DNA of 64,000 bases, from contig JBEKCB010000013.1 of the NCBI GenBank assembly GCA_050015075.1, positions 1-64,000 of the forward strand, in the 5' to 3' direction. The stretch comes from Candidatus Brocadiia bacterium. GTDB taxonomy: Bacteria > Planctomycetota > Brocadiia > CAIUPP01. How positions within the stretch are numbered: the stretch's first letter is position 1; each line of letters starts with the position of its first letter. Shown here in pieces: positions 1-64,000 of the stretch. The translations under genes and the position numbers were made by a program. The notes under the pieces were generated by a model. The model saw nothing but the letters and a program-made list of their open reading frames with translations. It was not told where the DNA came from and made no database searches.

Positions 1-200
1 GAAAACACGCAGAAAAACACTCTCGCTGCGCTCGCTTTGAAGGAAGACACCATCCCTAAGCCTGACGGCTTAGCGATGGTGAATCACTCCACTGAGATCG
101 AACGGAATTCGGACAACATCGAACAGTGTTCGGAGATGATCGAAGAGTGTTCGCACTGCGTTCGAGGATCAAGAAACCTGCCGGAAGAGCTTCCGACGGC

Positions 201-431
201 TCAATCTCCCAACGCGGCGACGATCTGCCGCGCCGCGTCAATGCCGTTCAGGTGCGGCATGGCCAGGTCGAGGACGGCGACCGACGGCTTGTGCCGGCGC
301 GCCAATTCCGCGGCGGACCGGCCGTTGTCCGCCTCGGCGACGACCTTCATGTCGCTCTGATGTTCCAGCAGGGCGCGGAGTCCCTCGCGGATCATCCGGT
401 GATCGTCGGCCAGCAGGATCGTAATCGGCAT
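201..431 (-). pseudogene. Truncated NarL/LuxR-type response regulator (N-terminal half of the receiver domain only)
   Basis: MPITILLADDHRMIREGLRALL...VAVLDLAMPHLNGIDAARQI is a typical NarL receiver start. It stops at TGA after 76 aa, and the in-frame sequence beyond is not receiver-like. It lies directly downstream of the kinase gene. Confidence 0.7.
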
Positions 432-432
432 C

Positions 433-2943
433 TCAAGCTCCCTTCGGCGGAACGTCGTTCGATGTCAGCGGCGCGGCGAGCGTCGCGCGCGTGCCGCGGC
501 CGGGCTGCGAATCCACCTCCAGCCGCCCGCCGAGACTTTCGAGCCGCTCGCGCACGCTGAAAAGCCCAAAGCCGTCCATGGCCTTGAGGTTCGACCAGAG
601 TTCGTCGGCGGCGAAGCCGACGCCATCGTCCTCGATCCGAATGCGCACTTCCCGGGGATCGCACTCGACCCGCACCTTCACGGTTTTCGCGCGCGCGTGC
701 TTGACGGCGTTGAAGAGCAGTTCCCGCGCACCCTGGAACAGCGTCACGCGAACATCGTCCCGCAGCGGCGGCGAATGGCGCTCGCCTCGAAACTCCCAGC
801 GGATCGGGTGCTGCTTCCGGAATTCATCTACCAGCCAGCCGACCGCCTCGCCAAGGCCCAACTCGTAGAGGACCGGCGGGCTCAGCTCGAACGTCAGCGA
901 GCGCGTGCGCTTGAGGATCTGCGCGATCATGTCGTAAACCGTCCGGATGAGCACAGTGAATTCCTGGCGGGGCGAAGCGCCGGCCAGCTCGCCGAGCTTG
1001 AGCCGCGCGAGGGCCAGGGCCTGGCCGACCTCGTCGTGCAGGGCGGTGGCAATGCGCCGCCGCTCGCGCTCCTCCGCCAGCGCCAACTGGGAGGCCAGCG
1101 AGCGAAGGCGCTCCTGGTAGGTTTTCAAGCGCTCCTCCGCGCGCTTGCGGTCGGTGACGTCGGCGCCCAGGAGCACGCCGCCCACGAGCCGGCCGCTTTC
1201 GTCCACGAGGTTACTCGAGTGCCACGAGACGATCTTGCGCTGGCCGTCCTTGCAGCGGATGGGCATCTCGAGATTCTCCACACGCTCGCCTTTTCGGGCA
1301 AGCTCCTTGAGCCGGGAGTACAGCTCTTCGCGCTGCGCCGGCTTGGGGAAAATCCATTTCCAGAGTTTCGTGTGTCCGACGACCTCCTCTCGGGAGTAAC
1401 CGGAGACATGCTCGGCGGCGCGGTTCCAGAACGTGACGTTCCCGCGCGCGTCCAGCATGCTGATCCAGATCGCCGCGCTGTCGAGCATTTCATTCTGGAA
1501 CATCAGAAGGGAAGACAGCGCCTTCTCCTTCTCGCGAAGGTCGGTGATATCTTCGCCGGAGGCCAGGACGCCGGTAATGTTGCCGCGCTCATCTCTCAGC
1601 ACCGTGTTGTGCCAGGCGATGGCGCGTTCCTTGCCGGCTTTCGTGACGATCGGGTTCTCGAAGCGCTCCACCGGTTTGATCTCTCCGGCCATCAACTGGA
1701 AGAACGCGGCCCGCACGCGCTCGCGATCGTCCGCCGGGAGCAGGACATCAAACCAGTTCCGGCCGACGATCTCCTTGGCGGAGTATCCGAGGATCTGCTG
1801 CCCTCTTCGGTTGATCATCACCACTCGTTGATCGGCGCCGACCACCAGCATCATCACGCCGGCAATGTCGAGGTACTGCTTGGCGCGGTCGCGCTCCTGC
1901 CGCAGCGCCTCCTCCATCCGCTTGCGCTCGGTGATGTTCTCGACGATGCCTATGATGAAGCGCGGCTTGCCGGCGGCGTCGCGATGGAGGTAGCAATTCA
2001 GCTCGCCCCAGACGATCCGGCCGTCCTTGCTGACATAGCGCTTCTCCACGTGCATGCGCGGTTGTTTTCCCGCAACCGCAGCCCGAAAAAGGCTTGTTTC
2101 CGATTTCATGTCGCGCGGATGAGTGATCGCGGGGATGCTCTTTCCTTGCAGCTCGTCGGCCGTGTAGCCGAGCATCCCCTGAAACGCCGGGTTCGCGTCG
2201 AGAATGCGGCCTTGAAAGGTCACCAGCGCAATGCCGATGGCGGCGTGCTCGAAGACGACGCGGAACTGCTCTTCGCTCTCCCGGAGCGCGGCCTCGGCCT
2301 GCTTGCGCGCGGCGAGTTCGCGGTGGACTTCCTCATAAAGCCGGGCGTTTTCGATGGCCACGCCGAGCTGGTTCGCGATGCGGCCGATCAGTGCGACGTC
2401 CTCTTTCGTGAACTGGTCCGCCCGGCGATCCAGGAGGGCGAACACGCCGAGGACTTTTCTCCTGGAGAGGATCGGCACGCCGACGTACGCACAAAGGCCG
2501 CGGCGGGCGGCCGGCGATCCGCGGAGCCGCGCGTCTTTGCGGAAATCCGGAATCACCAGCGGTTTGCGGGAGGCGGCGACGGCGCCGGAGAAGCTTTCGC
2601 CCAATCGCAAGCCGTAGAGTTCGCGAAGGAGGGCCGCGGAAACACCTCGGTGGGTGGCGGGCGCCAGGCGGCGGCTCGCCTTGTCGTAGAGGTAGATGAT
2701 TCCTCCGCCGATGCGCATCAGCGCCAGGGTCTCTTTCAGCGCGACGTTCAGGACCGTCTTGAGTTCCAGGTGGCGGTAGGCGGCCGACGCCACGGCGTTG
2801 AGGACGGTCAGTTCCTGATTGCGCTGCCGGAGGCGATCCTTCGCGGCGGGGAGTTGATCGCGGCGCGGCGACGAAGGCTTGGCCAGGCGCGAGGCGGAGA
2901 CCTTCTCTTTTTTCCGGGCGCGAAGGGTACGAACTCGAGGCAC
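433..2943 (-). CDS. GAF + 3xPAS sensor histidine kinase (HisKA_3/NarX-like)
   Basis: GAF domain, three PAS/PAC repeats (DITERKR-type ends), H-box EERERRRIATALHDEVGQ, N-box ELLFNAVKHA, DDGVGF and GFGL. An AAGGAG RBS precedes the GTG start. Confidence 0.93.
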   Translation of the reverse strand: MPRVRTLRARKKEKVSASRLAKPSSPRRDQLPAAKDRLRQRNQELTVLNAVASAAYRHLELKTVLNVALKETLALMRIGGGIIYLYDKASRRLAPATHRGVSAALLRELYGLRLGESFSGAVAASRKPLVIPDFRKDARLRGSPAARRGLCAYVGVPILSRRKVLGVFALLDRRADQFTKEDVALIGRIANQLGVAIENARLYEEVHRELAARKQAEAALRESEEQFRVVFEHAAIGIALVTFQGRILDANPAFQGMLGYTADELQGKSIPAITHPRDMKSETSLFRAAVAGKQPRMHVEKRYVSKDGRIVWGELNCYLHRDAAGKPRFIIGIVENITERKRMEEALRQERDRAKQYLDIAGVMMLVVGADQRVVMINRRGQQILGYSAKEIVGRNWFDVLLPADDRERVRAAFFQLMAGEIKPVERFENPIVTKAGKERAIAWHNTVLRDERGNITGVLASGEDITDLREKEKALSSLLMFQNEMLDSAAIWISMLDARGNVTFWNRAAEHVSGYSREEVVGHTKLWKWIFPKPAQREELYSRLKELARKGERVENLEMPIRCKDGQRKIVSWHSSNLVDESGRLVGGVLLGADVTDRKRAEERLKTYQERLRSLASQLALAEERERRRIATALHDEVGQALALARLKLGELAGASPRQEFTVLIRTVYDMIAQILKRTRSLTFELSPPVLYELGLGEAVGWLVDEFRKQHPIRWEFRGERHSPPLRDDVRVTLFQGARELLFNAVKHARAKTVKVRVECDPREVRIRIEDDGVGFAADELWSNLKAMDGFGLFSVRERLESLGGRLEVDSQPGRGTRATLAAPLTSNDVPPKGA

Positions 2944-3376
2944 AGCACAGGCTCCTTGCTGGACGCAAGAAAACGGTCTTACCGAGGGTGTTTTCCTGCC
3001 GTCCGGGTCGCGGACGACGTCCGACCCTGGAGCCTGCTGCGTGACATGCTGCGGAATTTCCGTCGGTTGCGCCGGCGCTAGGGTGCGGCCAGCGGCGCAA
3101 CTCCTTTTATCCTATCACGTATATGCAGCGTTCGCAACAAGCTCATGGGCCAGGCGGCCGACACCCCATTTTGCGAATCGGGCCGACAGGCCCCGCAACC
3201 TACGTTAATGTAACAGTTTAGCCGAGAGAATGTTGTCATAAATCTGCGCAGGCCGGCCGCATATGCAGATAATGCTATTCGAGGGCCCCGCTCCCGCCGG
3301 TGCGATTGCGTTGCTCGCGGCGGCGCCGTCCGGCGCTGCTGCGTATGCCATTGCGCGCGCACTGCGAGCCCGCCGC

Positions 3377-3406
3377 TTGACCCTGTTGCGGGGCGGGTGA
3401 TACTAT
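3377..3406 (+). promoter_or_regulatory. sigma70-type promoter of selD
   Basis: TTGACC-N18-TACTAT with an extended -10 TG. This places the likely start codon at ATG 3431 (RBS GAGGGG at 3415-3420) rather than 3410. Confidence 0.6.
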
Positions 3407-3430
3407 CGAATGCCGAGGGGCGATCGCCGA

Positions 3431-5038
3431 ATGCCGATGGATGAGAATCGAATGGCCCTGAAAGATTCCAAGCGCGCGCGGGTGATGGCGCGGTCGAAGA
3501 AGCTCGGACACTGCATCTGCGACCCGCGAAAGGCCTGCCCCTGCAACCTGCTGATTGAAAAGGACGTCTGCCTTTGCGCCGGCGAGCGGCTGCCGGCGGA
3601 ACGGCGCGGGACTGCCGCGCCGAACGCGGCGCTGACGAAGCTGGTCAAGAACGCCGGCTGCGCCTCGAAAATTCCCGCCGCGGAACTCGCCAAAATCCTG
3701 GCACGGCTGCCGGCGGTCAGCGATCCGCGCCTGCTCGTCGGGCTCGGCACCGCCGACGACGCGGGCGTCTTCCAGGTCAGCCCGGATCTCTGCCTGGTGC
3801 AGACGGTGGATGTCTTCGCTCCGTGCGTGGACGATCCGTACCTCTTCGGCCAGATCGCGGCGGCGAATTCGCTGAGCGACGTGTACGCGATGGGCGGCGC
3901 GCCGCTGACGGCGCTCTCGATCGTCGGCTGGCCGATCCACACGCTGAGCGACGAGTGGCTCGTCCGCATGCTCGAAGGCGGCATGGACAAGCTGCGCGAG
4001 GCGGGCGTCATCCTCGTCGGCGGGCACAGCATCAACGACGAGGAGATCAAGTTCGGGTTCGCGGTGACCGGCACCATCCGGCCGGACGCCATCGTGGCGA
4101 ACTCCGGCGCGCGGCCGGGCGACGCGATGATCCTCACCAAGCCGGTCGGCACGGGCATCATTTCCTTCGCCGCGCAGATCGGGCGCGCCTCCGCCGAAGC
4201 GCTGCGCGCCGCCGGCGAGAGCATGGCCGCGCTCAACCGCGGCGCCGCGCAGGTCATGTGCCGCGCCGGCGCGCATGCGGGGACCGATGTCACCGGCTTC
4301 GGCCTGCTCGGCCATCTCTGGCAGGTCGCGCGCGAGAGCGGCGTGACGGCCGAACTCTGGTGGGACGCGGTCCAGGCGCTGCCGGGAGCCCTCGAATGCG
4401 CCCGGCAGGGCATCGTCTCCGGCGCGGCCGAGCGCAACCGCGAGTTCGCCGGCCCGGCGGTGACCGTCGCCGCCGGCGTGCCGGAATACGCAATGGACCT
4501 GCTCTACGACGCGCAGACTTCCGGCGGGCTGCTGATGTTCGTGCCGGAGCAGGCCGCCGGGCGGACCGTCGCCGAACTGCGCGCCGAAGGCTGTTCTTCC
4601 GCGGCCGTCGTCGGCCGCATTCTGGGGAAATCAAAAGGAGGGATCATCGTGGCGAAAAAACGCGACTCCGCACCCCGCACTCCGCCGCCCGACGCGGCTC
4701 GCGGCGCTGAGCCTGTCGAAGGACACGCCGCAGCCGAAAAGTGCTGCTCGACGGAATCAGCGCCTGCCGGCTCCGCCGGCTCGCCGCAGGAGGCGTTCCA
4801 GGATTTCATGGGAAAGGCCTTCGCGCCCGGCGCGCTCGACGCGGTGCAGAAGGAGATCATGACCATCGCGCTCTCGGTCGCCGTGCAGTGCGAGCCATGC
4901 CTGAAGATCCACCTGGAGAAGGCGCGCAGCATGGGCATCAGCCCCGACGAAATCCGCGAAGCCGCCTGGATGGGCATCGTGTTCGGCGGCTGCAAGGCGA
5001 TGATGTTCTGGAAGGAGAAGGGGCCGAAGGACGGATGA
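3431..5038 (+). CDS. selD: Selenide, water dikinase SelD with an N-terminal Cys-rich extension and a C-terminal CMD/AhpD-like domain
   Basis: SelD motifs LTKLVKNAGCASK (Cys form), DDAGV, VQTVD, FGQIAAANSLSDVYAMGG, GGHS, TDVTGFGLLGH and DAQTSGGLL. N-terminal HCICDPRKACPC..CLC. C-terminal GALDAVQKEIMTIALSVAVQCEPCLKIH. Confidence 0.95.
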   Translation: MPMDENRMALKDSKRARVMARSKKLGHCICDPRKACPCNLLIEKDVCLCAGERLPAERRGTAAPNAALTKLVKNAGCASKIPAAELAKILARLPAVSDPRLLVGLGTADDAGVFQVSPDLCLVQTVDVFAPCVDDPYLFGQIAAANSLSDVYAMGGAPLTALSIVGWPIHTLSDEWLVRMLEGGMDKLREAGVILVGGHSINDEEIKFGFAVTGTIRPDAIVANSGARPGDAMILTKPVGTGIISFAAQIGRASAEALRAAGESMAALNRGAAQVMCRAGAHAGTDVTGFGLLGHLWQVARESGVTAELWWDAVQALPGALECARQGIVSGAAERNREFAGPAVTVAAGVPEYAMDLLYDAQTSGGLLMFVPEQAAGRTVAELRAEGCSSAAVVGRILGKSKGGIIVAKKRDSAPRTPPPDAARGAEPVEGHAAAEKCCSTESAPAGSAGSPQEAFQDFMGKAFAPGALDAVQKEIMTIALSVAVQCEPCLKIHLEKARSMGISPDEIREAAWMGIVFGGCKAMMFWKEKGPKDG

Positions 5039-5095
5039 CGGGCGATGGCTGAGTGCTGATCGTTGACCGGCAACCGCCGGAGAAAGGAGCGGAAC

Positions 5096-5875
5096 ATGGC
5101 CCTCGGAAAAAATCACGTGCTGGTCATCGTCGCCATCGCGGGCATTATGGCGCTCACACTGGCCGGGGCTGGCCTGTTCAGCGGGAAGCAGGGGCCCGGC
5201 TATCTCCGGATCAACGTCTCAGACAAGAGCGCCGCCTACCTTGAATTTGAAGGCGCGGCCCTGCGCGCCGCGGCGAGCATGGAGGGACTGAAGACCGCGG
5301 AGCCGCTGCCGCTGCGTGCGCTGAATTTCCGGGCGGCGCAGTCCAGGGAGTTCACACTCCCGATTCCGGCCGATCAGCTTCCCGCAGGCGTCAGCGCCGT
5401 CAAGGGGATCTTCACGCGGACGGGGAGCAATGTCTCGGGCCAGATGGGAATCTGCCGGACGGACGCGCAGAAAGTCGTCTGGCAATGCGACGCAGGGATC
5501 TTGTCGGGGACCGGCGATCATGCGGAGGCGGCGCCGGCCATCCAGTTGCCAAGCCTGGAGACGCTTGCGCTGGTTGTCACGGGCGCGCCCTCGAATGGGA
5601 AACTGGGCATCGGTGTGCGGCTCGCGGCCGGCGACAACCCGGTGACCGGCGTGCTCAAGGATGGAAAGCCCGTGCCGGTCCAGGTCAGCGTGACGGACGC
5701 CGCCGGCAAAGAGGTGGCCGCGCGGAAAGGGCCGTTGACTGATTTCGGGTTCAGTTGAGGCGGCCCCTGCTGCTCCGTCGGAGTGGCGAAAGGCACGTAC
5801 ACGGTTTCCGCGACTCTCGACGCGGGGCCGTTCGGGTCCGCCGTGAAAGGCCAGGCGAAGGTCGTCGTGCCGTAG
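5096..5875 (+). CDS. Putative exported selenoprotein, paralogue 1 (Sec at TGA 5756-5758; U-G-G-P-C-C), 259 aa
   Basis: AAGGAG RBS and an N-terminal hydrophobic segment. The in-frame TGA is followed by 38 codons (GGPCCSVGVAKGTYTVSATLDAGPFGSAVKGQAKVVVP-TAG) that are conserved in the three downstream paralogues. SECIS-like hairpin at 5769-5787. Confidence 0.88.
5769..5787 (+). promoter_or_regulatory. Bacterial SECIS-like hairpin (paralogue 1)
   Basis: GCTGCTCC-GTC-GGAGTGGC: 8-bp stem with two G-U wobbles, starting 11 nt after the UGA. Confidence 0.8.
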
Positions 5876-5889
5876 CCGCCCGCTGGCTC

Positions 5890-5937
5890 GTAGTGTGCCC
5901 GCCAGGGCATACGAAGCAGCGCCTGACGGCGCCACTA
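5890..5937. repeat. GTAG-type REP-like element (second copy at 34283-34330)
   Basis: GTAGTGTGCCCGCCAGGGCATACGAAGCAGCGCCTGACGGCGCCACTA is near-identical to 34283-34330. Both copies sit just after stop codons. Confidence 0.75.
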
Positions 5938-5970
5938 TAAGCTGCCCGTGAGATTCCGCGGCCCGCTCCA

Positions 5971-6141
5971 CTAGATACGTATCGCACCTAGTCGAGTGCC
6001 GGGTCTGGCGGTCGCCTTTCGTGAGCCGGTTGCGCTGCGCCGGATGAGGGACTAGATACGTATCGTATCTAGCGGCGGCTGAAGCAAGCGAGCGGTTGCA
6101 GGATCACCCGCGGCGCAACGCTAGTTACGTATCGTATCTAG
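5971..6141. repeat. Three 21-bp palindromes, consensus CTAGATACG-TAT-CGTATCTAG
   Basis: Copies at 5971-5991, 6052-6072 and 6121-6141, separated by unrelated 60- and 48-bp gaps. Confidence 0.85.
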
Positions 6142-6206
6142 TGGCAGGCTGACGGATGAGGGGGCGCGCTTCGCGGGGCGGGCGCGGCGCATTCTGAAGT
6201 TACTCC

Positions 6207-6235
6207 TTGACAGACGCGACTTTGTGCCATACGCT
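6207..6235 (+). promoter_or_regulatory. sigma70-type promoter of paralogue 2
   Basis: TTGACA-N17-TACGCT. Confidence 0.6.
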
Positions 6236-6278
6236 TACGCTTGTGAGCCGAACAGGGCATTTGGCGAAGGGTGCCCGC

Positions 6279-7091
6279 ATGTCTCTATGCGGCCGCAGGG
6301 CGCGGGCCGTCGCGATGGCGGGCGCCATGGCGCTGGCGTGGCTGTGGGCCGGCACCAGCTCTGCGCAGACCTCGCAGAAGCCGGCCTTCGCGCGGCTCGC
6401 CGTGTCGGAGAATAGCGTCGTTTACATTCAGATCGAAGGCGGCGAACTCCGCGCGGCGATGAGCGCCGAGGGCTTGCAGACCGCCGCGCCGGTCAGGATG
6501 ACCGCGGAGTCCGCCTACGTAATCGCGTCCCCCGAATTCACGCTGCCCATTCCGGCCGAGCGACTGCCCGCCGGCGTCACGGCGATCAAAGCAACCCTGA
6601 CGCTGATGCAGATTCCGCCATCCACATTGCGGTCCGAGTGGCCGCCCCGTATTAGCGGCAGGTTCAGGATCTTCCGGACCGATGACCGGAAAGTGGAATG
6701 GCAATACGCGTCGTCCGGCGAGGTGCTGACAGGGGCGAACGCGGAGGAAGCGCCGTCCATCATGCTGCCCAACCTGGACAAAGTGAACGCCCGCCTGGCG
6801 GCCGCAGTGAGTGGAGGAACGCTGAGAGTGAACCTGGGGGTCAACGCCGGCGGCGCGCTCCTGGCCGGCGTGCGCAAGGCCGGCCACATGGTCCAGGTGA
6901 AGATGGTCGTGACGGACGCCTCCGGCGCCGTAATCGCCTCGAAAGTCGGGACGCTGTCCGACTTCGGGTTCAGTTGAGGCGGCCCGTGCTACTCCGTTGG
7001 AGTAGCCAAAGGGACTTACACCTGCACCGCGACGATGGATGTCGGGACCGGTTCGCCGCTGAAGGCAACGGCGACGGCTGCGGCTCCGTAA
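6279..7091 (+). CDS. Putative exported selenoprotein, paralogue 2 (Sec at TGA 6975-6977; U-G-G-P-C-Y), 270 aa
   Basis: Signal peptide ending ...LAWLWAGTSSA. After the TGA the frame continues GGPCYSVGVAKGTYTCTATMDVGTGSPLKATATAAAP-TAA. Hairpin GCTACTCC-GTT-GGAGTAGC at 6988-7006. Confidence 0.88.
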
Positions 7092-7185
7092 CGAGAGATT
7101 GCGCGGGTCCGGCGCCTGCGCTTGGGCGGCAGCGGCGTCATAAGTACGAGCCTGTCGCGCGAGGTGCGGAAGAGGAGGCGAGGCT

Positions 7186-7968
7186 ATGTTGCGATCTTGC
7201 GGCAAGAGGCTGATCGTCGCAGTGGCGGGCGTTGCGGCGCTGATGTGGGTCGGGGCCGGCTGCACCTCCGCGCAGGTCTCGCAGGGGCCGGCGTTCGCCC
7301 GGCTCGCCCTGTCGGAGAAGAGCGCCGTCTGCATCCGGATTCAAGGCGGCGAAGTCCGCGCGGCGATGAGCGCCGAGGGCTTGCAGACCGCCGAGCCGGT
7401 CAAAACGCACACCGAATTCACGCTGCCGATTCCGGCCGATCAACTGCCCGCCGGCGTCACGGCGATCAAAGCGAACCTGGCGCTGATGCAGATTCAGACG
7501 GCCGCGTCGGCCGCGCTGGCGCCCTACATTAACGGCACGTTCAGGATCTTCCGGGCGGATGACCAGAAGGCGGAATGGCAATTTGTGTCGGCCGGCGGCG
7601 GCCTGGCCGGGGCGAACGCGGAGAAAGCTCCATCCATCAAGCTGCCTGACCCGGACAAGTTGGACGCCAGCCTTTCGGCCACGGTCACTGGAGAAAAGCT
7701 GGCCGTCGGCCTTCGGGTCACTGCCGGCGGCGCGACCTTGACCGACGTGCGCAAGGACGGGCACCTGGCGGTGGTGAAGATGGTCGTGGCGGACGCCTCC
7801 GGCGTCGAGATAGCCTCAAAAGTCGGCACGCTGGCCGATTTCGGGTTCAGTTGAGGCGGGCCCTGCTACTCCGTGGGAGTAGCTAAAGGGACTTACACCT
7901 GCACCGCCACGCTGGATGTCGGGGCCGGTTCGCCGCTGAAGGCAACGGCGACGGCCGTCGTCCCCTAG
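7186..7968 (+). CDS. Putative lipo-selenoprotein, paralogue 3 (Sec at TGA 7852-7854), 260 aa
   Basis: GAGGAGG RBS and lipobox-like VGAGC. After the TGA the frame continues GGPCYSVGVAKGTYTCTATLDVGAGSPLKATATAVVP-TAG. Hairpin GCTACTCC-GTG-GGAGTAGC at 7865-7883. Confidence 0.88.
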
Positions 7969-8059
7969 CGAGGGATTCTTCGGTCCGGGCTTGTGTTTCG
8001 GCGGCGGCGGCGCTATAAACAAGGACGTGTCGCGCGAGGCGCGAAAGAGGAGGTGGGTT

Positions 8060-8827
8060 ATGTTGAGGGTTTGCAGCAGGGGGCTGGCCGTCGCGGCGTG
8101 CGCCGCGGCGCTGGCTTTGATCGGGGCCGGCTGCGCGGGAGTGCAGACCGCGCAGGCGCCGGCGTTTGCCCGGATCCCCCTGTCGGAGAACTGCGCCGTC
8201 AGCATTCAGATTCAAGGCGGCGAAGTCCGCGCGGCGATGAGCGACCAGGGAGTGCAGGCCGCCGCGCCGGTCAAGGCGGGCTCCGAATTCGCGCTGCCCG
8301 TTCCGGCCGATCAACTTCCCGCCGGCGTCACGGCAATCACCGCGAGCCTGTTGCTGACGCAGTATCAGTCGGGCGAAAACGCCGCGGTTGTCGGCCAGCT
8401 CACGGTCTTCCGGACCGATGACCAGAAGGCGGAATGGAAGTACGTGTCACAGCTCAGCGTCCCGGCCAGGGTGAACTGGGATCACGCGCAGTGCATCAAG
8501 TTGCCCGATCCGGCTGATGTGAAGGCCAGCCTCGAAGCCACGCCCGCCACAGGAAAACTTTCCATCGGCCTCAGGCTCACCCTCTATGGCGCCGCGATGG
8601 CCGACGTTCGCAAGAACGGCAAGCCGGTCCAGGTGAAGATGGTCGTGGCGGACGCCTCCGGAGCCGAGATCGCTTCAAAAGTCGGGACGCTGGCCGACTT
8701 CGGGTTCAGTTGAAACGGCCCCTGCTACTCCGTGAGAGTAGCTAAAGGAACTTATACATGCACGGCCACGGTGGAAGTCGGCGCCGGTTCCCCGCTCAAG
8801 GCGGAAAAGACGGTCACTGTGCCGTAA
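8060..8827 (+). CDS. Putative lipo-selenoprotein, paralogue 4 (Sec at TGA 8711-8713; U-N-G-P-C), 255 aa
   Basis: GAGGAGG RBS and lipobox-like IGAGC. After the TGA the frame continues NGPCYSVRVAKGTYTCTATVEVGAGSPLKAEKTVTVP-TAA. Hairpin GCTACTC-CGTGA-GAGTAGC at 8724-8742. Own promoter TTGTGT-N17-TATAAA at 7991-8019. Confidence 0.88.
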
Positions 8828-8853
8828 TCGCGCGAGACGGTTTCGGACATTTC

Positions 8854-8890
8854 AAGGGCGCTGGCTGATTCGGCCGGCGCCCTTTTGTTT
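8854..8890 (+). terminator. Intrinsic terminator after paralogue 4
   Basis: AAGGGCGCTGGCTG-ATT-CGGCCGGCGCCCTT followed by TTGTTT. It lies just after the extended stop codon (TAA 8827), not after the TGA. Confidence 0.75.
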
Positions 8891-8900
8891 CTGGCGTGTA

Positions 8901-8991
8901 TCGTACTCGTCCTCGTCCTCGGCCGCACGAAACGGCCGTTCGAGGACGAGGACGAGGACGAGGACGAAAACGGCGACGAGCACGAGGACGA
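8901..8991. repeat. (CTCGTC)n/(GACGAG)n palindromic repeat (second copy at 12080-12166)
   Basis: Inverted hexamer arrays that produce spurious LVLVLV/EDEDED ORFs. Confidence 0.8.
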
Positions 8992-8998
8992 CTGGCGC

Positions 8999-9096
8999 GG
9001 GAGCGGATGGGTCCTGGTGGATCTTGCTCCGCTTCAAACGGAGTGCGGGGCCCTGATAAGGTCCTAGGTGGGTTCGATTCCCACACGCTCCCGCCA
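8999..9096 (+). tRNA. selC: tRNA-Sec (anticodon UCA)
   Basis: 8-position acceptor GGGAGCGG/ACGCTCCC followed by GCCA. 6-bp D stem with a 4-nt TGGT loop. Anticodon arm CTCCG-CTTCAAA-CGGAG with TCA at 9034-9036. Long variable arm and T arm GTGGG-TTCGATT-CCCAC. Confidence 0.97.
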
Positions 9097-9159
9097 ACAT
9101 TAATGACGATGGACGATAGACGAGGGACGATGGACGATGGAAAAAACCGGACAGCGCCA

Positions 9160-9828
9160 ATGGGAGAAACTGCCTTGAGCCGCGACAAGATCCTCGAAGA
9201 ACTCGCCCGAACGGTCGTGGCGATGGACGAAGCCGGGGCCGTGGCCGCCGCGCACAAGGCGCTCGCGGGCGGCGTGGACCCGTACGTGGCGATCAACGAC
9301 GGGCTCGCCGTCGGCATGCGCGAGGTCGGGCGGCTCTACGACACGGGCGAATACTTCGTCCCGGAAATCCTCATCTGCTCCGACGCGATGAACGCCGGGA
9401 TCGCCGTCCTCAAGCCGCACATCCGCCGCGCGCCGGGCCGCGAGCCGGTCACCGTCATCCTCGGCGTCATCGAGGGCGACATCCACGACATCGGCAAGAA
9501 CATCGTCAAGATCATGCTCGACGCCTCCGGCTTCCAGGTCGTGGATCTCGGCCGCGACGTGAGCGCCGAGCGCTTCGTCCAGGCCGCGCGCGAGGCCAAG
9601 CGCGGGCTCGTCGGCCTCTCCACGCTCATGTCCACCACCATGGAGAACATGGGCAAGGTCGTCAGCGGCCTCTCCGACGCCGGGCTGCGGAAGGAGTTCC
9701 GCGTGATGCTCGGCGGCGCGCCCTGCTCGGAGGCCTTCGCGCGCGAGATCGGCGCGGACGGGTTCGGGCGGAACGCCAGGGAGGCGGTCGAACTCGCGGA
9801 ACGGTTGTCCGGGAAATTGGGTGATTAG
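9160..9828 (+). CDS. Methyltransferase-cognate corrinoid (B12-binding) protein, MtaC/MtbC-like
   Basis: Cap domain GLAVGMREVGRLYDTGEYFVPE and B12 motif EGDIHDIGKNIV..DLGRDV..GLSTLM..MLGGAP. The start is ATG 9160 or TTG 9175; the longer ORF-track start overlaps the tRNA. Confidence 0.93.
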   Translation: MGETALSRDKILEELARTVVAMDEAGAVAAAHKALAGGVDPYVAINDGLAVGMREVGRLYDTGEYFVPEILICSDAMNAGIAVLKPHIRRAPGREPVTVILGVIEGDIHDIGKNIVKIMLDASGFQVVDLGRDVSAERFVQAAREAKRGLVGLSTLMSTTMENMGKVVSGLSDAGLRKEFRVMLGGAPCSEAFAREIGADGFGRNAREAVELAERLSGKLGD

Positions 9829-9928
9829 GAGATTGGGAGATTAGGTGATTAGGAAATTAGGAGCTTGGGTGATTGAGTTTGGCGATTTTCGCCACCCAAT
9901 TTCCCAATTTCCTAATCTCCCAATCTCC
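9811..9928. repeat. Inverted octamer array (TTGGGAGA/TCTCCCAA type; similar element at 54441-54551)
   Basis: Tandem ~8-bp units followed by their reverse complements. Confidence 0.75.
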
Positions 9929-9953
9929 AGTTGTGAATCAGCAAGGAACTGAA

Positions 9954-10988
9954 ATGCCCAGTGACAAGATGTCGCCCGCCGAACGCTTCACCGCCTTCCT
10001 CAGCGGCAAGCCGATGGACCGCTTCCTGTGCGTGCCGCTGATCCTCAACCATGCCGCGCGCGTCCTCGGCGTGAAGGTCGGCCGGTACAACCGCGACGGC
10101 CGGCTCATGGGCGAATGCCATGCGGCGGCGTACCGGCGCTACGGGCACGACATGATCGCGATCTTCTCGGATACCGCGATCGTCGCCGAGGCGATGGGCA
10201 CGGAACTTTACTATCCGGAGGACGACGTCCCGCGCGTCGAGCGGCCCGCGCTCGCCGACCCGAAGGACCGCAGCCGGCTCGTCACCGCCGACTGGGCCGA
10301 CCGGGGCAAGCTGCCGGTTTTCTACGAGGCGATCCGCGTCGCGGCCGAGGCGCTCCACGGCGAAGCGCCCATCGGCTGCTGCGTCCCGGCGCCCTTCACC
10401 ACCGCCGCCTGCCTGCGTGGCACCGACCAGCTCGCGCGCGACCTCTACCGGAACCCGGCGCTCGCGCATGAACTGCTCGCCCTCGCGCTCGAAGCGGCGA
10501 AGCAGTTCGCCGGCCGCATCATGGATTCGGGCGGCGTGCCGGTGGTCGTGGACCCGGTCGCCACCGGCAGCGTCCTCGGCCGGCGGCAGTTCGAGGAGTT
10601 CGCGCTGCCGTACCTGAAGCCGCTTCACGCGCACGTCGCCGCGCGCGGGTTCCCGGTGGTCCTGCACATCTGCGGACAGACCGCGCGCACGCTCGATCCC
10701 ATGGCCGAATCCGGCGCGGCGCTGCTGAGCCTGGACGACATCTCGATGGCCGAGGCGCGCGACCGCGTCGGCGGCCGCGTGGCGCTCATGGGCAACGTCC
10801 GGCCCGCGCAGACGCTCCTGAAGGGCAAGCCGGAAGACGTCCTCCGCGAGGTCCGCGACCTGTGCGACATCGGCCGCAAATGCCAGGCCGGTTTCATCCT
10901 CGGCAGCGGCTGCGAAGTCCCCATCGCCAGCCCGCCGGAGAACATAGACGCCATGATGGCCGGCGTCAGAGAATACGGGAGAATGTAG
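9954..10988 (+). CDS. Uroporphyrinogen decarboxylase-fold methyltransferase (MtaA/CmuA family)
   Basis: Zn-binding HICG motif, C-terminal GFILGSGCEVPIASPPENI, GNVRP and APFTTA. Adjacent to the corrinoid protein. Confidence 0.88.
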   Translation: MPSDKMSPAERFTAFLSGKPMDRFLCVPLILNHAARVLGVKVGRYNRDGRLMGECHAAAYRRYGHDMIAIFSDTAIVAEAMGTELYYPEDDVPRVERPALADPKDRSRLVTADWADRGKLPVFYEAIRVAAEALHGEAPIGCCVPAPFTTAACLRGTDQLARDLYRNPALAHELLALALEAAKQFAGRIMDSGGVPVVVDPVATGSVLGRRQFEEFALPYLKPLHAHVAARGFPVVLHICGQTARTLDPMAESGAALLSLDDISMAEARDRVGGRVALMGNVRPAQTLLKGKPEDVLREVRDLCDIGRKCQAGFILGSGCEVPIASPPENIDAMMAGVREYGRM

Positions 10989-11040
10989 CAAGGCGCCGGA
11001 AATACGTCCCATATTTCCCATCAATCACATAGGCCCCATT

Positions 11041-12075
11041 ATGTCCTTCACAGCGCGCAGCCGGCTTACCGGCGCCCTTCGCCGCGAACCGGTGGACCGC
11101 CCGCCGGTCATCTGCCCCGGCGGCATGATGACCATGGCCACCGCATCCGCCATGCGCCGAGTCGGCCGCGCCTGGCCGGCGGCGCACTCCGACGCGCGCG
11201 CGATGGCCGAGATCGTCCTCGCCACGCGCGACGAGACCGGGCTCGAATGCCTCGCCGTCCCGTTCTGCATGACCGTCGAGGCCGAAGCGCTCGGCTGCAC
11301 CGTGGACATGGGCAGCGCAACCGTGCTCCCGCACGTCGCGGTCGAATGCATCCGCGATCCGGCGGAGGTCGGCGGCCTGCCGGAGTTCAACCCGGAGCGC
11401 TCCGGCCGCGCGCCGGTGGTGCTCGAGGCGATCGAGCGGCTGAAGAGCGCCTGCGCCGGCGCCCCGGTCCTCGGCGGCGTGCTCGGCCCGGTCACGCTCG
11501 CGGCGATGATCATGGATGCCGGCCTCTTCCTGCGCCTGACGCGGCGCGACCCGGCCGCCGCCGAACAATTCATCGCCGCCCTGGAGCCGGTCGTGGTCCG
11601 GTTCGCGCTCGCGCAGCACGCCGCCGGAGCCGACTGCGTCACCGTGGCCGAGCCTTCGGCCACCGGCGAAGTGCTCGGCGGAAAGCACTTCGAGAAGCTC
11701 GCCGCGCCCGCGCTCGTCCGCGTCCTCCGCGCCTTGCGCGACGGCGGGGCATCGCCTATACTGCATATATGCGGCGACCTGCGGCCGATCCTGCCGCAGG
11801 TGGCGCTCATCGCGCGCAAGCTCGACGCGCCGCTGGCGCTCAGCGTGGACGCGATGGTCAGCGGGCGCGACTTGCAGGCGGCGCTGCCGGAGGTCGTGCG
11901 CGTCGGGAACGTGGACGCGCTCCTGCTGCAGCGCGAAGATGTCGCAACGGTTGAGCGCGTGGCGCGCGCGGCGGCGCTCGATTTCGACATCCTCTCGCCC
12001 GCCTGCGGCCTGGTCCCCACGACGCCGGCGGAAAACCTGCGGGCGATGGTCCGCGCGGCGCAGCGGCAATTATAA
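11041..12075 (+). CDS. Methylcobamide methyltransferase (MtaA/MtbA family)
   Basis: DRPPVICPGGMM, VPFCMTVEAEALGC, LHICG and SPACGL. Confidence 0.9.
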   Translation: MSFTARSRLTGALRREPVDRPPVICPGGMMTMATASAMRRVGRAWPAAHSDARAMAEIVLATRDETGLECLAVPFCMTVEAEALGCTVDMGSATVLPHVAVECIRDPAEVGGLPEFNPERSGRAPVVLEAIERLKSACAGAPVLGGVLGPVTLAAMIMDAGLFLRLTRRDPAAAEQFIAALEPVVVRFALAQHAAGADCVTVAEPSATGEVLGGKHFEKLAAPALVRVLRALRDGGASPILHICGDLRPILPQVALIARKLDAPLALSVDAMVSGRDLQAALPEVVRVGNVDALLLQREDVATVERVARAAALDFDILSPACGLVPTTPAENLRAMVRAAQRQL

Positions 12076-12212
12076 GCGCATCGTACTCGTCCTCGTCGTC
12101 GTCCTCGTCCTCGGCCGTTCAGAACGGCGATTCGAGGACGAGGACGACGACGAGGACGATTACGATAGGTTGCGATTAACGCGCGTCGTATCCTCTGATG
12201 AGAGCCTTGTGA

Positions 12213-13115
12213 ATGAAGCCAAGACCTGAAATCGGAATATGGGGTCGGCGCTTCCCGACGCAGATCGTCTCGCTGATCGCCTTCAACGGTTACTTCTGGC
12301 GCGGGCCGGGAAAGTGGTTCTGCCTGCCGGTCCTGAACTGCTACGCCTGCCCGGTCGGAACGGTCGCCTGCCCGATCGGTAGCCTGACGGCGTTCGCGCT
12401 GGCGCGGAGGATCCCGTTTTACGCCCTGGGACTCCTCGGTGTCATCGGAGTGGCCGTCGGCCGCGCGTTCTGCGGATGGGCCTGCCCGTTCGGGCTTTTC
12501 CAGGACCTGCTGTACCGCATCCGCTCGTTCAAGTTCCGGCTGCCGCGCGCGGCGAACGCGCTGAAGTACGCGCTGCTGGTCGTGCTGGCGCTGGGGCTGC
12601 CGCTGATTATGGGCGGCGGAAAGCGGACCGGCTCCGAGGACCGGATCACCGGCGAGAAGACCGGCGCGCTGGACTATTGCTCGCTGGTCTGCCCGGCCGG
12701 GACGCTCGAAGGCGGCGTGCCGGTCCTGGCGGCGAGCGCCTCGGTGCGCGCGCAAGCCTCGTGGCGAACCTGGAGCAAGATCGGTCTCGCGGTGGGCATT
12801 CTCGGCCTGACGGTCGTCGCGCGCAGGAGCTTCTGCCGCGCGCTCTGTCCGCTCGGCGCGCTGATGGCGCTCACCTCGCGCGTCTCGATGATGCAGTTGC
12901 ACACCGAGGACAAGCTCTGCACGCGCTGCATGCGCTGCGTCAAAGTCTGTCCCACGTACGCGCGGCATCTGCCGTTCAAGCAGTTCAAGACCGAGGCCAC
13001 CGTCGAATGCGTGATGTGCCTCGACTGCGTCCGCAACTGCCCGGAGAAAGGCGCGCTCTCCGCGCGGATGGGCGGGAAATCTTTCTCCGTCAGCGAAGGG
13101 AGGACCCGTGAGTAG
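12213..13115 (+). CDS. Membrane 4Fe-4S binding protein (NapH/MauN-like polyferredoxin)
   Basis: LNCYACP, GRAFCGWACPFG, FCRALCPLG, two CxxCxxCxxxCP motifs and several TM helices. Confidence 0.9.
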   Translation: MKPRPEIGIWGRRFPTQIVSLIAFNGYFWRGPGKWFCLPVLNCYACPVGTVACPIGSLTAFALARRIPFYALGLLGVIGVAVGRAFCGWACPFGLFQDLLYRIRSFKFRLPRAANALKYALLVVLALGLPLIMGGGKRTGSEDRITGEKTGALDYCSLVCPAGTLEGGVPVLAASASVRAQASWRTWSKIGLAVGILGLTVVARRSFCRALCPLGALMALTSRVSMMQLHTEDKLCTRCMRCVKVCPTYARHLPFKQFKTEATVECVMCLDCVRNCPEKGALSARMGGKSFSVSEGRTRE

Positions 13116-13254
13116 AAGAGACTGGATCGTCGCCGCGGCGCTGACGCTGCTGTTCGCGGCCCTGCTGACGTACGGCCTGAGCCAGGGCGACGCGGGCTAC
13201 GTGCGCCAGAACGCCTCAGAGAATTTCTGCTTCTCCTGAGCGCTCGGCGAATGA
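13108..13254 (+). CDS. Small membrane protein with C-x-x-U (CD1871A-like CXXC family; Sec at TGA 13237-13239), 48 aa
   Basis: GGAGG RBS and a GTG start overlapping the upstream stop. Reads MSRRDWIVAAALTLLFAALLTYGLSQGDAGYVRQNASENFCFS-U-ALGE. Perfect hairpin GACCGCGC-GTG-GCGCGGTC at 13253-13271. Absent from the ORF track. Confidence 0.75.
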
Positions 13255-13386
13255 CCGCGCGTGGCGCGGTCGAACGACGGTAAGTTTTGCCGCAAAGAGG
13301 CGCAAGAAGCGCAAGGATCATTGAAATTCCGTGCCTCTTGCGCCTCTTTGCGGCTAAGCGGTTCTTCTGTGCCGGAGGCAAGCTGA

Positions 13387-14790
13387 ATGTCGGACGATTC
13401 CGCGCTCCTGCGCCAGTTGCCGCGCGTGGACGACTTGCTCGTCCATCCGCGAATGGCCGCGGTTCCGGCGGCGCATGCGCTGGCTTTGAAGGCCGCGCGC
13501 GAGGCGGTGGCCGAGACGCGCGCGCGGCTTCTGGCGGGCGAAAGCGCGGTGGACGCGAGCGCCGACGCCGTCGCGGCGCGCGCCGCGGAGATCCTCGAAC
13601 GCGCCGCCGCGCGCAGCCTGCGCCGCGCCGTCAACGCCACCGGCGTCCTGCTCCACACCAACCTCGGCCGCGCGCCGCTCTCGGACGCCGCGCAGCGGGC
13701 GCTCGCCGACGTCGCCGGCGGGTTCTGCAACGTGCAGGCGGACCTCGGCTCCGGCCGCCGCTCCGAGCGCGAGGACCACGTGCAGGGCCTCTTCCAGGCG
13801 CTCACCGGCGCGGAGGCGGCGCTCGTCGTCAACAACAACGCCGCCGCGACCGTGCTGGCGCTCAACACGCTCGCCGCCGGGCGCGAGGTGATCGTCTCGC
13901 GCGGCGAGATGGTCGAGATCGGCGGCGCGTTCCGCATCCCGGAAATCCTCAAGCTCGCCGGCTGCCGGCTCGTCGAGGTCGGCTGCACCAACCGCACTCA
14001 CCTGCGCGATTACGAGCGCGCCCTCACGCCCGAGACCGCGCTGATCCTCTCGGTCCACCAGAGCAACTATCGCATCGTCGGGTTCGCCGAGCAGACGCCC
14101 GTGCGCGAGCTGGCCGAGCTGGCGCACGCCCGCGGGATTCCCTGCGCGCACGACCTCGGCAGCGGCGCGCTGCTCGACCTGCGCGCCTACGGCCTGCCGC
14201 ACGAGCCGACCGCGCCGGAGAGCCTGGCCGCCGGCGCGGACGTGACGCTCTTCAGCGGCGACAAGCTGCTCGGCGGACCGCAGTGCGGCATCCTCCTCGG
14301 CAAAAAGGCGCCGCTGGCGGCGATGCACAAGAACCCGTTCTACCGCGCGTTCCGCGTCGGCAAGCTGACCCTGGCCGCGCTCGAGGCGACGCTGCGTCTC
14401 TTCCTCGAGCCGGAGACGCTGCTCGAGAAGCACCGGCTTATGTCTCTGCTGACGGCCCCGCTCGAAGGAATCCGCCGCCGCGCCGAGTCGCTCGCGCAGG
14501 AAATCGCCGCCTCGTGCGCCGGCTGGCTGGCGGCCGAGGCGCAGGCGGGCGAATCGGAAATCGGCGGCGGCTCGCTCGCCGGATATCCGATCCCGACCGT
14601 CGTGGTCCGCCTGAGCCCGAAGGGCCTCTCACCCGACGACTTGGCCGCGCGCCTGCGCCAGTCCGACCCGCCGATCTTCACCCGCGTCCACGAAGGCTGC
14701 GTGCTCCTCGACGTGCGGACCATGCTTCCCGGCGAAGAGCGGCTCATCGTCGAGGCGCTGAAGCGGATCGGGGCTAAGGTCCAGCAATGA
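13387..14790 (+). CDS. selA: L-seryl-tRNA(Sec) selenium transferase
   Basis: LRQLPRVD, NATGVLLHTNLGRAPL, VVNNNAAA, SRGEMVEIGGAFRIP, EVGCTNRT, DLGSG and the PLP lysine motif FSGDKLLGGPQ. Confidence 0.98.
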   Translation: MSDDSALLRQLPRVDDLLVHPRMAAVPAAHALALKAAREAVAETRARLLAGESAVDASADAVAARAAEILERAAARSLRRAVNATGVLLHTNLGRAPLSDAAQRALADVAGGFCNVQADLGSGRRSEREDHVQGLFQALTGAEAALVVNNNAAATVLALNTLAAGREVIVSRGEMVEIGGAFRIPEILKLAGCRLVEVGCTNRTHLRDYERALTPETALILSVHQSNYRIVGFAEQTPVRELAELAHARGIPCAHDLGSGALLDLRAYGLPHEPTAPESLAAGADVTLFSGDKLLGGPQCGILLGKKAPLAAMHKNPFYRAFRVGKLTLAALEATLRLFLEPETLLEKHRLMSLLTAPLEGIRRRAESLAQEIAASCAGWLAAEAQAGESEIGGGSLAGYPIPTVVVRLSPKGLSPDDLAARLRQSDPPIFTRVHEGCVLLDVRTMLPGEERLIVEALKRIGAKVQQ

Positions 14791-15200
14791 GGACACTTGT
14801 AAGACTTTCCGCAGTCCTGCCGATCGTCTTATTCCTTTGTGGATGCATGACGCCGGATATTGTCGTAGTTGACGATGAAGGCGTTCCGGTGGCAGGTGCT
14901 TCGATAACGTACCACTCTCTTTCAATCAGCGGCCCAACAACGACAGATAGGCGAGGAGGCGCTTCGATTCCCTGGGCCCTGCAAGAGATCAAGTGGATTT
15001 CGGTGGCAAAACAAGGCTATGCCTTCGTATGGGCTTCGGGGATGAACAAGGTTGACGTGAATCAACCGAAGTATTTTAACCTGCCGGTCCTGAACGTTGA
15101 GGTGAATCAGCCGGAGCCTATCAAGCGACCGCCTACCGCGTCGCCCTTCGTTGACGTAAATCAACCGAAGCCTATCAAGATAGTCTTGAAGAAATATTGA
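14787..15200 (+). CDS. Hypothetical lipoprotein with three V(D/E)VNQP repeats
   Basis: Lipobox LFLCGC and a VVDDEGVPVAGASI beta-sandwich-like start. Visibly lower GC than the flanks. ATGA overlap with selA. Confidence 0.65.
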   Translation: MRTLVRLSAVLPIVLFLCGCMTPDIVVVDDEGVPVAGASITYHSLSISGPTTTDRRGGASIPWALQEIKWISVAKQGYAFVWASGMNKVDVNQPKYFNLPVLNVEVNQPEPIKRPPTASPFVDVNQPKPIKIVLKKY

Positions 15201-15234
15201 GCTACGAACCACTTTGGAAATTGGAAATTAGAAC

Positions 15235-17145
15235 TTGGATATTCCTCCGCGCCACATCATCTTCGGCACCGCCGGGCACGTGGACCATGGGAAGTCCATG
15301 CTGGTCCTGGCGCTGACCGGGACCGATCCGGACCGGCTGGCCGAGGAGAAGGCGCGCGAGATGACGATTGATCTCGGCTTCGCTTTCCTCCCGCTGCCCG
15401 GGATCGCCGGCGCCGTCGCGATCGTGGACGTGCCCGGGCACGAGATGTTCCTGCGCAACATGGTGGCGGGCGCGACCGGGATTGACGCGGCGATGCTCGT
15501 GATCGCGTGCGACGAAGGGGTGATGCCGCAGACCGTCGAACACCTCGACGTCTTGCGCTGCCTGCGCATCTCCGAAGGCGTCATCGTCCTGACCAAGGCC
15601 GACAAATCGCCGGACCTGATCCCGGCGGTGACCGAGGAGGCGCGCGAGCTGGTGCGCGGGACGTTCCTGGAGAAGGCGCGGGCCATCCCGGTCTCGTCGG
15701 TGACCGGCGAAGGGCTGCCTGCGCTCAAGGAAGAGCTGGCGCGGATCGCCGCGCGCGTGCAGGCGCGCTCGGCCGAGGGGATCTTCCGCCTGCCGATTGA
15801 CCGCGTCTTCACGCTCAAGGGCGTCGGCACCGTCGTCACCGGCACGGTGATCTCCGGCTCGCTGAAGACCGGCGAGACGGTCGCCTGCCTGCCGCAGAAT
15901 TCGGCGCTGCGCGTGCGCGGGCTCCAGGTGCACAACGAGGCGGCGGCGGAGGTCTTCGCCGGCCAGCGCGCGGCGATCAACTTGGCGGACGCGTCGAAGG
16001 AGGACCTGGAGCGCGGCAATGTCCTCGCCGCGCCGGGCATGCTGGCGCCGACGCTGATGGCCGACGTGCGGCTGGAGCTTTCGCTCCGGTCGCCGAAGCC
16101 GCTGGCGCAGCGCGCGCGGGTGCGCATCCATCACGGGACCAGCGAGCTGATGGCGCGCGTGGTGCTGCTCGACCGGGAGTCGCTGCCGGCCGGCGAGTCG
16201 GCGCTGGTGCAGTTGCGTTTCGAGTCGCCGCTGGTCGCAGCCGCCGGCGACCCGTTCGTCGTCCGCTCGTATTCGCCGATGTTCGTCATCGGCGGCGGCA
16301 GCGTCGTGGACCCGCATCCGCCCAAGCGCCGGAAAGCCGCCGGCGCGGAGGACGTGGCGAAGCGCGAGAGTTCACCGGTCGCCGATGTGATCCTTGACGC
16401 GCTTGACCGCGCCGGCGCGCGCGGGGTGGAGTTCGCCCGGCTCCGGATCCATTGCGGGATCGGCGACGACGCGCTCCGGTCCGCGCTGGCCGGGATGAAA
16501 ACGGACGCGCTCGCCGCCGACGGCCGCCGCGATGTCTGGTTCAGCGCCGGCGCGCTCCGCGAGATGCAGGCGGCGATCACCGCGCGGCTGGCGCGCCTGC
16601 ACGCCGAGGAGCCGCTGCGCCCGTTCGCCGCGCTCAACCAGGTCTCCGCCGGCGCCGCGCCCACGCCGGAGTCGCGCGAGTGCTTCCGCCTGGCGCTCGA
16701 CGGACTGCGCGACCGCGGCGAAGTGATCGCCGCCGGCGAGCGGCTGCGCCTGGCGACTCACCAGCCGCAGTGGGTCGGCCGCTACGCGGCGGTTCGCGAG
16801 AAGCTGCTGGCGCAGTCCCGCGAGAGCGGCCTGGCCGTGCCGGCCGTCGCCGAATGGGCGCCACGAGTCGGGCTGTCCGAGCCGGACTGCCGGCGCTCGC
16901 TCGACGCCCTGGCCGAGGCGGGCGAATTAGTCCTGCTCGCCCCCGGCATTTATGTCCACCCCGAGTGTTTCAGCGGCGCGCGCGACCGGGTGAAGGAATT
17001 CCTGGCGAAGAACGGCCGAATGAATATCGCGCAGGCGCGCGATCTGCTCAGCGCCTCGCGCAAGTACCTGCTCCCGTTCCTCGAAGAACTGGACCGGCAG
17101 CGCGTCACCGCGCGGCAGGGCGACTTCCGGGTTCCCGCTTCTTGA
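15235..17145 (+). CDS. selB: Selenocysteine-specific translation elongation factor
   Basis: GTAGHVDHGKS, EEKAREMTIDLGFA, DVPGHE, NMVAGATG and TKAD. C-terminal winged helix SRKYLLPFLEELD..T.RQGD.R. Confidence 0.98.
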   Translation: MDIPPRHIIFGTAGHVDHGKSMLVLALTGTDPDRLAEEKAREMTIDLGFAFLPLPGIAGAVAIVDVPGHEMFLRNMVAGATGIDAAMLVIACDEGVMPQTVEHLDVLRCLRISEGVIVLTKADKSPDLIPAVTEEARELVRGTFLEKARAIPVSSVTGEGLPALKEELARIAARVQARSAEGIFRLPIDRVFTLKGVGTVVTGTVISGSLKTGETVACLPQNSALRVRGLQVHNEAAAEVFAGQRAAINLADASKEDLERGNVLAAPGMLAPTLMADVRLELSLRSPKPLAQRARVRIHHGTSELMARVVLLDRESLPAGESALVQLRFESPLVAAAGDPFVVRSYSPMFVIGGGSVVDPHPPKRRKAAGAEDVAKRESSPVADVILDALDRAGARGVEFARLRIHCGIGDDALRSALAGMKTDALAADGRRDVWFSAGALREMQAAITARLARLHAEEPLRPFAALNQVSAGAAPTPESRECFRLALDGLRDRGEVIAAGERLRLATHQPQWVGRYAAVREKLLAQSRESGLAVPAVAEWAPRVGLSEPDCRRSLDALAEAGELVLLAPGIYVHPECFSGARDRVKEFLAKNGRMNIAQARDLLSASRKYLLPFLEELDRQRVTARQGDFRVPAS

Positions 17146-17160
17146 ATTGCGGAGGGAAAG

Positions 17161-18090
17161 ATGGCGACCTTCGGCGCGTTCTCAGCGCCCGGCCGGTGGT
17201 TCCGCGGCAACTGCCACACGCACACGTTGCTGAGCGACGGCAGAGCGGGCGCCGCGCAGACCGCGCAGGCGTACCGGCGCGAGGGATACGATTTCGTGGT
17301 GCTGACCGATCACGGGCGCGCGCAGGAAACTCTCTCGGGCCTGGGCGACGACCGCTTCCTGGTCATCAACGGCATCGAGCTGCATCCGCCGGCGCCCGGA
17401 CGCCGGCGCGACGAGCCGTATCACATCGTCGGCATTGGCGTGGAGCGTTCGCCGGCGCCCGAGTGGGTGAAAAAGGCCACGGCGGCGTCGGTCATCCGCT
17501 GGATCGAGCGCGAAGGCGGCGTGCCGGTGTACGCCCATCCGTACTGGTGCGGGCATGACCTCGACCTGATGCGCCAGGGCAAGCGCGCCTTCGGCGTCGA
17601 GGTGTTCAACTCCGTGTGCGAGGCGATGGACGGCCTGGGCGATTCGAGCGTGCACTTCGACCAGGCGCTGTCGGCGGGCATCCGCTGGACGGCGTTCGCG
17701 GTGGACGACACGCACCGGCTCGCACGCGATGCCTTCGGCGGATGGATCATGGTCAAGGCGCGGGAGCTGACGCGGCGCGCCATCCTCGGCGCGATCCGCA
17801 AGGGGCATTTTTACGCCACGCAGGGGCCGGTGATCCGGTCGCTGCGCGTGAGCGGCGGGACCGTCCACTTGACCTGCTCGCCCGCGCGGAAGATCGTCTG
17901 GCACGCGGAAGGGCCTCACGGCGAGGTCCTCATCGCCAAGCGCGGGACGCGCAGCCGAGGCCGGTTCGCGCTCCAGCGCCTCGTCGGCCGCTCCAGATAC
18001 CTGCGCCTGGAAATCGTGGACGCCGCCGGCCGCAAGGCCTGGTGCAATCCCATCTGGCGCGCCGCCCGCGGCGGACGCTGGAGCGACTGA
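17161..18090 (+). CDS. PHP-domain metallohydrolase (CehA/McbA-like)
   Basis: GNCHTHTLLSDG, LTDH, AHPYW, EVFN and DDTH. Confidence 0.85.
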   Translation: MATFGAFSAPGRWFRGNCHTHTLLSDGRAGAAQTAQAYRREGYDFVVLTDHGRAQETLSGLGDDRFLVINGIELHPPAPGRRRDEPYHIVGIGVERSPAPEWVKKATAASVIRWIEREGGVPVYAHPYWCGHDLDLMRQGKRAFGVEVFNSVCEAMDGLGDSSVHFDQALSAGIRWTAFAVDDTHRLARDAFGGWIMVKARELTRRAILGAIRKGHFYATQGPVIRSLRVSGGTVHLTCSPARKIVWHAEGPHGEVLIAKRGTRSRGRFALQRLVGRSRYLRLEIVDAAGRKAWCNPIWRAARGGRWSD

Positions 18091-18306
18091 TCTCCGCACT
18101 CTTATCCATTCCTCACCACGACGGGCACGACGAGCGCGACAGGCACGACGAAAGGCCGATTCTAATTCTGCGCTCTACACTCCCGCCTTCGCTAAAGCTA
18201 CGGCGGGCAAGCCGCACTCAATTTGCCCTCCTTGACAGGCGCGCCGCCCGGCTCCTAAGATGTGCGCACGTCAAAGAAGTCCAGCACGTCGAACTCAGGA
18301 GCCCTC

Positions 18307-19020
18307 ATGGCGGCGCCGAAACTCAGCGTGGTGATCCCGGCGTATAACGAGGAAGAGTGCATCGGCGACTGCGTCCGCGAGGTCTGCTCGGTGATGGACC
18401 GGCTGGGACAGGCGTACGAGGTCGTCGTCGTGGATGACGGCAGCACCGACTCGACGCCCGAGCGGCTGCGCGCGCTCAGGCCGCAGTTCCCGGCGCTGCG
18501 CGTGGTGCGCATCCTGAAGAACTCCGGCGAGACGGCGGCCACCGACGCCGGCTTCCATGCCGCCCGCGGCGAGTTGATCGCCACGGTGGACGCCGACCTG
18601 CAGAACGATCCGGCGGACATCCCGAAAATGGTCGCGATGATGAACGACTGGGATGTCGTCTGCGGCGTGCGCACGAAGCGCGAGGACTCGTTCGTGCGGC
18701 GCGTCTCGTCGCGCGTGGCGAACTGGTCGCGCAACAAGCTCACGCGCGAGAGCATCACCGACGTCGGCTGCACGATGAAGGTCGTCCGCGCCTCCTACGC
18801 GAAAAAAGTGAAGCTCTTCACCGGCATGCACCGCTTCCTGCCGACGCTCCTGCGCATGGAAGGCGCGCGCGTGACGGAGATCCCCGTCAATCACCGGCCG
18901 CGCCTCAAGGGCCATTCCAAGTACGGCGTCTGGAACCGCGTGTTCCGCGGATTGTACGACCTGTTCGGCGTTCGGTGGATGCAATCACGCTGGCTGCGAT
19001 ACGAAAGCAGGGAGGAATGA
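18307..19020 (+). CDS. Glycosyltransferase family 2 (polyprenol-phosphate glycosyltransferase, ArnC/Dpm1-like)
   Basis: SVVIPAYNEE, VDDGSTD, DADLQNDP, HRFLP and SKYG. Upstream TTGACA-N18-TAAGAT at 18232-18261. Confidence 0.92.
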   Translation: MAAPKLSVVIPAYNEEECIGDCVREVCSVMDRLGQAYEVVVVDDGSTDSTPERLRALRPQFPALRVVRILKNSGETAATDAGFHAARGELIATVDADLQNDPADIPKMVAMMNDWDVVCGVRTKREDSFVRRVSSRVANWSRNKLTRESITDVGCTMKVVRASYAKKVKLFTGMHRFLPTLLRMEGARVTEIPVNHRPRLKGHSKYGVWNRVFRGLYDLFGVRWMQSRWLRYESREE

Positions 19021-19337
19021 GAGTGGACTGGGCAGCGATCTGGACCTGGCTTGGCCAGCAGTGGGGCTTGTGGAAGCTGATCGGCTACGCGGGCAATGCG
19101 GCGTTCGCCACGCGGTTCTTGATCCAATGGATCGCCTCCGAGCGCGCGGGGAAGAGCATCATCCCGGTGCAGTTCTGGTACATGAGCATCGTCGGCAGCG
19201 TCATCCTGGCGGTTTACGCCTTCCACACGGGCGACCTCGTGGTCATCTTCGCCTTCGCCCCGAACAGCCTGGTCTATATCCGCAACCTTATGCTGCTGCA
19301 CAAAGAGAAAAAAGCCAAACAGGCCGGCGCGGCGTGA
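19017..19337 (+). CDS. Lipid-A-disaccharide synthase N-terminal domain (LAB_N) membrane protein
   Basis: F.TRFLIQWIASERAGKS..P..FWY.S..G and YIRNL. Confidence 0.9.
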   Translation: MRVDWAAIWTWLGQQWGLWKLIGYAGNAAFATRFLIQWIASERAGKSIIPVQFWYMSIVGSVILAVYAFHTGDLVVIFAFAPNSLVYIRNLMLLHKEKKAKQAGAA

Positions 19338-19421
19338 AGACGAACGTCTTTGCCACGGATTGCACGGATTAACGACAGAGAGCGTCAAAGGGTTCACTGT
19401 TGACTTCTACGGCATAAGACC

Positions 19422-20894
19422 ATGCTGATAGATACCAAGTACCGCATTCCGGTCTACCTGAGCCTTCTTCTTTGCGCCATCCTGTGCCTCACGATGAATC
19501 TTTATGGCGTTACCCTGGATGAGCCGGTGTACCTAACTGCCGGGCGCACCTATATTGTATGGGCTGAGCATCCCATAAAGCATAATCTGGATTCCTACTG
19601 GATGTATGGCCAGGAGCATCCTTCTTTTGGAAAAGTTCTGGGCGGGCTCACTTGCTATATATTCCATGATAAGCTGGGCACAGTCGGCTTAGTCAAAGCT
19701 TTCAGGCTGCAGAACCTGATCTACTGTTTTGCGTTCTGTTTCATTATGTATTGGTGGATGCAGGAACTCACCAATAAATACATGGCGATTGCCGCTGTCC
19801 TCGTTGCGTGTTTTCTCCCCAGAATGTACTTCAGCGCGCACATCGGGATGCTGGATTATCCTGTCACGGTCCTGATCTTCCTGGCATCCTATGCGTTCTG
19901 GAAAGGCTTGAGCGATCCGAAGCATATCATTACCGCTTCCATCCTGACAGGGCTTGCATTAGTCACAAAAATCAACGGCGCTTTTCTATATGTCTTTCTC
20001 ATTTTCTGGCTGGTCATAGCCTGGAGAAAGGAGTTGAGGGACAGGCTGTGGTACATCTTGTCATTGATAGCTTTTCCGCCCGTCGTTTTTGTTTTATTGT
20101 GGCCCTGGTTGTGGCATCATCCTGTGGCGAGGATCCTCGGTTATTTCATTCGATTGAAGGATCATCGTCCTATACCGCTGTACTATCTGGGGCAGATATA
20201 TTATGGGAACAGCCCGTGGCACTATCCGTTTGTGCTAATGTTAGCCACGCTGCCTTGCATCATCCTGCTGGCGCTAGTGTACTATGGAGTGGCCGCGAGG
20301 AAGAGAGCGGTAGATTACTTCCTGATTGCCGGCGCCTTGATACCGCCGGCGGCGATCGCATTCTTTTCGCCTTGCAAGAACGACGGTGTAAGGCTGTTTC
20401 TGCCCGCGTTCCCCTTTATCGCCATGCTGGCATCGCTGGGAATCTATGAATTCTTCAAGAGATATACGCATACCAAGCTGGCAATATTCAGTGTCCTGTT
20501 ATGCCTTTCCATTGCATTCGCGATAGGCAAATATCACAGGTACCAGGAATGCTATTACAACGAGCTAGTCGCCGTCAGCCATACGGACGCGGCCTTCGAG
20601 ACCGAGTATGAGAACTGCGCCTACCAGGAGCTTGTACCGTGGCTGAATGAACATCCTCATATCAAGCTTTATGCGCCTGTTATGGGCGACCATCTGATGA
20701 TTCACCAGGCGCTGGGGACATTAAGCACGTCTGTCGAAGGCAGTGCCTACAAAGACGCAGACTATGTTGTCATACTTGCGAGAGAGGGCAGCTTTGACGA
20801 GGTCGCCTGGAGTTATTACTACTCGAACGAGACTCCAGTCTTCGCGATCAGGGAAGGGAACGGCATTCCGATACTAAGCGTTTATAAGAAGTAG
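19422..20894 (+). CDS. ArnT/PMT-family (GT-C) membrane glycosyltransferase
   Basis: TLDEPVY, EHP, many TM helices and RLFLPAFPF. Markedly AT-rich compared with the flanks. Confidence 0.82.
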   Translation: MLIDTKYRIPVYLSLLLCAILCLTMNLYGVTLDEPVYLTAGRTYIVWAEHPIKHNLDSYWMYGQEHPSFGKVLGGLTCYIFHDKLGTVGLVKAFRLQNLIYCFAFCFIMYWWMQELTNKYMAIAAVLVACFLPRMYFSAHIGMLDYPVTVLIFLASYAFWKGLSDPKHIITASILTGLALVTKINGAFLYVFLIFWLVIAWRKELRDRLWYILSLIAFPPVVFVLLWPWLWHHPVARILGYFIRLKDHRPIPLYYLGQIYYGNSPWHYPFVLMLATLPCIILLALVYYGVAARKRAVDYFLIAGALIPPAAIAFFSPCKNDGVRLFLPAFPFIAMLASLGIYEFFKRYTHTKLAIFSVLLCLSIAFAIGKYHRYQECYYNELVAVSHTDAAFETEYENCAYQELVPWLNEHPHIKLYAPVMGDHLMIHQALGTLSTSVEGSAYKDADYVVILAREGSFDEVAWSYYYSNETPVFAIREGNGIPILSVYKK

Positions 20895-20931
20895 GGAGGC
20901 GCGGAGCGGCGGAGTTCGGCGTCGCCCGGTT

Positions 20932-21090
20932 CTATGGCGTGACTTTGATCCAATCCAGCTTGCGCATGCACATGGGCAATGAGCGTCTGCCCAGGTGGTT
21001 TTTCAGGCACTCGCAGCAAATGCCGCGGCGCTCGCAGTCGGTGTTCGGACACGCGCACTTTTCCTTGTTGGCCTCGAGCGTACAGTCCAT
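20932..21090 (-). CDS. Small Cys-rich protein (DUF6485-like), 52 aa
   Basis: MDCTLEANKEKCACPNTDCERRGICCECLKNHLGRRSLPMCMRKLDWIKVTP. AAGGAAG RBS and a minus-strand promoter TTGTAA-N17-TATACT at 21162-21190. Absent from the ORF track. Confidence 0.8.
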   Translation of the reverse strand: MDCTLEANKEKCACPNTDCERRGICCECLKNHLGRRSLPMCMRKLDWIKVTP

Positions 21091-21204
21091 GTAATGACTT
21101 CCTTTGCCTGCTCAAAGAATCGGAATTCGCCCGCCGACGCGCTGAGACCGACAACAAGTCCAGTATAAACCCCGACGCGATTTTTTACAAGACCCGCGCG
21201 CAGG

Positions 21205-22521
21205 CTACGGCCGGCCGATGGCCAGGTAGAACAGCCCGGCCTTTTCGACCTGCTCCGCCTTCCAGAAATTGCGGCCGTCGAGGACGGCTTTCAGGCCGAG
21301 GGCGGCGAGTTTCTTGAAGTCGAGGTCCGCGTACGCGGCGTGGGCGGTGTTGAGGATCAGGAGTTCGTGCATCGGGCTTTCCTCCCGGCTCAGGGTTTTC
21401 CATCGGGCGCCTTTGACGGCAAACGCGCCGGGGCTGAAGCCGCGGTTCCTGATCTCGTCGGGCGTGTAGAGCGGGTCGTGGAGTTCCACGCGCGCGCGAC
21501 GGCGGGCGAGTTCGGCGGCCAGGGTGTAGGCAGGCGAGCAGGCGTCTTCCTTGACCTGCGGGCGGAACCCGAGGCCGAGGATCAACACGCGCTTGCCGCG
21601 GACCGGCTGCCATTCGCGCTCGAGGCGGTCGAGGACTTTTGCGGGTTGCTGGTCGTTGAGGAGCCGGCCGAGTTCGGCGAGCGGGGCGTGAACGCCGAAA
21701 CGCTCGCTCTCCTGGAAAAGGAAGTGCGGATAAACCGGGGTGCAGTGTCCGCCGACGCCGATGCCGGCGTGCAGGAGGCTGGCTTCGCCGTCGTTGTTGG
21801 CGGCCTGGACGACGGTCGGGAAGTCGATCCCGGCGGCTTCGCAATACCGCGCCAGCTCGTTGGCGAGGGCGATGTTGACGTCGCGGTAGACCATTCCGGC
21901 GAGCTTGACCATCTCGGCGGTCTCGAGGGCGCCGACGTTGATGACCGGCGCGCCGAGGTACTCTCCATAAAACGCCGCCGCGCGCGCGGCCGCTTCGGGG
22001 GTGAGGCCGCCGACGATCTTCGGGTTCTTCGTCAATCGCTCGATGACGAGCTGGCTCTTGACGCGCTCAGGCGAGAAGACGAGGTCGAAGTCCCGCCCGC
22101 CGCGGAGCCCGCCGGATTCGAGGATCGGCAGCAGCGCGCGCGTGCCGCCGATGGGCAGCGTGGTTTCGTAAGAGACCATCGTTCCGGGCCGCAGGCGCAG
22201 GGCGATCTGGCGGGTGACGCTTTCGATGATGCGCGTGTCGGCCTTCTTCTCGAGCGTGAGGAGGACCGGCACGATGACGACGACGGCTTCGCTCTGCGCG
22301 ACCGCTTCAGGCGTGTCGGTGGTGGCGCTGAGCCGGCCGGCCTGGACGGCGCGCTGGAGGATGTCCTGGACGCCGGGTTCGTCAATCGGCGATCGGCCGG
22401 AGTTGATGGCCTCGACGACCTGGGGATTGGCGTCGCAGGCGATGACCCGGCCGCCGCGGTCGGCGAAGACGCAGGCGAGCGGCAGGCCCATCTTTCCGGC
22501 GCCGATGAGGGCGATGTTCAT
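21205..22521 (-). CDS. Nucleotide-sugar 6-dehydrogenase (WbpA/WecC-like)
   Basis: [20 protein letters not shown], catalytic GVGGHC and LGLGFR. Confidence 0.9.
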   Translation of the reverse strand: MNIALIGAGKMGLPLACVFADRGGRVIACDANPQVVEAINSGRSPIDEPGVQDILQRAVQAGRLSATTDTPEAVAQSEAVVVIVPVLLTLEKKADTRIIESVTRQIALRLRPGTMVSYETTLPIGGTRALLPILESGGLRGGRDFDLVFSPERVKSQLVIERLTKNPKIVGGLTPEAAARAAAFYGEYLGAPVINVGALETAEMVKLAGMVYRDVNIALANELARYCEAAGIDFPTVVQAANNDGEASLLHAGIGVGGHCTPVYPHFLFQESERFGVHAPLAELGRLLNDQQPAKVLDRLEREWQPVRGKRVLILGLGFRPQVKEDACSPAYTLAAELARRRARVELHDPLYTPDEIRNRGFSPGAFAVKGARWKTLSREESPMHELLILNTAHAAYADLDFKKLAALGLKAVLDGRNFWKAEQVEKAGLFYLAIGRP

Positions 22522-22581
22522 AAAAGCTCTTTTCAAGTCAGAAGTATGAATGAGCACTTCATCACTCATCACTCTGACTTC

Positions 22582-23685
22582 TTACTTTCTTCCGCTTTCT
22601 TTCCGCACCGCTTCGCAGACTGTGCGGACCTGCTCTTCGGTCAATTCGGCGAACAGCGGCAGCGACAGGGTTTCCCTGGCGGCGCGCTCGGCCTCGGGGA
22701 AATCGCCCTCTTTATATCCCAGGTCGGCGTGCGCTTTGACGAGATGGATCGGGATCGGGTAGTGGATTCCGGAGTCCACGCCGTCGTTGTGGAGCGCCTC
22801 CTTGAGCGCGTCGCGGCGCTGCGCGCGGACGGCGTAGACGTGATAGACATGCCGCGCGTACGGCATTTCGACGGGCGGCTCGACGCCGGAGCCGGCGAGG
22901 AGTTTTCCATACTGCGCGGCGCGCGCGCGGCGGGCCTCGGTCCACGCGGGCAGGTGGCGCAGCTTGACGCGCAGGACGGCGCCCTGGAAACCTTCCATGC
23001 GGTAATTGAAGCCTTTGAGGACGTGCTGGTACTTCGCCTCCGCGCCCCAGTCGCGGAGCATGCGCAGCGTGCGGAGGAATTCCGGGTTGCCGGTGGTCAC
23101 CATGCCGGCCTCGCCGCACGCGCCCAGGTTCTTGCTGGGATAGAAACTGAAACAGCCGAGGTCGCCCAGGCTGCCGCAGCGGCGGCCTTTGTACTCGGCG
23201 CCGTGGGCCTGCGCGGCGTCCTCGATGACGGCCAGGCGGCGCTTGCGCGCGATGGCGAGGATCGGGTCCATGTCCGCGGGCTGGCCGTAGAGGTGCACGG
23301 GGATGATCGCCTTCGTGCGCGGCGTGATGGCGGCCTCCAGGCGCGCGGGATCCATCGTGTAAGTGCGCGGGTCAATGTCCACCAGCCGCGCGCGCGCGCC
23401 CGTATAGCCGATCGCCGCCACGGTGGCGACGAAGGTGAAGGGCACGGTGATGACCTCGTCGCCGGGCCCGACCCCGGCGGCGAGCAGCGCCAGGTGCAGC
23501 GCGCTGGTGCCGGAGTTGACCGCGACGCCGTGTTTGACAGAGCAGTACGCGGCGAATTCCTCCTCGAACGCGGCGACCTCGCTGCCGAGCGCGAACTGGC
23601 AGGAGTCGAGGACGCGGGCCAGCGCGGCGTCGAGTTCGGCGCGGATGGCCTGGTGCTGGAGCTTGAGGTTCACGAGCGGGATCAC
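22582..23685 (-). CDS. DegT/DnrJ/EryC1/StrS sugar aminotransferase (WbpE-like)
   Basis: NSGTSAL, PVHLYGQ, EDAAQAHGA and FSFYPSKNLG. Confidence 0.95.
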   Translation of the reverse strand: MIPLVNLKLQHQAIRAELDAALARVLDSCQFALGSEVAAFEEEFAAYCSVKHGVAVNSGTSALHLALLAAGVGPGDEVITVPFTFVATVAAIGYTGARARLVDIDPRTYTMDPARLEAAITPRTKAIIPVHLYGQPADMDPILAIARKRRLAVIEDAAQAHGAEYKGRRCGSLGDLGCFSFYPSKNLGACGEAGMVTTGNPEFLRTLRMLRDWGAEAKYQHVLKGFNYRMEGFQGAVLRVKLRHLPAWTEARRARAAQYGKLLAGSGVEPPVEMPYARHVYHVYAVRAQRRDALKEALHNDGVDSGIHYPIPIHLVKAHADLGYKEGDFPEAERAARETLSLPLFAELTEEQVRTVCEAVRKESGRK

Positions 23686-23688
23686 GCG

Positions 23689-24708
23689 TCAGGCCTCCTT
23701 CTGGATTTGGACGGGCCGGCCGCGGTCCTTGATGGACTCGGTGGCGGCCTCGAGGATGCGGACGATGCGCAGGCCGGCGTGGGCGTCGGTGAGCGGGCGC
23801 TCGCCGGTCTCGATGCAGCGGATGAAGTGCGCCGCCTCGGCGGCCAGCGCCTCCTTGCCGTCGAGCCGCGGCGCCCACATGTCGCCGGTGCGGTAGCCGA
23901 TGCGCACGCGATAGAGGTTCTCCGTGTCGTCGGCGACCGTCACGCCGCGGTCGTAGACTTTGACTTTTTCGCTCGGCTCGAGGTCGTCGTAGACGATCAT
24001 CTTCTTGCTGCCGCCGATCAGCGTCCGGCGCACCTTGACCGGCGCGAGCCAGTTGACGTGGATGTGCGCGATCAGGTCGGTCGGGAAGAAGAGCGTCAGG
24101 TACGCCACGTTCTCCGGCGCGCGCGCCACGTGGCTCATGCCCTCGGCCGACACCGCCGACGGCACTTGCCCGAGCACGTAGTCCATGATCGCCAGGTCGT
24201 GGACGGCCAGGTCCCAGATCACGTTCACGTCGTGCTGGAACAGGCCGAGATTGATACGGACGGAGTCGTAGTAATAGATGTCGCCGAGGTCGCCGGCCAC
24301 GACCAGGTCGCGGATTTTCCGCACCGCGCCGGTGAAGACGAACGTGTGGTCCACCATGAGGACGCGCTTGCAGCGGGCGGCCTCGTCAATGAGGCGACGG
24401 GCCTGGCCCGAAGTCGCCGTGAGCGGCTTCTCGACGAGCACGTGCTTGCCCGCCGCGAGCGCCTTCATGGCGAGGTCGAAGTGGGACGAGACGGAGGTCG
24501 CCACCGCGATGGCGTCCACGGCCGGGTTGGCCAGCAATTCGTCCACGTTCTGCGTCGTGCGGATCGCCGGGTAGCGCGCGCGCACCAGCGCCAGGCGTTC
24601 GGGGCGCAGGTCGCTCACGGCGACGACCTCCGAGCCGGGCGTCTCCGCGAAGTTCCGCACCAGGTTCGGTCCCCAATAGCCGTAACCGATCACCCCGACT
24701 CGAACCAT
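23689..24708 (-). CDS. Gfo/Idh/MocA oxidoreductase (sugar 3-dehydrogenase, WbpB/GnnA-like)
   Basis: GYGYWGPNL, VEKP and WDLAVHD. Confidence 0.92.
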   Translation of the reverse strand: MVRVGVIGYGYWGPNLVRNFAETPGSEVVAVSDLRPERLALVRARYPAIRTTQNVDELLANPAVDAIAVATSVSSHFDLAMKALAAGKHVLVEKPLTATSGQARRLIDEAARCKRVLMVDHTFVFTGAVRKIRDLVVAGDLGDIYYYDSVRINLGLFQHDVNVIWDLAVHDLAIMDYVLGQVPSAVSAEGMSHVARAPENVAYLTLFFPTDLIAHIHVNWLAPVKVRRTLIGGSKKMIVYDDLEPSEKVKVYDRGVTVADDTENLYRVRIGYRTGDMWAPRLDGKEALAAEAAHFIRCIETGERPLTDAHAGLRIVRILEAATESIKDRGRPVQIQKEA

Positions 24709-24847
24709 AACCGCCTCTCCTCAAATCCCTCATCTGTAAACGCAACGACGACTCTCACCACGACGACACGACGGGCACGACGTACGGAAAGGCAGATTAA
24801 CAATTCCAAGCTGTACGTCGTGCACGTTGTGTCGTCGTGGTGAAGAA

Positions 24848-25321
24848 TTATTTGCGCTCGCGCATGTCGCCTCGCAGGCGGCCCGGCACGCCGACCACAA
24901 TCGCGTGAGCGGGCACGTCGCGCGTCACTACCGCGCCGGCGCCGATCATCGCCTCCTCGCCGATCGTCACGCCGCACAAAATCACTGCGCCGCTGCCGAT
25001 CGAAGCGCCGCGTTTCACGCGCGTCGGCGCCACCGCCCAGTCTGACTCCGTCTGCAATCGGCCGCCCGCGGTCGCGCGGGGATAGCGGTCATTGATGAAC
25101 ATAACCCCGTGTCCGACAAATACTTCCGCCTCAAGGACTACTCCCTCGCAGAGAAAGCTGTGCGACGAGATTTTGCATCGCGGACCGACGGCCGCGTTTT
25201 TCTGGATTTCCACGAACGCCCCGATTTTCGTCTCGTCGCCGATCGTGCAGCCGTAGAGGTTGACGAGGTCCGGCTGCCGGATCGCCACATCCTTGCCCAG
25301 CTTCACATCCGGCGCGATCAT
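24848..25321 (-). CDS. Hexapeptide-repeat N-acyltransferase (WbpD-like)
   Basis: IGAFVEIQK, KISSHSFLCEGV, FINDRYP and GASIGSGA. Confidence 0.92.
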   Translation of the reverse strand: MIAPDVKLGKDVAIRQPDLVNLYGCTIGDETKIGAFVEIQKNAAVGPRCKISSHSFLCEGVVLEAEVFVGHGVMFINDRYPRATAGGRLQTESDWAVAPTRVKRGASIGSGAVILCGVTIGEEAMIGAGAVVTRDVPAHAIVVGVPGRLRGDMRERK

Positions 25322-25528
25322 GTCACTCAACCTCGGAAACGGTAATTCATTTTGACCGCGAAAACGCGAAAGCGCGAAAACGGAAACGAATGTGGAACCA
25401 CAGATGGACACAGAGCGATAGCGCGAGCTGGCGAGCGCTGCCTATCGCCACAGATACGGACTAATCCGTTTTTCTTATCTGTGCCCATCTGTGTTCATCT
25501 GTGGTTCAAGCTTTGCCGTGGTTTAAAC

Positions 25529-26485
25529 TCAGCCGTCGCGCATCGTCTTGCGGTACCACTCTACGAACAGCGGCACGCCGCTCTCGATCGGGAAGCTGGG
25601 GTTGTAGCCCAGCAGCCGGCGCGCCTTCTCGATGTTCGCGAACGTAATCGGCACGTCGCCCGGCGCCGGCGGCAGGCGGTTGATCTGCGGCGTCTTGCCC
25701 GTCGCCTGGGCGATCAGCTCGATCAGGCGGCGCAGCTCCACCGTGCGCGACTCGCCGAGGTTCACGATCTCGAAGCCGAACTCCGCCCGCACCGCGCCGA
25801 CGATGCCCGAGACGATGTCCTCCACGAAAGTGTAATCGCGCCGGCTCGACCCGTCGCCGAACACATCAATCGGCCGCCCGTGCACCATCGCGTCGGTGAA
25901 CAGGAACACCGCCATATCCGGCCGGCCGCGCGGGCCGTACACCGTGAAGAACCGCAGGCACATCACCGGCAGCCCGTAAATCTCGTGCCAGGCGCGGCAG
26001 AGCAGCTCCGCCGCCCGCTTGGACGCCGCGTAGGGCGAAACCTGCGCGTCCGCCGGGTCATCTTCGGTGAACGGGATCCGCTTCGTCGCCCCATACGCGG
26101 AACTCGTCGAGCCGAAGATGAACCGCTTCACCCCGTTCTTCCGGGCCAGTTCCAGCAGCGCCGTCGTGCCGCCGCAATTGACCCGCTCGTAGAGCAGGGG
26201 ATGCTGCAGCGAATGCCGCACGCCCGCGCGCGCCGCCAGGTGCACGATCGTCTCGATCCGCTCCTTGCGGAAAATCTCCTCGCCGAGGGCCACGTCGCAG
26301 ATATCGCCCGAGTACAGCCGGATCTCCTTCCGCTCCAACAGCGGCGCGATATTGGCGCGCTTGCGGCGGGGATCGTAGTAATCGTTGAAATCGTCCCAGC
26401 AGACCGCATCGGCGCCTTCCGCGACGAGCCGATCCAGCAGCGTCGAGCCGATAAACCCCGCTCCGCCCGTCACCAGGATCGCCAT
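25529..26485 (-). CDS. NAD-dependent epimerase (UDP-glucuronate 4-epimerase-like)
   Basis: TGGAGFIG, HLAARAGVR, YAASK and RFFTVYGPRGRPDMA. GGAGG RBS. Confidence 0.93.
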   Translation of the reverse strand: MAILVTGGAGFIGSTLLDRLVAEGADAVCWDDFNDYYDPRRKRANIAPLLERKEIRLYSGDICDVALGEEIFRKERIETIVHLAARAGVRHSLQHPLLYERVNCGGTTALLELARKNGVKRFIFGSTSSAYGATKRIPFTEDDPADAQVSPYAASKRAAELLCRAWHEIYGLPVMCLRFFTVYGPRGRPDMAVFLFTDAMVHGRPIDVFGDGSSRRDYTFVEDIVSGIVGAVRAEFGFEIVNLGESRTVELRRLIELIAQATGKTPQINRLPPAPGDVPITFANIEKARRLLGYNPSFPIESGVPLFVEWYRKTMRDG

Positions 26486-26745
26486 GAAACCTCCGTCAAA
26501 GCGGTTTTCAGCCGCGAAGCTGAGAGCCGACCGCTTCATTCTACTATCTTCTGGATTCTATCTCCTGTCGTTCGGAGATAACACCACAACCGGCAGTTGT
26601 TGTCAAGAATGCCCTTCCGACGCGGCAGGCCGACGGCAAAGAAAATTTGGAGATTCATGGAAGGGCGTTCCCTCTCGCTCGACTTGGTGCTATATTTTTC
26701 TCGCCGAATAGATGGATTTCCCAGCCGCGCGACTCTATCTGGGTG

Positions 26746-27306
26746 ATGGAAGTGATCGGCGCCGACCAGGATGACGGAGCCAGCCCTTTGCTGGAGCGAT
26801 TAGCGGAAGGCGATCCTTCCGCCCTGGAGATGCTCTATGACAAGTTTGCGCCGCAGCTTTACGGATATGCCTTGGGGATGCTGGGCCGGCCGGAGGCGGC
26901 TGAAGATGGATTGCAGGAGCTTTTTCTCAACCTGGCGCGCTCGCGCGGCAAGCTCGGACACGTCCGTTCCGTCCGGGCGTACCTCTTCGTCATGCTTCGG
27001 AATGCGATCTGGCGACGCTTGCGCCGCAACGCAGCGGGTGAATTCAGCGTTGATCCGGCCGCGATCTTCCAACGGCCCGGACCGCCTGGGTTGCCTGAAG
27101 GCGCGGCCGCAGACATTGAATCCGCTCTGGCCAGGCTGCCGGCGGAGCAGAAGGAAGTGATTTTGCTGAAGGTTTACCAGGACATGACGTTCCCTGAAAT
27201 CGCGGATGTGACCGGCGTCTCGGCGAATACGGCGACCAGCCGGTACCGCTATGCGCTCGACAAACTCCGGGCGCTTCTGCCGCCGGATTTGCTGCAGGAG
27301 AGATGA
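26746..27306 (+). CDS. ECF (group 4) RNA polymerase sigma factor
   Basis: AAEDGLQELF in region 2 and LPAEQKEVILLK..MTFPEIA..S.NTATSRYRYA in region 4. Confidence 0.92.
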   Translation: MEVIGADQDDGASPLLERLAEGDPSALEMLYDKFAPQLYGYALGMLGRPEAAEDGLQELFLNLARSRGKLGHVRSVRAYLFVMLRNAIWRRLRRNAAGEFSVDPAAIFQRPGPPGLPEGAAADIESALARLPAEQKEVILLKVYQDMTFPEIADVTGVSANTATSRYRYALDKLRALLPPDLLQER

Positions 27307-27307
27307 C

Positions 27308-27703
27308 ATGGAAGAGCTGCTTCGGAAACTGAAGATTCAGTCCCCGCCGCCGGGCGCGCGCGAAAGGGTGCTGGCCGCCGCACGCGCCGAGTTGCAGCAA
27401 GCCGCGGAGAGGCGGGATTGGCTGGACCGGCTGTGGGAGTCGCGCGCGTTCTGGCGCTCGGCCGCGGCCGTTGTGCTGGTTTGCCTGGTCGCCATCTTCG
27501 TCGCGCCCGCCGGAGCGACACCGGGAAACGCGGCGCAGGTCGCGGCCGATCCCATCGTCGTGGCGGCGGCCAAGGAACTCGCCGCGTCGCTGGGCGACGG
27601 CCCGGTGCTGGAGCGGCGGCTCATCGCGCAACTTTCCCCGACGGAGGCGCCTGCGCGAAATCACGAATTCTTCAGCCATGATCTATTAAGGAGCACCCAA
27701 TGA
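27308..27703 (+). CDS. Putative single-TM anti-sigma-like protein
   Basis: Directly follows the ECF gene. Short cytoplasmic N-terminus and one TM helix. Confidence 0.6.
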   Translation: MEELLRKLKIQSPPPGARERVLAAARAELQQAAERRDWLDRLWESRAFWRSAAAVVLVCLVAIFVAPAGATPGNAAQVAADPIVVAAAKELAASLGDGPVLERRLIAQLSPTEAPARNHEFFSHDLLRSTQ

Positions 27704-29190
27704 AACTCGCACGAAAGTACCGCATTCTGCTGATGGCCGTCGTGGGCCTGTTCATCCTGTGGCTGGTCTATTATGCCGCCGTCAGCGTCATCTACGGCAT
27801 CAAGCTCCGGAACCTGAAAGCGCAGGTGCGCGCGGAGGGCAGTTCGCTCAGCCTTCAGGAGCTGGCTGCCCGTTGCGCGGGCGTTACATTAGACCCAGGC
27901 ATGAAGGACGAAGATCTCAGGCCGGTGCCGGAGTACGAGAACGCGGCCTTCCTATATCAGGCAGCCGGGCCCCTGCTGGAAATGCGCTGCGACCCGAGCA
28001 CGCCCGGAATAGCCCCTTACGATGCTTTCCTCATGACTAAGCCGGGCGAGAAGGCCAAACAGGTGTCGGAGAAACGCGCAGAACTGGAAACCTGGCTGCG
28101 CGACAGCGCCGTGCCGCTTCAACTGCTGCACCAAGCCGCCCATTATGAACGCGCATGGTTCGAACTGCCCTACTACGAAGGCTACCGGCTTCACCTGTCC
28201 CCTATTATGATACATCTGATGTTGGGGACGCGCCTGCTCAGTCTGGAAGCCTGGCTGGCCGCCGAACAGGGCGACCCTCACAAAGCTTTGCAGGCGGTCT
28301 GGGCCTGGCTCAGGATCAGGCATGCCGTAGAGAACGCGCCTCTCGAGATGAGCCAAGTCGGCGGCATGGATTGGGATTCCAGGGCGCTGGGCGCCTTGCA
28401 GCGCATTCTGCCTGCCCTCCAACCGCAGGAGGCGGATTTGCGGTTGATCCTGGCTGAATTACAGTCGCGCAATCCGGCATGCTACCGCCTGGCCGCCGAG
28501 AGCGACCGCGCCACGGGCGAAGACCTCTTTGAATTGGCCCGGAAGGAGGGCTTCGGCCGCGTTTTCCAAGCTGTGGAGGGCGGCACGCTTACGGGCTGGA
28601 TGCGATTCATGCGCATTCTTGTCGCCGCCAAGGTGCGGGCATTGAATACGCTGCCGCCGGATGAGGCTTATTACCTGTCGGTTATGAATCGTTTCGTCGA
28701 AGACGCAGCGCGGGCGCCTTCATTAACGCGCGCCGAGCTCCAGAGTTTCCAAAAGGACGCCGAGACCTCGCCAACGGTTCCTGACAATCCCTCTTACTAT
28801 GCGGATCCCCGATCTTCGCGTCCGTTGTCGTGGCTGCTCCTGCAGTCGGTTAACCCGTTTCTTAGTATGGCCAAGAAGGATATCGCCCGCCGTGATGTGG
28901 CGGAGTGCGGGATCGCGGCGGAGCTGTATCGGCTCGATCACGGCGCCTATCCCAAGAGCCTGGAGGCCCTGACGCCGAAGTACCTCGCCGCGTTGCCGAA
29001 CGACACCTTCAGCGGGCAGCCGCTGCTCTTCAAGTCCTTGCCTGACGGCGTCCTCATCTATAGCGTCGGCCCCAATGGGAAGGACGATGGAGGAGTGAAC
29101 GACGAGTCGCGGGACGGGACACCCCCGAAATCGCCCGCCGACGACATCGCCTGGCGCGTGGAACGGACAGCGGCGGCGAAGGCGCCGTAA
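27700..29190 (+). CDS. Hypothetical membrane-anchored protein with a GspG-like C-terminal motif
   Basis: N-terminal TM helix. C-terminal YRLDHGAYPKSLEALTPKYL..LP.D.FSG...YSVGPNGKDDGG. Confidence 0.75.
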   Translation: MKLARKYRILLMAVVGLFILWLVYYAAVSVIYGIKLRNLKAQVRAEGSSLSLQELAARCAGVTLDPGMKDEDLRPVPEYENAAFLYQAAGPLLEMRCDPSTPGIAPYDAFLMTKPGEKAKQVSEKRAELETWLRDSAVPLQLLHQAAHYERAWFELPYYEGYRLHLSPIMIHLMLGTRLLSLEAWLAAEQGDPHKALQAVWAWLRIRHAVENAPLEMSQVGGMDWDSRALGALQRILPALQPQEADLRLILAELQSRNPACYRLAAESDRATGEDLFELARKEGFGRVFQAVEGGTLTGWMRFMRILVAAKVRALNTLPPDEAYYLSVMNRFVEDAARAPSLTRAELQSFQKDAETSPTVPDNPSYYADPRSSRPLSWLLLQSVNPFLSMAKKDIARRDVAECGIAAELYRLDHGAYPKSLEALTPKYLAALPNDTFSGQPLLFKSLPDGVLIYSVGPNGKDDGGVNDESRDGTPPKSPADDIAWRVERTAAAKAP

Positions 29191-29200
29191 CCTGGCCAAT

Positions 29201-29865
29201 CTACAGATCGTCGCCGCCTCTGCGTTGCCGGCGGATTCGGTACAGCCGTTCGGTGAAGCCGCCGTCGCGCTCGAACGCGGCCGCCTGGGCGGCCAGTTGG
29301 CGGTCCAGCAGGCTGCATGCTACGGTGATTAAAACCAGGGCGGCGTTGGCGGCGGCTTCGGCGTAGGCGGGCCGAATTGTGGACTTTGTGGACGATGTGG
29401 ACTTTATGGACGGTCCACTTTGTCCATTCTGTCCACCCTGTCCACGCTTGTCCTTTGGCACAGCGCTGCCGTGCACTTCCCGGACCCAGACGGCCACTTC
29501 GTCGGCGGTGGCGGGGCGGCGGGCGATCAATTGCGCTCGGCGCGGGTCGTCGCGGTCCCACTGCGCCAGGCGCGCTGCCGCAGGAAATCTTCGTAGTCGC
29601 GCCGCAACTCCTCCAGGCTCGACCGGCCGACGTTCGTCAGTTTCAGTTCCGTCTTCTTCGACGTGCCGGAGGCCTGGCTGCCTTCGGCGATGTTCTGAAC
29701 GCCGGAGCGCGCGGCCTGCGTCATCTGGTCGTGAGTGCGGCTCCTGCGGTCAATGTAGCGGTCGCAGAACCGGACCGTCACATCGTACACCAACTGCGCG
29801 ATCTGGAAGCTTTTGAGCTTGCGATAGCCGCCGTGCTTGGGGATCAAAGGCTCATGGCCGGGCAT
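29201..29865 (-). pseudogene. Four-helix-bundle protein (with suffix domain), frameshifted near 29570
   Basis: GGYRKLKSFQ..YD.T..FC...RTHDQMTQAARSGVQNIAEG...SLEEL..DYEDFLRQR. A one-base shift restores GLAQWDRDDP...ANAALVLI..ACSLLDRQL...F..DGGFTERLY. Confidence 0.85.
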
Positions 29866-29983
29866 CGCGCGGACTCCTTTAATCAGCATGGACGGGGTGG
29901 ACTTTGTGGACGGCATGGACGACTCCGTTACCGGCCACAGGCGGAAGGCTAACCGCGCACGATCCTGAAGTCAACCGCGGCCT

Positions 29984-30012
29984 TTGACTGGTCCGTCGGG
30001 CGCGGATATAAT
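29984..30012 (+). promoter_or_regulatory. sigma70 promoter
   Basis: TTGACT-N17-TATAAT. Confidence 0.75.
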
Positions 30013-30036
30013 CCTGGGGGTTTCAGGAGTGACCGA

Positions 30037-30474
30037 ATGCGCGGGGCAAAATTCGCGGTGCTGCTGGCGGCGCTGGTCCTCGGGCCGGCGATGGCCTGCG
30101 CGTCCGAGGAAGGCTCAATTCCCCTGAAGGACCTGCCGGTCCGGGAAAAGCTCGCGAGCCGCATGGACGTCAATTTTCAGGGGACGACGTTGGGCGAGCT
30201 GTTGCAGTTCTTCCGTCAGCGGCTGGAGATCAACGTGGTGCTGGACAGCTCGGCATCGGACCTCGCGGAGAAACCGATCACCCTGCAGTTGAAGGATGTC
30301 CGCGCGCAGGACGCCCTGGCCTGGTCGCTGCGGCAGGTCGGACTGCAATACGCGCTCGTCAGCGGGATTGTGCTCGTGGGCGACCGGCAGTACGTGCACG
30401 CGATGGAGCCGATGACGCTGCGACAATATGACGTGGCCGACCTTCTCGTGATTCCCTCATCCGTGCAGCCATAA
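30037..30474 (+). CDS. Exported protein resembling a secretin/TonB N-terminal (STN/N0) domain
   Basis: Signal peptide, then VNFQGTTLGELLQFF..INVVLD..ITLQLKDV..AL..YDVADL. Confidence 0.6.
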   Translation: MRGAKFAVLLAALVLGPAMACASEEGSIPLKDLPVREKLASRMDVNFQGTTLGELLQFFRQRLEINVVLDSSASDLAEKPITLQLKDVRAQDALAWSLRQVGLQYALVSGIVLVGDRQYVHAMEPMTLRQYDVADLLVIPSSVQP

Positions 30475-30479
30475 ACGCG

Positions 30480-31538
30480 ATGAACAATACCTCCGGCTCG
30501 AACGGCACCCGGGTCAGCATGAATATCAATCATCCGTCGTACTCTCCGCTTCCGGCGGCGGCGCTGGAGGTGCAGCGCCGCGTGGCCGCGTGCCGCCGGC
30601 CGCTGCTGGTGGCGCATATCCGGCTGGACGGCGACGCGCTCGGCAGCGAGCTGGGCCTTGCCGGCATCCTCCGCGCGCGCGGGCAGCAGCCGCACATCGT
30701 CAATGACAGCGCCATCCCGGAGGCGTACCGGTTCCTGCCGGGCGTGAACGAAGCGGGGACTTCCGCCGCCGACGTGCGCGACGATTACGATCTCGTGATC
30801 GCCCTGGACCTCCCGAGCTGGAGCCGAGCGAAGGCCATCCGCGAGCGGCTGCCGGCGAAGCTGCCGGCGGTGGCCATAGACCATCATCCGCCCATTGAGC
30901 GGCTCGGCGACGTGGACTGGGTGGATCCCTCGTGCAGCTCGGTCGGCGAGATGGTCTATCGCCTCGCCTCGTCCGCCGGCTGGGCGATTCCGGCCGAGGC
31001 GGCGACCTGCCTCTACGTGGCCATTCTCACGGACACCGGCCGGTTCGCGTTCTCGAACACCACGGCGGCTTCGCTGCGCGCGGCGGCCGACCTGGTGGAG
31101 CGCGGGGCGCAGCACGTGCTCGCCGCGGAGAAAATTTACCAGGAGAACAGCCCCGCGTTCATCGCCCTGCGCGGCGAGGCGCTGCGCACGCTGAAGCTGT
31201 ACGCGGGCGGGCGCATCGCCGTCATGCGGGTGACGCTCGACATGCTCGCGCGCACCGGCGTGGACCCGATTGACACGCACGACTTGGCGGACGAGCCGCG
31301 CTCGGTCCGCGGCGCGCAAATCGGCGTGCTGCTCCGCGAGATGGGGCCGCCGGCGGAGGTCAAGGTGAGCCTGCGCGCGCACACCGGCGTGAATGTCGAG
31401 CCGGTCGCGCGCAAACTTGGCGGCGGCGGCCACCGCCAGGCCGCCGGCTGCGAGGTGCCCGGCGGAATGGACCAGGTCGAAAAGACCGTCATCGCGGAGC
31501 TGACGCAACTGCTCGGCGCCGGCGGCGATCATTTATAG
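30480..31538 (+). CDS. nrnA: DHH-family nanoRNase/pAp phosphatase
   Basis: H..DGDALGS, IDHH, TDTGRF and [10 protein letters not shown]. The start may be ATG 30519. Confidence 0.9.
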
Positions 31539-31556
31539 CGAGAATAGCGAGAGACC

Positions 31557-32324
31557 ATGGCGCGCTGCTCCGCCGAAGACCCGCGCGACGAATTGACCGG
31601 GATCATCGCGGCGGCGCGGATGCACCTGGAGATGGAGCGCTCGCTCGGCGCGGAGCATCTGCCGTTCAGCCCTGAGCGCGTGAAGGAGTTGCGCGGCCGG
31701 CGCCGCGCGGCCGCAGGGGCGAGCACGGCCGCGAAAAAAGCCGCTGAGCTGGAGAAGCTCCGCCGCGAACTCGAGCCGTGCTGCCGCTGCGAGCTGGGCA
31801 AGGGCCGGACGAACCTGGTCTTCGGCGTCGGCCGGCCGGACGCCGACCTGATGTTCATCGGCGAAGGACCCGGCCAGCAGGAAGACGAGCAGGGCATCCC
31901 GTTCGTCGGACTCGCCGGCCAGCTCCTCACGAAGATCATCGAAGCGATCGGCCTGACGCGCGACGAGGTCTACATCGCCAACATCGTCAAGTGCCGTCCG
32001 CCGAAAAACCGCGCGCCGCTGCCCGAAGAGTCCGCGCTGTGCCTGCCCTACCTGCGACGCCAGATCGAGATCATCCGCCCGCGCATCATCGTGACGCTCG
32101 GCAACGTCCCGACGCAGACGCTGCTCCAGACCACCGTCGGCATCACGAAGACGCGCGGCATCTTCGTCGAGCGCGACGGCATCCTCTTCATGCCCACCTT
32201 CCATCCCGCGTACCTCCTGCGAGACCCGAACAAGAAGAAGGAGGTCTGGGAGGACATGAAAAAGGTCTGGGCGAAGATGAAGGAACTGGGCCTCCGGATC
32301 GGCGAGTTGAAGTCCGCAAGATGA
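31557..32324 (+). CDS. Uracil-DNA glycosylase family 4 (4Fe-4S)
   Basis: CxxC.L, GEGPG..ED..G.PFVG, KCRPP.NR.P and FHPAYLLR. Confidence 0.95.
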
Positions 32325-32367
32325 AGCGGCCGGCTTGGCCCGACGCGAATCAGTAAGGTGAAAACCC

Positions 32368-34275
32368 ATGCGAAAATTCTGGATGGATCTGGAAGAATGC
32401 CCCGCTGAACTCCGCGGCGGGCTGGCGGAAATCGCTGCCGAATATCCGAAGCGCTTCACGCGCGCGAAACGGCTCGGCACGGCGCTGACGTTCGAGCAGG
32501 ACCCTGCGCTCAAGGGCGGCGGACTGGCGGTCGCGAAGCGCGGCTCGGCCTGCGCTGTTCGGTACGGGCGCAAGACGGATGCCTTCCGCGCGCTCGGCCG
32601 GCTGATGGGCGAGGCCGCCGACGGCGCCGCGCGGCGCGGGAGTTTCTCCGAGACGCCTCGCTTCGATCTGCTCGGGATCATGATTGATATCTCCCGCAAC
32701 GGCGTCCTGACGCCCCAGGCGGCGCGGGCGATGCTCCGCCGCTGCGCGCTGATGGGCCTCAACATGGCGATCCTCTACTCCGAGGATACCTACGAAGTCC
32801 CCGGCGAGCCGTTCTTCGGCTACCTGCGCGGGCGCTGCACGCACGACGAGATGAAGTCGCTCGACGACTACGCCGACGCGCTCGGCATCGAAATGTTCCC
32901 CTGCATCCAGGCGCTCGCCCACTTGCAGCAGGTCCTCCAATGGCCCGCTTATGCGGAATACCGCGACACGGGCGACGTGGTGCTCGCCGGCGAGCAGAGG
33001 AGCTACGCGCTGCTCGACAAGATGATCGCGGCCGCCTCGGCCCCGTTCCGCTCGCGGCGCATCCACCTCGGGATGGACGAGGCCTGGGGCATCGGCTCGG
33101 GCCGGTTCAAAGAACTCCACGGCGAAAAGCGCCCGTTCGACATCCTCAACGACCACCTCGCCCGCGTGCGCGATCTCTGCCGCAAGCGCGGCCTGCGGCC
33201 GATGATCTGGAGCGACATGTACTTCCACCTCGGCTCCAAATCCGGCGACTACTACGACCGCGACTGCGTTATCCCGCCGGACGTCGTCGCGAAAATCCCC
33301 AGGGACGTGCAGCTCGTGTATTGGGATTACTATCATTACGAGACCGACTTCTACCGCGGCATGATCCGGCGCCACCGCGCACTCGGCTCCGAGCCGGTCA
33401 TGGCCGGCGGCGTCTGGACGTGGAACCACTTTTGGGCCGCGCTGCCGCACAGCTTCAGCGTGGTCAACGCCTGCATGCGCGCGTGCCGGGAGGAAAAACT
33501 GCGCGAGGTCTTCATGACGATGTGGGGCGACGACGGGATGGAGTGCGACGTGTTCTCCGCGCTGCCGGGCCTGCAGCTTTTCGCCGAGCACGGCTATGCG
33601 GATGCCGTGGACCCGGCGCTGCTGCGCGCGAATTTCCGCGGCTCGTGCGACGCCGTCCTCGACGACTGGGTCCAGGCGTCCGGCGTGGATTCCGTCCCCT
33701 GTCTGGCCGACCGCGCGAAGAGCCGCACGAACGTCGGCAAGTGGCTGCTCTGGCAGGACCCGATGCTCGCGCTGATGGACCCGGAACTCGAGGGCTGCTC
33801 GCTGCGCGGGCATTATGAGAAGCTCTCCGCCGCGCTCTTCCGCGCCGCGAAGGAGACGCCCGCCTCGCGCCGGCTGATCTTCCCCGCGCGGCTGGCGCGG
33901 GCGCTGGCGCTCAAGTGCGACCTGCGCCGCAACCTGGCCGAGGCGTACGCCGCCGGCAACCGCAGGAAGCTCAGACGAATCCACGAGGGCGACCTGGTCG
34001 CGCTCCGCAAGGCGGTGGACGAACTCTGGAAATGCCACCGCGACATGTGGCTGGCGACGTACAAGCCGTTCGGCCTGGAGGTGATCGAGAAGCGCTACGG
34101 CGGGCTGCGCGCGCGGCTGGAGAGCCTGTCCGACCGGCTGTACGCCTACCTCAGCGGCAAGGTCCCGGAGATTCCCGAGCTCGAGGTCCGGCTCGAAAAG
34201 ATCGGCCCGAGGACGCCCGGCGACCTGCCGACCGTCGCCTACTCGCGCGTCTCGACGCCGAGTTGCATCAAGTGA
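32368..34275 (+). CDS. Beta-N-acetylhexosaminidase (GH20, GcnA-like)
   Basis: D.SRNGV, Y.EDTYE, PCIQ.LAH, HLGMDEA, YWDYY and WGDDG. Confidence 0.9.
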   Translation: MRKFWMDLEECPAELRGGLAEIAAEYPKRFTRAKRLGTALTFEQDPALKGGGLAVAKRGSACAVRYGRKTDAFRALGRLMGEAADGAARRGSFSETPRFDLLGIMIDISRNGVLTPQAARAMLRRCALMGLNMAILYSEDTYEVPGEPFFGYLRGRCTHDEMKSLDDYADALGIEMFPCIQALAHLQQVLQWPAYAEYRDTGDVVLAGEQRSYALLDKMIAAASAPFRSRRIHLGMDEAWGIGSGRFKELHGEKRPFDILNDHLARVRDLCRKRGLRPMIWSDMYFHLGSKSGDYYDRDCVIPPDVVAKIPRDVQLVYWDYYHYETDFYRGMIRRHRALGSEPVMAGGVWTWNHFWAALPHSFSVVNACMRACREEKLREVFMTMWGDDGMECDVFSALPGLQLFAEHGYADAVDPALLRANFRGSCDAVLDDWVQASGVDSVPCLADRAKSRTNVGKWLLWQDPMLALMDPELEGCSLRGHYEKLSAALFRAAKETPASRRLIFPARLARALALKCDLRRNLAEAYAAGNRRKLRRIHEGDLVALRKAVDELWKCHRDMWLATYKPFGLEVIEKRYGGLRARLESLSDRLYAYLSGKVPEIPELEVRLEKIGPRTPGDLPTVAYSRVSTPSCIK

Positions 34276-34282
34276 GCCGCTG

Positions 34283-34330
34283 GTAGTGTGCCCGTCAGGG
34301 CATACGAATTAGCGCCTTACGGCGCCACGA
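34283..34330. repeat. GTAG-type REP-like element (copy of 5890-5937)
   Basis: GTAGTGTGCCCGTCAGGGCATACGAATTAGCGCCTTACGGCGCCACGA, between convergent genes. Confidence 0.75.
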
Positions 34331-34357
34331 CCAGCGACGCCTGCGCTCCGCGGCGGA

Positions 34358-35152
34358 TCAGGGTGATCGCGGCGGGATTGCCGGCTGAGGAGCGGTCGGA
34401 CGATTTTCAAGAAACTGCTGCACGGTTCTCCCCTCGAGGCTCCGCGAAATTTCCGCCGGCTCGCCGGTCGCGGAGGGGCTGACGATCCGCAGCGTGTGGC
34501 CGGCGTGCGCCAGGTCCGGCGTGAGGAACGGCGCGAGGTCGAACCGCACCGTGCCCTCCGCGTCGCTGACGCCGCTGGCGAGCGGGCGGCCGTCCAGGCT
34601 CAGCGTCACGTCGCGGCCGGCGACCGGCGCGCGCCGCTCGCGGGTCACCGCGACGACCTGCTCCAGGAGGATCCGCTCCTCCTGCATTCGGACTTCCCGG
34701 CCGCCCATCGGCACGGCGGAGCAGAGGTTGAACCACGCGCCCACGTCGTGGAAATAGTCCCAGCGCGTCCAGGTTCCGCCGCCGTACGTGGTCGGATCAT
34801 GGAACGCCAGGAAGAACGGCGGGAAGATCGTCACCGCGATGGGCAGCTTGACCAGCGGATGATACCAGCGCCAGGGAACGTACGTCGGCTTGCCGAACCG
34901 CTCGAGCTGCGCCGGCCCGATGGTCGTCTCGAGCAGGTCGACGCGCACTTCGAGGACGGCGTTGCGCTCGGAGATCTCGCGCGTGATCCGCAGCGGCCGT
35001 TCGAGCGGCGCATTCGTGACGCGGCTCTCGCCGAGCGGCGTCAGCACGGACCGGATATCCACATAGCCGGTCGGATGCGCGCAGCCGGCGATCAACGCCA
35101 GGCCGGCCAGCGACGCCAGCCCGCGAAGGCTCCAATGCGGCGCTCGATTCAC
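34358..35152 (-). CDS. Hypothetical lipoprotein
   Basis: GTG start with a GGAG RBS and lipobox LIAGC. Confidence 0.65.
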   Translation of the reverse strand: MNRAPHWSLRGLASLAGLALIAGCAHPTGYVDIRSVLTPLGESRVTNAPLERPLRITREISERNAVLEVRVDLLETTIGPAQLERFGKPTYVPWRWYHPLVKLPIAVTIFPPFFLAFHDPTTYGGGTWTRWDYFHDVGAWFNLCSAVPMGGREVRMQEERILLEQVVAVTRERRAPVAGRDVTLSLDGRPLASGVSDAEGTVRFDLAPFLTPDLAHAGHTLRIVSPSATGEPAEISRSLEGRTVQQFLENRPTAPQPAIPPRSP

Positions 35153-35491
35153 AGGGATCTCCGGTTTTTGGCGATATCGCGCTTGAAGCAGGCAAGGGCC
35201 GAGTATAGGCGCGCCGCCGCCAAAATGCAACCGCGGCGGCCGCGCAGGCGGTCCGGGGAGTTGACACGGGCCGCGCCGGCGGGTATTTTTGGCCGTCGGC
35301 GGGAATATGGCGCGGAGCATAAGTCATGCTTCACCACGACGGCACGACGAGCACTACGTACGGATTAGAACCATTAATCTAACTTTCCGTACGTCGTGTT
35401 CGTCGCGCCGTCGTGGTAAAAGCGTGTGCTTCGTGGTGAGAGGATGAGGATGTTTTCGTTGAGGCCGCTGGTTCGCGGGAGGAGCGCCCCG

Positions 35492-36964
35492 ATGCCGGAT
35501 CCACTTCGCACGCCGTGCGCCATCCTCGTCGCCGCCCTGGCGGTGTCGCTCGCGGGCGGTTGTTTCGACACGACCGGGCTGAAGTCGGATGTCCTGGCCG
35601 GCCGCGAGAGCCGGTACGAGGGCTGGCGCTCCGAGAAGCGCGGCGAGGAAGCCCAGCGCCCGACGCTCTCGGGCCAGCTTTCGCTCGAGGACGGCATCCT
35701 GACCGCGCTGCGGAACAGCCGGCAGATCGAAATTGCGGTGCTCGAACGCGTGAAGGCGGGCGCTCGCATTGAGGAGGCGTGGTCGCAGGCGCTGCCGGAC
35801 CTGGACCTGGGCGCCAGTTACACGCGCCTCGGCGAGGCGCCCAAGGTCAGCTTCAACGGCAACACGATTACGGTCGGCACGCTGGACAACTATGCCCTGA
35901 CGGCGAAGGTCAGCCAGCCGCTCTATCGCGGCGGCGCGATCACCGCCGGCGTCCGCGGCGCCCGAATCTACTCCGTCCTCGTGGACGAGGAAATGCGCGG
36001 CACGCGGCAGGCGGTGATCTTCGCCGCCCGCAAAGCTTACTACGACGCGCGCCTGGCGCTGGAACTCAAAGCCGCCAGTGCCGACGCCGTCAGCGTAGCG
36101 CAGCGCCACCTCGAAGACGTGGACAAGAACGTCAAGGCCGGCAAGCTCTCCGATTTCGACCACCTCCGCGCCGGGGTGGAACTCAAGACCCTCATCGCGC
36201 AGAACGTGCAGGACGAGAACCGCTACCACGTGGCGCTGACCACGCTGCTCAACGTGCTCGGCGTCTCGCAGGAGAGCCAGATCGAGCTGTCCGAGCCGCT
36301 GCATTACCGGCCCCTGACGCCGGTGCTCGAGGAGACCGTGCATATGGCCTTCACGCAGAACTCCGATATCCTCCAGGCCGAACTCACGATCCGGCTCCAG
36401 CGCGAGGCGGTCAACGTCGCGCGCGCCGGATATTACCCGCAGATGGACGCGTTCGCCCAAACCGAGGAGGCGAAGCCGAACCCGAATAACGAGACGGACA
36501 CCGCGTGGGGCAGCGCGTGGAGCGCCGGGGTGACGCTGACGTACCGCGTCTTCGACGGCTTCAAGACGCGTTCGCAGGTGCGGCAGGCGGAGGCGCAGTT
36601 GGAGCAGTACGAGGTGACGCTGCGCGACACGGAGGAGCGAACGCTTTTGCAGATCAAGCAGGCGATCCTCAGCATCGAGGACGCGTCGAAGGAAGTGACC
36701 GCGCAGCAGGCGAACGTCGAGGAGGCGCAGGAGGCGCAGCGGCTGGCCGAGCTCGGTTTCAGCCAAGGCGTGCGCTTGCAGGTGGAGGTGCTCGACGCGC
36801 AGCGCGCGCTCACCAGCGCCCAGGCGACCTACGCGACGGCGGTGTACAACCACGAGCTGGCGCGACTTCAGTTGGAGCAGGCCATCGGCACGCTCGAAGC
36901 GCCGGAAGGCGCCGAGCAGGAACCGTTAGCGCCGCCCGCGCCCGTCGCGCCGGAAGCGAAGTAA
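35492..36964 (+). CDS. TolC-family outer membrane efflux protein (lipoprotein)
   Basis: GGAGGAG RBS, lipobox LAGGC and two OEP repeats (ARAGYYPQ..., EVLDAQRAL). Confidence 0.9.
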   Translation: MPDPLRTPCAILVAALAVSLAGGCFDTTGLKSDVLAGRESRYEGWRSEKRGEEAQRPTLSGQLSLEDGILTALRNSRQIEIAVLERVKAGARIEEAWSQALPDLDLGASYTRLGEAPKVSFNGNTITVGTLDNYALTAKVSQPLYRGGAITAGVRGARIYSVLVDEEMRGTRQAVIFAARKAYYDARLALELKAASADAVSVAQRHLEDVDKNVKAGKLSDFDHLRAGVELKTLIAQNVQDENRYHVALTTLLNVLGVSQESQIELSEPLHYRPLTPVLEETVHMAFTQNSDILQAELTIRLQREAVNVARAGYYPQMDAFAQTEEAKPNPNNETDTAWGSAWSAGVTLTYRVFDGFKTRSQVRQAEAQLEQYEVTLRDTEERTLLQIKQAILSIEDASKEVTAQQANVEEAQEAQRLAELGFSQGVRLQVEVLDAQRALTSAQATYATAVYNHELARLQLEQAIGTLEAPEGAEQEPLAPPAPVAPEAK

Positions 36965-37009
36965 CCGACCCCGCGCGCGGCCGGGCATGCGATGCGCCGA
37001 ACGGCGCGC

Positions 37010-38062
37010 TCACCCGCCCGGATCGCGCTCCTCCGCCGACCCGCTGCGATCCCAGCGTTTCGTTCTCCACGAGACCAGCCTCGCCGCGATCGGCGGGCAG
37101 AACGTGGCGCTCCACAATGCCAGCGTTGCAGGCTTCGGCCGGGCTCGCAGCGCGGCAATGTAATGGGCGCGCGCCTCGCGCATCTCGCCCTGGTTCACCC
37201 GCGCCGTCGCGCAGTTGTCGTGCAGCCGGGCCATGCTCGAGAGGATGGTCCGCCGCCCGGCCTGCCGGCATATTTCCGGCGACCGGAGCCACCGCTCCAT
37301 CACCACCAGCAGGTCGCGGAGCATCTGCGTTCCTCCGTGCTGCGTGTGCTGCCGCGCGTGATGCCGGTACTGGTAAAGCGCCTCCGGGATGTACGCGAAG
37401 GAATACCGGACGGCCAGCCGCATCCAGAGATCCCAATCGTCCGGCCCTCGAAGCCCGGCATCGAAACCGCCGACCTCCATGAGGACCGACTTCCGGGCGA
37501 TGACTCCGGAACAGGAGTTGACCAGGCACCGCTTCACGAGGGCCTCGGTGAAAGGCTTTTCGGGAAGCAGCACGGCGCCTCGCCCGAGCGGTTTTGCCTG
37601 CCGGCTCACCGAATCGAGCAGGCGATCCCGCTCAGCCGTTGAACCGTGCGTCATGGGCTTTCCCTGGTCGTCAATGTGGCTCCATCGGGTGAAGCAGACG
37701 ACGGTGGACGGCTCTTCCAGGAACACGGCGGCCTGCCGTTCGAGTTTCTCCGGCAGCCAGAGGTCGTCCTGGTCGAGGAAGGCCACCCAGTCGCCGCGCG
37801 CGGCCGCAATGCCCTGGTTTCGCGCCGCGGCCCCGCCCTGGTTGCTCTGCCGGAGGTATCGGACGCGGTCGCCGAAGCGGCGCACGACTTCCGGCGTGGC
37901 ATCGGTCGAGCCGTCATCCACGACGATGATCTCGACGTTGGAGTAGGTCTGTGCGAGGGCGCTCTCGATGGTCTGGCCGATGAAGCGCTCGCCGTTGAAT
38001 GCCGGGATGACCACACTGACCAGCGGGGCTGCCGGTCCGGCGTGCGTCACTTGGGCCTCCAT
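37010..38062 (-). CDS. Glycosyltransferase family 2
   Basis: VSVVIPAFN, VDDGSTD, FLDQDD.W.P.KL and DWDLW.R. Confidence 0.92.
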   Translation of the reverse strand: MEAQVTHAGPAAPLVSVVIPAFNGERFIGQTIESALAQTYSNVEIIVVDDGSTDATPEVVRRFGDRVRYLRQSNQGGAAARNQGIAAARGDWVAFLDQDDLWLPEKLERQAAVFLEEPSTVVCFTRWSHIDDQGKPMTHGSTAERDRLLDSVSRQAKPLGRGAVLLPEKPFTEALVKRCLVNSCSGVIARKSVLMEVGGFDAGLRGPDDWDLWMRLAVRYSFAYIPEALYQYRHHARQHTQHGGTQMLRDLLVVMERWLRSPEICRQAGRRTILSSMARLHDNCATARVNQGEMREARAHYIAALRARPKPATLALWSATFCPPIAARLVSWRTKRWDRSGSAEERDPGG

Positions 38063-38451
38063 TCCGGTGCGCTCCGCCTCTCGGGACGAACGCGCCGCGC
38101 CTCGCGGATCCGGCTGCGTCGGTTGGATACATGGCGCCGTATGAACGATCGGGCGGCGCCGGCAAATCTTACCCTGAGCGGCCCGGACAAGTCAACGTCT
38201 GGCTGCAGGCCGGCGGATATAACCATCTTAGCAGGCCATGCTTACGCGCATGATCTGCGCTGTGTACGGGAATATCAACAGAACGAAGGCGACGGTGTGG
38301 ACTTTCTTATACAAAGCCTGTCCCATTTTGCGTAAATAACGTTTCATGTCTGCACAGCCTGCATATTGTAGCGTTAAGCGACCGTCATATCGTGCGCTCA
38401 GACAGTGATATAGGACATCACTTCTCGATTTGGCCGCGTCGCGACATGGCA

Positions 38452-38467
38452 TGGTATGGCAATTGCT
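38452..38467 (+). promoter_or_regulatory. Predicted sigma54 (-24/-12) promoter of the PEP-CTERM gene
   Basis: TGGTAT-GGCAA-TTGCT (GG-N10-GC). Upstream TGT-N12-ACA motifs at 38263-38280 and 38296-38313. Confidence 0.65.
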
Positions 38468-38563
38468 AAGATTTCATTGTGCAGTTCGACTTGTCGAATC
38501 TGCGCCATCATCTGCTGGGGCTCAGCATGATGAGGAAAACGTAGATCAGAAAAAGGGCATGTC

Positions 38564-38956
38564 ATGTCTGAAAAAGCTGCGCGTAAATTGTCGGTCGTTC
38601 TTGTCGGCGCTGTCGTTCTCTTGCTGATCGGCTGCACGCCTGGTTCGAGCGGCAGCTCGAATGATCCTGCTGCGAGTTCCACCGGCGGCTCCGGCGTCAC
38701 CGCGCTCGCGACAGATCCCATTAAGGATCCGCCTCCGGGCTCCACCGGCGGTTCCGGCGGCACCACGCTCGTCGGTGATCCCGTTAATGATCCGCCTTCG
38801 GACCCCGTCAGTTTGGGCAACGGCCCGCTCGGCGGAGATCCCCCTGCCAACGATCCGCCTCCGGCCAGTCTTCCCGAACCGGCGACCGGCCTGTTGTTCC
38901 TTTGCGCGGCGGGCTCTGCGGCGTTGGCCCGATTGAGGGCGCGCAAGCGCGCCTGA
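38564..38956 (+). CDS. Small PEP-CTERM sorting-domain protein with a lipoprotein-like signal
   Basis: C-terminal LPEPATGLLFLCAAGSAALARLRARKRA, N-terminal LLLIGC and S/G/T/P/D-rich repeats. Confidence 0.88.
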   Translation: MSEKAARKLSVVLVGAVVLLLIGCTPGSSGSSNDPAASSTGGSGVTALATDPIKDPPPGSTGGSGGTTLVGDPVNDPPSDPVSLGNGPLGGDPPANDPPPASLPEPATGLLFLCAAGSAALARLRARKRA

Positions 38957-39233
38957 CGGCCGGGAGTTTTCCCGGACGACCGTTTCCCTTCCGAGATGTT
39001 TTTCGGGCAGGACTGCCCGATCTGCATCCGTGCCTGCCTTGTTCCGGCAGCGCTTCCATCTCGATGCCGTTGACACGCGGATGAAACTCTCCGATAATTG
39101 GGCGTCATTGAGGCGCCGCCGCCCCAGCCGAGGGGCGCATCGGACGAGCGGATTCCCGCCCGCTCGAAGGGCGCAGGAACGCCAGGGAGGGCCGTGCCAT
39201 CCGGCTCACCGTGAAATCAGCCCAGGAAACCGC

Positions 39234-40541
39234 GTGAGCGACGAAACGGTCACGAACCGCGCCCAGCATGCCCAGGCGCACTTCATCGCCATGGCGGTCG
39301 CGTTCTCGCTGGGGGTGTTCAACGATAACTTCTTCAAGCAGGCGGCGCTGCTGATCGCCATCGCTATCGGCCGCAGCTCGATGCAGGGCTGGGCGACGGC
39401 CATTTTTTCGCTGCCGTTCCTCCTCTTCGCCGCGCAGGCCGGCTGGCTGGCCGACCGGTTCCCGAAACGGAACATCGTCATCAGCGCGAAGGTGCTCGAA
39501 CTGGCGGCGATGATCTGCGGAGCGATCGGCATCTGCATGCCGCAGATCAACGTTACGCTCATCCTGATCATGCTCGGCGTAATGGGGTTGCAAGCCACGC
39601 TCATCAACCCCGCGCTGAACGCCTCCATCGCCGAGCTTTATCCGGCCGCCGGCGTCCTGAAGGCGAACGCGGTCCTGCGGCCGATCATCACGAGCAACGT
39701 GCTCGCCGGCGTGGCGCTGGCCGGCTTTGCGCTGGCGCGGCCCGGCGCGGCGCTCTACGGCATTCCGCGCGGGCGGCTGACCGTGGCGGTGACGGTGGTG
39801 GCTGTCGCCGTGGTCGGAGTGCTGGCCAGCCTGGGTGCGCCGCGCCGTTCGGCGGCGGCGCCCGCCCTGAAATTCCCGTGGAGCGGGCCGCTGGATACCA
39901 TCCGCGAACTCAACGCCATCCGCAAGGATTTCCTGCTGTACCTGACGATCATCGCCGACGTGTTCATCTGGTTCGCCGGCACCGTGCTGATGCTGGTGAT
40001 CAACCAAATGGGGATGTACCAATACCAGGCCGTATTCGGCGGGCGCCGGGAGTACGCGACCAGCGGGCTGGTCGTGGCGCAACTGGTCGGGTTCGCGTTC
40101 GGCGGCGGGATCAGCAGCAAGCTGGCCGCCGGCGAACGATGGCACCGCGTGCTGGTGCCGGGGGCGCTGGGCATGGCGGCGCTGATGTCCATGATGCCCT
40201 GGGTTCCGAGCCTGAGCCTTGCGATGCAGCCGGCCGCGCTGTTCGCGCTGATCTGCCTGATCGGCATCGGCGGCGGCATCGTCCTGGTTCCGTGCGAGAG
40301 CTTCATCCAGCTGCGGCCGGCGCTGGAGAAGAAAGGGGCGGTGATCGCCGCGTCGAACTTTGCGGCCTTCAGCGGAATCCTGCTTTCCGGGCCGGTGGCC
40401 AACCTGCTGAATGCGCATCTGCTCCCCACGGACAGCTTCGGCGTGATCGGGCTGCTGGCGTGGGGTGTCGGGGTGGGCGTACTGGTGGCGCTCAGACGCG
40501 GCCTGAAGCCCGTTCCGGTCTCTCCTTCGATCCGGGCGTAG
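39234..40541 (+). CDS. MFS transporter (LplT/Aas-like)
   Basis: LGVFNDNFFKQA, F.LPFLLF...AGWLADRF.K and about 12 TM helices. Start uncertain. Confidence 0.88.
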   Translation: MSDETVTNRAQHAQAHFIAMAVAFSLGVFNDNFFKQAALLIAIAIGRSSMQGWATAIFSLPFLLFAAQAGWLADRFPKRNIVISAKVLELAAMICGAIGICMPQINVTLILIMLGVMGLQATLINPALNASIAELYPAAGVLKANAVLRPIITSNVLAGVALAGFALARPGAALYGIPRGRLTVAVTVVAVAVVGVLASLGAPRRSAAAPALKFPWSGPLDTIRELNAIRKDFLLYLTIIADVFIWFAGTVLMLVINQMGMYQYQAVFGGRREYATSGLVVAQLVGFAFGGGISSKLAAGERWHRVLVPGALGMAALMSMMPWVPSLSLAMQPAALFALICLIGIGGGIVLVPCESFIQLRPALEKKGAVIAASNFAAFSGILLSGPVANLLNAHLLPTDSFGVIGLLAWGVGVGVLVALRRGLKPVPVSPSIRA

Positions 40542-40757
40542 CCAATCGGCAAGAAGCCAGGCGGGGCAGTCTTGCGGCTGCATGGCGTGTTGCCGACGCT
40601 GATTCCTTAGACATTTCTCAAGCGCAGTTGATAAAACGCCACAAGAGTGTATAGTTTTTAGGACACTGCGCTATTCGAGGAAGAGGCTCCCAAGCTGTAA
40701 AGCATTGGTATAAGGCATGTTGCGAATTCGCGCAGATTATACATTTTCGTTTTTGAG

Positions 40758-40773
40758 GGGCACAACTTTTGCT
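40758..40773 (+). promoter_or_regulatory. Predicted sigma54 promoter of the EPS operon
   Basis: GGGCAC-AACTT-TTGCT (GG-N10-GC). Upstream TGT-N12-ACA at 40648-40665. Confidence 0.65.
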
Positions 40774-40841
40774 AAGTCTGTAACTATTCAGCCGGCGCGC
40801 TGTCGGCTGATGCTCTGTTCTTTTCGGGAAAAGGGACCTTC

Positions 40842-42161
40842 TTGGCGTACGCCTCGCTGATCGCCTACGTTCTGATCCTCTTCATCCGCCCGCAGGAGTG
40901 GGTGTCGTGGATGCTGAACCTGAATATCATGGTTTTCGTGGCCGGCTTCGCGGTGTTCGCGACCCTGATAGGGATCGCCAGCAACAAGTGGCGCTTCAAG
41001 AACGCGCCGCAGAACGTGCTGGTCTTCTGGTTCTTCGTTGCCGTGCTCGTGAGCAACCTGCTGTGCTTCGAAAGTCCGTTCAATAAACGCCCTACGCTGT
41101 TCGCCTTCACGAATTTCGGGAAGGTCGTCTTCTTCTTCTTCCTCATCTCGATCAACCTCCGGACGGCAAGGCAGGTGAGAGGGTTGATCGTGGCGGTCAT
41201 CATCGGCTGCCTGTTCATGTCCATCCACGGGATATTGCAGATCCATACCGGCTCCGGGTTCGGCGCAGGCGTCAACAGCCCCTCCGCGCTGCCGCTGAAC
41301 ATGGTGTACGAGCACACGCAGCGCATCCAGGCTTTCGGTTTTTTCGCGGACCCGAACGACCTGGCGCTGGCGCTGGTGGTGGCGCTGCCGTTCGTGATCA
41401 ACGTGATTCACCGGCCGGGGTCCTCCGCTCCGGCGCGGCTGCTCTGCCTGGGGATCGCCGGCGTCCTCGGTTATGCCATTTTCCTCACCAACTCGCGCGG
41501 AGGCTGGCTGGCGCTGGCCATCACGACGATGTGCTACCTGCTGCTGAACTTCCGCATGAAGAAGATCGCGGTCGTGACGGGGATCCTGTTTACGGTCGGG
41601 CTGATGATGCTGGCGCCCGGGCGCGTCTCCTCATCCTCGATGAGCAGTCATGACGAATCCGCGCGCGGCCGCATGGTGGCGTGGACCGATGGCAACCGCA
41701 TGTTGAAGAGTTCGCCTATTTTCGGCGTCGGCTATGAACGGTTCACCGACTTCGCCGAAGGCAACCGGGTGGCGCACAATTCCTTCGTGCATTGCTACGG
41801 GGAGCTGGGCCTGTTCGGCTACTTCTTCTGGCTGGCGCTGCTGTTCGCGTCGGTGAAGGACTGTTACGCGATGGGGAAGGACCTGACTTCAGACGATCCC
41901 GAGCGGCGCGAGATGGGCCGCCTGGCCCGGGTCATGCTCGCCTCGTTCATCGGATATATAGCGGCGTCCGTGTTCCTGAGTCGAACGTACACGCCGCTGC
42001 TGTTCCTCATGTTCGGGCTGATTGCGGCGCTGCACGCCGCCTACGAGCGGCAATTCGGCGCACTCAAGGGCGGCATGATTCGGCGCGACCTGAAGTATGT
42101 CCTGCTCATCGAGTTGGCGAGCATCCCGTTCTTCTACCTGTTCCTGCGTTTCGCGCTGTGA
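40842..42161 (+). CDS. O-antigen ligase/Wzy-like membrane protein
   Basis: IRPQE, DPNDLA, T.SRGG, P.FGVG and AHNSF...GELG. Confidence 0.88.
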   Translation: MAYASLIAYVLILFIRPQEWVSWMLNLNIMVFVAGFAVFATLIGIASNKWRFKNAPQNVLVFWFFVAVLVSNLLCFESPFNKRPTLFAFTNFGKVVFFFFLISINLRTARQVRGLIVAVIIGCLFMSIHGILQIHTGSGFGAGVNSPSALPLNMVYEHTQRIQAFGFFADPNDLALALVVALPFVINVIHRPGSSAPARLLCLGIAGVLGYAIFLTNSRGGWLALAITTMCYLLLNFRMKKIAVVTGILFTVGLMMLAPGRVSSSSMSSHDESARGRMVAWTDGNRMLKSSPIFGVGYERFTDFAEGNRVAHNSFVHCYGELGLFGYFFWLALLFASVKDCYAMGKDLTSDDPERREMGRLARVMLASFIGYIAASVFLSRTYTPLLFLMFGLIAALHAAYERQFGALKGGMIRRDLKYVLLIELASIPFFYLFLRFAL

Positions 42162-42189
42162 CGAGGTCATCCTGGAGAGACGCAGTCCG

Positions 42190-43713
42190 GTGAGCGACAA
42201 ACATATCGCGGTCAGAAACGTCGCTGCGAATTGGATCGGCGCGGCCTTCACCATGATGGCCGGGTTCTTCCTGATGCCCTACACGATCCACAAGCTCGGC
42301 GACGCTGTGTACGGGCTCTGGATGCTGCTCTCCCTGTTCACCGGCAATTTCGGCGTGCTGGACCTGGGCGTCCGCGACGCCGTAGGGCGGTACATTGCGT
42401 TCCACCGCGCGCGGGGCCAGCCGGAAGAAGTCAACTCGATCCTCAGCACGGCCATGGTAATCCTGTTGACGGCCGCCTGCGTGTCCTTCCTCATCTTCCT
42501 GGTCACGCAGTTCCTGTTCTACCGGGTCTTCCAGGTCCCGCCGGGCACGGAGACCATGGCGCGGCTGGCTTTCCTGGCCATCGGGCTCAACATGGCGCTG
42601 AGGTTCCCCCTGAGCGTGTTCGACGCCACCCTCTGGGCGAACCAGCGGTTCGATCAGATCAACGCGGTCAACATCGTGACCGACCTGTTAAGGGCCGGGG
42701 CGATGTTCCTGTTCCTTTGGAGGGGATACGGCCTGGTGATGCTGACCGTGCTGACGCTGGCCAGCACGATCGCCAACGCGGGGCTCAAGGCGGTGCTCTC
42801 ATTCCGGCAGAATCCGGAAATGGTCATCCATCCCAGGTTCTTCCGCCGGAAATCGGTCCGGGAGCTGTTCAGTTTCGGCCTCTCGAGCTTCATGAACGCC
42901 ATGGGCAGCCGGCTGAGCTCGTTTCTGACGGCCGCATTTGCGGGCCACTACCTGGCGCTGGCCGCCGTCACGGGCCTGAGCATCGCGCAGAGGCTCTGCG
43001 ACTACGCCACGCAATTCGTCTGCGACGCGGCCGCCGTGCTCACGCCCATCGCGACCAAGTTCCACGCCAAGAACGACCTGGCGCGCCAGCAGAACCTGGC
43101 CGTCACGGCCGGCCGGTACATGTTCGCGCTGAGCCTGTATTTCTTCATCGGCTTCGCGTTTCTCGGCGGGCCTTTGATCGTGCGGTGGATGGGGCCCTCC
43201 TACGGCCATCTCCACGCGATCCTCGTCATCCTGGCCGCCGGCGCGCTGTTCGGAGCCGCCCAGAATGTCAGCACCAACATCATCCTGAGCATGGCCAAGC
43301 ACAGGATTCTCGCCTATGTCCGGGTCGCCGCCGCGCTGCTGCTCATCGGCACTTCCTACATGCTGCTGCAGTACGGCCTGACAGGCCTGGCGGTGGCCAA
43401 AGCCGTTTTCATCGGGGGATTCCTTCCCACGATCGGGGTCATCTACGCCTGCCATCTTCTCCACTTGCCGCTGTGGAGCTACTTCATCCGCACGCTCGTG
43501 CGGCCGACCCTGACGGCCCTGGTTCCTGCGGCGATCCTGTGGGGCATGGTGACCTTGCATCGGCCGGCGACGTGGGCCGGCATTCTGCTCATGGGCGCGG
43601 CCTATTCGGTCGTCTACGCCGCGGCCTGCGTTCACCTGGTCGGCTACCGGCAGTCCGCAGAGCTGGTCCGGGGAGTCCTGGGGCGGCGCGCTGAAGTCGG
43701 GGAGTCCGCATGA
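42190..43713 (+). CDS. Oligosaccharide flippase (Wzx)
   Basis: LGDAVYGLW..DLG and about 13 TM helices, within a polysaccharide operon. Confidence 0.88.
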   Translation: MSDKHIAVRNVAANWIGAAFTMMAGFFLMPYTIHKLGDAVYGLWMLLSLFTGNFGVLDLGVRDAVGRYIAFHRARGQPEEVNSILSTAMVILLTAACVSFLIFLVTQFLFYRVFQVPPGTETMARLAFLAIGLNMALRFPLSVFDATLWANQRFDQINAVNIVTDLLRAGAMFLFLWRGYGLVMLTVLTLASTIANAGLKAVLSFRQNPEMVIHPRFFRRKSVRELFSFGLSSFMNAMGSRLSSFLTAAFAGHYLALAAVTGLSIAQRLCDYATQFVCDAAAVLTPIATKFHAKNDLARQQNLAVTAGRYMFALSLYFFIGFAFLGGPLIVRWMGPSYGHLHAILVILAAGALFGAAQNVSTNIILSMAKHRILAYVRVAAALLLIGTSYMLLQYGLTGLAVAKAVFIGGFLPTIGVIYACHLLHLPLWSYFIRTLVRPTLTALVPAAILWGMVTLHRPATWAGILLMGAAYSVVYAAACVHLVGYRQSAELVRGVLGRRAEVGESA

Positions 43714-44897
43714 ACATCTGCTTTCACTGCTTCTCCCTGTTTCCGACCACGCTGCGCGGCGGCATTTCGTATTATGTCCTGCGCATAGCGCGCGAGCTGA
43801 CCGCGCAGGGTGAACACTCGATCCACATCCTGACCGACCATGAACCGGACGCGGACTGGACCGATCCGCCGAACGTGCGGTTGCACGTGGTCAAGGTCCG
43901 CTGGCTTCCCGTGGTCGGGCGATGGTTCCCCGGAGTGCGGGAGAGCGCTCAGATCGCGCGCGCCCTCTGGCGGGTGCACCGGCGGTATGGCATTGACGTG
44001 GTGGAGTTCCCGAACTGGGAGGCGCCCAACCTGATTTATAACTGGTGGAAGCCCGCCCCGAGCGTCACGCGCTTGTCCACCTCGTTCGCCGAGACGCGGC
44101 GGATTGACGAGCTGCAGCTCGGCCCGTCGGAGCGTTTCGCGCTCTGGAGCGAGCGCGCGGCCGCCCTCGACAGCACCGCGCTGATGACCCATACCCTGGC
44201 GCATCGCCGCACCATGGTCGCCGAACTCGGCGTGCGCGAAGAGCGGATCGGCCTCGTCCCGCACGGCATCGAAGTGCCCGAGCAGTTCCCCGAGCCGGCC
44301 GCGCGCGCGCCGGATGCGCCGCTCAAGGTCCTCTTCGTCGGGCGGCTGGAGCATCGCAAAGGGATATTCGATCTCTTGCAGGCCCTGCCGGCGGTCGTGG
44401 ACCGCGCGCCGCGTTTCGACCTGACGATCATCGGGCGGGACCGGCGGCATGCGCCCGGCGGCCGGACGTTCCGGCAGTATTTCGAGCAGGAGTTCCCGCC
44501 GGCGATGAAGGCGCGGGTGACCTTCTGCGACGTGGCCTCGGATGCGGAACTGGACAACGCCTACCGAACCACCGACCTGTTCGTGGCCCCGGCGCTGTAC
44601 GAATCCTTCGGCTTGACCTATATTGAAGCGATGCGCTACGGCAAGCCGGTGATCGGCTGCCGCGCCGGCGGAGTGCCCGAGGTGGTCAAGGACGGCGTCA
44701 CGGGCGTGCTGGTTCCGCCTTCCGATCCCGAGGAGCTTGCGAAGGCAATGATCGCCCTCCTGTCGAATGACGCGTTGCGCAATTCGATGGGACGCGAGGC
44801 GCATCGCTGGACGAAAGCGACTTACTCCATCCACCACACGGCCCGGCGCCAGGTGGAGTTCTATCGCGAAGTGATTGCGCGGGAGAATCGCCGATGA
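43710..44897 (+). CDS. Glycosyltransferase family 4
   Basis: FVGRLEHRKG and YESFGLTYIEAM. Confidence 0.92.
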   Translation: MNICFHCFSLFPTTLRGGISYYVLRIARELTAQGEHSIHILTDHEPDADWTDPPNVRLHVVKVRWLPVVGRWFPGVRESAQIARALWRVHRRYGIDVVEFPNWEAPNLIYNWWKPAPSVTRLSTSFAETRRIDELQLGPSERFALWSERAAALDSTALMTHTLAHRRTMVAELGVREERIGLVPHGIEVPEQFPEPAARAPDAPLKVLFVGRLEHRKGIFDLLQALPAVVDRAPRFDLTIIGRDRRHAPGGRTFRQYFEQEFPPAMKARVTFCDVASDAELDNAYRTTDLFVAPALYESFGLTYIEAMRYGKPVIGCRAGGVPEVVKDGVTGVLVPPSDPEELAKAMIALLSNDALRNSMGREAHRWTKATYSIHHTARRQVEFYREVIARENRR

Positions 44898-45838
44898 TCG
44901 CGGAGGCGCATCCGCTGGTCAGCGCGATCATACCCACGTACAATTACGGCCGGTTCGTCGTCGAGGCGGTGGAGAGCGCCCTGGCGCAGACCTGGTCGCC
45001 GGTGGAGGTGGTCGTCGTGGACGACGGCTCGACGGACGACACTGCGGAGCGCCTGCGGCCTTACGGCGAGCGCATCCGCTATATCCACCAGCAGAACCGC
45101 GGCCTTTCCGGCGCGCGCAACGCCGGCATCCGCGCGGCGCGCGGAGAGTACGTGGCGCTGCTGGACTCCGACGACACGTGGAAGCCGGAGAAGATCGCCG
45201 CGCAGATGTCGCTGGTCAGCGCGAAAGGCTACCCGGCCGTCGTCTGCCGGACCTCATGGCCGAAAGGCGCGGCTGAGGAACTCGGCTTCGAGGACTGCTT
45301 CTTCTCCGGCCCCGGGTTCGGCTCGACGGCGCTGATGCGCAAGTCGCTTTTCAACGAGGTCGGGGAGTTCGATGAGACCCTGCGGAGCGTCGAGGACCGC
45401 GACATGATGCTCCGCCTGACCCGTGGCCGGCGGAAGATCGGCGTGCTCGTCGGCGACTACGTGACGATCCGCCACCATCCCGGGAACATGAGCAAGAACG
45501 CCGCGACCATGGAACGCAACTTCCTGCGCGTCTTGGACAAGGCCTTCGACTGGCCCGAGGCGCGCCGCCGCTACGTCCTCAAAGCGAAGGCCCGCAGCAA
45601 TGCCTGCATGGATTGCTCCTGGGTGTATTTCGTCCAGGGAGACCGCGGGAAGGCGCTGGCCCGGCTGGTCGCATCGTTCTGCCTCTTCCCGCTCCCGGCC
45701 GGAGCGAGCTTCGGCCGGACGCGTTTCATCCGGTTGAAACTGCTGCTGCGCTACCTGCTCGGCGACCGGCGGAGCGGCGCGATGAGGGCGGCTTCCGGCG
45801 GAGCTGAATCAGATCGAGGAGGCTCGGTGCGCGGATGA
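44894..45838 (+). CDS. Glycosyltransferase family 2
   Basis: IIPTYN, VDDGSTD and LDSDD.W.P.K. Confidence 0.92.
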   Translation: MIAEAHPLVSAIIPTYNYGRFVVEAVESALAQTWSPVEVVVVDDGSTDDTAERLRPYGERIRYIHQQNRGLSGARNAGIRAARGEYVALLDSDDTWKPEKIAAQMSLVSAKGYPAVVCRTSWPKGAAEELGFEDCFFSGPGFGSTALMRKSLFNEVGEFDETLRSVEDRDMMLRLTRGRRKIGVLVGDYVTIRHHPGNMSKNAATMERNFLRVLDKAFDWPEARRRYVLKAKARSNACMDCSWVYFVQGDRGKALARLVASFCLFPLPAGASFGRTRFIRLKLLLRYLLGDRRSGAMRAASGGAESDRGGSVRG

Positions 45839-46593
45839 ACCTCGTGCAACGAATGAAGGACAAGCTGCGGAACCCTCAGACGCCGTTCACCCGGCTTCTC
45901 CGGGCCGCGGTGCTGTTCGTTTACAACTTCTCCATCCGGCCGGTGGGGCCGCTGAAATGGTTCTACTTGGCGCTGTACTACAGCGGCCACGCCGGCGCCG
46001 AGGTCTGGCGGCGGGTCATTGCCGGAATCCTGTGGAAGCCGATGTTCATAGCCCGCTGCCGCCGCGTCGGCCGGCGGCTGCAACTCGAGCAACTGCCCTA
46101 CGTCACCGGCGCCGGGATCATCGAGCTGGGCGACGATGTGCGGATCAGCGGGAAGATCGGCATCACGTTCAACGACCGGTTCGCCGAGGCGCCGCGGCTC
46201 GTCGTCGGCGACAAAACGTTCATCGGGACCGGGTGCAGTTTTTCGCTGGCCAGCCGCATCACCATCGGGCAGAGGTGCCTGCTCGCCTCTCGCGTTTCCA
46301 TTCGCGACAACGACGGCCATCCGCTGAACCCCGAGCAGCGCGGCCAGGGCCAGGCCATTCCCGCCGAGAGCGCCCGGCCGGTGACCCTCGGAGACAACGT
46401 GTGGCTGGGCCGAGGCTGTCAGATCCTGAAAGGCGTGACGATCGGGAACAACTCCGTGATCGGCATCGGTTCCCTCGTCAACAAGGATGTCCCCGCGAAC
46501 TGCGTGGCCGCCGGCACCCCCGCGAAGGTCATCCGTGAATTCAGCGGCGACACGCCGGCAGCGCGGCCGGCTCCGGACGCGGCCGAGGCATGA
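45835..46593 (+). CDS. Hexapeptide-repeat O-acyltransferase
   Basis: DNDGHP, PVTLGDNVWLG, GVTIG.NSVIG and AGTPAKVI. Confidence 0.9.
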   Translation: MNLVQRMKDKLRNPQTPFTRLLRAAVLFVYNFSIRPVGPLKWFYLALYYSGHAGAEVWRRVIAGILWKPMFIARCRRVGRRLQLEQLPYVTGAGIIELGDDVRISGKIGITFNDRFAEAPRLVVGDKTFIGTGCSFSLASRITIGQRCLLASRVSIRDNDGHPLNPEQRGQGQAIPAESARPVTLGDNVWLGRGCQILKGVTIGNNSVIGIGSLVNKDVPANCVAAGTPAKVIREFSGDTPAARPAPDAAEA

Positions 46594-46630
46594 CTCCGCC
46601 GGCGAAGGCCGCGCATGAAAGGACACGGGC

Positions 46631-47656
46631 ATGGAATTTCTGAAGCGGTCCGGCGTTCAATTGTGGAATCCCTTTGAGGTCGAGTCGCTGCCGCTGCTCG
46701 CCGCGACCTTCATGCAGGGATATCGCCATTACCCCAAGCGAAGCCTGGCGACCGCTCTTCGCAAGCGCCCGTTCCGACTGCTCTACAAGATGCTCCGTTC
46801 CGCCGGCGTCGGCGGCCGCGGCCGGGCGCTTTATCGCCGCGGCGGCCAGGTCCGGCCGTTCAGCTTCAACGCGCGCAACATTCAGTTCGAGAGCATCTAC
46901 ATGCCGCACCTCGTCGGCGCGTACGAGCCGGAAACCCTGGCGTTGCTGGACGCCCTGATCGGCGCCGGGGATGTCTTTTACGACATCGGCAGCAACTGGG
47001 GGCATTATACCCTCCACGTCGCGAGCCAGCCCGGATTCCAGGGAAAAATCCACTCCTTCGAGCCGTTCCCGGCGACCTTCAAGGACCTCGAGGAAACGGT
47101 CCGCCAGGCGGGCCTGCAGGAGATCGCGACCTGCCACAACTTCGCGCTGTCGAACGCGCGCGCCGAAAGCGCGATGACGCTGCCCGACGGCCTCCGGTCC
47201 GGCCTGGCGACTTTGAGCAATGCCGGCGGCGGCGTCCCCGTGACCACGCGCAGGCTGGACGATCTGGGGCTGCCTCCGCCGGCGGTCATGAAGGTGGACG
47301 TGGAAGGGCACGAAGCGCAGGTCTTCGAGGGCGGACGGAAACTCCTGACCGCCGCCGCGCCTTTCATCGTCTTCGAGAACCAGGCCGGCTACGAGAACCC
47401 GGCCCAGGCCGTGGAACCGTTGAATGTCCTCGAGGCGCTCGGCTATGTTTTCTTTGTGCCGGTGCTCCTCGCGCAGAAGGACGGCGTCCTCTGCGCGCTG
47501 CCTTCCGGCGTGGGCGAGCGGCGCTACGCCGCGCTGGACCTCGGCCTGTTCCGGCTCCGCAAAGAGGCCCGCTTTCTCTTCGAGGAGCAGATCAACATTC
47601 TGGCCTGCCCGGCCTCGAAGCTCGAAGAGTTCGCGCGCCGGTTCGAGCAAGCCTGA
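46631..47656 (+). CDS. FkbM-family methyltransferase
   Basis: FYDIGSNWG, FEP and KVDVEGHE. Confidence 0.9.
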   Translation: MEFLKRSGVQLWNPFEVESLPLLAATFMQGYRHYPKRSLATALRKRPFRLLYKMLRSAGVGGRGRALYRRGGQVRPFSFNARNIQFESIYMPHLVGAYEPETLALLDALIGAGDVFYDIGSNWGHYTLHVASQPGFQGKIHSFEPFPATFKDLEETVRQAGLQEIATCHNFALSNARAESAMTLPDGLRSGLATLSNAGGGVPVTTRRLDDLGLPPPAVMKVDVEGHEAQVFEGGRKLLTAAAPFIVFENQAGYENPAQAVEPLNVLEALGYVFFVPVLLAQKDGVLCALPSGVGERRYAALDLGLFRLRKEARFLFEEQINILACPASKLEEFARRFEQA

Positions 47657-47703
47657 AGGCGGGGTTTCATGTCTCGGACACCAGGGGACGAAGAGCGGCT
47701 CGA

Positions 47704-49122
47704 ATGAAGAAGGTGCTTTTCATATCCTATTTCTTTCCGCCCTCGGCCGGCTCGGCCGCGAAGTGCACCGCGCCCTTCGCGAAGTACCTGCGCGAGTTCG
47801 GATACGAGCCGATCGTCCTCGCGCCGGAGCCGCGGACGTTCGCCGAGGACCCGCTGTCGCTGGGCGTGGACCACTCGGGCGATGCCGAGATCCCGCGCGA
47901 CGTGCGCGTCTACCGCGTGCCGCCGTGCGAGCCGTTCGAGCTGCTGCGCCTGCTGAAAAAACTGAAGCTGCTCTGGGTTTTCCATTTCTTCGCGCGGCCC
48001 GACGAGCGGCTCACCTGGTCGCTGGCGGCGATCGCGAAAGGGCTCGACGTCGCGCGGAGCGAGAACGTGGACCTGATTTGCCAGAACCTCGGCCCCTGGA
48101 GCACGTCGGCGACCGGCTACGTGCTGAAATCGGTCCTGCAGAAGCCGCTCGTGTACGACATCAACGATCCATGGACGCAGTGGGCGCTGGGCGTCTGGCC
48201 GACGCCGCTGCATTTCGCGCTGGAACGCCGGATGGAATCGCGCGTCCTGGCCAAGGCGGACGGTATCAGCATGCGCGGCGACACCTATCGCGCGGAACTG
48301 CTCCAGGCGCACCCGGAACTCGATCCGGCGAAGGTCGTCGTCTTCCCGAACGGCTACGATTCGAGCCGTTTGCCGTCGCGCGAGGAGTTGCTGCGCGACC
48401 GGCCCGCCGACGGCCTGCTCCGCATCGTCCACGCCGGAAAATTTTACGACACGTGGGGCCGCCAGGACCGGACCGCCCTGAGCGCAACGCTCAAGTGCGC
48501 CTACGACGCCACGCTGGGCCGGCTGCGGTACTCGCCGCGCGGGCTCGATACCGCCGTCGCCGGGCCGCGCTTTCTCCTGGAAGGTCTCGCGCTCGCGCGA
48601 CGGCGCGATCCCGCCGCGGGGCGAATCCGGCTGGAGTTCATCGGCCGCGTGCATCCCAGCGTCCGCCGGCAGGTCGAGGCGCTCGGCCTCGGCGACGTCG
48701 TCAGGTTGCCCGGCCCGATGCCGCACGACCAATGCCTGCGAAAACTCTTCCAGGCCGATGCGCTTTTCCTGCCGCTCTTCCGCTGGCGCGACGGCGCGCG
48801 CATGGGCGTGCTGCCGCTGAAGCTGTACGAGTACATGGCGACCGGAAACCCCGTCCTCGCCGCCGTGTCCGAGGGCGACCTGAAGGACACGCTCGGACGC
48901 GCCGGCACCGGCATCTTCGTCCGGCCGGACTCGCCGGAGGATTTCGCCGACGCGCTCCTACGCCTCCAGCGCGAGCACGCCGGCGGCGGCATCCGCGTCG
49001 CGCCGGACTGGGACTATATCCGGCAGTTCGAGCGCCGCGCGCTCACGGGGCGGCTGGCGAAACTCATGGACGCGGTCCTCGAGAATCACGCCAGAGGCCG
49101 CCTGAAAAGAAAAGGGGCATGA
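47704..49122 (+). CDS. Glycosyltransferase family 4
   Basis: ISYFFPP, PNGYD and P.KLYEYMATG.P. Confidence 0.88.
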   Translation: MKKVLFISYFFPPSAGSAAKCTAPFAKYLREFGYEPIVLAPEPRTFAEDPLSLGVDHSGDAEIPRDVRVYRVPPCEPFELLRLLKKLKLLWVFHFFARPDERLTWSLAAIAKGLDVARSENVDLICQNLGPWSTSATGYVLKSVLQKPLVYDINDPWTQWALGVWPTPLHFALERRMESRVLAKADGISMRGDTYRAELLQAHPELDPAKVVVFPNGYDSSRLPSREELLRDRPADGLLRIVHAGKFYDTWGRQDRTALSATLKCAYDATLGRLRYSPRGLDTAVAGPRFLLEGLALARRRDPAAGRIRLEFIGRVHPSVRRQVEALGLGDVVRLPGPMPHDQCLRKLFQADALFLPLFRWRDGARMGVLPLKLYEYMATGNPVLAAVSEGDLKDTLGRAGTGIFVRPDSPEDFADALLRLQREHAGGGIRVAPDWDYIRQFERRALTGRLAKLMDAVLENHARGRLKRKGA

Positions 49123-50753
49123 TGAACGGAGAGGAAAAACCGAAACCGGCGCCGAGTCTCGCGGCCCGCGTCGCGATCGTCCTGGCCATCGTCCTGGCCG
49201 GCGCAGCGGTGCGCATGGTGATGGTGGCCGGAAAGGCCCAGTTGACTCACGACGAGTGCGACGCCTTCGTGCTCGCGCTCGGCCATGCGCCGCAATACTT
49301 CCACGCGCAGCAGGGCGCGTACCCGGCCGGCCAATGGGTGCCGGCGCGCGTCTGGAAGGACTTCCTGCGAGTGGACCAGCGGTTCTGCTTCGCCGCCATC
49401 CGCTACGGGTGCGCCTTCTACGACAATCATCCGCCGCTCTATTTCTCGCTGCTGCACGTGTGGATGCTGCTGATGGGCGTGACGCCCTGGTCGGGCGTGC
49501 TGCTCAACACGGCGATCGCCATGGCGACCACCGCGGCGCTGTACGGCTTCGCGCGCTTCCTGACCGGCAGCCACTGGGAGGCCGCCTTCATCGCCGCGGC
49601 CTGGGCGCTGAGCCCGATCGTCGTGTCGGTCGCGTTCGAGGCGCGCCCGTACGAACTCAAGGCGCTGATCGCGGTCCTCTTCGTGTGGCAGTCGCTTCGG
49701 ATGATCCGGAACGACCCGACCGCAGGCTGGGGAAACCGCACGGCGATACTGGTCACGGCGCTGGCCGGGATGCTGACCCATTATTACTTCGCGTTCGTGA
49801 TCGCGGCGACCGGGTTCTACGCGCTCGTCCGGCTGGCGCGGCGCGACAACCGGCGGCTGGCGCTCTGGATCGCCCTGTCCGCGGCCGGCTGCCTGCTCCT
49901 CTTCGCGGTCCATCCGGGAGCGCTCGGCGCCGTCGGCCGGCAGCAGCAGACCGTTCCGCCCTTCCAGGCCGAGAACCTGCCCGTGCGGGCCTACCGCGTG
50001 GGCACCACGCTCCTCGGGTTCGCCGCCTATCCTAAATTGCTGAAGGCGGCGCTGCTGGCGGCGCTGATCGTCGGCTTCGTCGCCGGGGCCGTCTGGGTTG
50101 GTCGGCACCGCGAGAAGGCCCTCGCGCTCTACAGGGCCAACGCCGCGGCGCTGATCCCGGTTTACTACTTCGCATTCGTGGGGAGCCTGATCATCCTGCT
50201 CTACATGGCCTTCTTCAGCCACGCCCTAGCGATGGGCGGCAAGTACCTGGCGGCGGCGTGGCCGTTTTGCGCGTTCATTCCGGCGCTGCTGCTGCGGCTG
50301 GTCCCGCGGCGCAAGGCGCTCGTCGCGGGAGTGTTCCTCGCGCTGCTGGCGGCGCAGAGCCTCTGGCAGGCGGCCAATGTCTGGCAGCGGTCGCCTGCGG
50401 CGGATCCTGCGCCCATTTTCGCCGGGCGCGCCCGCCTTCTCTGCGACGATCCGGTCCGAGGTTTCTTCCCGAGGGTGTTCATCCACGCGCCGGACGACAT
50501 GGTGGTCTTCGCCGCGCCGGTGAGCGATCTGCTCAAAAAGCCGGATACCTGGCTCAATGATCTGGGTCCCAGCGCGGTCTACGTGAGCGACTGCACCGAC
50601 GAGTTCGGGAACAGCGACGAGCTGACGCAAATGCTCGGCCTCGTCCGGCCGAACTATACGGCGACACTCCGCGGCGGTGGAATCTACGGCGTCGGCGAGG
50701 TGTTCATGCTCGATCGGTCCACGCCATCCGTTGCACGTCAAGGGAGCCATTAA
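49119..50753 (+). CDS. GT-C (ArnT/PMT-like) membrane glycosyltransferase
   Basis: HDE, HPPLYF.LLH.W, EARPY and THYY with many TM helices. The true start lies inside the 47424 ORF and overlaps the upstream stop (ATGA). Confidence 0.85.
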   Translation: MMNGEEKPKPAPSLAARVAIVLAIVLAGAAVRMVMVAGKAQLTHDECDAFVLALGHAPQYFHAQQGAYPAGQWVPARVWKDFLRVDQRFCFAAIRYGCAFYDNHPPLYFSLLHVWMLLMGVTPWSGVLLNTAIAMATTAALYGFARFLTGSHWEAAFIAAAWALSPIVVSVAFEARPYELKALIAVLFVWQSLRMIRNDPTAGWGNRTAILVTALAGMLTHYYFAFVIAATGFYALVRLARRDNRRLALWIALSAAGCLLLFAVHPGALGAVGRQQQTVPPFQAENLPVRAYRVGTTLLGFAAYPKLLKAALLAALIVGFVAGAVWVGRHREKALALYRANAAALIPVYYFAFVGSLIILLYMAFFSHALAMGGKYLAAAWPFCAFIPALLLRLVPRRKALVAGVFLALLAAQSLWQAANVWQRSPAADPAPIFAGRARLLCDDPVRGFFPRVFIHAPDDMVVFAAPVSDLLKKPDTWLNDLGPSAVYVSDCTDEFGNSDELTQMLGLVRPNYTATLRGGGIYGVGEVFMLDRSTPSVARQGSH

Positions 50754-50754
50754 A

Positions 50755-52116
50755 ATGTATGGCCCGGTTTTCCGCAATTTGATCTGGCCGGTCTGGGAGC
50801 GGCTGCACGGCCGGAAGACGCCCGGCTACCTGTCGGAACTCGAACGGACGCAGTGGCTTCCGATGCGCGAGGTTCTGGCGCGGCAGTCCGAGCGGCGCCG
50901 GCGCATCGTGGAGTATGCACACCGCGAAGTGCCGTTCTACCGTCAGCGGTTCGACGCGCTCGGGATTGATCCGGCGCGCTGCCTGGAGCCGGAGACCTGG
51001 CGGCGCATCCCGCTCCTGACGAAGTCGGACCTGCGCGAGCACTTGGAAGAGATGATCGCCGACCGCTTTCGCGGCAAGCCGCTCATCGTCTCGCACTCCG
51101 GCGGCTCGACCGGCACACCCGTCGAGTTCCGTTTCGACCGCGATTACTACGACCGCCGCATCGCCGGTTGGTATCGCGCCGACCGATGGGCCGGATGGGA
51201 CCTCGGCGAGCGGCACATCCTGTTCTGGCTCGGCGTCGGCACCGGCGTCGGCGAGCGCCGGAAGACCGAAGCCTGGAAGGAGCACCTGCACTGGCGTCTC
51301 CTCCGGTGGAAGACGCTCACCGTCACGCGCCTGAGCCCGGAGCGCATTCACCTATATCACCGGGAGCTGCTCAAGTATCGGCCGCGCTCGATCTACGGCA
51401 TCGGCAACGCCATGTACACCGTCGCGGCGCTCCTGGAAGAGGCCGGTCTGGAGCCTCCGCCGGTCCGGGGCATCATCGTCTCAGGCGAGAAGATCTTCGC
51501 GCACCAGAAGGAGCGCATCGCGAAGGTGTTCCGGTCGCCCGTCTTCGAGCGGTACGGCTGCCAGGAATTCACGAACATCGGCGAGGAATGCGACCGGCAC
51601 GACGGCATGCACATCAACGCGGACAGCCTCTACGTCGAGATCACCGACGACCAGGGCGCGCCGGTGCCGCCCGGCGAGGTCGGCCAGGTCGTGGTCACCA
51701 GTTTCGACTCGACAGCCATGCCGTTCATCCGCTACAAGATGGGCGACCTGGCCAGCCTGATCGAAAAACCGTGCGCGTGCGGACGCGGCCTGCCGCGCAT
51801 CGGCGAGGTCCTCGGGCGCGAGATGGACATGATCCACACGCCCGAGGGGAACATCTGCGCGGGGATCATGATGCCGCATTTCATGAAGGAATTCGCGCAC
51901 ATCCGCGGCTTCCAGTTCGTACAGGAGGAACTCGGGCGGCTGCGCGTGCGGCTGGTCCTGGAAAAGGGATTCGATAAGGCGATCCTCGGCTTCATGGAGG
52001 AGCAACTGCGCCGATATCTCGGGCCGACGATGAAAATCGAGTTCGAGTTCGTGGACGAGCTGGAAACGCTGATGTCCGGGAAGTACAAGATGGTGGTCTC
52101 CAAGCTGAAGAAATAG
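50755..52116 (+). CDS. Phenylacetate-CoA ligase-like adenylating enzyme (CapK-like)
   Basis: PFYR, HSGGSTGTP, YGCQE, MPFIRY..GD and SGK. Confidence 0.9.
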   Translation: MYGPVFRNLIWPVWERLHGRKTPGYLSELERTQWLPMREVLARQSERRRRIVEYAHREVPFYRQRFDALGIDPARCLEPETWRRIPLLTKSDLREHLEEMIADRFRGKPLIVSHSGGSTGTPVEFRFDRDYYDRRIAGWYRADRWAGWDLGERHILFWLGVGTGVGERRKTEAWKEHLHWRLLRWKTLTVTRLSPERIHLYHRELLKYRPRSIYGIGNAMYTVAALLEEAGLEPPPVRGIIVSGEKIFAHQKERIAKVFRSPVFERYGCQEFTNIGEECDRHDGMHINADSLYVEITDDQGAPVPPGEVGQVVVTSFDSTAMPFIRYKMGDLASLIEKPCACGRGLPRIGEVLGREMDMIHTPEGNICAGIMMPHFMKEFAHIRGFQFVQEELGRLRVRLVLEKGFDKAILGFMEEQLRRYLGPTMKIEFEFVDELETLMSGKYKMVVSKLKK

Positions 52117-52127
52117 GAGCGCGGGCG

Positions 52128-53243
52128 GTGAAGTTCGTCGTGGCACAAGTCATCAGTTCGTTCCAGGTCGGCGGCGCGGAGGCGCTGGCGCTCGAGCTGG
52201 CCTCGCGCGCGAGCCGCGACCGCTTCGAGCCGATCGCGATCGCGCTGAGGCACACCGGCGACATGGAGCCGCGCTTCCGGCAGGCCGGGATCGAGACGCT
52301 CATGCTCGGTTGCGCGGAAGGGCGCGGACTGGACCTCGGCGGCGTGGTGCGCCTGGCCGGGGCGCTTAGGCGGCGGCGCGTGAGGGTGCTGCACTGTCAC
52401 AATTCCATGGCGACGGTCTACGGCGTGCCCGCCGCGCGGCTGGCCGGCGTGCCGGTGATTGTCTGCACGCGCCACGCCGCGCCGACGATCTATAGCGACC
52501 GCGGGCGGCCGAGGCTGCTCGAACGGATGGCCATCCCGTTCGTGGACCATTTCGCGGCGGTGTCGAACGAGGTCCGCGAGACCGCCGCGCGGCTCGGAAG
52601 GCTTCCTGAGAAGCGCTCCAGCGTAATCTACAACGGCGCGGACATGCAGCGGTTCCGCCCGGCCGACCCGCCGAGGCGCGCGGAAAAGACCGCGCTGATC
52701 TGCGTCGCACGGCTCTCGCCGGAGAAGCGGCACGACGTGCTGCTCGCGGCGGTCCGGCGGCTGCTGGATTCCGGGCTCGCGCTCGAGTTGTCCATCGTCG
52801 GCGACGGGGCGACGCGCCCGGCGCTGGAGAAGCAGATCGCCGACCTGCGCCTGGAGGGCGCCGTCCGCCTGCTCGGCATGCGCGGCGACGTCGCCGAACT
52901 CCTGCGCGAGGCCGACCTCTTCACGATGCCGTCCTCCACGGAGGGAATGCCGATCACCGTCATCGAGGCCATGGCCTGCGCACTGCCGATCGTGGCGACG
53001 GCGGTCGGCGGGTTCCTCGAGCTGGTCAAGGAGGGCGAGAACGGCTTCCTGGTCCCGGTCGGCGACGCGGCGGCGCTCGCGCAGGCCCTAGGCCGGTTGA
53101 TCAAAGACCGCGACCTGCTCCACCGCGTCGGCGCGGTGAACCGGCGCGTCGCCGAGGAGAAGTTCGACATCGCCGACACGGTGCGCAACTACGAGGCGCT
53201 CTTCCTTCGGCTGCTGGAGGCGAAGATCGGAGGCCGCCGCTGA
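52128..53243 (+). CDS. Glycosyltransferase family 4
   Basis: GGAE, VARLSPEK and EGMPITVIEAMA. Confidence 0.92.
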   Translation: MKFVVAQVISSFQVGGAEALALELASRASRDRFEPIAIALRHTGDMEPRFRQAGIETLMLGCAEGRGLDLGGVVRLAGALRRRRVRVLHCHNSMATVYGVPAARLAGVPVIVCTRHAAPTIYSDRGRPRLLERMAIPFVDHFAAVSNEVRETAARLGRLPEKRSSVIYNGADMQRFRPADPPRRAEKTALICVARLSPEKRHDVLLAAVRRLLDSGLALELSIVGDGATRPALEKQIADLRLEGAVRLLGMRGDVAELLREADLFTMPSSTEGMPITVIEAMACALPIVATAVGGFLELVKEGENGFLVPVGDAAALAQALGRLIKDRDLLHRVGAVNRRVAEEKFDIADTVRNYEALFLRLLEAKIGGRR

Positions 53244-53278
53244 CGAAAGAGATCCCGAATTCGCCGCTGCGCTGCCTG

Positions 53279-54475
53279 GTGCTGGCGGACACGTTCCCCA
53301 GCGCGCTGGAGCCGTGGCGCGGCCCGTACAACCGCCGGCAGATCGAGTGCCTCGCGCGGCTCTGCCGCGTGACGGCGATGGACCCGATGCCCTGGCCGCG
53401 CCTGCTGCGGGACCGGCGCGCGTGGGCGCTTGCGGCGCGGCCTGACGGCGTGCTCGACGGGATGACGATCCATCATCCGGTCTTCTGGTACCTGCCGGTG
53501 CTCGGCCGCGGGCGGACGTGGCGCGGTGTGGCTTCCGCAGTCGAACGCGCTCTGAAGCGCGAGCCGGACGCGCGCTGGGACGTGATCCTGGCGACGTTCG
53601 CCTATCCGCACGGCCTGGCCGCCAAACGGCTGGCGGAGCGGATGGGCGTGCCGTACCTGATCAAGGCGCGCGGGAGCGACCTGCACTCGCTGCCGGCCTC
53701 CGGCGCGCGCCGCGAGCTGACCGGCGAGGCGATCCGCGGCGCGGCGGGCGTCGTCGCCGTCAGCCGGACCCTGGCCGAGATCGCGCTGCAGCTCGGCGCG
53801 AAGCCGGACGGCGTGCGCGTGCTCACGAACGGCATTGACGCGGCGGCGTTCCAGGTGCTGGACCGCGCGGGCGCGCGGCGAGAACTCGGCCTGCCGGAAA
53901 TCGGCAAGCTGGTCCTTTTCGTCGGGAGCCTTCTGCCGGTGAAAGGGATTGACGTGCTGATGGAGGCGTTCCTGGCGATGCGCGCGCGGAACCCGGCGCT
54001 TTTCGCGCAGACGCAGTTGCTGATCGCCGGCGAAGGGCCGAAGCGAAGCTGGATCGTCCGGCGCATGGCCGACGAGGGATTGAGCGGCTCGGTGAAGCTG
54101 CTCGGCCACGTCGGGCGGGAAAGGATCGCCCGGCTGATGAGCGCGGCGGACGTCCTGGCGCTGCCGAGCCGGAACGAGGGCTGCCCGAACGTCGTGCTTG
54201 AGGCCCTCGCCTGCGGCACGCCGGTCGTCGCGGCGCGGGTCGGCGCGGTCCCGGACCTGCTGGACGAAAGCAGCGGGATCATCGTGCCGCCGGAGGATCG
54301 CGCGCAGTTCGCCGCGGCGCTGGAGCGGGCGCTCGCGAGGCCCTGGGACCGCGCGGCGCTGCGGCGGCGCGTGGAAGGAATGTCCTGGGAAGCGAACGCG
54401 CGGGCGCTGTATGAAATGCTGGCGCTGGTGGTTGGGAGAGTGGGAGATTTGGAAACTGGGAAATTGGGAGATTAG
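53279..54475 (+). CDS. Glycosyltransferase family 4 (TuaC-like)
   Basis: GSD, FVG.L...KG and EG.PNVVLEALACG.PV. Start uncertain. Confidence 0.9.
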   Translation: MLADTFPSALEPWRGPYNRRQIECLARLCRVTAMDPMPWPRLLRDRRAWALAARPDGVLDGMTIHHPVFWYLPVLGRGRTWRGVASAVERALKREPDARWDVILATFAYPHGLAAKRLAERMGVPYLIKARGSDLHSLPASGARRELTGEAIRGAAGVVAVSRTLAEIALQLGAKPDGVRVLTNGIDAAAFQVLDRAGARRELGLPEIGKLVLFVGSLLPVKGIDVLMEAFLAMRARNPALFAQTQLLIAGEGPKRSWIVRRMADEGLSGSVKLLGHVGRERIARLMSAADVLALPSRNEGCPNVVLEALACGTPVVAARVGAVPDLLDESSGIIVPPEDRAQFAAALERALARPWDRAALRRRVEGMSWEANARALYEMLALVVGRVGDLETGKLGD

Positions 54476-54562
54476 GAGATTGGGAGATTGGGTCACGGAT
54501 AACCGCGTCACCCAATTTCCTGATTTCCCAATCTCCTAATCTCCCAGTTCCGAGGAAAGCGC

Positions 54563-55201
54563 ATGAAGTTTCTGACGGACCAGTTCCAGGAAGTGCAAAT
54601 CGAGAACGGCGGCCGCCGGCCGTGGCTCTTTCCCGACCTGCGCGCCGACATGCGCGCGAAGGCCGTCTGGTATTACGGGGCGCAGCGGCAGGGCCGGCTC
54701 GACGGCCTGCGAATGCTGATGAGCGACGGGAGCCTCTGCACCGTGCTGTACCGGCTGATGCGCGCGCTGCGGCGGATGCATCTCGGCCCTCTGGCCGCGG
54801 CGGTGTACAAGCTGAATGCGTTCCTGACGCGGGCGGTCATCGGGCGCGGCGCGGAGTTCGGGCCGGGGCTGATCATCCTGCACAGCGTCGGCGTCATCGT
54901 CAACACGGCGGTGCGCGGCGGCGAAAACGTGATCCTGGAGGGCGGCGTGACGCTCGGCGCTGAGAAGAAGCAGTCGCCGACGCTGGGCGACAACGTCTTT
55001 ATCGGAGGCGGCGCCAAAGTGATCGGAGGCGTTCGTCTCGGAAACGGCGCGCGCATCGGCGCGAACGCGGTGGTCGTGGAAGACGTGCCCGAAGGCGCGA
55101 CGGCGGTCGGCATCCCGGCGCGCGTGGTCCGTGTTCGCGGCGGCGAACATTCTGATTCACCACCAAGACACCAAGGCACCAAGGACGGAGAGTCAGGCTA
55201 A
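54563..55201 (+). CDS. Serine O-acetyltransferase-like (EpsC/CysE family) acetyltransferase
   Basis: GPGL.I.H..G, PTLGDNVFIGGGAKVIG, IGANAVV and VGIPAR. Confidence 0.88.
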   Translation: MKFLTDQFQEVQIENGGRRPWLFPDLRADMRAKAVWYYGAQRQGRLDGLRMLMSDGSLCTVLYRLMRALRRMHLGPLAAAVYKLNAFLTRAVIGRGAEFGPGLIILHSVGVIVNTAVRGGENVILEGGVTLGAEKKQSPTLGDNVFIGGGAKVIGGVRLGNGARIGANAVVVEDVPEGATAVGIPARVVRVRGGEHSDSPPRHQGTKDGESG

Positions 55202-55260
55202 CTTCAAAGGATTCGTTCTTGGTGTCTTGGTGCCTTGGTGGTTAAACTGGGCGCGGCAGC

Positions 55261-56517
55261 ATGCACGTATTGTATCACCATCGGACGGCCGGCGACCGCG
55301 TGGAGGCGGTGCACATCCTCGGGATCGTGCGCGCGCTGCGCGCGATGGGACACACCGTCGAGATTTCCAGCCCGCCCGGCTGCAACCCGGAACGCAAGGC
55401 GGCGGAGCCGCAACGCGCGGAAGGCCACGCGCCGCAGGAAGGGGCGCTGCGCGGCCGGCTGAAGCGGTTCGCGCGGAAGGCGCCGCCGTGGGTTTTCGAG
55501 GCCGCCGAACTAGGGTACAATGCGTATTCGCTCTTCGACATGCTGCGGCGCCGTTTTGCCACGGGCCGGCCGGAGATGATCCTCGAGCGGGCCACGTCGA
55601 ACAGCTTCGCGCCGACGTGGCTGGCCGGGCGGTGGAACGTCCCGATCGTTCAGGAAGTGAACGTGACGACGCGCATCGGCCGGCTGCGGCCGCTGGTGCT
55701 GCGCGGCACGACGCAGCGCATCGAGCGCTGGGTCTACGGGCGCGCGGCGGTGATCGTGACCGTCTCCCGCGCGTTCGAGCGCATGCTGGCCGAGGACGGC
55801 TGGCCGGCGGAGAAGATGCTGGTCTGCCAGAACGCGATTGACCCGGCGGAGTTCGCCCCGGAATCGGTGAAGCCCGCCGCGCGCCCGGCCGGAATGAAGG
55901 AGGCTTTCATCGCCGGCTACGTCGGCGCGTTCGTGCCGTGGCACCGCGTGGACTTGATGGTCGAGTCGGCGCGCGAGCTGGCGCCGCGATATCCGCGCCT
56001 GCGCTGGCTGCTGGTCGGCGACGGCGTCGAGCGGCCGCGGATCGAGAAGATGCTGGCCGACTTCGGGCTGGCGGAAAAATTCTGGCTGCCCGGCGCGGTG
56101 AAGCACTCACTGATCCCATCGTATCTGATGGCGATGGACGCGGCGGTGATGCCGCATTCGAACCTGTTCGGTTCGCCGATGAAGCTCTTCGAGTACATGG
56201 CGATGGGCCGCGCGGTCGTGATGCCGGACGTGCCGCCGATCGCCGAGGTCGTGGAAGACGGCGTGAACGGGATGCTCTTCCGCGCGGAGGACGCCGCGGC
56301 GCTCAGCGGCGCGCTGGCGAAACTCGTCGAGGACGAGGCGTTCCGGCGCCGGCTCGGAGCGCGGGCGCGGCAGGACGCGCTCGAACGGCACACCTGGGCG
56401 GCGAACGCCCGGCGGCTGCTGGCGGCAGTCGCGGAACATAAAGGATTAACCACCAAGGCGCCAAGGCACAAAGAAACAACAGCTTCCACCACGGAAAACA
56501 CGGAGCACACGGAATGA
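55261..56517 (+). CDS. Glycosyltransferase family 4
   Basis: G.F.PWH and SPMKLFEYMAMG. Confidence 0.9.
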   Translation: MHVLYHHRTAGDRVEAVHILGIVRALRAMGHTVEISSPPGCNPERKAAEPQRAEGHAPQEGALRGRLKRFARKAPPWVFEAAELGYNAYSLFDMLRRRFATGRPEMILERATSNSFAPTWLAGRWNVPIVQEVNVTTRIGRLRPLVLRGTTQRIERWVYGRAAVIVTVSRAFERMLAEDGWPAEKMLVCQNAIDPAEFAPESVKPAARPAGMKEAFIAGYVGAFVPWHRVDLMVESARELAPRYPRLRWLLVGDGVERPRIEKMLADFGLAEKFWLPGAVKHSLIPSYLMAMDAAVMPHSNLFGSPMKLFEYMAMGRAVVMPDVPPIAEVVEDGVNGMLFRAEDAAALSGALAKLVEDEAFRRRLGARARQDALERHTWAANARRLLAAVAEHKGLTTKAPRHKETTASTTENTEHTE

Positions 56518-56630
56518 ATTGCCTAAACACCTTCAGTGTCTTCCGTGTGTTCGGTGGTTGCAATATCAGCTGACGTTCTTGGCGCCTTGGTGGTGAGAAT
56601 GGGGTTTTCGGGAAACGGAGAGACTGAAGC

Positions 56631-58778
56631 ATGAAAGCGCTGATCACCGGAGCGAGCGGGTTCCTGGGCGGCTACGTCGCGGAGGCGCTCGTCAAAGCCG
56701 GGCACACCGTGCGCGTCCTGGTCCGGAACACCAGCCGGACCGACCGCCTGGAGAAGCTCGGCGTGGAAATTCTCCGCGGCGACCTGAAGGACGCCGAGTC
56801 GCTTCAGCACGCGGTCGCCGGCATCGAGACGGTGATCAACACGGCGGCCAGCGTGGACGCGCCCGCGCAGGAATTCGAGGCGGCGACGATCCAGGGCACG
56901 CGCGCGCTGCTCCAGGCCGCCGAGGCCGCCGGCGTCGGCCGCTTCGTCCACATCAGCTCGGTCGGCATCTACGCGATCCGGCCGCGCCGCGGGACCACGC
57001 AGATCAGCGAGGATTGGCCGCTCGAGGAGGACCCGCGGTTCCTGAGCGTCTACGTCAGGTCCAAGCTCGAGTCGGAACGCGCCGCCGTCGAGTTCGGCGG
57101 GCACGGCAAGATGCAGGTGATCGTCCTCCGCTCGGGAATCCTCTACGGCCCCGGCGGCAAGTGGACGCTGCCGCGGATGGGCTATCCGCTCGGCCGGAAC
57201 CGGTACGTCGTCATCGGCCGCGGGAGCAACCCGCTGCCGGTCTGCTACGTGGAAAACTGCGCGAAGGCGGCGGTGCTCGCGGCAGAGAAGCCGGACCTTT
57301 CCGAAGGGATTTTCAATATCGTGGACGACGAGCCGTTCACGACGATCGAGTTCCTGCGCCGCCTCCGGAAGGAGGCGCGGCCCCGGCTGAAGATCGTGCG
57401 CTTCCCGTACGCGCTCGCGTACGGCATGGCGACGATCGGCGAGGCGCTGGGCAAGCGGCTCAAGCTGCCCTGCCCGATCCGCACGACGTACCTGACGATC
57501 TGCCGCTGGCGCGTGAGGTATTCGAACGAGCGCGCGAAGAAGCTGCTGGGCTGGCGGCCGGAGATCGCGAAGGAGGAGGCGCTCGCGCGGACGATGCGGT
57601 TCCTCGCGCAGGGCGAGCGCGTCAGCCGGCGCGCGGACCTGGCGCTGCTGCGGAGTTCGCCTGCGAACGTGGAGAAGCCCCTCACCGCCTGCGTGATCGG
57701 CTGCGGCGCGATCGCCGAGGTGCACCTGGGAATCCTCAACCGGCTGGACTGCGTGAAGGTGCGCGGCGTGTGCGACTCCAATCCCGATGTCGCGCGCAGG
57801 ACGGCGGAGAAATTCATGCTCCTGCGCTCCTACACGGACCCGGAGGAGATGCTGATCAAGGAGAAGCCGCAGGTCGTGCACATCGTCACGCCGCCGCAGT
57901 CCCACGCGGCGCTGACGGAGCTGGCCACGAAGCACGGCTGCCACGTGCTCGTCGAGAAGCCGATGGCCGTGAACGCCGCCGAGGCGCGGCTCATGGCCGC
58001 CGCCGCCAAAGAGCGCGGCGTGACGCTCTGCGTGGACCACAACCTGCTCTACGAGCCGGTGATGGTCCAGGCGCGGCGGTTCATCGAGCAGAAGGAGTTC
58101 GGGGACATTCTCTGGGTGGAGAGCTATTACGGCTTCGACCTGGGCTCGTCCCCGGCGAACCGCTACCTGCTTCCCGGCGGCGAGAAGCACTGGACGTTTC
58201 AGCTTCCCGGCGGGATGTATCAAAACCTGGCGCCGCATCCGCTTTCGCTGGCGCTGGACGTGCTCGGGCCGCCGGATCAGGTGCAGGCGCACGCCCGCTA
58301 CGGACGCGTGCTGCCGCATGCGGCGACCGACGAGCTGCGCATCCTGCTCGAGACGCCGCGCGCCGGCGGCATCGCCACCGTCTCGATCGCCGCCAGCCCG
58401 CGCTTCATGTACCTGAACATCTTCGGCACGAAGATGGCGCTTTTCGCGGACCTGCTGAACAAGTGGATCATTCCGCAGCGCGCCGCGCGCGGCATCCCCA
58501 GGCCGATCTCGCGGGCGATGATGAACCTCCAACACGGCCGCGCCGTCCTCGGCGGCACCTTCGGCGGCGCGATCCGCATTCTCCAGAGAAGCTGGTCCGA
58601 GTACGAGGGAATGGACCTGCTCATCCGTGAGTTCTACGCCTCGCTCCAGGAAAAGCGCCCGCCGCCGGTCACCGCGGAAGAGGGCCTGCGCGTGATGGAG
58701 GTCATGGACGACGTCTGGGCGCGGATCGGCGCCGGCGCGGTCGGCCCGGCCTCGGCGGAACACCCTCCGGTGCGCTGA
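56631..58778 (+). CDS. Fusion of an NAD-dependent epimerase/dehydratase and a Gfo/Idh/MocA oxidoreductase
   Basis: N-terminal TGASGFLG and YVRSK. C-terminal IGCGAIA, TPPQSH and VEKP. Confidence 0.88.
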   Translation: MKALITGASGFLGGYVAEALVKAGHTVRVLVRNTSRTDRLEKLGVEILRGDLKDAESLQHAVAGIETVINTAASVDAPAQEFEAATIQGTRALLQAAEAAGVGRFVHISSVGIYAIRPRRGTTQISEDWPLEEDPRFLSVYVRSKLESERAAVEFGGHGKMQVIVLRSGILYGPGGKWTLPRMGYPLGRNRYVVIGRGSNPLPVCYVENCAKAAVLAAEKPDLSEGIFNIVDDEPFTTIEFLRRLRKEARPRLKIVRFPYALAYGMATIGEALGKRLKLPCPIRTTYLTICRWRVRYSNERAKKLLGWRPEIAKEEALARTMRFLAQGERVSRRADLALLRSSPANVEKPLTACVIGCGAIAEVHLGILNRLDCVKVRGVCDSNPDVARRTAEKFMLLRSYTDPEEMLIKEKPQVVHIVTPPQSHAALTELATKHGCHVLVEKPMAVNAAEARLMAAAAKERGVTLCVDHNLLYEPVMVQARRFIEQKEFGDILWVESYYGFDLGSSPANRYLLPGGEKHWTFQLPGGMYQNLAPHPLSLALDVLGPPDQVQAHARYGRVLPHAATDELRILLETPRAGGIATVSIAASPRFMYLNIFGTKMALFADLLNKWIIPQRAARGIPRPISRAMMNLQHGRAVLGGTFGGAIRILQRSWSEYEGMDLLIREFYASLQEKRPPPVTAEEGLRVMEVMDDVWARIGAGAVGPASAEHPPVR

Positions 58779-58847
58779 CCCGCGTAAAACCGTGTTGAAA
58801 TCGCGCTACAGCCGGGGGTATCTCGAAAAATCAACATGTAGAATTTC

Positions 58848-58876
58848 TTGACACGACGCGGAAGGCGGGGTATACT
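58848..58876 (+). promoter_or_regulatory. sigma70 promoter of the kinase/regulator operon
   Basis: TTGACA-N17-TATACT. Confidence 0.75.
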
Positions 58877-59005
58877 TGGTTAAATCGCATCGGTTGCGCC
58901 GCTGCAACACGATGCCGGGGGCCAGGCTGCCAGGCGGAATGGGACGATCTGCCATGGCGCTGAGACTTACAAATACCGATTTCCAGCGCGGAGAGACTTG
59001 CTCTG

Positions 59006-61129
59006 ATGAGCGGGGCTGAACATATCTTCGTTATTTCCATGGGCCGCCCGTCGGATATCATGCTGGAAGATACCATCGCGGCGGAGGGGTATAAAGTCAC
59101 GCACACCCCGACGTTGCAGGAAGGCCTGGCGAAACACGGCCCGAAAGCATGCAGCGCGGTGGTTTTCCTGGCCGGACTGCCCGAAAGCAAGCAGGTCGAA
59201 GCGCTCCTGCGCGAGGCCACCGAACAGCTTCCGGCGGCGAAGTTCCTCGTCGCCATGGACGACGGCGCCCTGACGGTGATCTCGAGCGATTTGGAGAAGG
59301 CGCTCGCCGGCCGGCTGCTGCGGCTCGAGGGCGAAATCGCTCTCTCGAAGAACATTGAGAAAATTCGCCGTTTCCTCCGGGGCGAAGGCTATAGCTGGGC
59401 CAGCGACCTGGGCGGCGCGGCCGACCACGACGACTCGCTGCTGGCGGCGACCGGCAGCCTGCCGGAGGGCCGGCAGGACAAGCTGCGCAGCATCCATCGG
59501 TTCGCCAGCGACCTTTCGCGGTACACCGAACTCCAGCCGATGCTGCAGGAGGCGTTGCGGCGCTACCTCGACATTCTGCAATGCGACGCCGGCAGCATCT
59601 ATCTCTGGGACGAGAACACCGAGACGCTGATCCTGGAAGCCGCGCACGGGGCCGATGAGCACGAGCGGGTCGGCCTGCGCCAGAAACTTGGCGAAGGGCT
59701 GGCCGGCTGGGTGGCGCAGGTCGGCGAGCCGATCCTCGTCACCGACTCGCGCAAGGTGCACAAGCTCCAGGGCCGGGTCAGCAGCCGCTACAGCAACTTC
59801 AGTTGCATCGCCGCGCCGATCACGCACGGCGGGCAGTTGTTCGGCATCGTCTGCCTGACCATGCCGAAGGACAACGAGCCGTTCGACCCGGAGGAGTTGC
59901 GCCTGGCGCAAGCCCTCTCGCAGAAGCTCGCCAGCGCCATCCGGCCGCTGAGCGTGCTCTCCGAACTGCGGCGCTTCAGCGAGCGGCTCCTGGGCGCCTT
60001 CAAGTCCTCCAGCGACAGCGAAATCAAGAAGGACGCGCAGGTGGAATCGCTGCGCGTCCTCAGCGGGAACATCCTCGAGAGCGTGCCGATGGCCATCATC
60101 GCGTACGACCGCGAACTGCGCGTCCGGTCGTCGAACCGCGTCGCCCGGTCGCTCTTCGCCATCGAGACGCCGGCGGCCTCCGAGCCGGGGCCCGCGCCGC
60201 TCGAGCAGGGCGTCGAACTGGACAAGGCGCTCTGGCGCAACCGGCTCCTGAGCGTCATCGAGGCCGGGCGCAAGTTCCGGCTCCAGCGCGTCGGCTATCG
60301 CGCCCGCCCGACGGATGGCGGCCAAACCGGCGACCGCAAGCTGGTGCTGGACATCCATTGCTCGCCGCTGACGGACCCGGAAGGGCAGACCGTCGGCGGC
60401 ATCCTGACCGTGCAGGACGTGACCGAAGACCTGGAGATGGAGGCCAAGCTCTCCTCGGCCGAACGGCTGGCGCTCGTCGGCAAGCTGGCCGCCAAGGTGG
60501 CGCACGAGCTCAACAACCCGCTCGACGGCATCCTGCGCTTCCTCAACCTGGCCATGCGGCAGCTCGACAAGCCGGAGCAGGCGCGGGCGTACTTGGAGGA
60601 CAGCCGCATCGGCCTGCTGCGGATGAGCAACATCCTCAAGGAACTGCTGGTCTTTTCGCGCAGCCACCGCGAGCCGGCCACCGTGGCCAGCCTCAGCCTG
60701 GTGATCCAGCAGGCGCTGGCCCCGTACGAGCACCGCGCGCGCGAGTGCCACACGCAGATCCGGCTCGACGTGCCGCCGAACCTGCCGCCCTGCCCGAGCA
60801 ACGAACTGTGGGAGGTCATCGGCAACGTCGTCAAGAACGCCCTCGACGCGATGGGCGAAAACGGCACGCTGACGATCCGCGCCGTTCAGGACGACCAGCG
60901 GGTGACGATCACCATCTCCGACACCGGCCCGGGCGTACCGGAAGAGCTTCGCGAGAAGATCTTCGAGCCGTTCTTCACCACCAAGCAGGACCGCCATGGA
61001 ACCGGCCTCGGCCTGGCGCTTTGCCGCGACGCCCTCCGCCGGATCGGCGGCGAAATCACCCTGGTCCCGTCCGAGCGCGGCGCCGCGTTCCAACTGGTCT
61101 GTCCGATCAAACCCATGTCGGAGAGTTGA
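59006..61129 (+). CDS. Cytoplasmic GAF/PAS sensor histidine kinase (NtrB-like)
   Basis: AHELNNPL, NALDA, DTGPG, FEPFFTTK and GTGLGL. Confidence 0.93.
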   Translation: MSGAEHIFVISMGRPSDIMLEDTIAAEGYKVTHTPTLQEGLAKHGPKACSAVVFLAGLPESKQVEALLREATEQLPAAKFLVAMDDGALTVISSDLEKALAGRLLRLEGEIALSKNIEKIRRFLRGEGYSWASDLGGAADHDDSLLAATGSLPEGRQDKLRSIHRFASDLSRYTELQPMLQEALRRYLDILQCDAGSIYLWDENTETLILEAAHGADEHERVGLRQKLGEGLAGWVAQVGEPILVTDSRKVHKLQGRVSSRYSNFSCIAAPITHGGQLFGIVCLTMPKDNEPFDPEELRLAQALSQKLASAIRPLSVLSELRRFSERLLGAFKSSSDSEIKKDAQVESLRVLSGNILESVPMAIIAYDRELRVRSSNRVARSLFAIETPAASEPGPAPLEQGVELDKALWRNRLLSVIEAGRKFRLQRVGYRARPTDGGQTGDRKLVLDIHCSPLTDPEGQTVGGILTVQDVTEDLEMEAKLSSAERLALVGKLAAKVAHELNNPLDGILRFLNLAMRQLDKPEQARAYLEDSRIGLLRMSNILKELLVFSRSHREPATVASLSLVIQQALAPYEHRARECHTQIRLDVPPNLPPCPSNELWEVIGNVVKNALDAMGENGTLTIRAVQDDQRVTITISDTGPGVPEELREKIFEPFFTTKQDRHGTGLGLALCRDALRRIGGEITLVPSERGAAFQLVCPIKPMSES

Positions 61130-61133
61130 ATCT

Positions 61134-62507
<1,374 letters not shown>

Positions 62508-62569
62508 CGCGCGGCGAAGGCCGAAGTTATTCCCGAGATCGCATAACGCGCGTGGCTCACGAGGGGCTT

Positions 62570-62654
62570 GTCATGCCGAGCGCAGCGAAGCATCTCACAC
62601 GCTTCGGCCTGCAGGCATGCTGTGTATGAGATTCTTCGCTTCGCTCAGAATGAC
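62570..62654. repeat. Palindromic intergenic repeat (GTCAT..GAGC..AGCGAAG.ATCT type)
   Basis: GTCATGCCGAGCGCAGCGAAGCATCTC ... GAGATTCTTCGCTTCGCTCAGAATGAC, between convergent genes. Confidence 0.75.
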
Positions 62655-62714
62655 GGCGCAACAGGAACTGCGTCTGGGAAGCGGACCATCACGGACAGCG
62701 GCGGGGCTTCGCGG

Positions 62715-63116
62715 TCATTCCAGCCAGCGGTACACCTCGAAGTACGGACGCTCGCTGAACCGGGCGGCGACGCCCGCCTTCGCGTACGCGGTGCTGTTCT
62801 CCGTGGGCCTTTCCACGCGGAGCACGGTCGCTCGGGCGCGAAGGCTGCGGAAAAGCGGGCCGGTTCCATAGCCGGACAGGCCGGAAAGCCGAATCCCCAG
62901 CTCCTGCCCGACCTTGAGGTCCTTCCACTCGTCCGCGAGGAAGTAGATTCCGCCGGCGGAGACATTCCCCGATGTGCCGATCCGCTGGGCGGTGCGGCTC
63001 TCGCCCTCTCGGAGATACTCGACGTTCAGTCGCAGGTTCAGCCTGGGTGATTCGCGCCGGTCAGTGTCGCTCTTCGCCACGCCATCAGCGCCCCCCGCTG
63101 CGCATGAGCTTGCCAC
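62715..63116 (-). CDS. PilZ-domain protein (c-di-GMP binding)
   Basis: RRESPR (RxxxR) and NVSAGG (D/NxSxxG). Confidence 0.82.
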   Translation of the reverse strand: MASSCAAGGADGVAKSDTDRRESPRLNLRLNVEYLREGESRTAQRIGTSGNVSAGGIYFLADEWKDLKVGQELGIRLSGLSGYGTGPLFRSLRARATVLRVERPTENSTAYAKAGVAARFSERPYFEVYRWLE

Positions 63117-63195
63117 CGTTTTTGACCCATTTCAGTTGCTGAATGTAAGGCCACAGCCCAGGACGGCAACTTGGGCGCGCGTATATCTACTCGGA

Positions 63196-64000
63196 TCAGG
63201 CCCATTTGTCAAGATTGAAACGCCGTTTCGCGCCCGCCATGGCGCGAATCGGCGCTCCGCTCGAGATTCCGCGCGGCTCAAGCTCCTCCAGATCGAACTT
63301 TTTCATCTTCTTATAGAGAGTCGAACGGCTGATCCCCAGCTCGGAAGCGGCGTTCCGCTTGTTCCAGCCGGCGACGTTCAAAGCGCGCATGATCCATTGG
63401 CGTTCCGGCTCGTGCATCGCCTCGCGCAGCGGCCGGGGCTTGTGCCGCGGCGCCGCCTCCGCCGGGAAAGGCTTCGTGCAGAGCACCCACGACGGCAGGT
63501 GTTCCGCCAGCAGCATCTCGCCCCGCGCCAGCACCACGGCATGCTCGATGACGTGCCGCAGCTCCCTCACGTTCCCGGGCCACGGGTAATGCACCAGGCA
63601 CTCCAGCGCGCTCGGCGAAATCCCGCGCACCCGGCGCCGGTGCTGCAGGGCGAAGTGCTGGAGGAACTGCCGCGCCAGCAGCGGGATGTCCGCCACGCGC
63701 TCGCGCAGCGGCAGCAGTTGGAGCTTGAGCGTGCTCACGCGGCGATAGAGGTCCTCCCGGAACCGGCCGCGCGCGACGGCCTCCTCGAGCGGCGTGTTCG
63801 CCGCCGCGATCAGCCGCGCGTCGCTCTGGATCATCCGCGTGTCGCCGACGCGATGGAACTCGCCCGACTCGAGCGTCCCCAGCAGCCGCTCCTGGAGCGC
63901 CGGCGAGGCGTTCTCGATCTCGTCGAGCAGTATCGTGCCCCGGTCGGCCAGCTCGAACTTGCCCGCGCGCTCCGGGCACTTGGATTCCGGCGTCCCGCGC
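63196..64000 (-). CDS. sigma54-interaction-family AAA+ regulator, 5'-partial
   Basis: The frame is open to the window edge: ..ERAGKFELADRGTILLDEI..., FREDLY.R, WPGNVREL and HTH LGISRSTLYKK. Confidence 0.9.
   Translation of the reverse strand, partial: RGTPESKCPERAGKFELADRGTILLDEIENASPALQERLLGTLESGEFHRVGDTRMIQSDARLIAAANTPLEEAVARGRFREDLYRRVSTLKLQLLPLRERVADIPLLARQFLQHFALQHRRRVRGISPSALECLVHYPWPGNVRELRHVIEHAVVLARGEMLLAEHLPSWVLCTKPFPAEAAPRHKPRPLREAMHEPERQWIMRALNVAGWNKRNAASELGISRSTLYKKMKKFDLEELEPRGISSGAPIRAMAGAKRRFNLDKWA

Follow-up and report, generated by a model that had tools for sequence, protein, structure and literature searches.

Known selenoproteins are mostly thioredoxin-like or subunits of metal enzymes, and the selenocysteine (Sec) trait usually depends on formate dehydrogenase (FDH) as the client that keeps it (PMC13188914). 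As summarised in that source, the SAO and Tso operons bring together several hidden selenoprotein genes, some of them surface-exposed, in one conserved neighbourhood. Several mlp gene clusters (MGCs) of type 1 contain selABCD, and 87% co-occur with Sec machinery; methyl-selenide methyltransferase activity was demonstrated for ClMlp2 (PMC10418091, Kountz and Balskus). Among redox domains, nDsbD is a precedent for an Ig fold (PMC3438397).

Herein, we describe a sel locus in a window of 64,000 nucleotides (the whole stretch of DNA that was analysed) from a Candidatus Brocadiia bacterium. The locus resembles the SAO and Tso operons in its grouping of selenoprotein genes. It differs from them in that the client genes are part of the sel operon and their products take on, in the model, an Ig-like fold; no scanned window protein matched the Sao and Tso family models. 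The features are as follows.

3377..3406, + strand: sigma-70-like promoter upstream of selD (sequence prediction)
3410..5038, + strand: SelD, Cys form; start possibly 3431; 363 bits against TIGR00476 (cut-off 125)
5096..5875, + strand: U1, exported candidate selenoprotein; TGA 5756, SECIS ~5768-5788
6279..7091, + strand: U2, exported candidate selenoprotein; TGA 6975, SECIS ~6988-7006
7186..7968, + strand: U3, exported candidate selenoprotein; TGA 7852, SECIS ~7865-7883
8060..8827, + strand: U4, exported candidate selenoprotein; TGA 8711, SECIS ~8724-8742
8854..8884, + strand: terminator-like hairpin, 14 pairs with T-rich tail, 3' of the selD-UGA array
8999..9096, + strand: selC, tRNA-Sec (UCA); RF01852, 60.9 bits (gathering 47)
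9130..9828, + strand: methyltransferase cognate corrinoid protein, SdmA/MtbC-like, with B12-binding and cap domains; start uncertain
9954..10988, + strand: mt1, UroD/MtaA-family methyltransferase; His-x-Cys...Cys site
11041..12075, + strand: mt2, UroD/MtaA-family methyltransferase; PRK06252, 295 bits (cut-off 244); His-x-Cys...Cys site
12213..13115, + strand: NapH/MauN-like membrane polyferredoxin; Fer4_5 plus 2[4Fe-4S] motifs
13108..13254, + strand: membrane peptide of 48 aa with a single helix, ending CFS-U-ALGE; TGA 13237, SECIS ~13252-13272
13387..14790, + strand: selA; 533 against TIGR00474 (cut-off 268)
14787..15200, + strand: small lipoprotein-like gene, without match in both relatives' loci, probably a passenger
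15235..17145, + strand: selB; 344 against TIGR00475 (cut-off 242)
17161..18090, + strand: CehA/McbA-type PHP metallohydrolase, adjoining selB in both relatives too

The sequence-only reading had claimed a one-strand sel cluster, and indeed every gene that it named, namely selD, the four UGA genes, selC, the genes for the corrinoid protein, mt1, mt2, the Fer4_5 protein and the CxxU peptide, selA and selB, lies on the + strand, within positions 3410-17145. The bacterial Sec machinery is complete, with selA, selB, selC and selD all exceeding curated cut-offs, and the window copies of selA, selD and selC are the only ones in the genome (93.6% complete). SelD carries an N-terminal extension with six cysteines (CxC-x5-CPC-x8-CxC), present in 14 of the 14 loci examined, and ends in a CMD/AhpD domain (CEPC). 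A likeness of the extension to ferredoxin-thioredoxin reductase was rejected at 4.3 bits. The promoter-like site at 3377 agrees with the consensus at 9 of 12 positions and has an extended -10 (3 sites were found, against 1.2 in shuffles); identical hexamers lie 5' of selD in L034, L039, L041 and L042, and a hairpin resembling that at 8854-8884 is present in the same four loci as well as in L051 and G002. Since selD and the UGA array are bracketed by these two elements, the sequence suggests that the locus comprises at least two transcription units.

Evidence for Sec reading, and the modelled fold of the U proteins

U1-U4 share an FGFS-U-x3-C motif around an in-frame TGA. All four look exported; the signal peptide of U2 falls under the hydropathy threshold and was judged by eye. 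As the bSECIS definition has it (PMC13188914), U1-U4 and the CFSU peptide gene have a hairpin with a G in the first two loop positions and the loop 16-37 nt 3' of the UGA. In all 22 distinct contexts matching the U-x3-C family pattern the codon is TGA, never TAA or TAG, and in 21 of them a hairpin with 7 or more pairs fits the bSECIS model; under a similar filter, 14 of 1517 TGA-ended ORFs passed. Third-position bias persists 3' of the UGA, with 459, 401 and 891 differences at codon positions 1, 2 and 3 among 14 copies. For U1-U4, we found homologs with Cys where the UGA stands, as well as coding conservation both before and after it, and a TGC paralog without hairpin was located within the same array as UGA copies. 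If the UGAs were ordinary stops, the proteins would end at FGFS, as 43 of 44 database matches do. However, the restriction to TGA, the SECIS, the downstream coding bias and the Cys paralogs all argue against this, as do the C-terminal strands beyond the UGA, which complete the modelled C-domain of U3; we consider ordinary stops extremely improbable. Reading of the UGAs as Sec is thus strongly supported by the sequence evidence.

The structure model of U3 (pLDDT 94, pTM 0.87) has two all-beta domains. Its C-domain is Ig/FnIII-like (a generic fold match, with a best Z of 9.4 and an rmsd of 2.0 across 65 residues), and the U-x3-C falls in a loop of this domain. Matches include adhesins and receptor domains and concern the C-domain, the N-domain having been barely probed by the fold searches. 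No sequence relative of the C-domain was found in the PDB, and modelling the Cys paralog from its single sequence gave no usable structure (pLDDT 36). Of the 150 best database representatives, 125 stop at the motif and 11 are full length without Cys at the Sec position; the latter indicate that the fold needs no redox pair.

At 50% identity, the U-x3-C family forms no fewer than 265 clusters, and its members, 1-6 copies per array, have a conserved C-end and a variable middle. Neither U1-U4 nor their FEYG relatives matched Pfam or NCBIfam (Sao, Tso and OS_HP2 included) at E 0.01. Family-model searches with U1-U4 otherwise gave weak scattered matches, and membership in OS_HP2 is unsupported (one of 9 members, at E 0.059; 0 of 5 genomes). 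Our literature searches found no description of an exported U-x3-C family. As far as sequence can tell, U1-U4 are an uncatalogued family of exported two-domain beta proteins. In an hhalign comparison, their C-domain aligns with the FEYG-U-GGxC family at a probability of 97.1 (E 5e-11), and a SECIS stem is common to the genes of both; by this profile comparison, the two domains are homologous. A further 12 Planctomycetota loci have FEYG-U-GGxC genes adjoining sel genes: 7 of the 9 sel loci that had been collected for other purposes, plus 5 chosen for the FEYG family.

Accessory modules around the sel genes

The synteny search proposed in the sequence-only reading found the cluster again in relatives. 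Gene order is retained in G001 and G002, the two selA-positive members of the host's own family (a Ca. Brocadiia lineage), and the metagenome loci L039-L042 keep synteny with 1 to 6 array copies; since the neighbourhood is kept, the refuting case named by that reading, a neighbourhood unique to this assembly with its components unlinked in relatives, does not apply. A third member of the family (G003, 92% complete) yielded no selA, U protein or Fer4_5 gene.

Type 1 MGCs (PMC10418091) and, as PMC11097638 describes it, Methanococcus SdmABC are characterized by a corrinoid protein and at least two UroD-family methyltransferases with a His-Cys-Cys site. The window cluster holds the same three components, lacks a folate methyltransferase as they do, and has the His-Cys-Cys zinc site in both mt1 and mt2, the latter aligned to MtaA 4ay7. 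It differs from type 1 MGCs in having two methyltransferases only and no Ram/RACE activase gene, in being joined to exported selenoprotein genes, and in being under loss in some relatives. Two activase genes lie elsewhere in the genome (contigs C6 and C20), and the orthologous clusters of six f4 loci and of Acetoanaerobium noterae do include one. In a quick tree of 38 rows without Mlp reference sequences, mt2 joined one A. noterae cluster enzyme (SH-aLRT 100), and the tree gave no resolved link of mt1 to the other rows. Judging from sequence, mt1 is probably Mlp2/SdmBC-like and mt2 probably Mlp3-like. We infer that the block works like a type 1 MGC or SdmABC and is not a canonical member; by analogy, it likely salvages methyl-selenide.

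The gene for the CFSU peptide overlaps the stop of the Fer4_5 gene. A CxxU membrane peptide adjoins Fer4_5 in 6 loci outside the host family, and the recurrent pairing involves peptides that look non-homologous. The Fer4_5 protein's close homologs, where named, come from Armatimonadota. The Fer4_5/CxxU pair is missing from the U-x3-C operons L079-L082, L114, L115 and L117, and it is present in L110, where no U-x3-C gene was found within 15.5 kb; the two modules are therefore not obligately paired. The CD1871A family (NF040920), which we take to be a CXXC peptide adjoining a 4Fe-4S binding protein, resembles the CFSU peptide in being a short single-helix peptide with a CxxC/CxxU end and a Fer4_5 neighbour. 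The CFSU peptide differs in having Sec as the second Cys, and the gene order in CD1871A pairs is presumably the reverse. Membership is unsupported: the NF040920 HMM, a 38-position model of low sensitivity, gave no match.

The locus had been read as a self-contained, integrated and possibly undescribed pathway. In such a pathway, the exported proteins would supply the corrinoid methyltransferases with a substrate, either methyl-selenium or methyl-metalloid, and the corrinoid gene indeed lies directly 3' of U-x3-C genes in L078-L082 and L107, with selC intervening in the window. Against this, the methyltransferase block has been deleted in L041/L043 and, by a different deletion, in L042, with the UGA array kept or expanded; f4 genomes have the block and the activase without a U-x3-C gene; and L109, L111 and L113-L117 have the U-x3-C gene without the block. 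The block is also a published cluster type already known beside selABCD (PMC10418091). "Self-contained" is too strong a term for a locus whose genome has corrinoid activases and 7-8 further selenoprotein candidates on other contigs. The three accessory modules turn up elsewhere in varying combinations, and we regard the integrated pathway as very unlikely. In conclusion, the locus is modular, with three exchangeable accessory modules, and not a single pathway; this architecture and the Sec reading of the UGAs are, taken together, highly probable.

Envelope clients and a putative reducing relay

The FDH, HdrA, MvhD, hydrogenase and SelD of this genome are Cys forms without in-frame TGA. A search for GrdB gave no signal in any control and carries no weight here. 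Its 12-13 selenoprotein candidates all appear to be located at the envelope, either exported or membrane-bound, and include further U-x3-C copies away from the operon, on contig C3. The inventory is a lower bound, since two DUF6132-like genes escaped the SECIS screens; a codon-score screen that applied no SECIS filter mostly picked up adjacent genes. Dedication of Sec to extracytoplasmic use, as proposed from the sequence, accords with the Cys forms of the classical clients searched and with the envelope location of all candidates; for the metal(loid) handling proposed with it, no evidence was found. In none of the 15 genomes carrying operons of this kind did we find a TGA-containing molybdopterin enzyme or a Sec-FDH, whereas all 14 selA-positive members of families f4 and f7 had a Sec-FDH. 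Against this pattern, TGA molybdopterin enzymes are present in 6 of 22 genomes carrying TGA forms of the FEYG domain. These counts overstate independence, the genomes being related and incomplete. Envelope selenoproteins, rather than FDH, seem to be a main reason why these lineages keep the Sec code.

In the mechanism we propose, the corrinoid protein and the two Zn-type methyltransferases would demethylate methyl-selenides and deliver selenide to SelD, with the activase encoded outside the cluster, by homology to SdmABC and type 1 MGCs; this supply module is dispensable. The lack of an activase gene in the cluster, and genome G078, which has the methyltransferase cluster but no detected selA, count against the mechanism. 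Decoding would rely on SelD, SelA, tRNA-Sec and SelB, as assigned by curated models. The clients would be the exported two-domain U-x3-C proteins and the membrane CxxU peptide, the latter coupled to the NapH-like polyferredoxin. The polyferredoxin may draw electrons from quinol or cytoplasmic donors, which the CxxU peptide would present at the periplasmic side; the U-x3-C Ig domains would then act as nDsbD-like selenenyl-sulfide carriers, and the variable N-domain would pick targets. The likeness to the DsbD system (PMC3438397) consists of an exported Ig-fold domain, a site with a redox pair, and a membrane protein next to it that possibly supplies electrons. The differences are U-x3-C or U-x4-C in place of C-x5-C, multiple and variable U proteins, and a membrane partner made of a NapH-like Fe-S protein and the CxxU peptide. 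Among the 50 fold matches listed for U3, nDsbD does not occur, and the comparisons listed gave no specific structural or sequence match to it. By analogy, such a DsbD-like periplasmic relay is plausible rather than probable.

The exported U-x3-C and CxxU/Fer4_5 proteins might instead bind or reduce selenium (or soft metals) at the envelope and feed SelD, the whole locus serving uptake and supply. Such a role would fit the one predicted transcription unit of array and selD, the 12 loci outside the host family in which U-x3-C genes lie next to sel genes, the extra Cys-rich and CMD domains of SelD, whose N-terminal motif is constant across loci, and a neighbouring module of the selenium-salvage type (PMC10418091). 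It is harder to reconcile with Cys forms that persist where selA was not found (G110, G255), with the U-x3-C copies off the operon, with the absence of a transporter gene from the locus, and with loss of the salvage module while the array grows; we think it unlikely. Equally, clustering with sel genes could reflect nothing more than code and client moving jointly, in a co-transferred package with no shared pathway. The U proteins would then be variable adhesin- or sensor-like envelope proteins, with a structural or protective Se-S bond. Their copy number and variable middle, the fold matches to adhesins and receptor domains, the Cys-free members, the Armatimonadota homologs of Fer4_5 and the relative lacking selA, U protein and Fer4_5 would all agree with this. 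However, Sec and the second Cys are retained jointly in two or more divergent families and mostly disappear jointly, a behaviour typical of redox pairs, and CxxU and Fer4_5 are found paired repeatedly with peptides that look non-homologous. Co-transfer without a shared pathway is, in our judgement, improbable.

Taken as a whole, the reducing-relay reading would mean that in several anaerobic Planctomycetota lineages the Sec code is wholly envelope-bound. An undescribed Ig-fold U-x3-C superfamily, reduced via a Fer4_5/CxxU conduit, would form a selenium counterpart of the DsbD pathway within the sel operon, would keep Sec without Sec-FDH, and would diversify through tandem duplication; this full picture is possible, if somewhat unlikely. 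Databases cut these envelope families at the UGA, and the locus offers natural deletion variants of the methyl-selenide salvage module. An Ig-fold Sec redox domain, if true, would add a structural class to those known, and a small and soluble one.

Genes and conservation of the sel locus

All genes listed by the sequence-only reading were found, and all lie on the forward strand of the window:

3410-5038 (+), selD, with Cys at the catalytic position
5096-8827 (+), U1-U4, paralogous genes for UGA-containing exported proteins (FGFS-U-x3-C), mutually 39-65% identical
8999-9096 (+), selC
9130-9828 (+), corrinoid protein gene
(+), two URO-D protein genes, mt1 and mt2 (UroD/MtaA-family methyltransferases)
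12213-13115 (+), Fer4_5 gene (NapH/MauN-like polyferredoxin)
13108-13254 (+), gene for a 48-aa membrane peptide with CFS-U (CxxU)
(+), selA and selB

At its N-terminus SelD has a six-cysteine motif, present in all 14 loci examined, and at its C-terminus a CMD domain. selD and the U1-U4 array lie between a promoter-like site (3377) and a hairpin resembling a terminator (8854-8884); relatives have both signals. No selA, selD or selC was found in the 93.6% complete genome (G000) beyond those of this locus. Upstream of selD lies a divergent GAF-PAS histidine kinase gene (433-2943, -), retained in G001 and in metagenome loci L039-L042, which could regulate the sel locus. Inverted repeats (GACGAG-type, REP-like) occupy intergenic stretches at 3322-3373, 5882-5933, 8901-8991, 9828-9928 and 12081-12165, and a PMT_2 glycosyltransferase-like gene at 19000-21000 has a GC content of 52% against 66% window-wide.

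U3 matched in 2 of 40 relatives, both of the same family (G001 and G002). The synteny search proposed earlier showed the order selD-U(n)-selC-corrinoid-mt1-mt2-Fer4_5-CxxU-selA-selB kept in both, with 60-70% identity to the window in G002. Searches of G003, a third family member (92% complete), for selA, U protein and Fer4_5 found none. Among 17 metagenome loci compared, two were copies of the window; core proteins of L034 were 91-97% identical to the window's. In the longer loci, one (L039, L040, L042) to six (L041) array copies lie between selD and selC. The locus is real and conserved. It is also modular: the corrinoid-mt1-mt2 block is mostly deleted in L041/L043 and, at a different junction, in L042, while selD, array, selC, Fer4_5, peptide and selA are retained (L043 is too short for flanks). 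Assembly error may account for this loss; against it stand a nonsense codon in the L041 corrinoid remnant and the recurrence of the L041 junction in L043.

UGA in the U proteins and a wider superfamily

TGA occurred in 22 of 22 distinct contexts fitting the family pattern; 21 of them also have, 17-21 nt 3' of it, a hairpin with 7 or more pairs and G-U in its loop (near-identical strains counted in both figures). These hairpins fit the bacterial SECIS model of PMC13188914. Under a similar hairpin filter, 14/1517 TGA-ended, 10/648 TAG-ended and 2/484 TAA-ended ORFs were positive. In 14 copies, codons past the SECIS differed mostly at the third position (459/401/891 at positions 1/2/3), as they did upstream (605/318/711). 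One L041 paralog has TGC instead of TGA, and there the hairpin is absent. Databases cut the family short, a pattern that plain stops would also give: 43 of 44 matches (two of them from the window itself) and, among the 150 best of 265 representatives, 125 end at the motif, in protein records from which the stop codon is not readable. Of those best 150, thirteen are full-length; two of these have Cys in both places, and 11 lack Cys at the Sec position. We show a case, built on sequence, for reading the U-family UGAs as Sec; that they are plain stops is very improbable. Distant members P0124, P0161 and P0171 carry a multi-helix membrane N-terminus fused to the exported domains, and the motif is still where they end.

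U-family proteins had no family match in Pfam or NCBIfam. A model of mature U3 (pLDDT 94.3, pTM 0.87) has two all-beta domains, with U and C sharing one loop; over residues 123-228 it gives generic matches to Ig/FnIII sandwiches (best Z 9.4, rmsd 2.0, 65 aligned). Sel loci of other Planctomycetota encode exported proteins ending in FEYG-U-GGxC, whose C-domain aligns to that of U1-U4 (probability 97.1, E 5e-11) and whose genes share the SECIS stem. Of 9 sel loci obtained via mt1, Fer4_5 or selA, 7 have such a gene adjoining sel genes (L079-L082, L107, L109, L111; not L110, L112), as do five more, L113-L117, picked for a match and selA on one contig. The FEYG-type domain was found in 25 of 400 sampled genomes, 22 with a TGA form and 3 without; selA was found in 21/22 and 0/3, respectively. 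Among these three, G146 encodes a molybdopterin enzyme with TGA; its selA is probably present but unassembled. Adjacency to sel genes was seen in 9 of the 22 TGA-form genomes, the rest being on separate contigs or having neighbourhoods not fetched. Two sel operons also contain genes (L109:5645-7030, L111:10004-12054) for a putative 2-hydroxyacyl-CoA dehydratase subunit and activase.

The table of 119 selenoprotein families in PMC13188914 holds none with the U-family motif. We found no description of this client superfamily in the libraries or papers searched; supplementary candidate lists of selenoprotein-prediction papers could contain it.

Function of the locus and rival readings

mt1 and mt2 both carry His-x-Cys and a late Cys. 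Of 301 phylum genomes, 18 have an mt1 ortholog. In family f4, selA accompanies 9/9 mt1 carriers and 0/2 non-carriers; in family f7 selA occurs with no mt1, and in G078 mt1 occurs with no selA detected. In 15 of 17 mt1 neighbourhoods, those examined, sel genes occur in 4 and an activase in 8. Their gene composition resembles that of the mlp gene clusters (MGCs) classed as type 1 in PMC10418091, which equates type 1 with the M. voltae dimethylselenide system, notes selABCD in some clusters and reports selenide methyltransferase activity for an Mlp2. The window cluster differs in having no activase, two being encoded elsewhere in G000. It would work like a type 1 MGC, and we do not file it as canonical because it has no activase and Mlp clade numbers are not fixed. 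Its gene content makes methyl-selenide salvage by the corrinoid protein/methyltransferase block probable. L107 (G039) has frameshifts in its corrinoid gene and in each of its two methyltransferase genes (11803-14480), from decay or assembly error; in L081 a DUF3034 protein gene (9148-10062) lies between the methyltransferases and selD.

Fer4_5 homologs (E 1e-30) occur in 7 of 41 class genomes, every one near selA and adjoining a membrane peptide ending in CxxU; L113 and L116 hold two further pairs. Membrane-helix orientation follows the positive-inside rule, and because a basic N-terminus precedes its single helix, the peptide's sequence suggests that its CxxU faces outward. A periplasmic relay, in which Fer4_5 would pass electrons to the CxxU peptide and on to the U-x3-C Ig domains, is our tentative proposal. 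Its model is nDsbD, described as an Ig-fold redox hub (PMC3438397). That the locus and its U-x3-C proteins serve selenium capture is rather unlikely, and just as unlikely is a co-transferred package with the U-x3-C proteins as variable surface proteins. A single integrated pathway is improbable. Of the integrated, possibly undescribed system posited earlier, the clustering and a client superfamily for which we found no description stand; the single pathway is not supported, the locus being modular, nor is novelty of the supply and decoding parts, which are of known kinds.

Selenoproteins across the genome

The earlier reading saw no classical Sec client in the window; genome-wide, those examined are Cys forms: FdhA has C-H-A-P at the Sec site, and the main matches to FdhA, HdrA, MvhD, NiFe hydrogenase and nine peroxiredoxin-like proteins carry no in-frame stop. 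Whole-genome screening for SECIS elements yielded five genes of the U family and the CFSU peptide, together with three U-x-C proteins, a lipoprotein and an uncertain U-G-K case; the inventory is a lower bound. Candidates outside the window are:

C3:112606-113388 (+), fifth U-family copy, U-x4-C, unlinked to the sel locus; also in G001
C7:144745-146127 (-), exported GY[ES]-U-x-C protein with SECIS, pilin-like N-terminus
C35:35701-36864 (-), the same type, with a U3-like signal peptide
C54:1593-2465 (+), the same type
C18:90096-90767 (+), lipoprotein-like gene, TGA in YVPS-U-MH, SECIS-like hairpin
C10:69917 (-), DUF6132-like two-helix membrane peptide, C-x4-U-P, GGUC-loop hairpin
C17:23191 (+), a second such peptide
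C18:77877 (+), peroxiredoxin-like lipoprotein, TGA then two codons, 10-pair hairpin; possibly a C-terminal U-G-K

The three GY[ES]-U-x-C proteins had no family match. At C8:147737 (+), an in-frame TGA within a long coding frame has no clear SECIS and aligns to a residue that is not Cys-like; it is possibly a nonsense mutation or error.

Of 401 Planctomycetota genomes, 285 had a selA scoring above the cut-off; the bacterial share given in PMC10418091, 21.5%, is far lower. TGA FDH was present in 14/14 selA-positive f4 and f7 genomes, and the FEYG/U-type domain in 0/14. The 15 genomes whose sel operon includes a U-x3-C gene (G000-G002, G010, G015, G039, G046, G055, G085, G224, G237, G239, G240, G252, G282), several of them incomplete or with no FDH found, yielded no TGA molybdopterin enzyme; six other FEYG/U-domain carriers have one. 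In all 12-13 candidates of G000 the N-terminal region includes a hydrophobic segment, recognised in most cases by visual inspection. In a shift for which we found no report in the libraries or papers searched, the Sec code has apparently moved to envelope proteins.

Follow-up and report, generated by a model that had tools for sequence, protein, structure and literature searches.

Four tandem genes with an in-frame TGA

Four tandem genes on the + strand of a peat planctomycete each carry one in-frame TGA directly 3' of the codons for DFGFS. Does this TGA end each gene, or is it a selenocysteine (Sec) codon within a longer one? The genes lie in a stretch of 64,000 nucleotides, here called the window, and translation of the four frames confirmed the TGA codons that the initial annotation had placed at 5756, 6975, 7852 and 8711, as well as frames that stay open behind them for 38, 37, 37 and 37 codons. 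Read through, gene 1 (5096..5875) would encode 259 amino acids, with the N-terminus MALGKNHVLVIV..., a Sec-UGA at 5756..5758 (Sec221), the loop FGFS-U-GGPC-C and a TAG stop at 5873-5875. Gene 2 (6279..7091) would encode 270 amino acids, with its UGA at 6975..6977 (Sec233) and a TAA stop at 7089-7091; gene 3 (7186..7968), whose protein was used for modelling, 260 amino acids, with its UGA at 7852..7854 (Sec223) and a TAG stop at 7966-7968; and gene 4 (8060..8827) 255 amino acids, with its UGA at 8711..8713 (Sec218), the loop U-NGPC and a TAA stop at 8825-8827. A fifth copy of the family is present on another contig of the same genome.

Open reading frames called with translation table 11 stop at the TGA (5758, 6977, 7854 and 8713 for genes 1 to 4), and standard annotation therefore truncates all four genes, as had been predicted; a database copy, P0005, is 222 amino acids long. 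Contig pieces from four further peat metagenome runs have no other letter at the TGAs. The second, third and fourth TGA are covered in all four of these runs, and the first is covered by one listed piece (run X4, 5096-5932). All 24 runs listed with this DNA are peat metagenomes, and none is on record as RNA. A terminator had been proposed to follow the extended stop, and a terminator-like hairpin with a T-run (8854..8884, + strand) does lie 27 nt past that of gene 4, but none was found behind genes 1 to 3. It is the sole such site in 5000-9200, where shuffled sequences have a mean of 3.2.

Conservation of the TGA and of the downstream frame

In each of the 27 copies with available DNA, TGA is found at this codon; not all of these copies are independent, because some of those from metagenomes are near-identical. 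The set comprises the copies in the window, the fifth copy from the same genome, and copies from three related genomes and from metagenome contigs (22 in a first set, plus one from locus L011, two from L028 and two from genome G494). The tail behind the TGA is open for 37 to 39 codons in 26 of the 27, the remaining copy having a 1-nt deletion, and the 26 open tails differ in length by whole codons only.

An open frame alone is not beyond chance, because at least 37 open codons also follow 49% of the long ORFs that end in TGA in this genome. The genome is 64.7% GC, and TGA is its commonest ordinary stop, ending 2366 of 4021 long ORFs; TGA is also the terminal stop of the tails in L011 and L033. 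The case for a selenoprotein rests on conservation, a SECIS-like element, Cys forms and context, not on the open frame.

The dN/dS ratio of the tail is 0.354 across 16 copies, and that of the 40 codons upstream of the UGA is 0.478. For tail codons 13-37, which lie past the hairpin described below, it is 0.371, against 0.974 and 1.925 when the same bases are read in the +1 and +2 frames. This test, proposed in the initial annotation, supports purifying selection on the tail that is specific to its reading frame. The accompanying description of tail variation as mostly synonymous was overstated, given ratios of 0.23 for the three close paralogues in the window and 0.35 for the 16 copies. A TAA or TAG at this position, which would have spoken for an ordinary gene end, was not seen among the 27 copies. 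Copies with DNA span two taxonomic families, and the conservation of the tail is therefore not the product of recent duplication.

A SECIS-like hairpin behind the TGA

A SECIS-like hairpin is found on the + strand behind each TGA of the array: at 5769..5787 in gene 1 (8 bp stem, loop GUC, -11.6 kcal/mol; 18 nt from the UGA), at 6988..7006 in gene 2 (8 bp stem, loop GUU, -12.2 kcal/mol), at 7865..7883 in gene 3 (8 bp stem, loop GUG, -12.6 kcal/mol) and at 8724..8742 in gene 4 (7 bp stem, loop CGUGA, -10.0 kcal/mol). The hairpin starts 10 nt behind the UGA, lies within the codons for C-Y-S-V-G-V-A, and has a loop of 3 or 5 nt that contains GU; from this position it would direct the decoding of UGA as Sec. 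[quoted passage not shown] 2 and section 5), and the hairpins of all 25 copies tested conform to them. The two G494 copies, outside this energy test, have the same hairpin sequence. Among 12 distinct hairpin sequences we observe wobble-compatible changes only (U-A to U-G, A-U to G-U) and no double compensatory changes. Because of this, and because the hairpin overlaps the conserved peptide, covariation does not prove the RNA structure.

Selenocysteine machinery and genomic context

The genes selA, selB, selC and selD all reside in the window, on the + strand. selD (3410..5038, start uncertain) encodes a fusion of a Cys-form SelD (GCASK) with an AhpD/CMD domain at its C-terminus, the latter bearing the motif C-E-P-C, and matches the Pfam models AIRS, AIRS_C and CMD and the NCBIfam model TIGR00476 (362.8 bits). 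The tRNA-Sec gene selC (8999..9096, anticodon TCA) was detected by ARAGORN and matches Rfam RF01852 (60.9 bits, E 2.1e-10), and the location of the array between selD and selC is as first described. Farther downstream are selA (13387..14790; Pfam SelA, 4.4e-134; TIGR00474, 533.3 bits) and selB (15235..17145; Pfam GTP_EFTU, Beta-barrel_SelB and SelB-wing_3; TIGR00475, 344.2 bits). The UGA would be decoded by this SelA/SelB/tRNA-Sec/SelD system of the host itself.

The same SelD-CMD fusion is found upstream of the family in L011, L019 and L020, and the order SelD-CMD, family, selC is kept in the window and in these three loci. A tRNA-Sec lies directly 3' of the family in 9 of the 15 scanned loci, of which L016 comes from the window itself and L017 is identical to L018, and also in L033; the adjacency is seen in four genomes (G000, G001, G002 and G494). 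In G494 the family occurs with selC and selA, and its upstream neighbour is a GDPD-family gene, not selD. A subtype at separate loci (L004, L007 and L027) is not adjacent to sel genes. From its constant location immediately 5' of selC, the family would seem to be a main client of this lineage's Sec machinery. A TGA-interrupted copy was found in this genome for none of six common selenoprotein-bearing families.

A corrinoid system and a NapH/HgcB-like ferredoxin are also encoded at the locus of the array. In the scanned loci, no gene for metal resistance or transport was seen beside the family, and no sox genes were seen near it in the window or in those loci.

Family size and cysteine forms

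A profile search recovered at least 254 clusters at 50% identity. Among the best 150 representatives, taken from protein gene calls only, 122 have their last residue immediately before the Sec column and 14 continue across it. The search for homologues with Cys in place of UGA, suggested in the initial annotation, yielded two of these 14, P0053 (C-DGP-C) and P0179 (C-GGRA-C), both of which retain the partner Cys. The other 12 have a residue other than Cys at the Sec column, and all of them lack the partner Cys. In P0067 the Sec-column residue is W (TGG, or TGA under another code). Sec forms therefore appear to outnumber Cys forms heavily, with 122 truncated representatives against 2 Cys forms in the best 150. 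[quoted passage not shown]

The family is present in 4 of 132 genomes of the class, and all four belong to the 66 that are SelA-positive; a close relative without SelA (G003) is also without the family. The expected restriction of UGA forms to Sec-competent genomes is thus borne out within the class as far as SelA marks them.

The four window proteins have no Pfam match at E<=1, and their sole NCBIfam match is noise at 0.038. None of 106 family members matches any NCBIfam model at E<=0.001. Identity with the DUF1573 'UGC' family was rejected, as 0 of the 106 match PF07610 at E<=0.001. A 2026 catalogue of 119 prokaryotic selenoprotein families (PMC13188914, Table 1) includes no match to the family, and the earlier statement that these proteins fit no named selenoprotein family holds for Pfam, NCBIfam and this table. 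The closest known systems are the predicted families of unknown function in the same table (DUF1573 'UGC', hypothetical DG/DW/DF, and TsoB with U-x4-U). These are alike in their single Sec-UGA, bSECIS hairpin in the coding region, nearby Cys, Cys-form relatives, truncation in databases and location near sel or selenoprotein genes. However, the Pfam and NCBIfam models listed for them match 0 of the 106 members, and the motif FGF[STG]-U-x3/4-C is absent from the table.

Predicted structure and related folds

The AF2 model of the gene 3 protein (pLDDT 86.6) is all-beta. Its C-terminal domain is modelled as an Ig/FN3-like beta sandwich, in keeping with the beta-rich, Ig-like domain first proposed, and best matches 5ag9_B (Z 9.5, rmsd 2.0 A, 65 residues); the N-terminal beta domain has no solved look-alike (best Z 4.7). 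In the model, Sec is on the loop that joins helix 216-219 to strand 228-231, where confidence is lowest within the folded domains (mean pLDDT 71 for residues 221-230), and the tail contributes the three final strands (228-259) of the Ig-like domain. The U-x-x-x-C motif of the initial annotation applies to 19 copies, but the spacing is x4 in 7 others.

The mature protein would consist of a hydrophobic N-terminal export or anchor segment, a beta-rich N-terminal domain and the C-terminal sandwich, in which a Gly/Pro-rich loop would bear Sec and, 4 or 5 residues further on, a Cys. A periplasmic or surface location is predicted from N-termini that are hydrophobic by eye and from membrane-like multi-helix N-termini in two longer relatives. 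Lipoprotein status is doubtful, since the claimed lipoboxes read G-A-G-C, and the Cys is unconserved in orthologues. The lipobox position held here by Gly is usually Leu, Val or Ile.

Thioredoxin-fold selenoproteins with UxxC or CxxU (Trx, Grx, Prx-like and DsbA-like) also combine Sec with a close Cys, and their selenenylsulfide chemistry is the likely mode of action here. Membership in this group was rejected on the all-beta model, a spacing of x3 or x4 rather than x2, and the lack of a Trx-type Pfam or NCBIfam match. The N-terminal domain of DsbD (nDsbD) is an Ig-like periplasmic domain whose two Cys form a redox-active pair, and it is the best functional analogy for a redox relay outside the thioredoxin fold. 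Like it, the family would present two close chalcogen residues in loops of an extracytoplasmic Ig-like sandwich; unlike it, the family domain is free or on a simple anchor, without the DsbD membrane core, and has Sec and an extra N-terminal domain. The sulfur carrier SoxY is Ig-like as well, with its carrier Cys on a Gly-rich arm. SoxY is, and the family domain is predicted to be, a periplasmic beta sandwich with a reactive chalcogen residue on a Gly-rich flexible segment, but the family would have this residue, paired with Cys, in an internal loop that precedes the C-terminus by 37-39 residues. Neither nDsbD nor SoxY gave a sequence match, and the listed fold matches include only generic Ig/FN3 sandwiches (Z up to 9.5).

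Alternative explanations and possible functions

The five genes very probably belong to a large uncatalogued bacterial selenoprotein family whose UGA is read as Sec under the direction of the hairpin, and the sequence evidence that the UGA encodes Sec is strong. If the UGA were instead an ordinary stop, the conserved 3' sequence would be a non-coding hairpin, an attenuator or a leftover of recent duplication. This would fit the usual role of TGA here, the frequency of long open frames behind it (49%), the database gene calls, all of which end at the UGA, and the hairpin without double compensatory changes. We consider it highly improbable, however, given the frame-specific selection past the hairpin, the tail lengths that change by whole codons, the homologues that continue into the same tail with Cys or other residues, the contribution of the tail to the modelled Ig-like domain, and the spread of copies over two taxonomic families. 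There is similarly little likelihood that the UGA is read through as Trp, Cys or Gly, by near-cognate decoding or a local code change, as the W of P0067 might suggest. Such decoding is at odds with a properly spaced, bSECIS-conforming hairpin in all 25 copies tested, the whole Sec machinery in the locus with selC as the next gene, and the presence of the family in SelA-positive genomes only, with none in the SelA-negative sister G003. Moreover, Cys at the Sec column in two relatives is typical of Sec/Cys pairs, and TGA terminates other genes here, including the tails in L011 and L033.

If the proteins are selenoproteins, their motif, predicted location and the analogies above point to an extracytoplasmic selenol/thiol redox or ligand-binding site, in which Sec and Cys would act as a pair outside the cytoplasm. 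The likeliest reading, to which we give somewhat less than an even chance, is a redox pair that alternates between selenol/thiol and selenenylsulfide in a redox relay or a reductase site; choice of the partner or substrate might then fall to the N-terminal domain, which varies among the paralogues. Alternatively, the pair might grip a soft ligand, for example a metal(loid) or a chalcogen species. A loop that binds Hg, Cu, Cd or As, in a chaperone, scavenger or sensor, is possible though unlikely. A selenolate and a thiolate on a flexible Gly/Pro loop in the predicted extracytoplasmic location could bind such metals, the Sec/Cys column and partner Cys are kept or lost together, and metal-linked selenoproteins are known, including MerB-like SaoL, HgcA/HgcB, Cu/Zn efflux proteins and the metal-binding double selenoprotein MbdU (PMC13188914, Table 1). 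The ferredoxin and corrinoid system at the locus and the peat origin of all 24 runs would also agree with metal binding, but no metal-resistance or transport gene was seen beside the family in the scanned loci, and no known metal-binding family was matched by sequence or fold. We regard as improbable a covalent Se/S carrier or collector that supplies selenium together with the SelD-AhpD fusion. The conserved order SelD-CMD, family, selC, the resemblance of the Gly-rich loop on an Ig-like domain to SoxY, and the six selenoprotein-bearing families without a TGA-interrupted copy would favour such a carrier. Yet selenium would then be needed to acquire selenium, the G494 family follows a GDPD-family gene instead of selD, the separate-locus subtype is away from sel genes, and no transporter was seen nearby.

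A broader proposal, to which we also assign a low probability, is that the family is the principal client sustaining the Sec machinery of these peat planctomycetes and the outward part of a selenium-centred module. This module would comprise the SelD-AhpD fusion, the exported Sec-Cys proteins, selC, the corrinoid methyltransferase set, selA and selB. Its extracellular substrates, to be captured or transformed, would be chalcogen or methyl-metal(loid) species, and the N-terminal domain, as a new fold, would select the ligand. If this were true, a family of at least 254 clusters, almost all of them Sec forms, would join the few selenoprotein families in which Cys is no substitute for Sec.

Implications

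Through these genes, the prokaryotic selenoproteome would gain a large unseen family (254 clusters at 50% identity) that has no Pfam or NCBIfam model. Every database copy is short by 37-39 residues, and thereby loses the last three strands of the domain and the putative active-site partner Cys. The rarity of Cys forms exposes a blind spot of finders based on Cys homologues, as described in the passage of the deep-Sep paper cited above (PMC12013277). The family is unusual for selenoproteins in that it looks exported, has a predicted non-thioredoxin fold, occurs as tandem paralogues, and is fixed beside selC across two taxonomic families. With six common families lacking a TGA copy and SelD itself in the Cys form, it may offer a testable answer to why these bacteria keep their costly Sec machinery.

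Four tandem genes with an in-frame TGA

Genes 1 to 4 lie head to tail on the forward strand at 5096-5875, 6279-7091, 7186-7968 and 8060-8827. As the initial annotation had described, each contains a single in-frame TGA directly after DFGFS (at 5756, 6975, 7852 and 8711, respectively), behind which a tail of 38, 37, 37 and 37 codons stays open until it is closed by TAG or TAA. Standard annotation does truncate all four genes, with ORFs called under translation table 11 ending at the TGA. The proteins are 41-48% identical to that of gene 1, and the likeness is greatest in the region of the TGA and after it. One more copy, a fifth, is found on a different contig of this genome and likewise has one TGA.

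Contig pieces from four further peat metagenome runs span the TGA codons of genes 2 to 4 in all four runs, and one listed piece from such runs spans that of gene 1; no other letter occurs at these codons, so assembly error does not account for them. This organism usually ends its genes with TGA, and in its genome (64.7% GC) 49% of the 2366 long ORFs ending in TGA keep at least 37 open codons behind the stop, so that an open frame alone carries little weight. The 24 sequencing runs listed as holding the window DNA, one of which is possibly its source, are all peat metagenomes, and no RNA run is among them.

The tail as coding sequence

Copies for which DNA is available number 27, and come from the window, a MAG titled Candidatus Brocadiia bacterium, the genomes G001, G002 and G494, and 15 metagenome loci; they are not independent, because some are near-identical. 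TAA or TAG at the Sec codon, which the initial annotation had said would count against its reading, is found in none of them: the codon is TGA in 27 of 27. The tail is open for 37-39 codons in 26 copies, with differences in length of whole codons only, and a partner Cys follows the Sec position by four residues in 19 copies (x3 copies) and by five in seven (x4 copies). In the exception, the second copy of metagenome locus L028 (1094-1220), one base is missing from a run of C right after the TGA, and the conserved tail is recognisable one frame over; the copy is a young pseudogene, or the missing base is an error of sequencing or assembly.

Selection on the segment behind the UGA, another proposed check, gave a clear answer in pooled Nei-Gojobori estimates for the 16 copies with 37-codon tails. 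In frame, dN/dS is 0.354 for the whole tail and 0.371 for codons 13-37, past the hairpin described below, compared with 0.974 and 1.925 when the same tail bases are read in the +1 and +2 frames. The 40 codons preceding the UGA give 0.478. The tail is coding.

A SECIS-like hairpin behind the UGA

A hairpin whose usual form is GCUACUCC-GUN-GGAGUAGC begins 10 bases behind the UGA in x3 copies and 13 bases behind it in x4 copies. [quoted passage not shown] The two G494 copies, which fall outside the 25-copy energy test, have the same hairpin sequence. Among the 12 distinct hairpin sequences, we observe wobble-compatible changes (U-A/U-G, A-U/G-U), one A.C mismatch and a few pairs lost at the stem ends, and no double compensatory change, so the hairpin is plausible and well placed, but covariation does not prove it. 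The peptide encoded over the hairpin (YSVGV) varies in relatives that lack Sec, where it reads YTLRV, YFANM, YSAPV and others, consistent with a constraint on the RNA of the Sec forms. Across the genome, the hairpin core occurs behind a TGA only in the five family genes and in one non-coding chance match.

Selenocysteine genes and the locus

The family was said to lie between selD and selC, and it does. The selD gene (3410-5038; TIGR00476, 362.8 bits) is upstream, and tRNA-Sec (selC, 8999-9096) follows directly downstream, with a terminator-like hairpin at 8854-8884, after the extended stop of gene 4. Further downstream are selA (13387-14790) and selB (15235-17145). The SelD protein is of the Cys form and continues at its C terminus into a fused AhpD/CMD domain that contains a CxxC motif (C-E-P-C); it also bears a Cys-rich N-terminal extension. 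This fusion is kept upstream of the family in loci L011, L019 and L020, and its AhpD-like domain gives weak matches to the AhpD parts of the selenoproteins ArsM_AhpD_UU, MduS and GSU3128. Handling of SelD's selenium donor is a possible role of this domain.

Transfer RNA-Sec immediately follows the family in 9 of the 15 loci scanned (among these nine, L016 is DNA of the window itself and L017 is the same as L018), and also in G494. Copies of the U-GGGAC subtype (L004, L007 and L027) are located elsewhere, and a Ser/Thr kinase gene adjoins them in L004 and L007. Between selC and selA, the interval 9133-13115 encodes an MtbC-like corrinoid protein, two MtaA/CmuA-family methyltransferases and a NapH/HgcB-like ferredoxin membrane protein. 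Downstream of selC there is a B12-binding gene in L008 and L017 and a URO-D gene in L020. In G494 the family is followed by selC and, immediately after it, selA, with none of these genes in between. A corrinoid methyl-transfer system placed among the sel genes could have methylated chalcogen or metal(loid) compounds as its substrates. The minus strand upstream of selD encodes a GAF-PAS-HisKA_3 histidine kinase (433-2943). Loci L008 and L017 have a kinase of this kind upstream as well, accompanied in L008 by a LuxR-type response regulator. This kinase may regulate the locus.

Two kinds of repeat were observed near gene 1. An AT-rich 21-nucleotide near-palindrome, CTAGNTACGTATCGNANCTAG, occurs between genes 1 and 2 at 5971-5991, 6052-6072 and 6121-6141 (spacings of 81 and 69 nucleotides; three copies versus none expected from shuffles), and its 16-nucleotide core, TACGTATCGNANCTAG, has one match in the same relative place on the related contig L019 (3850-3865). 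These sites look like operators for a putative regulator of genes 2 to 4. Just behind gene 1, an element at ~5886-5957 has a summed word depth of ~800-1600x in four peat runs, against ~10-20 in its flanks, and many contigs break there. This REP- or MITE-like repeat is very abundant, and its translations, such as ...CSGAVRRYFVCPDGHT..., recur throughout the genome.

The family occurs in 4 of 132 species genomes of the class, all four of which are among the 66 that encode SelA. The sister genome G003 (92% complete) has neither the family nor SelA. In a sample of 401 genomes from the phylum, the family was found only in the window's own genome, and a scan of viral contigs found no relative.

Relatives and known selenoprotein families

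A word-index search returned 44 relatives, none covering more than 85% of the query, and all 22 that were retrieved end in [FL]GFS. A profile search of 1.84 billion representatives detected 254 proteins at E<=0.001, 206 of them at E<=1e-10. Among the best 150 of these 254, 122, known from protein sequence alone, end exactly before the Sec column, at x-[FL]-G-[FY]-[STG]; two end within one or two residues of it, 12 are fragments, and 14 read through it. Homologues with Cys in place of the UGA, which the initial annotation had suggested seeking, are represented by two of these 14, P0053 (C-DGP-C) and P0179 (C-GGRA-C), and both retain the partner Cys. In the other 12, a different residue occupies the Sec column and the partner column lacks Cys throughout (two show Cys one position off). 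The case for the two residues acting as a pair rests chiefly on this joint retention or loss of Sec (or Cys) and the partner Cys.

Two longer relatives carry several long hydrophobic stretches at the N terminus instead of a short segment, which by eye form a putative multi-helix membrane domain and would fit an outward-facing, membrane-tethered protein. No Pfam domain was found in P0121, P0132, P0189 and seven other longer relatives.

The family could not be assigned to any named selenoprotein family, in keeping with the earlier view. Pfam and NCBIfam scans returned only noise for the four window proteins (tail_tube, E 0.038; Fer2_BFD, E 0.41) and one chance Pfam match, DUF4644 at 3.8e-4, for 106 diverse members. 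The family motif is absent from all 119 prokaryotic selenoprotein families and subfamilies that the 2026 review tabulates with their models and motifs (PMC13188914, Table 1). We found no description of such a family in the literature. The deep-Sep paper (PMC12013277) states that existing finders rely on numerous Cys homologues and that families lacking them may escape detection, which would explain why this one was missed.

Predicted structure

The full model of the gene 3 protein (260 amino acids, Sec223) has a pLDDT of 86.6 and a pTM of 0.79, with residues 1-30 disordered and hydrophobic. In this AlphaFold model, the tail forms strands 228-231, 235-243 and 251-259 of the C-terminal domain, and the sandwich would be incomplete in a protein that stopped at DFGFS. 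A beta-rich, Ig-like C-terminal domain had been anticipated; with VIA-align, residues 156-260 match many generic Ig/FN3 sandwiches and no specific relative, the best match being 5ag9_B (Z 9.5, rmsd 2.0 A over 65 residues).

The N-terminal domain (7276-7656, residues 31-157), modelled alone from 106 sequences, has a pLDDT of 95.3. VIA-align detected none of 48,161 solved chains at Z>=5 (best 4.7, FAIM-NTD), and in Foldseek searches of the PDB neither the whole model nor this domain, for which the best E was 0.045, had a match at E<=0.001. These scores are well below the usual yield of such fold searches, and a missing match is no proof of novelty; the model possibly represents a new beta fold. 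Nothing usable was found when the natural Cys form P0053 was compared with a protein atlas (scores <=0.76, TM <=0.40), and a profile search of PDB sequences gave only one match, at E 1.1.

Possible functions

The four proteins are very probably selenoproteins, produced through SelB/SECIS recoding of the ordinary kind. Three further points are inferred from the N-termini, the fold and the way in which U and C are lost together: export of the proteins, a working pair of Sec and Cys, and specificity conferred by the variable N-terminal domain. A selenenylsulfide redox relay heads our ranking of functions, as a tentative choice that falls just short of probable. A soft metal(loid) site comes next and is rather unlikely, and a chalcogen carrier linked to SelD, ranked below it, is improbable. 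The DsbD N-terminal domain and SoxY are non-thioredoxin periplasmic carriers with a reactive Cys on an Ig-like scaffold, and by analogy the function of the family would be most like theirs; membership in either group was not supported by any test run.

A scan of the genome for other selenoprotein genes by TGA, hairpin and open frame gave 536 matches, which are noise. In a partial selenoprotein census of the same genome, matches to PF00384, PF00578, PF02627, PF00085 and PF08534 are present, none of them interrupted by TGA, and PF10262 has no match. Since these six common families lack a TGA-interrupted copy and SelD is itself a Cys form, this partial census suggests that the family may be the main reason that the Sec system is kept in this genome.

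Follow-up and report, generated by a model that had tools for sequence, protein, structure and literature searches.

A type 1 mlp gene cluster lacking Ram, embedded in a planctomycete selenocysteine operon

Introduction

Corrinoid-dependent recovery of selenium from methylated selenides has been associated with the sdmABC genes of Methanococcus voltae, a corrinoid protein and methyltransferases linked to the use of dimethylselenide (Niess & Klein 2004, as reported in the citing papers PMC11097638 and PMC10418091). According to the same two papers, a very similar operon in M. maripaludis is induced 5.6-7.8 log2-fold upon selenium depletion. Kountz & Balskus (bioRxiv 2023, PMC10418091) have since defined "type 1 mlp gene clusters", with M. 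voltae sdmABC included. As set out in that text, 'type 1' denotes a cluster with both Mlp2 and Mlp3, SdmB and SdmC each belong to the Mlp2 group, and an Mlp1 and an Mlp3 of M. voltae had gone unnoticed. Such clusters are stated to co-occur with the selenocysteine (Sec) machinery in 87% of species that carry one, some contain selABCD, and ~10% are assigned to sulfur metabolism (PMC10418091). The Methods of the preprint ask for at least two Mlps plus a corrinoid protein, Ram/RACE inside the cluster, co-directional genes at most 2 kb apart with no divergent gene between them, and no tetrahydrofolate methyltransferase within 20 kb. A few clusters lacking an in-cluster Ram/RACE are noted as exceptions in its table. 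In vitro, ClMlp2 was reported to transfer the methyl group of methylcobalamin to selenide with an apparent KM for selenide of 79.8 uM, and to accept sulfide 4.3-fold more slowly (PMC10418091). Prior to the locus described here, the proposal of bacterial corrinoid selenium recovery thus drew on genetics in one archaeon, a single preprint and a single, slow reaction in vitro.

Results and discussion

A corrinoid methyltransferase trio inside the selenocysteine operon

The window analysed here is a 64,000-nucleotide stretch of contig JBEKCB010000013.1 (assembly GCA_050015075.1) from an uncultured planctomycete. A trio consisting of a corrinoid protein (CoP) and two methyltransferases is located inside the selenocysteine operon of this organism, between selD and selA-selB and downstream of the tRNA-Sec gene (Table 1). 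The arrangement had been described in a sequence-only reading of the window as a corrinoid protein and two MtaA-type enzymes following tRNA-Sec and co-oriented with selAB; domain matches and coordinates bear this out, with all genes on the + strand.

Table 1. Features of the selenocysteine operon in the window
Feature	Position	Strand	Match or remark
selD (selenide, water dikinase), Cys form	3410..5038	+	TIGR00476 362.8 bits; AIRS, AIRS_C and CMD domains
Four tandem paralogous genes, candidate exported selenoproteins	~5063-5875, 6207-7094, 7186-7968, 7991-8830 (span 5063..8830)	+	
Palindromic intergenic hairpin 1	8885-8998		fold z-score -4.2
tRNA-Sec (selC), anticodon TCA	8999..9096	+	ARAGORN; Rfam RF01852 60.9 bits (gathering score 47)
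Corrinoid (B12) methyl-carrier protein (CoP)	9160..9828	+	Pfam B12-binding_2 and B12-binding, E 2.6e-22 and 1.5e-24
Palindromic intergenic hairpin 2	9826-9930		fold z-score -6.9
Mlp2-type URO-D-fold zinc methyltransferase	9954..10988	+	URO-D 260.5 bits
Mlp3-type URO-D-fold zinc methyltransferase, the closer one to MtaA	11041..12075	+	URO-D 231.1 bits
Palindromic intergenic hairpin 3	12076-12170		fold z-score -9.2
NapH-like membrane polyferredoxin, 300 aa	12213..13115	+	Fer4_5 72.5 bits
selA	13387..14790	+	TIGR00474 533.3 bits
137-aa lipoprotein-like ORF, overlaps the selA stop	14787..15200	+	tblastn maps: only here and on the identical contig L091
selB	15235..17145	+	TIGR00475 344.2 bits; SelB wing and beta-barrel domains

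The SelD encoded upstream has an extended, Cys-rich N-terminus and carries a C-terminal CMD/AhpD domain (residues 460-531) with a CEPC motif, a fusion that is retained at nine related loci (L003, L090, L092, L095, L098 and L177-L180). Profile searches returned no family match for the 137-aa ORF between selA and selB. The three long palindromic hairpins could be ruled out as borders of the trio, as they are REP-like repeats found genome-wide (67, 17 and 89 places for hairpins 1, 2 and 3, respectively).

The corrinoid protein contains a GDIHDIG sequence corresponding to the DxHxxG motif, and scores 201 bits against TIGR02370 'methyltransferase cognate corrinoid protein', slightly below the cut-off of 215.3. 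A genome-wide profile search detected only two cap-domain corrinoid proteins, including that of the trio, and the second is flanked by PocR-GAF-SpoIIE and kinase genes; hence, the genome contains no other MtaA-type system. The sequence-only reading had also found no MtaB/MttB-type substrate enzyme, and this holds for the entire contig: PF12176 has 0 matches in the genome, while the five PF06253 (MttB-family) genes are all on other contigs (C18, C9, C2, C4 and C1). None of these five adjoins a corrinoid protein. Together with the scarcity of cap-domain corrinoid proteins and the good, though below cut-off, scores of the window's CoP on the MtbC and MtgC models, this would fit a trio that forms the common downstream half of a general methylotrophic pathway, with the orphan MttB-family proteins encoded elsewhere as its substrate enzymes. 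We consider this highly improbable, as known bacterial MttB-family systems are described in PMC10418091 as passing the methyl group to tetrahydrofolate via a pterin-binding enzyme rather than an MtaA-type one, the trio has orthologous clusters in genomes and loci without an MttB link of this kind, and it is co-located with sel genes and not with an MttB gene.

Two zinc methyltransferases of the Mlp2 and Mlp3 clades

The mechanically called ORF of the first methyltransferase extends from a TTG start (9873-10988, +), but the true start is most likely the ATG at 9954, because alignments with homologues begin only at residue 24-30. Both enzymes possess the HxC...C zinc ligands proposed in the sequence-only reading: the motifs HICGQ...GSGCE in the first and HICGD...PACG in the second align with HiCG and PgCG in MtaA, whose structure has been solved (4ay7; E 9.5e-24 and 5e-43 for the first and second enzyme, respectively). 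These ligands are close to invariant within the respective clades, with H265, C267 and C347 present in 74/75, 75/75 and 75/75 Mlp2 rows, and H242, C244 and C322 in 80/80, 80/80 and 79/80 Mlp3 rows. Motif alignment and conservation thus place a His-Cys-Cys zinc coordination sphere in both enzymes.

The URO-D (TIM-barrel) fold and the aligned HxC + C ligands are shared with the methylcobamide:CoM methyltransferases MtaA, MtbA and MtsA; the window, in contrast, offers no methanogenesis context. Neither enzyme reaches the equivalog cut-off for MtaA (MtaA_Meth, 213.5 and 127.6 bits vs 400) or MtbA (172.2 and 109.4 bits vs 600). The broad subfamily model NF004889 'methylcobalamin:coenzyme M methyltransferase' is passed by the second enzyme only (295.4 bits, cut-off 244).

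Assignment to the Mlp clades was made from a FastTree phylogeny of 183 rows of URO-D proteins from 80 named loci, built without SdmB/SdmC or the methanogen CoM methyltransferases MtaA, MtbA and MtsA. The clades were named by gene order in Clostridium loci and not from sequences of the PMC10418091 authors, using the order Mlp1-Mlp2-CoP-Mlp3-Ram of C. ljungdahlii-type clusters (e.g. C. thailandense L067), which is the order given in the text of the preprint. The first enzyme groups with genes in the Mlp2 position (a 67-row core, support 98). The second groups with genes sited between CoP and Ram, i.e. the Mlp3 clade (80 rows, support 83), a placement with which an IQ-TREE quick tree of Mlp3 agrees. 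Mlp1 and Mlp3 are sister clades (support 99). Within Mlp3, the window's enzyme falls in an 11-row clade (support 99) containing all sel-embedded copies, in addition to a stand-alone trio (L004) and Armatimonadota rows from short contigs. As both enzymes have the same soft-ligand zinc site, their sequences do not separate the donor from the acceptor enzyme, or a selenium from a sulfur substrate.

Comparison with type 1 mlp clusters and SdmABC

The trio is a Ram-less member of the type 1 mlp gene-cluster family already published, and the idea of selenium recovery by such genes is likewise already in print. It combines two URO-D/MtaA-family genes, one each placed in the Mlp2 and Mlp3 clades by the tree, with a B12-binding_2 + B12-binding protein; all are on the + strand, and the first gap between them measures 125 nt, or 44 nt if the TTG at 9873 is taken as the start, and the second 52 nt. 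There is no tetrahydrofolate methyltransferase within 20 kb, a distance that upstream is limited to the 9.1 kb to the contig start. Pfam scans of the ORFs from 1 to 64 kb detected no pterin-binding methyltransferase, and Pterin_bind matches in the genome are confined to C30, C56 and C6, with none on the window's contig. As in other type 1 clusters, co-directional CoP, Mlp2 and Mlp3 genes with His-Cys-Cys zinc sites occur in an anaerobe with Sec machinery, and the CoP-Mlp2-Mlp3 order is that of the Brocadia and Jettenia clusters listed in PMC10418091.

The window's cluster differs in lacking both Ram/RACE and Mlp1. PF14574 (RACE) has matches on just two contigs, C6, where the gene is part of the CODH/ACS cluster, and C20, where it is an orphan; none is on the window's contig, whereas a Ram/RACE gene is present in 63 of 80 related loci. 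An in-cluster activase is therefore not obligatory, as the window's cluster shows. It differs further in that the trio occupies a fixed site of the sel operon beside the NapH-like gene; such a gene is not mentioned in PMC10418091, where 'ferredoxin' and 'NapH' have 0 occurrences. Neither the lineage of the host, a Brocadiia family outside the anammox group, nor Armatimonadota appears in the species table of the preprint.

With SdmABC, the trio shares one corrinoid protein and two URO-D-family methyltransferases tied to selenium supply, as well as the proposed chemistry. The window's host is, however, a bacterium without coenzyme M metabolism, and one Mlp2 and one Mlp3 take the place of the two Mlp2s that PMC10418091 assigns to SdmB and SdmC. 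The link between the window and SdmABC rests on the statement in PMC10418091 that the Sdm proteins are type 1 members.

An optional cassette at a fixed site of the sel operon

The order selD...tRNA-Sec-CoP-Mlp2-Mlp3-napH-like-selA-selB recurs in G095/L003 (90-97% identity), in a different genus (G093/L090, about 60-73% protein identity) and in one Armatimonadota genome (L178, 63-72% identity). Partial copies cut by contig ends are found on four metagenome contigs (61-95%): L105 and L106 cover the segment between tRNA-Sec and the napH-like gene, with both of these and the trio, L093 holds the trio and the napH-like gene, and L104 holds Mlp2, Mlp3 and the napH-like gene. The arrangement is not due to chance, because it recurs in another genus, one Armatimonadota genome and several metagenome contigs.

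The site, the losses and the genomic distribution of the trio are new observations. Its host operon, selD-tRNASec-napH-like-selA-selB, occurs in a single Brocadiia family and also in some Armatimonadota. Within it the trio forms an optional cassette with one fixed site, between tRNA-Sec and the NapH-like gene. The cassette is dispensable, as sister lineages lack it or retain deletion remnants. In the close relative L092 only CoP residues 1-18, Mlp2 residues 231-273 and Mlp3 residues 234-342 are left, and in L095 part of Mlp3 alone; the napH-like gene and selA are intact in both. The linkage of the trio to sel genes, one of the checks proposed in the sequence-only reading, is thus conserved across genera and two phyla. 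Co-occurrence in the class likewise came out in favour: among 132 genomes, selA is present in 37/39 Mlp2-positive and 29/93 Mlp2-negative genomes, these being raw counts that ignore shared ancestry. In the wider family, sel adjacency is rare (selA and selB in 1/80 genome loci, selD in 2/80), and in the anammox relative G020 the mlp cluster and selA are >100 kb apart.

The distribution bears on whether the trio is instead a methyl-sulfur system for methionine or methylthio salvage, as in the 'non-selenium' type 1 clusters, riding on a horizontally mobile sel island. The sulfur-assigned fraction of the published clusters and the sulfide activity of ClMlp2 (PMC10418091) are compatible with such a role, as are the loss of the cassette where sel genes remain and the relative L004, in which the same trio stands by itself beside an AdoHcy hydrolase region, away from sel genes. 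Against this, the insertion site right behind tRNA-Sec is kept across two phyla, Mlp2 is nearly confined to selA-positive genomes in the class, the window's Mlp3 is separate from that of the S. malonica second cluster (L181), the one 'non-selenium clade' reference in the tree, and the window contains no MarHDK-like or methionine-salvage genes. On balance, a sulfur role appears unlikely.

Proposed mechanism

We favour, with a probability somewhat better than even, a reading in which the Ram-less type 1 cluster performs methyl transfer at a soft Se/S atom and acts as an accessory selenium-supply cassette of the selenocysteine operon. This draws on the domain identities, metal and cofactor motifs, clades, fixed-site synteny, selA co-occurrence and deletion in sister lineages presented here, and on published M. 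voltae genetics and the in vitro methylcobalamin:selenide transfer by ClMlp2; from these we infer the substrate, direction of transfer, acceptor and activase. The zinc site of Mlp2, with its His-Cys-Cys ligands, would capture methylselenol, dimethylselenide or another methylated selenide of this kind. Co(I) in the corrinoid protein would then receive the methyl group from Mlp2, and selenide or a selenol would be set free. Mlp3, being nearer to MtaA, would subsequently move the methyl group of methyl-Co(III) to a putative thiol acceptor, thus regenerating Co(I). Released selenide could then pass to SelD and on to SelA and tRNA-Sec, all encoded alongside, while the RACE-type activase from C20 probably acts in trans to reduce oxidised Co(II) again. 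The suggestion of the sequence-only reading, a bacterial equivalent supplying SelD with released selenide, accordingly coincides with the published type 1 mlp hypothesis and is supported by the predicted Mlp2 and Mlp3 identity of the enzymes.

The direction of transfer could in principle be reversed, with surplus selenide or selenols being methylated by methyl groups drawn from a methyl-thioether via Mlp3, yielding volatile or less reactive methylselenides that offer protection where SelD handles free selenide. The only recorded in vitro activity of the family, that of ClMlp2, runs towards selenide, although this direction was picked for convenience according to PMC10418091. His-Cys-Cys sites in both enzymes imply a net reversible methyl exchange between two soft nucleophiles, and a position adjacent to selD suits detoxification equally with supply. 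We nevertheless regard reversal as improbable: M. voltae and M. maripaludis use or induce the homologous system on selenium starvation and not on excess (PMC10418091, PMC11097638), the locus encodes no enzyme dedicated to methyl donation, be it MtaB, MttB or a pterin methyltransferase, and it is difficult to see why an operon for making Sec-tRNA should include an activity that wastes selenium.

The linkage of the cassette to a position directly behind tRNA-Sec in two phyla is some of the tightest genomic linkage so far for the selenium-supply reading. The natural variants with an intact, absent or decayed cassette offer a guide to where a selenium-supply phenotype may be sought in metagenomes and metatranscriptomes.

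Unannotated partners in the operon

Between the second methyltransferase gene and selA lies the gene for the NapH-like polyferredoxin, which the sequence-only reading omitted. The protein has four CX3CP-type motifs, one CxxCx6CP and two CxxCxxCxxxCP [4Fe-4S] motifs, and 18 Cys residues are invariant among its orthologues (alignment A2). Fer4_5 CX3CP motifs in the membrane domain and two C-terminal [4Fe-4S] ferredoxin motifs are shared with the NapH/NosR/MauN polyferredoxins. Scores against the models for NapH (66.8 bits vs 234) and NapH/MauN (63.5 bits vs 213) nevertheless lie far below the cut-offs, the gene is flanked by those for Mlp3 and SelA with no nap or nos genes, and the additional motifs CxPVLNCYxCx6CP and CxxxCPxG are invariant. 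The window's orthologue group is, moreover, tied to tRNA-Sec and selA. The gene belongs to the conserved sel operon and not to the methyltransferase cassette: selA lies directly 3' of it in 12/12 metagenome loci with enough sequence and in 5/5 Armatimonadota loci, whether the cassette is present or not. For the distant NapH-like paralogues (33-41% identity), 62/62 loci are without an MGC, selA, selB or selD match; one such locus (L156) has a tRNA-Sec gene upstream.

Electron donation to corrinoid dehalogenases has been proposed for RdhC-type relatives. This role, the location of the gene immediately after Mlp3 (the place of Ram in Brocadia-type clusters) and a weak resemblance to ferredoxins that reduce corrinoids, HgcAB-like and HgcB (E 4.4e-8 and 7.5e-6, far under cut-off), count in favour of the polyferredoxin substituting for Ram as activator of the corrinoid protein, in a new membrane-powered variant of the cluster. 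The distribution of the gene largely refutes such a replacement, which we consider very unlikely. At nine loci where the cassette is never seen (L096, L098, L101, L103, L108, L176, L177, L179 and L180), the orthologue still sits between tRNA-Sec and selA, and it persists where the cassette has decayed (L092), while the stand-alone trio of L004 has no NapH-like gene and an orphan RACE gene is present on C20.

A wider and more tentative reading, to which we give about one chance in four, treats the trio as an optional add-on to an operon whose conserved core includes two so far undescribed components, the 18-Cys NapH-like polyferredoxin and the exported Sec-x-x-Pro-Cys proteins. The two may form a membrane electron relay reducing extracytoplasmic selenium species or exported selenoproteins, from which selenide would reach the SelD-AhpD fusion, with the operon being shared horizontally. 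If so, the corrinoid cassette adds methylated selenides as a second selenium source. The two unannotated sel-operon partners, NapH-like polyferredoxin and exported selenoprotein family, may indeed outweigh the cassette in importance.

The second of these partners is a new candidate family of exported selenoproteins, represented in the same operon by four tandem genes with a mutual identity of 34-62%, for which no Pfam or NCBIfam family matches were obtained. Each contains an in-frame TGA (Sec) within FGFS-U-GGPC and is followed by a SECIS-like hairpin. The TGA is kept in 19 of 20 homologues from 11 loci and replaced by Cys in the remaining one.

A corrinoid methyltransferase cassette inside a sel operon

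The genome from which the window derives is 4.64 Mb in size and 93.6% complete, with the window located on contig C13. GC content stays at 0.63–0.74 for most of the initial 18 kb, which contain the genes listed in the table. Among named records the closest relative is a MAG labelled 'Candidatus Brocadiia bacterium' (locus L003), where the second methyltransferase is 90% identical.

Features of the selenium locus in the window (nucleotide positions)
Feature	Position	Strand	Remarks
selD fused to CMD/AhpD domain	3410–5038	+	
Four ORFs without any family	5063–8713 as mechanical ORFs; 5063–8830 as read-through tandem genes	+	
tRNA-Sec	8999–9096	+	
Corrinoid protein	9160–9828	+	cap and Rossmann B12 domains, motif GDIHDIG
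First URO-D-family gene	9873 or 9954 to 10988	+	
Second URO-D-family gene	11041–12075	+	
Fer4_5 polyferredoxin	12213–13115	+	300 aa
selA	13387–14790	+	
Small lipoprotein-like ORF	14787–15200	+	137 aa, LFLCGC; overlaps selA stop codon
selB	15235–17145	+	

In a scan for consensus terminators only, the sole site of note was found at 8854–8884, 5′ of the tRNA gene. The same consensus scan detected no strong-stem terminator on the + strand between tRNA-Sec and selB, and this stretch therefore reads as one putative transcription unit. A look-up of RNA data for positions 5001–15000 returned no entry. The small lipoprotein-like ORF has no tblastn match in the relatives L003 and L090. SelD carries a Cys-rich N-terminal extension of ~70 residues (HCICDPRKACPCN...CLC) and a CEPC motif in its C-terminal CMD/AhpD domain, a fusion that is kept in related sel operons of both phyla.

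Very stable palindromic hairpins (up to −83 kcal/mol) occupy the intergenic regions at 8885–8998, 9826–9930 and 12076–12170. These are built from GTCCTC/GAGGAC-type or GGAGATT-type units, and belong to two REP-like repeat families present at ~67–89 and ~17 places in the genome. Since the repeats occur genome-wide (17–89 places), the hairpins flanking the cassette can be ruled out as the ends of a mobile element.

[quoted passage not shown]

The sequence-only reading had described a corrinoid protein directly after tRNA-Sec, followed by two methyltransferases with HxC...C zinc ligands and no MtaB/MttB-type substrate enzyme, and all of this was borne out. The corrinoid protein has the domains and cofactor motif given in the table. 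The HxC...C motif is present in both enzymes and aligns with that of the solved MtaA structure 4ay7 (E = 5e-43 for the second enzyme, 9.5e-24 for the first), and the zinc-ligand motifs are kept in 74–80 of 75–80 clade members. No MtaB-family gene was found anywhere in the genome, while five orphan MttB-superfamily genes lie on other contigs (C18, C9, C2, C4 and C1; loci L190–L194) amid unrelated neighbours and without corrinoid partners. The genome encodes only two cap-domain corrinoid proteins: a search with PF02607 (B12-binding cap domain) gave no match beyond these two genes, and no MetH-type match.

Genome contigs were scanned with an alignment of second-enzyme relatives, and the best 80 loci, all from named records, were kept. 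Mapping these by tblastn with the window proteins as queries revealed two recurrent gene orders. Brocadia, Jettenia and other Planctomycetota display the order CoP-Mlp-Mlp-Ram (CoP, corrinoid protein; Ram, reductive activase of corrinoid proteins), and Clostridium species display [short Mlp]-[Mlp]-CoP-[Mlp]-Ram. The latter is the order reported for C. ljungdahlii (Mlp1, Mlp2, corrinoid protein, Mlp3, Ram; PMC10418091). All 183 URO-D proteins from the 80 loci were placed in a FastTree phylogeny rooted on the HemE-like gene of the genome. With clade names assigned from gene order rather than from the published sequences, and in a tree that contains no methanogen CoM methyltransferase, the first enzyme groups with Mlp2-position genes (67-row core, support 98) and the second with genes located between the corrinoid protein and Ram (80 rows, support 83). 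A third clade (27 rows, support 100) unites the short first genes; its sister is the Mlp3 clade (support 99), in agreement with PMC10418091.

Kountz & Balskus (bioRxiv 2023, PMC10418091) define these clusters as co-directional genes ≤2 kb apart that have no tetrahydrofolate methyltransferase gene closer than 20 kb, and term a cluster containing an Mlp2 and an Mlp3 'type 1'. Four of the authors' type 1 criteria describe the window's trio, the exception being a Ram/RACE gene within the cluster, which is absent here. A Ram match is present in 63/80 related loci, and a few clusters are tabulated as 'missing Ram/RACE' in the same study. The trio is real, and a member of an already described family with the same proposed function.

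Linkage of the cassette to selenium genes

Adjacency to sel genes is unusual for the family: selA and selB adjoin the cluster in 1/80 best loci (the close relative L003), and selD is nearby in two (L003, and L016 at a distance of 9 kb). A gene-neighbourhood check, proposed with the sequence-only reading, nonetheless supports the linkage, which is conserved within the lineage though rare across the best 80 loci. In G093, which belongs to the same family but another genus, selD, a single paralogue of the ORFs without a family, tRNA-Sec, CoP, Mlp2, Mlp3, polyferredoxin, selA and selB occur in an order identical to that of the window, with protein identities of 60–73%.

Co-occurrence across genomes, the second check proposed, points the same way. 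Among 132 genomes of the class, Mlp2 is present in 39 and selA in 66, with selA found in 37/39 Mlp2-positive versus 29/93 Mlp2-negative genomes; because the genomes are kin, these counts describe the pattern but do not test it statistically. The two Mlp2-positive genomes without selA are drafts of 400 and 510 contigs. Both genes are absent from genus g21 (0/4 each) and from the genomes G094, G017 and G027, and family f4 has selA in 14/14 genomes and Mlp2 in none. In anammox bacteria with complete genomes, more than 100 kb separates the cluster from selA (G020).

The cassette is an optional insert at a fixed site

The polyferredoxin is a NapH-like protein of the membrane type with 18 invariant Cys. 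Its homologues fall into a tight orthologue group (45–100% identity) and a broad set (33–41%). Orthologues other than the window's own copy (45–96% identity) were found in one Brocadiia family, in 5/351 sampled Armatimonadota genomes and in 17 metagenome contigs besides the window, their place being between selA and either tRNA-Sec or the cassette. A metagenome scan with the orthologue alignment yielded 80 loci, which were mapped by tblastn; 18 of these are orthologue loci (L091–L108, with L091 identical to the window). In all 12 orthologue loci with more than ~1 kb of downstream sequence, selA lies directly 3′ of the polyferredoxin. The upstream side is variable. Cassette genes are present in 7/18 loci (L091, L093, L095 with Mlp3 only, L097, L104, L105 and L106), tRNA-Sec lies directly upstream with no cassette in five (L096, L098, L101, L103 and L108), two have neither within 7.5–10 kb (L099 and L102), and three are too short (L094, L100 and L107); L092, the last of the 18, is treated below. 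The 62 loci of distant paralogues lack matches to the cassette, selA, selB and selD; in one of them, L156, a tRNA-Sec gene precedes the NapH-like gene by ~0.5 kb.

All five orthologue-bearing Armatimonadota share the arrangement selD-tRNA-Sec-[...]-polyferredoxin-selA-selB, with the trio occupying the gap in L178 only. Two metagenome loci retain remnants at the same site. L092, with ~90–94% DNA identity to the window, keeps codons 1–18 of the corrinoid gene, Mlp2 residues 231–273 and Mlp3 residues 234–342 (remnant region 8700–10000), and also carries an inserted nucleotidyltransferase-like ORF. In L095 (4300–5500), a corrinoid-gene stub and Mlp3 residues 123–341 remain. In both of these close relatives, deletion has left only such pieces of the cassette genes. 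The trio stands alone amid unrelated genes in L004, from a relative in another family. From the distribution in metagenome and Armatimonadota loci, together with the L092 and L095 remnants, we conclude that the polyferredoxin is part of the sel operon and not of the cassette, that the cassette is an optional addition at a single site, and that its gain or loss leaves the sel genes unharmed. The distribution of the NapH-like protein also largely rules it out as a substitute for Ram.

A candidate family of exported selenoproteins

The four ORFs preceding tRNA-Sec are mutual paralogues (34–62% identity), each carrying at its N terminus a hydrophobic segment of the signal or anchor type. Each ends at a TGA, beyond which a conserved tail of 37–38 residues continues in frame (...FGFS-U-GGPC-YSVGVAKGTYTCTA...VP). 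A hairpin of 8 bp begins 13 nt past the TGA, with a fold z-score below −2 in two of the four. TGA and tail are kept in 19/20 homologues aligned to that point (from 11 other loci), the remaining one having Cys. A HMMER search of 1.84 billion representatives retrieved 162 relatives at E ≤ 0.001; most stop at the last residue ahead of the TGA, and the few full-length ones have Cys in place of the TGA or have lost the motif. No Pfam or NCBIfam model matches the four paralogues, read-through versions included, and a protein-atlas search with one of them gave nothing usable (best feature score 0.83, TM-score ≤0.34). The family is present in 4/132 genomes of the class, in each case with a copy beside tRNA-Sec or selA. 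A further copy lies away from sel genes in the source genome (its fifth, at C3:112633–113265) and in G095 and G100. On these sequence features, the paralogues look like an unannotated family of exported selenoproteins that travels with the sel operon.

Proposed function and activation

The sequence-only reading had suggested a bacterial counterpart of the Methanococcus voltae sdmABC system that frees selenide for SelD. Its account of sdmABC agrees with PMC11097638, which reports that the M. maripaludis homologues of SdmABC are strongly induced upon selenium depletion. The bacterial counterpart is a reasonable proposal, and one that has already appeared in print as a partly supported hypothesis (PMC10418091). 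According to PMC10418091, clusters occur in >100 genera (73% Firmicutes, with Brocadia and Jettenia represented), co-occur with Sec machinery in 87%, and in several cases contain selABCD. The M. voltae Sdm proteins are family members, with SdmB and SdmC both Mlp2s, and Mlp2 of C. ljungdahlii methylates selenide with methylcobalamin as donor (apparent KM 79.8 µM) and acts on sulfide 4.3-fold more slowly (PMC10418091).

When the published model is fitted to the window's parts, Mlp2 would take the methyl group off a zinc-bound methyl-selenium compound and pass it to the corrinoid protein at Co(I). Mlp3, which is more closely related to methylcobamide:CoM methyltransferases, would then hand the methyl group to a thiol, and selenide would pass to SelD. 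Corrinoid-dependent Se/S methyl transfer is a well-founded prediction, drawn from clade membership and from the fold, ligands and cofactor motif. For selenium rather than sulfur as target, the case rests on context and co-occurrence, and a demethylating direction would follow by analogy with archaeal physiology; the methyl acceptor is a guess. Selenium recovery is a reasonable interpretation of the trio.

To the known clusters, the locus adds an optional cassette with a fixed insertion site in a sel operon common to two phyla, a cluster without an in-cluster activase, and two operon partners that appear undescribed in the literature searched. Neither a NapH-like sel-operon protein nor a corrinoid selenium system was found in passage searches of PMC5029168, 10.1101/2022.07.06.499078 (Haft preprint) and PMC13188914 (2026 review).

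The two PF14574 genes of the genome sit on other contigs, one inside a CODH/ACS cluster (C6) and one as an orphan (C20). In a 62-row Ram phylogeny, these two RACE proteins pair with each other on long branches, a position that does not tie the orphan to the cassette. The orphan is the obvious candidate activase, as a guess. An orthologue of it is present in 5/5 relatives searched, and its presence in cassette-free G094 (no Mlp2, selA or napH-like match) means it has no exclusive link to the cassette. The orthologues in G093 (C29:86146–88050) and G097 (C113:8435–10297) are reported with two and one in-frame TGA, respectively, which may be Sec codons, frameshifts or assembly errors.

The remainder of the window (18–64 kb) consists of polysaccharide synthesis genes and adds no hint on cassette function. 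Within it, GC drops to 0.52–0.53 at 19001–21000 compared with ~0.65–0.70 around, overlying a PMT_2-type glycosyltransferase gene (19422–20894) that is possibly foreign.
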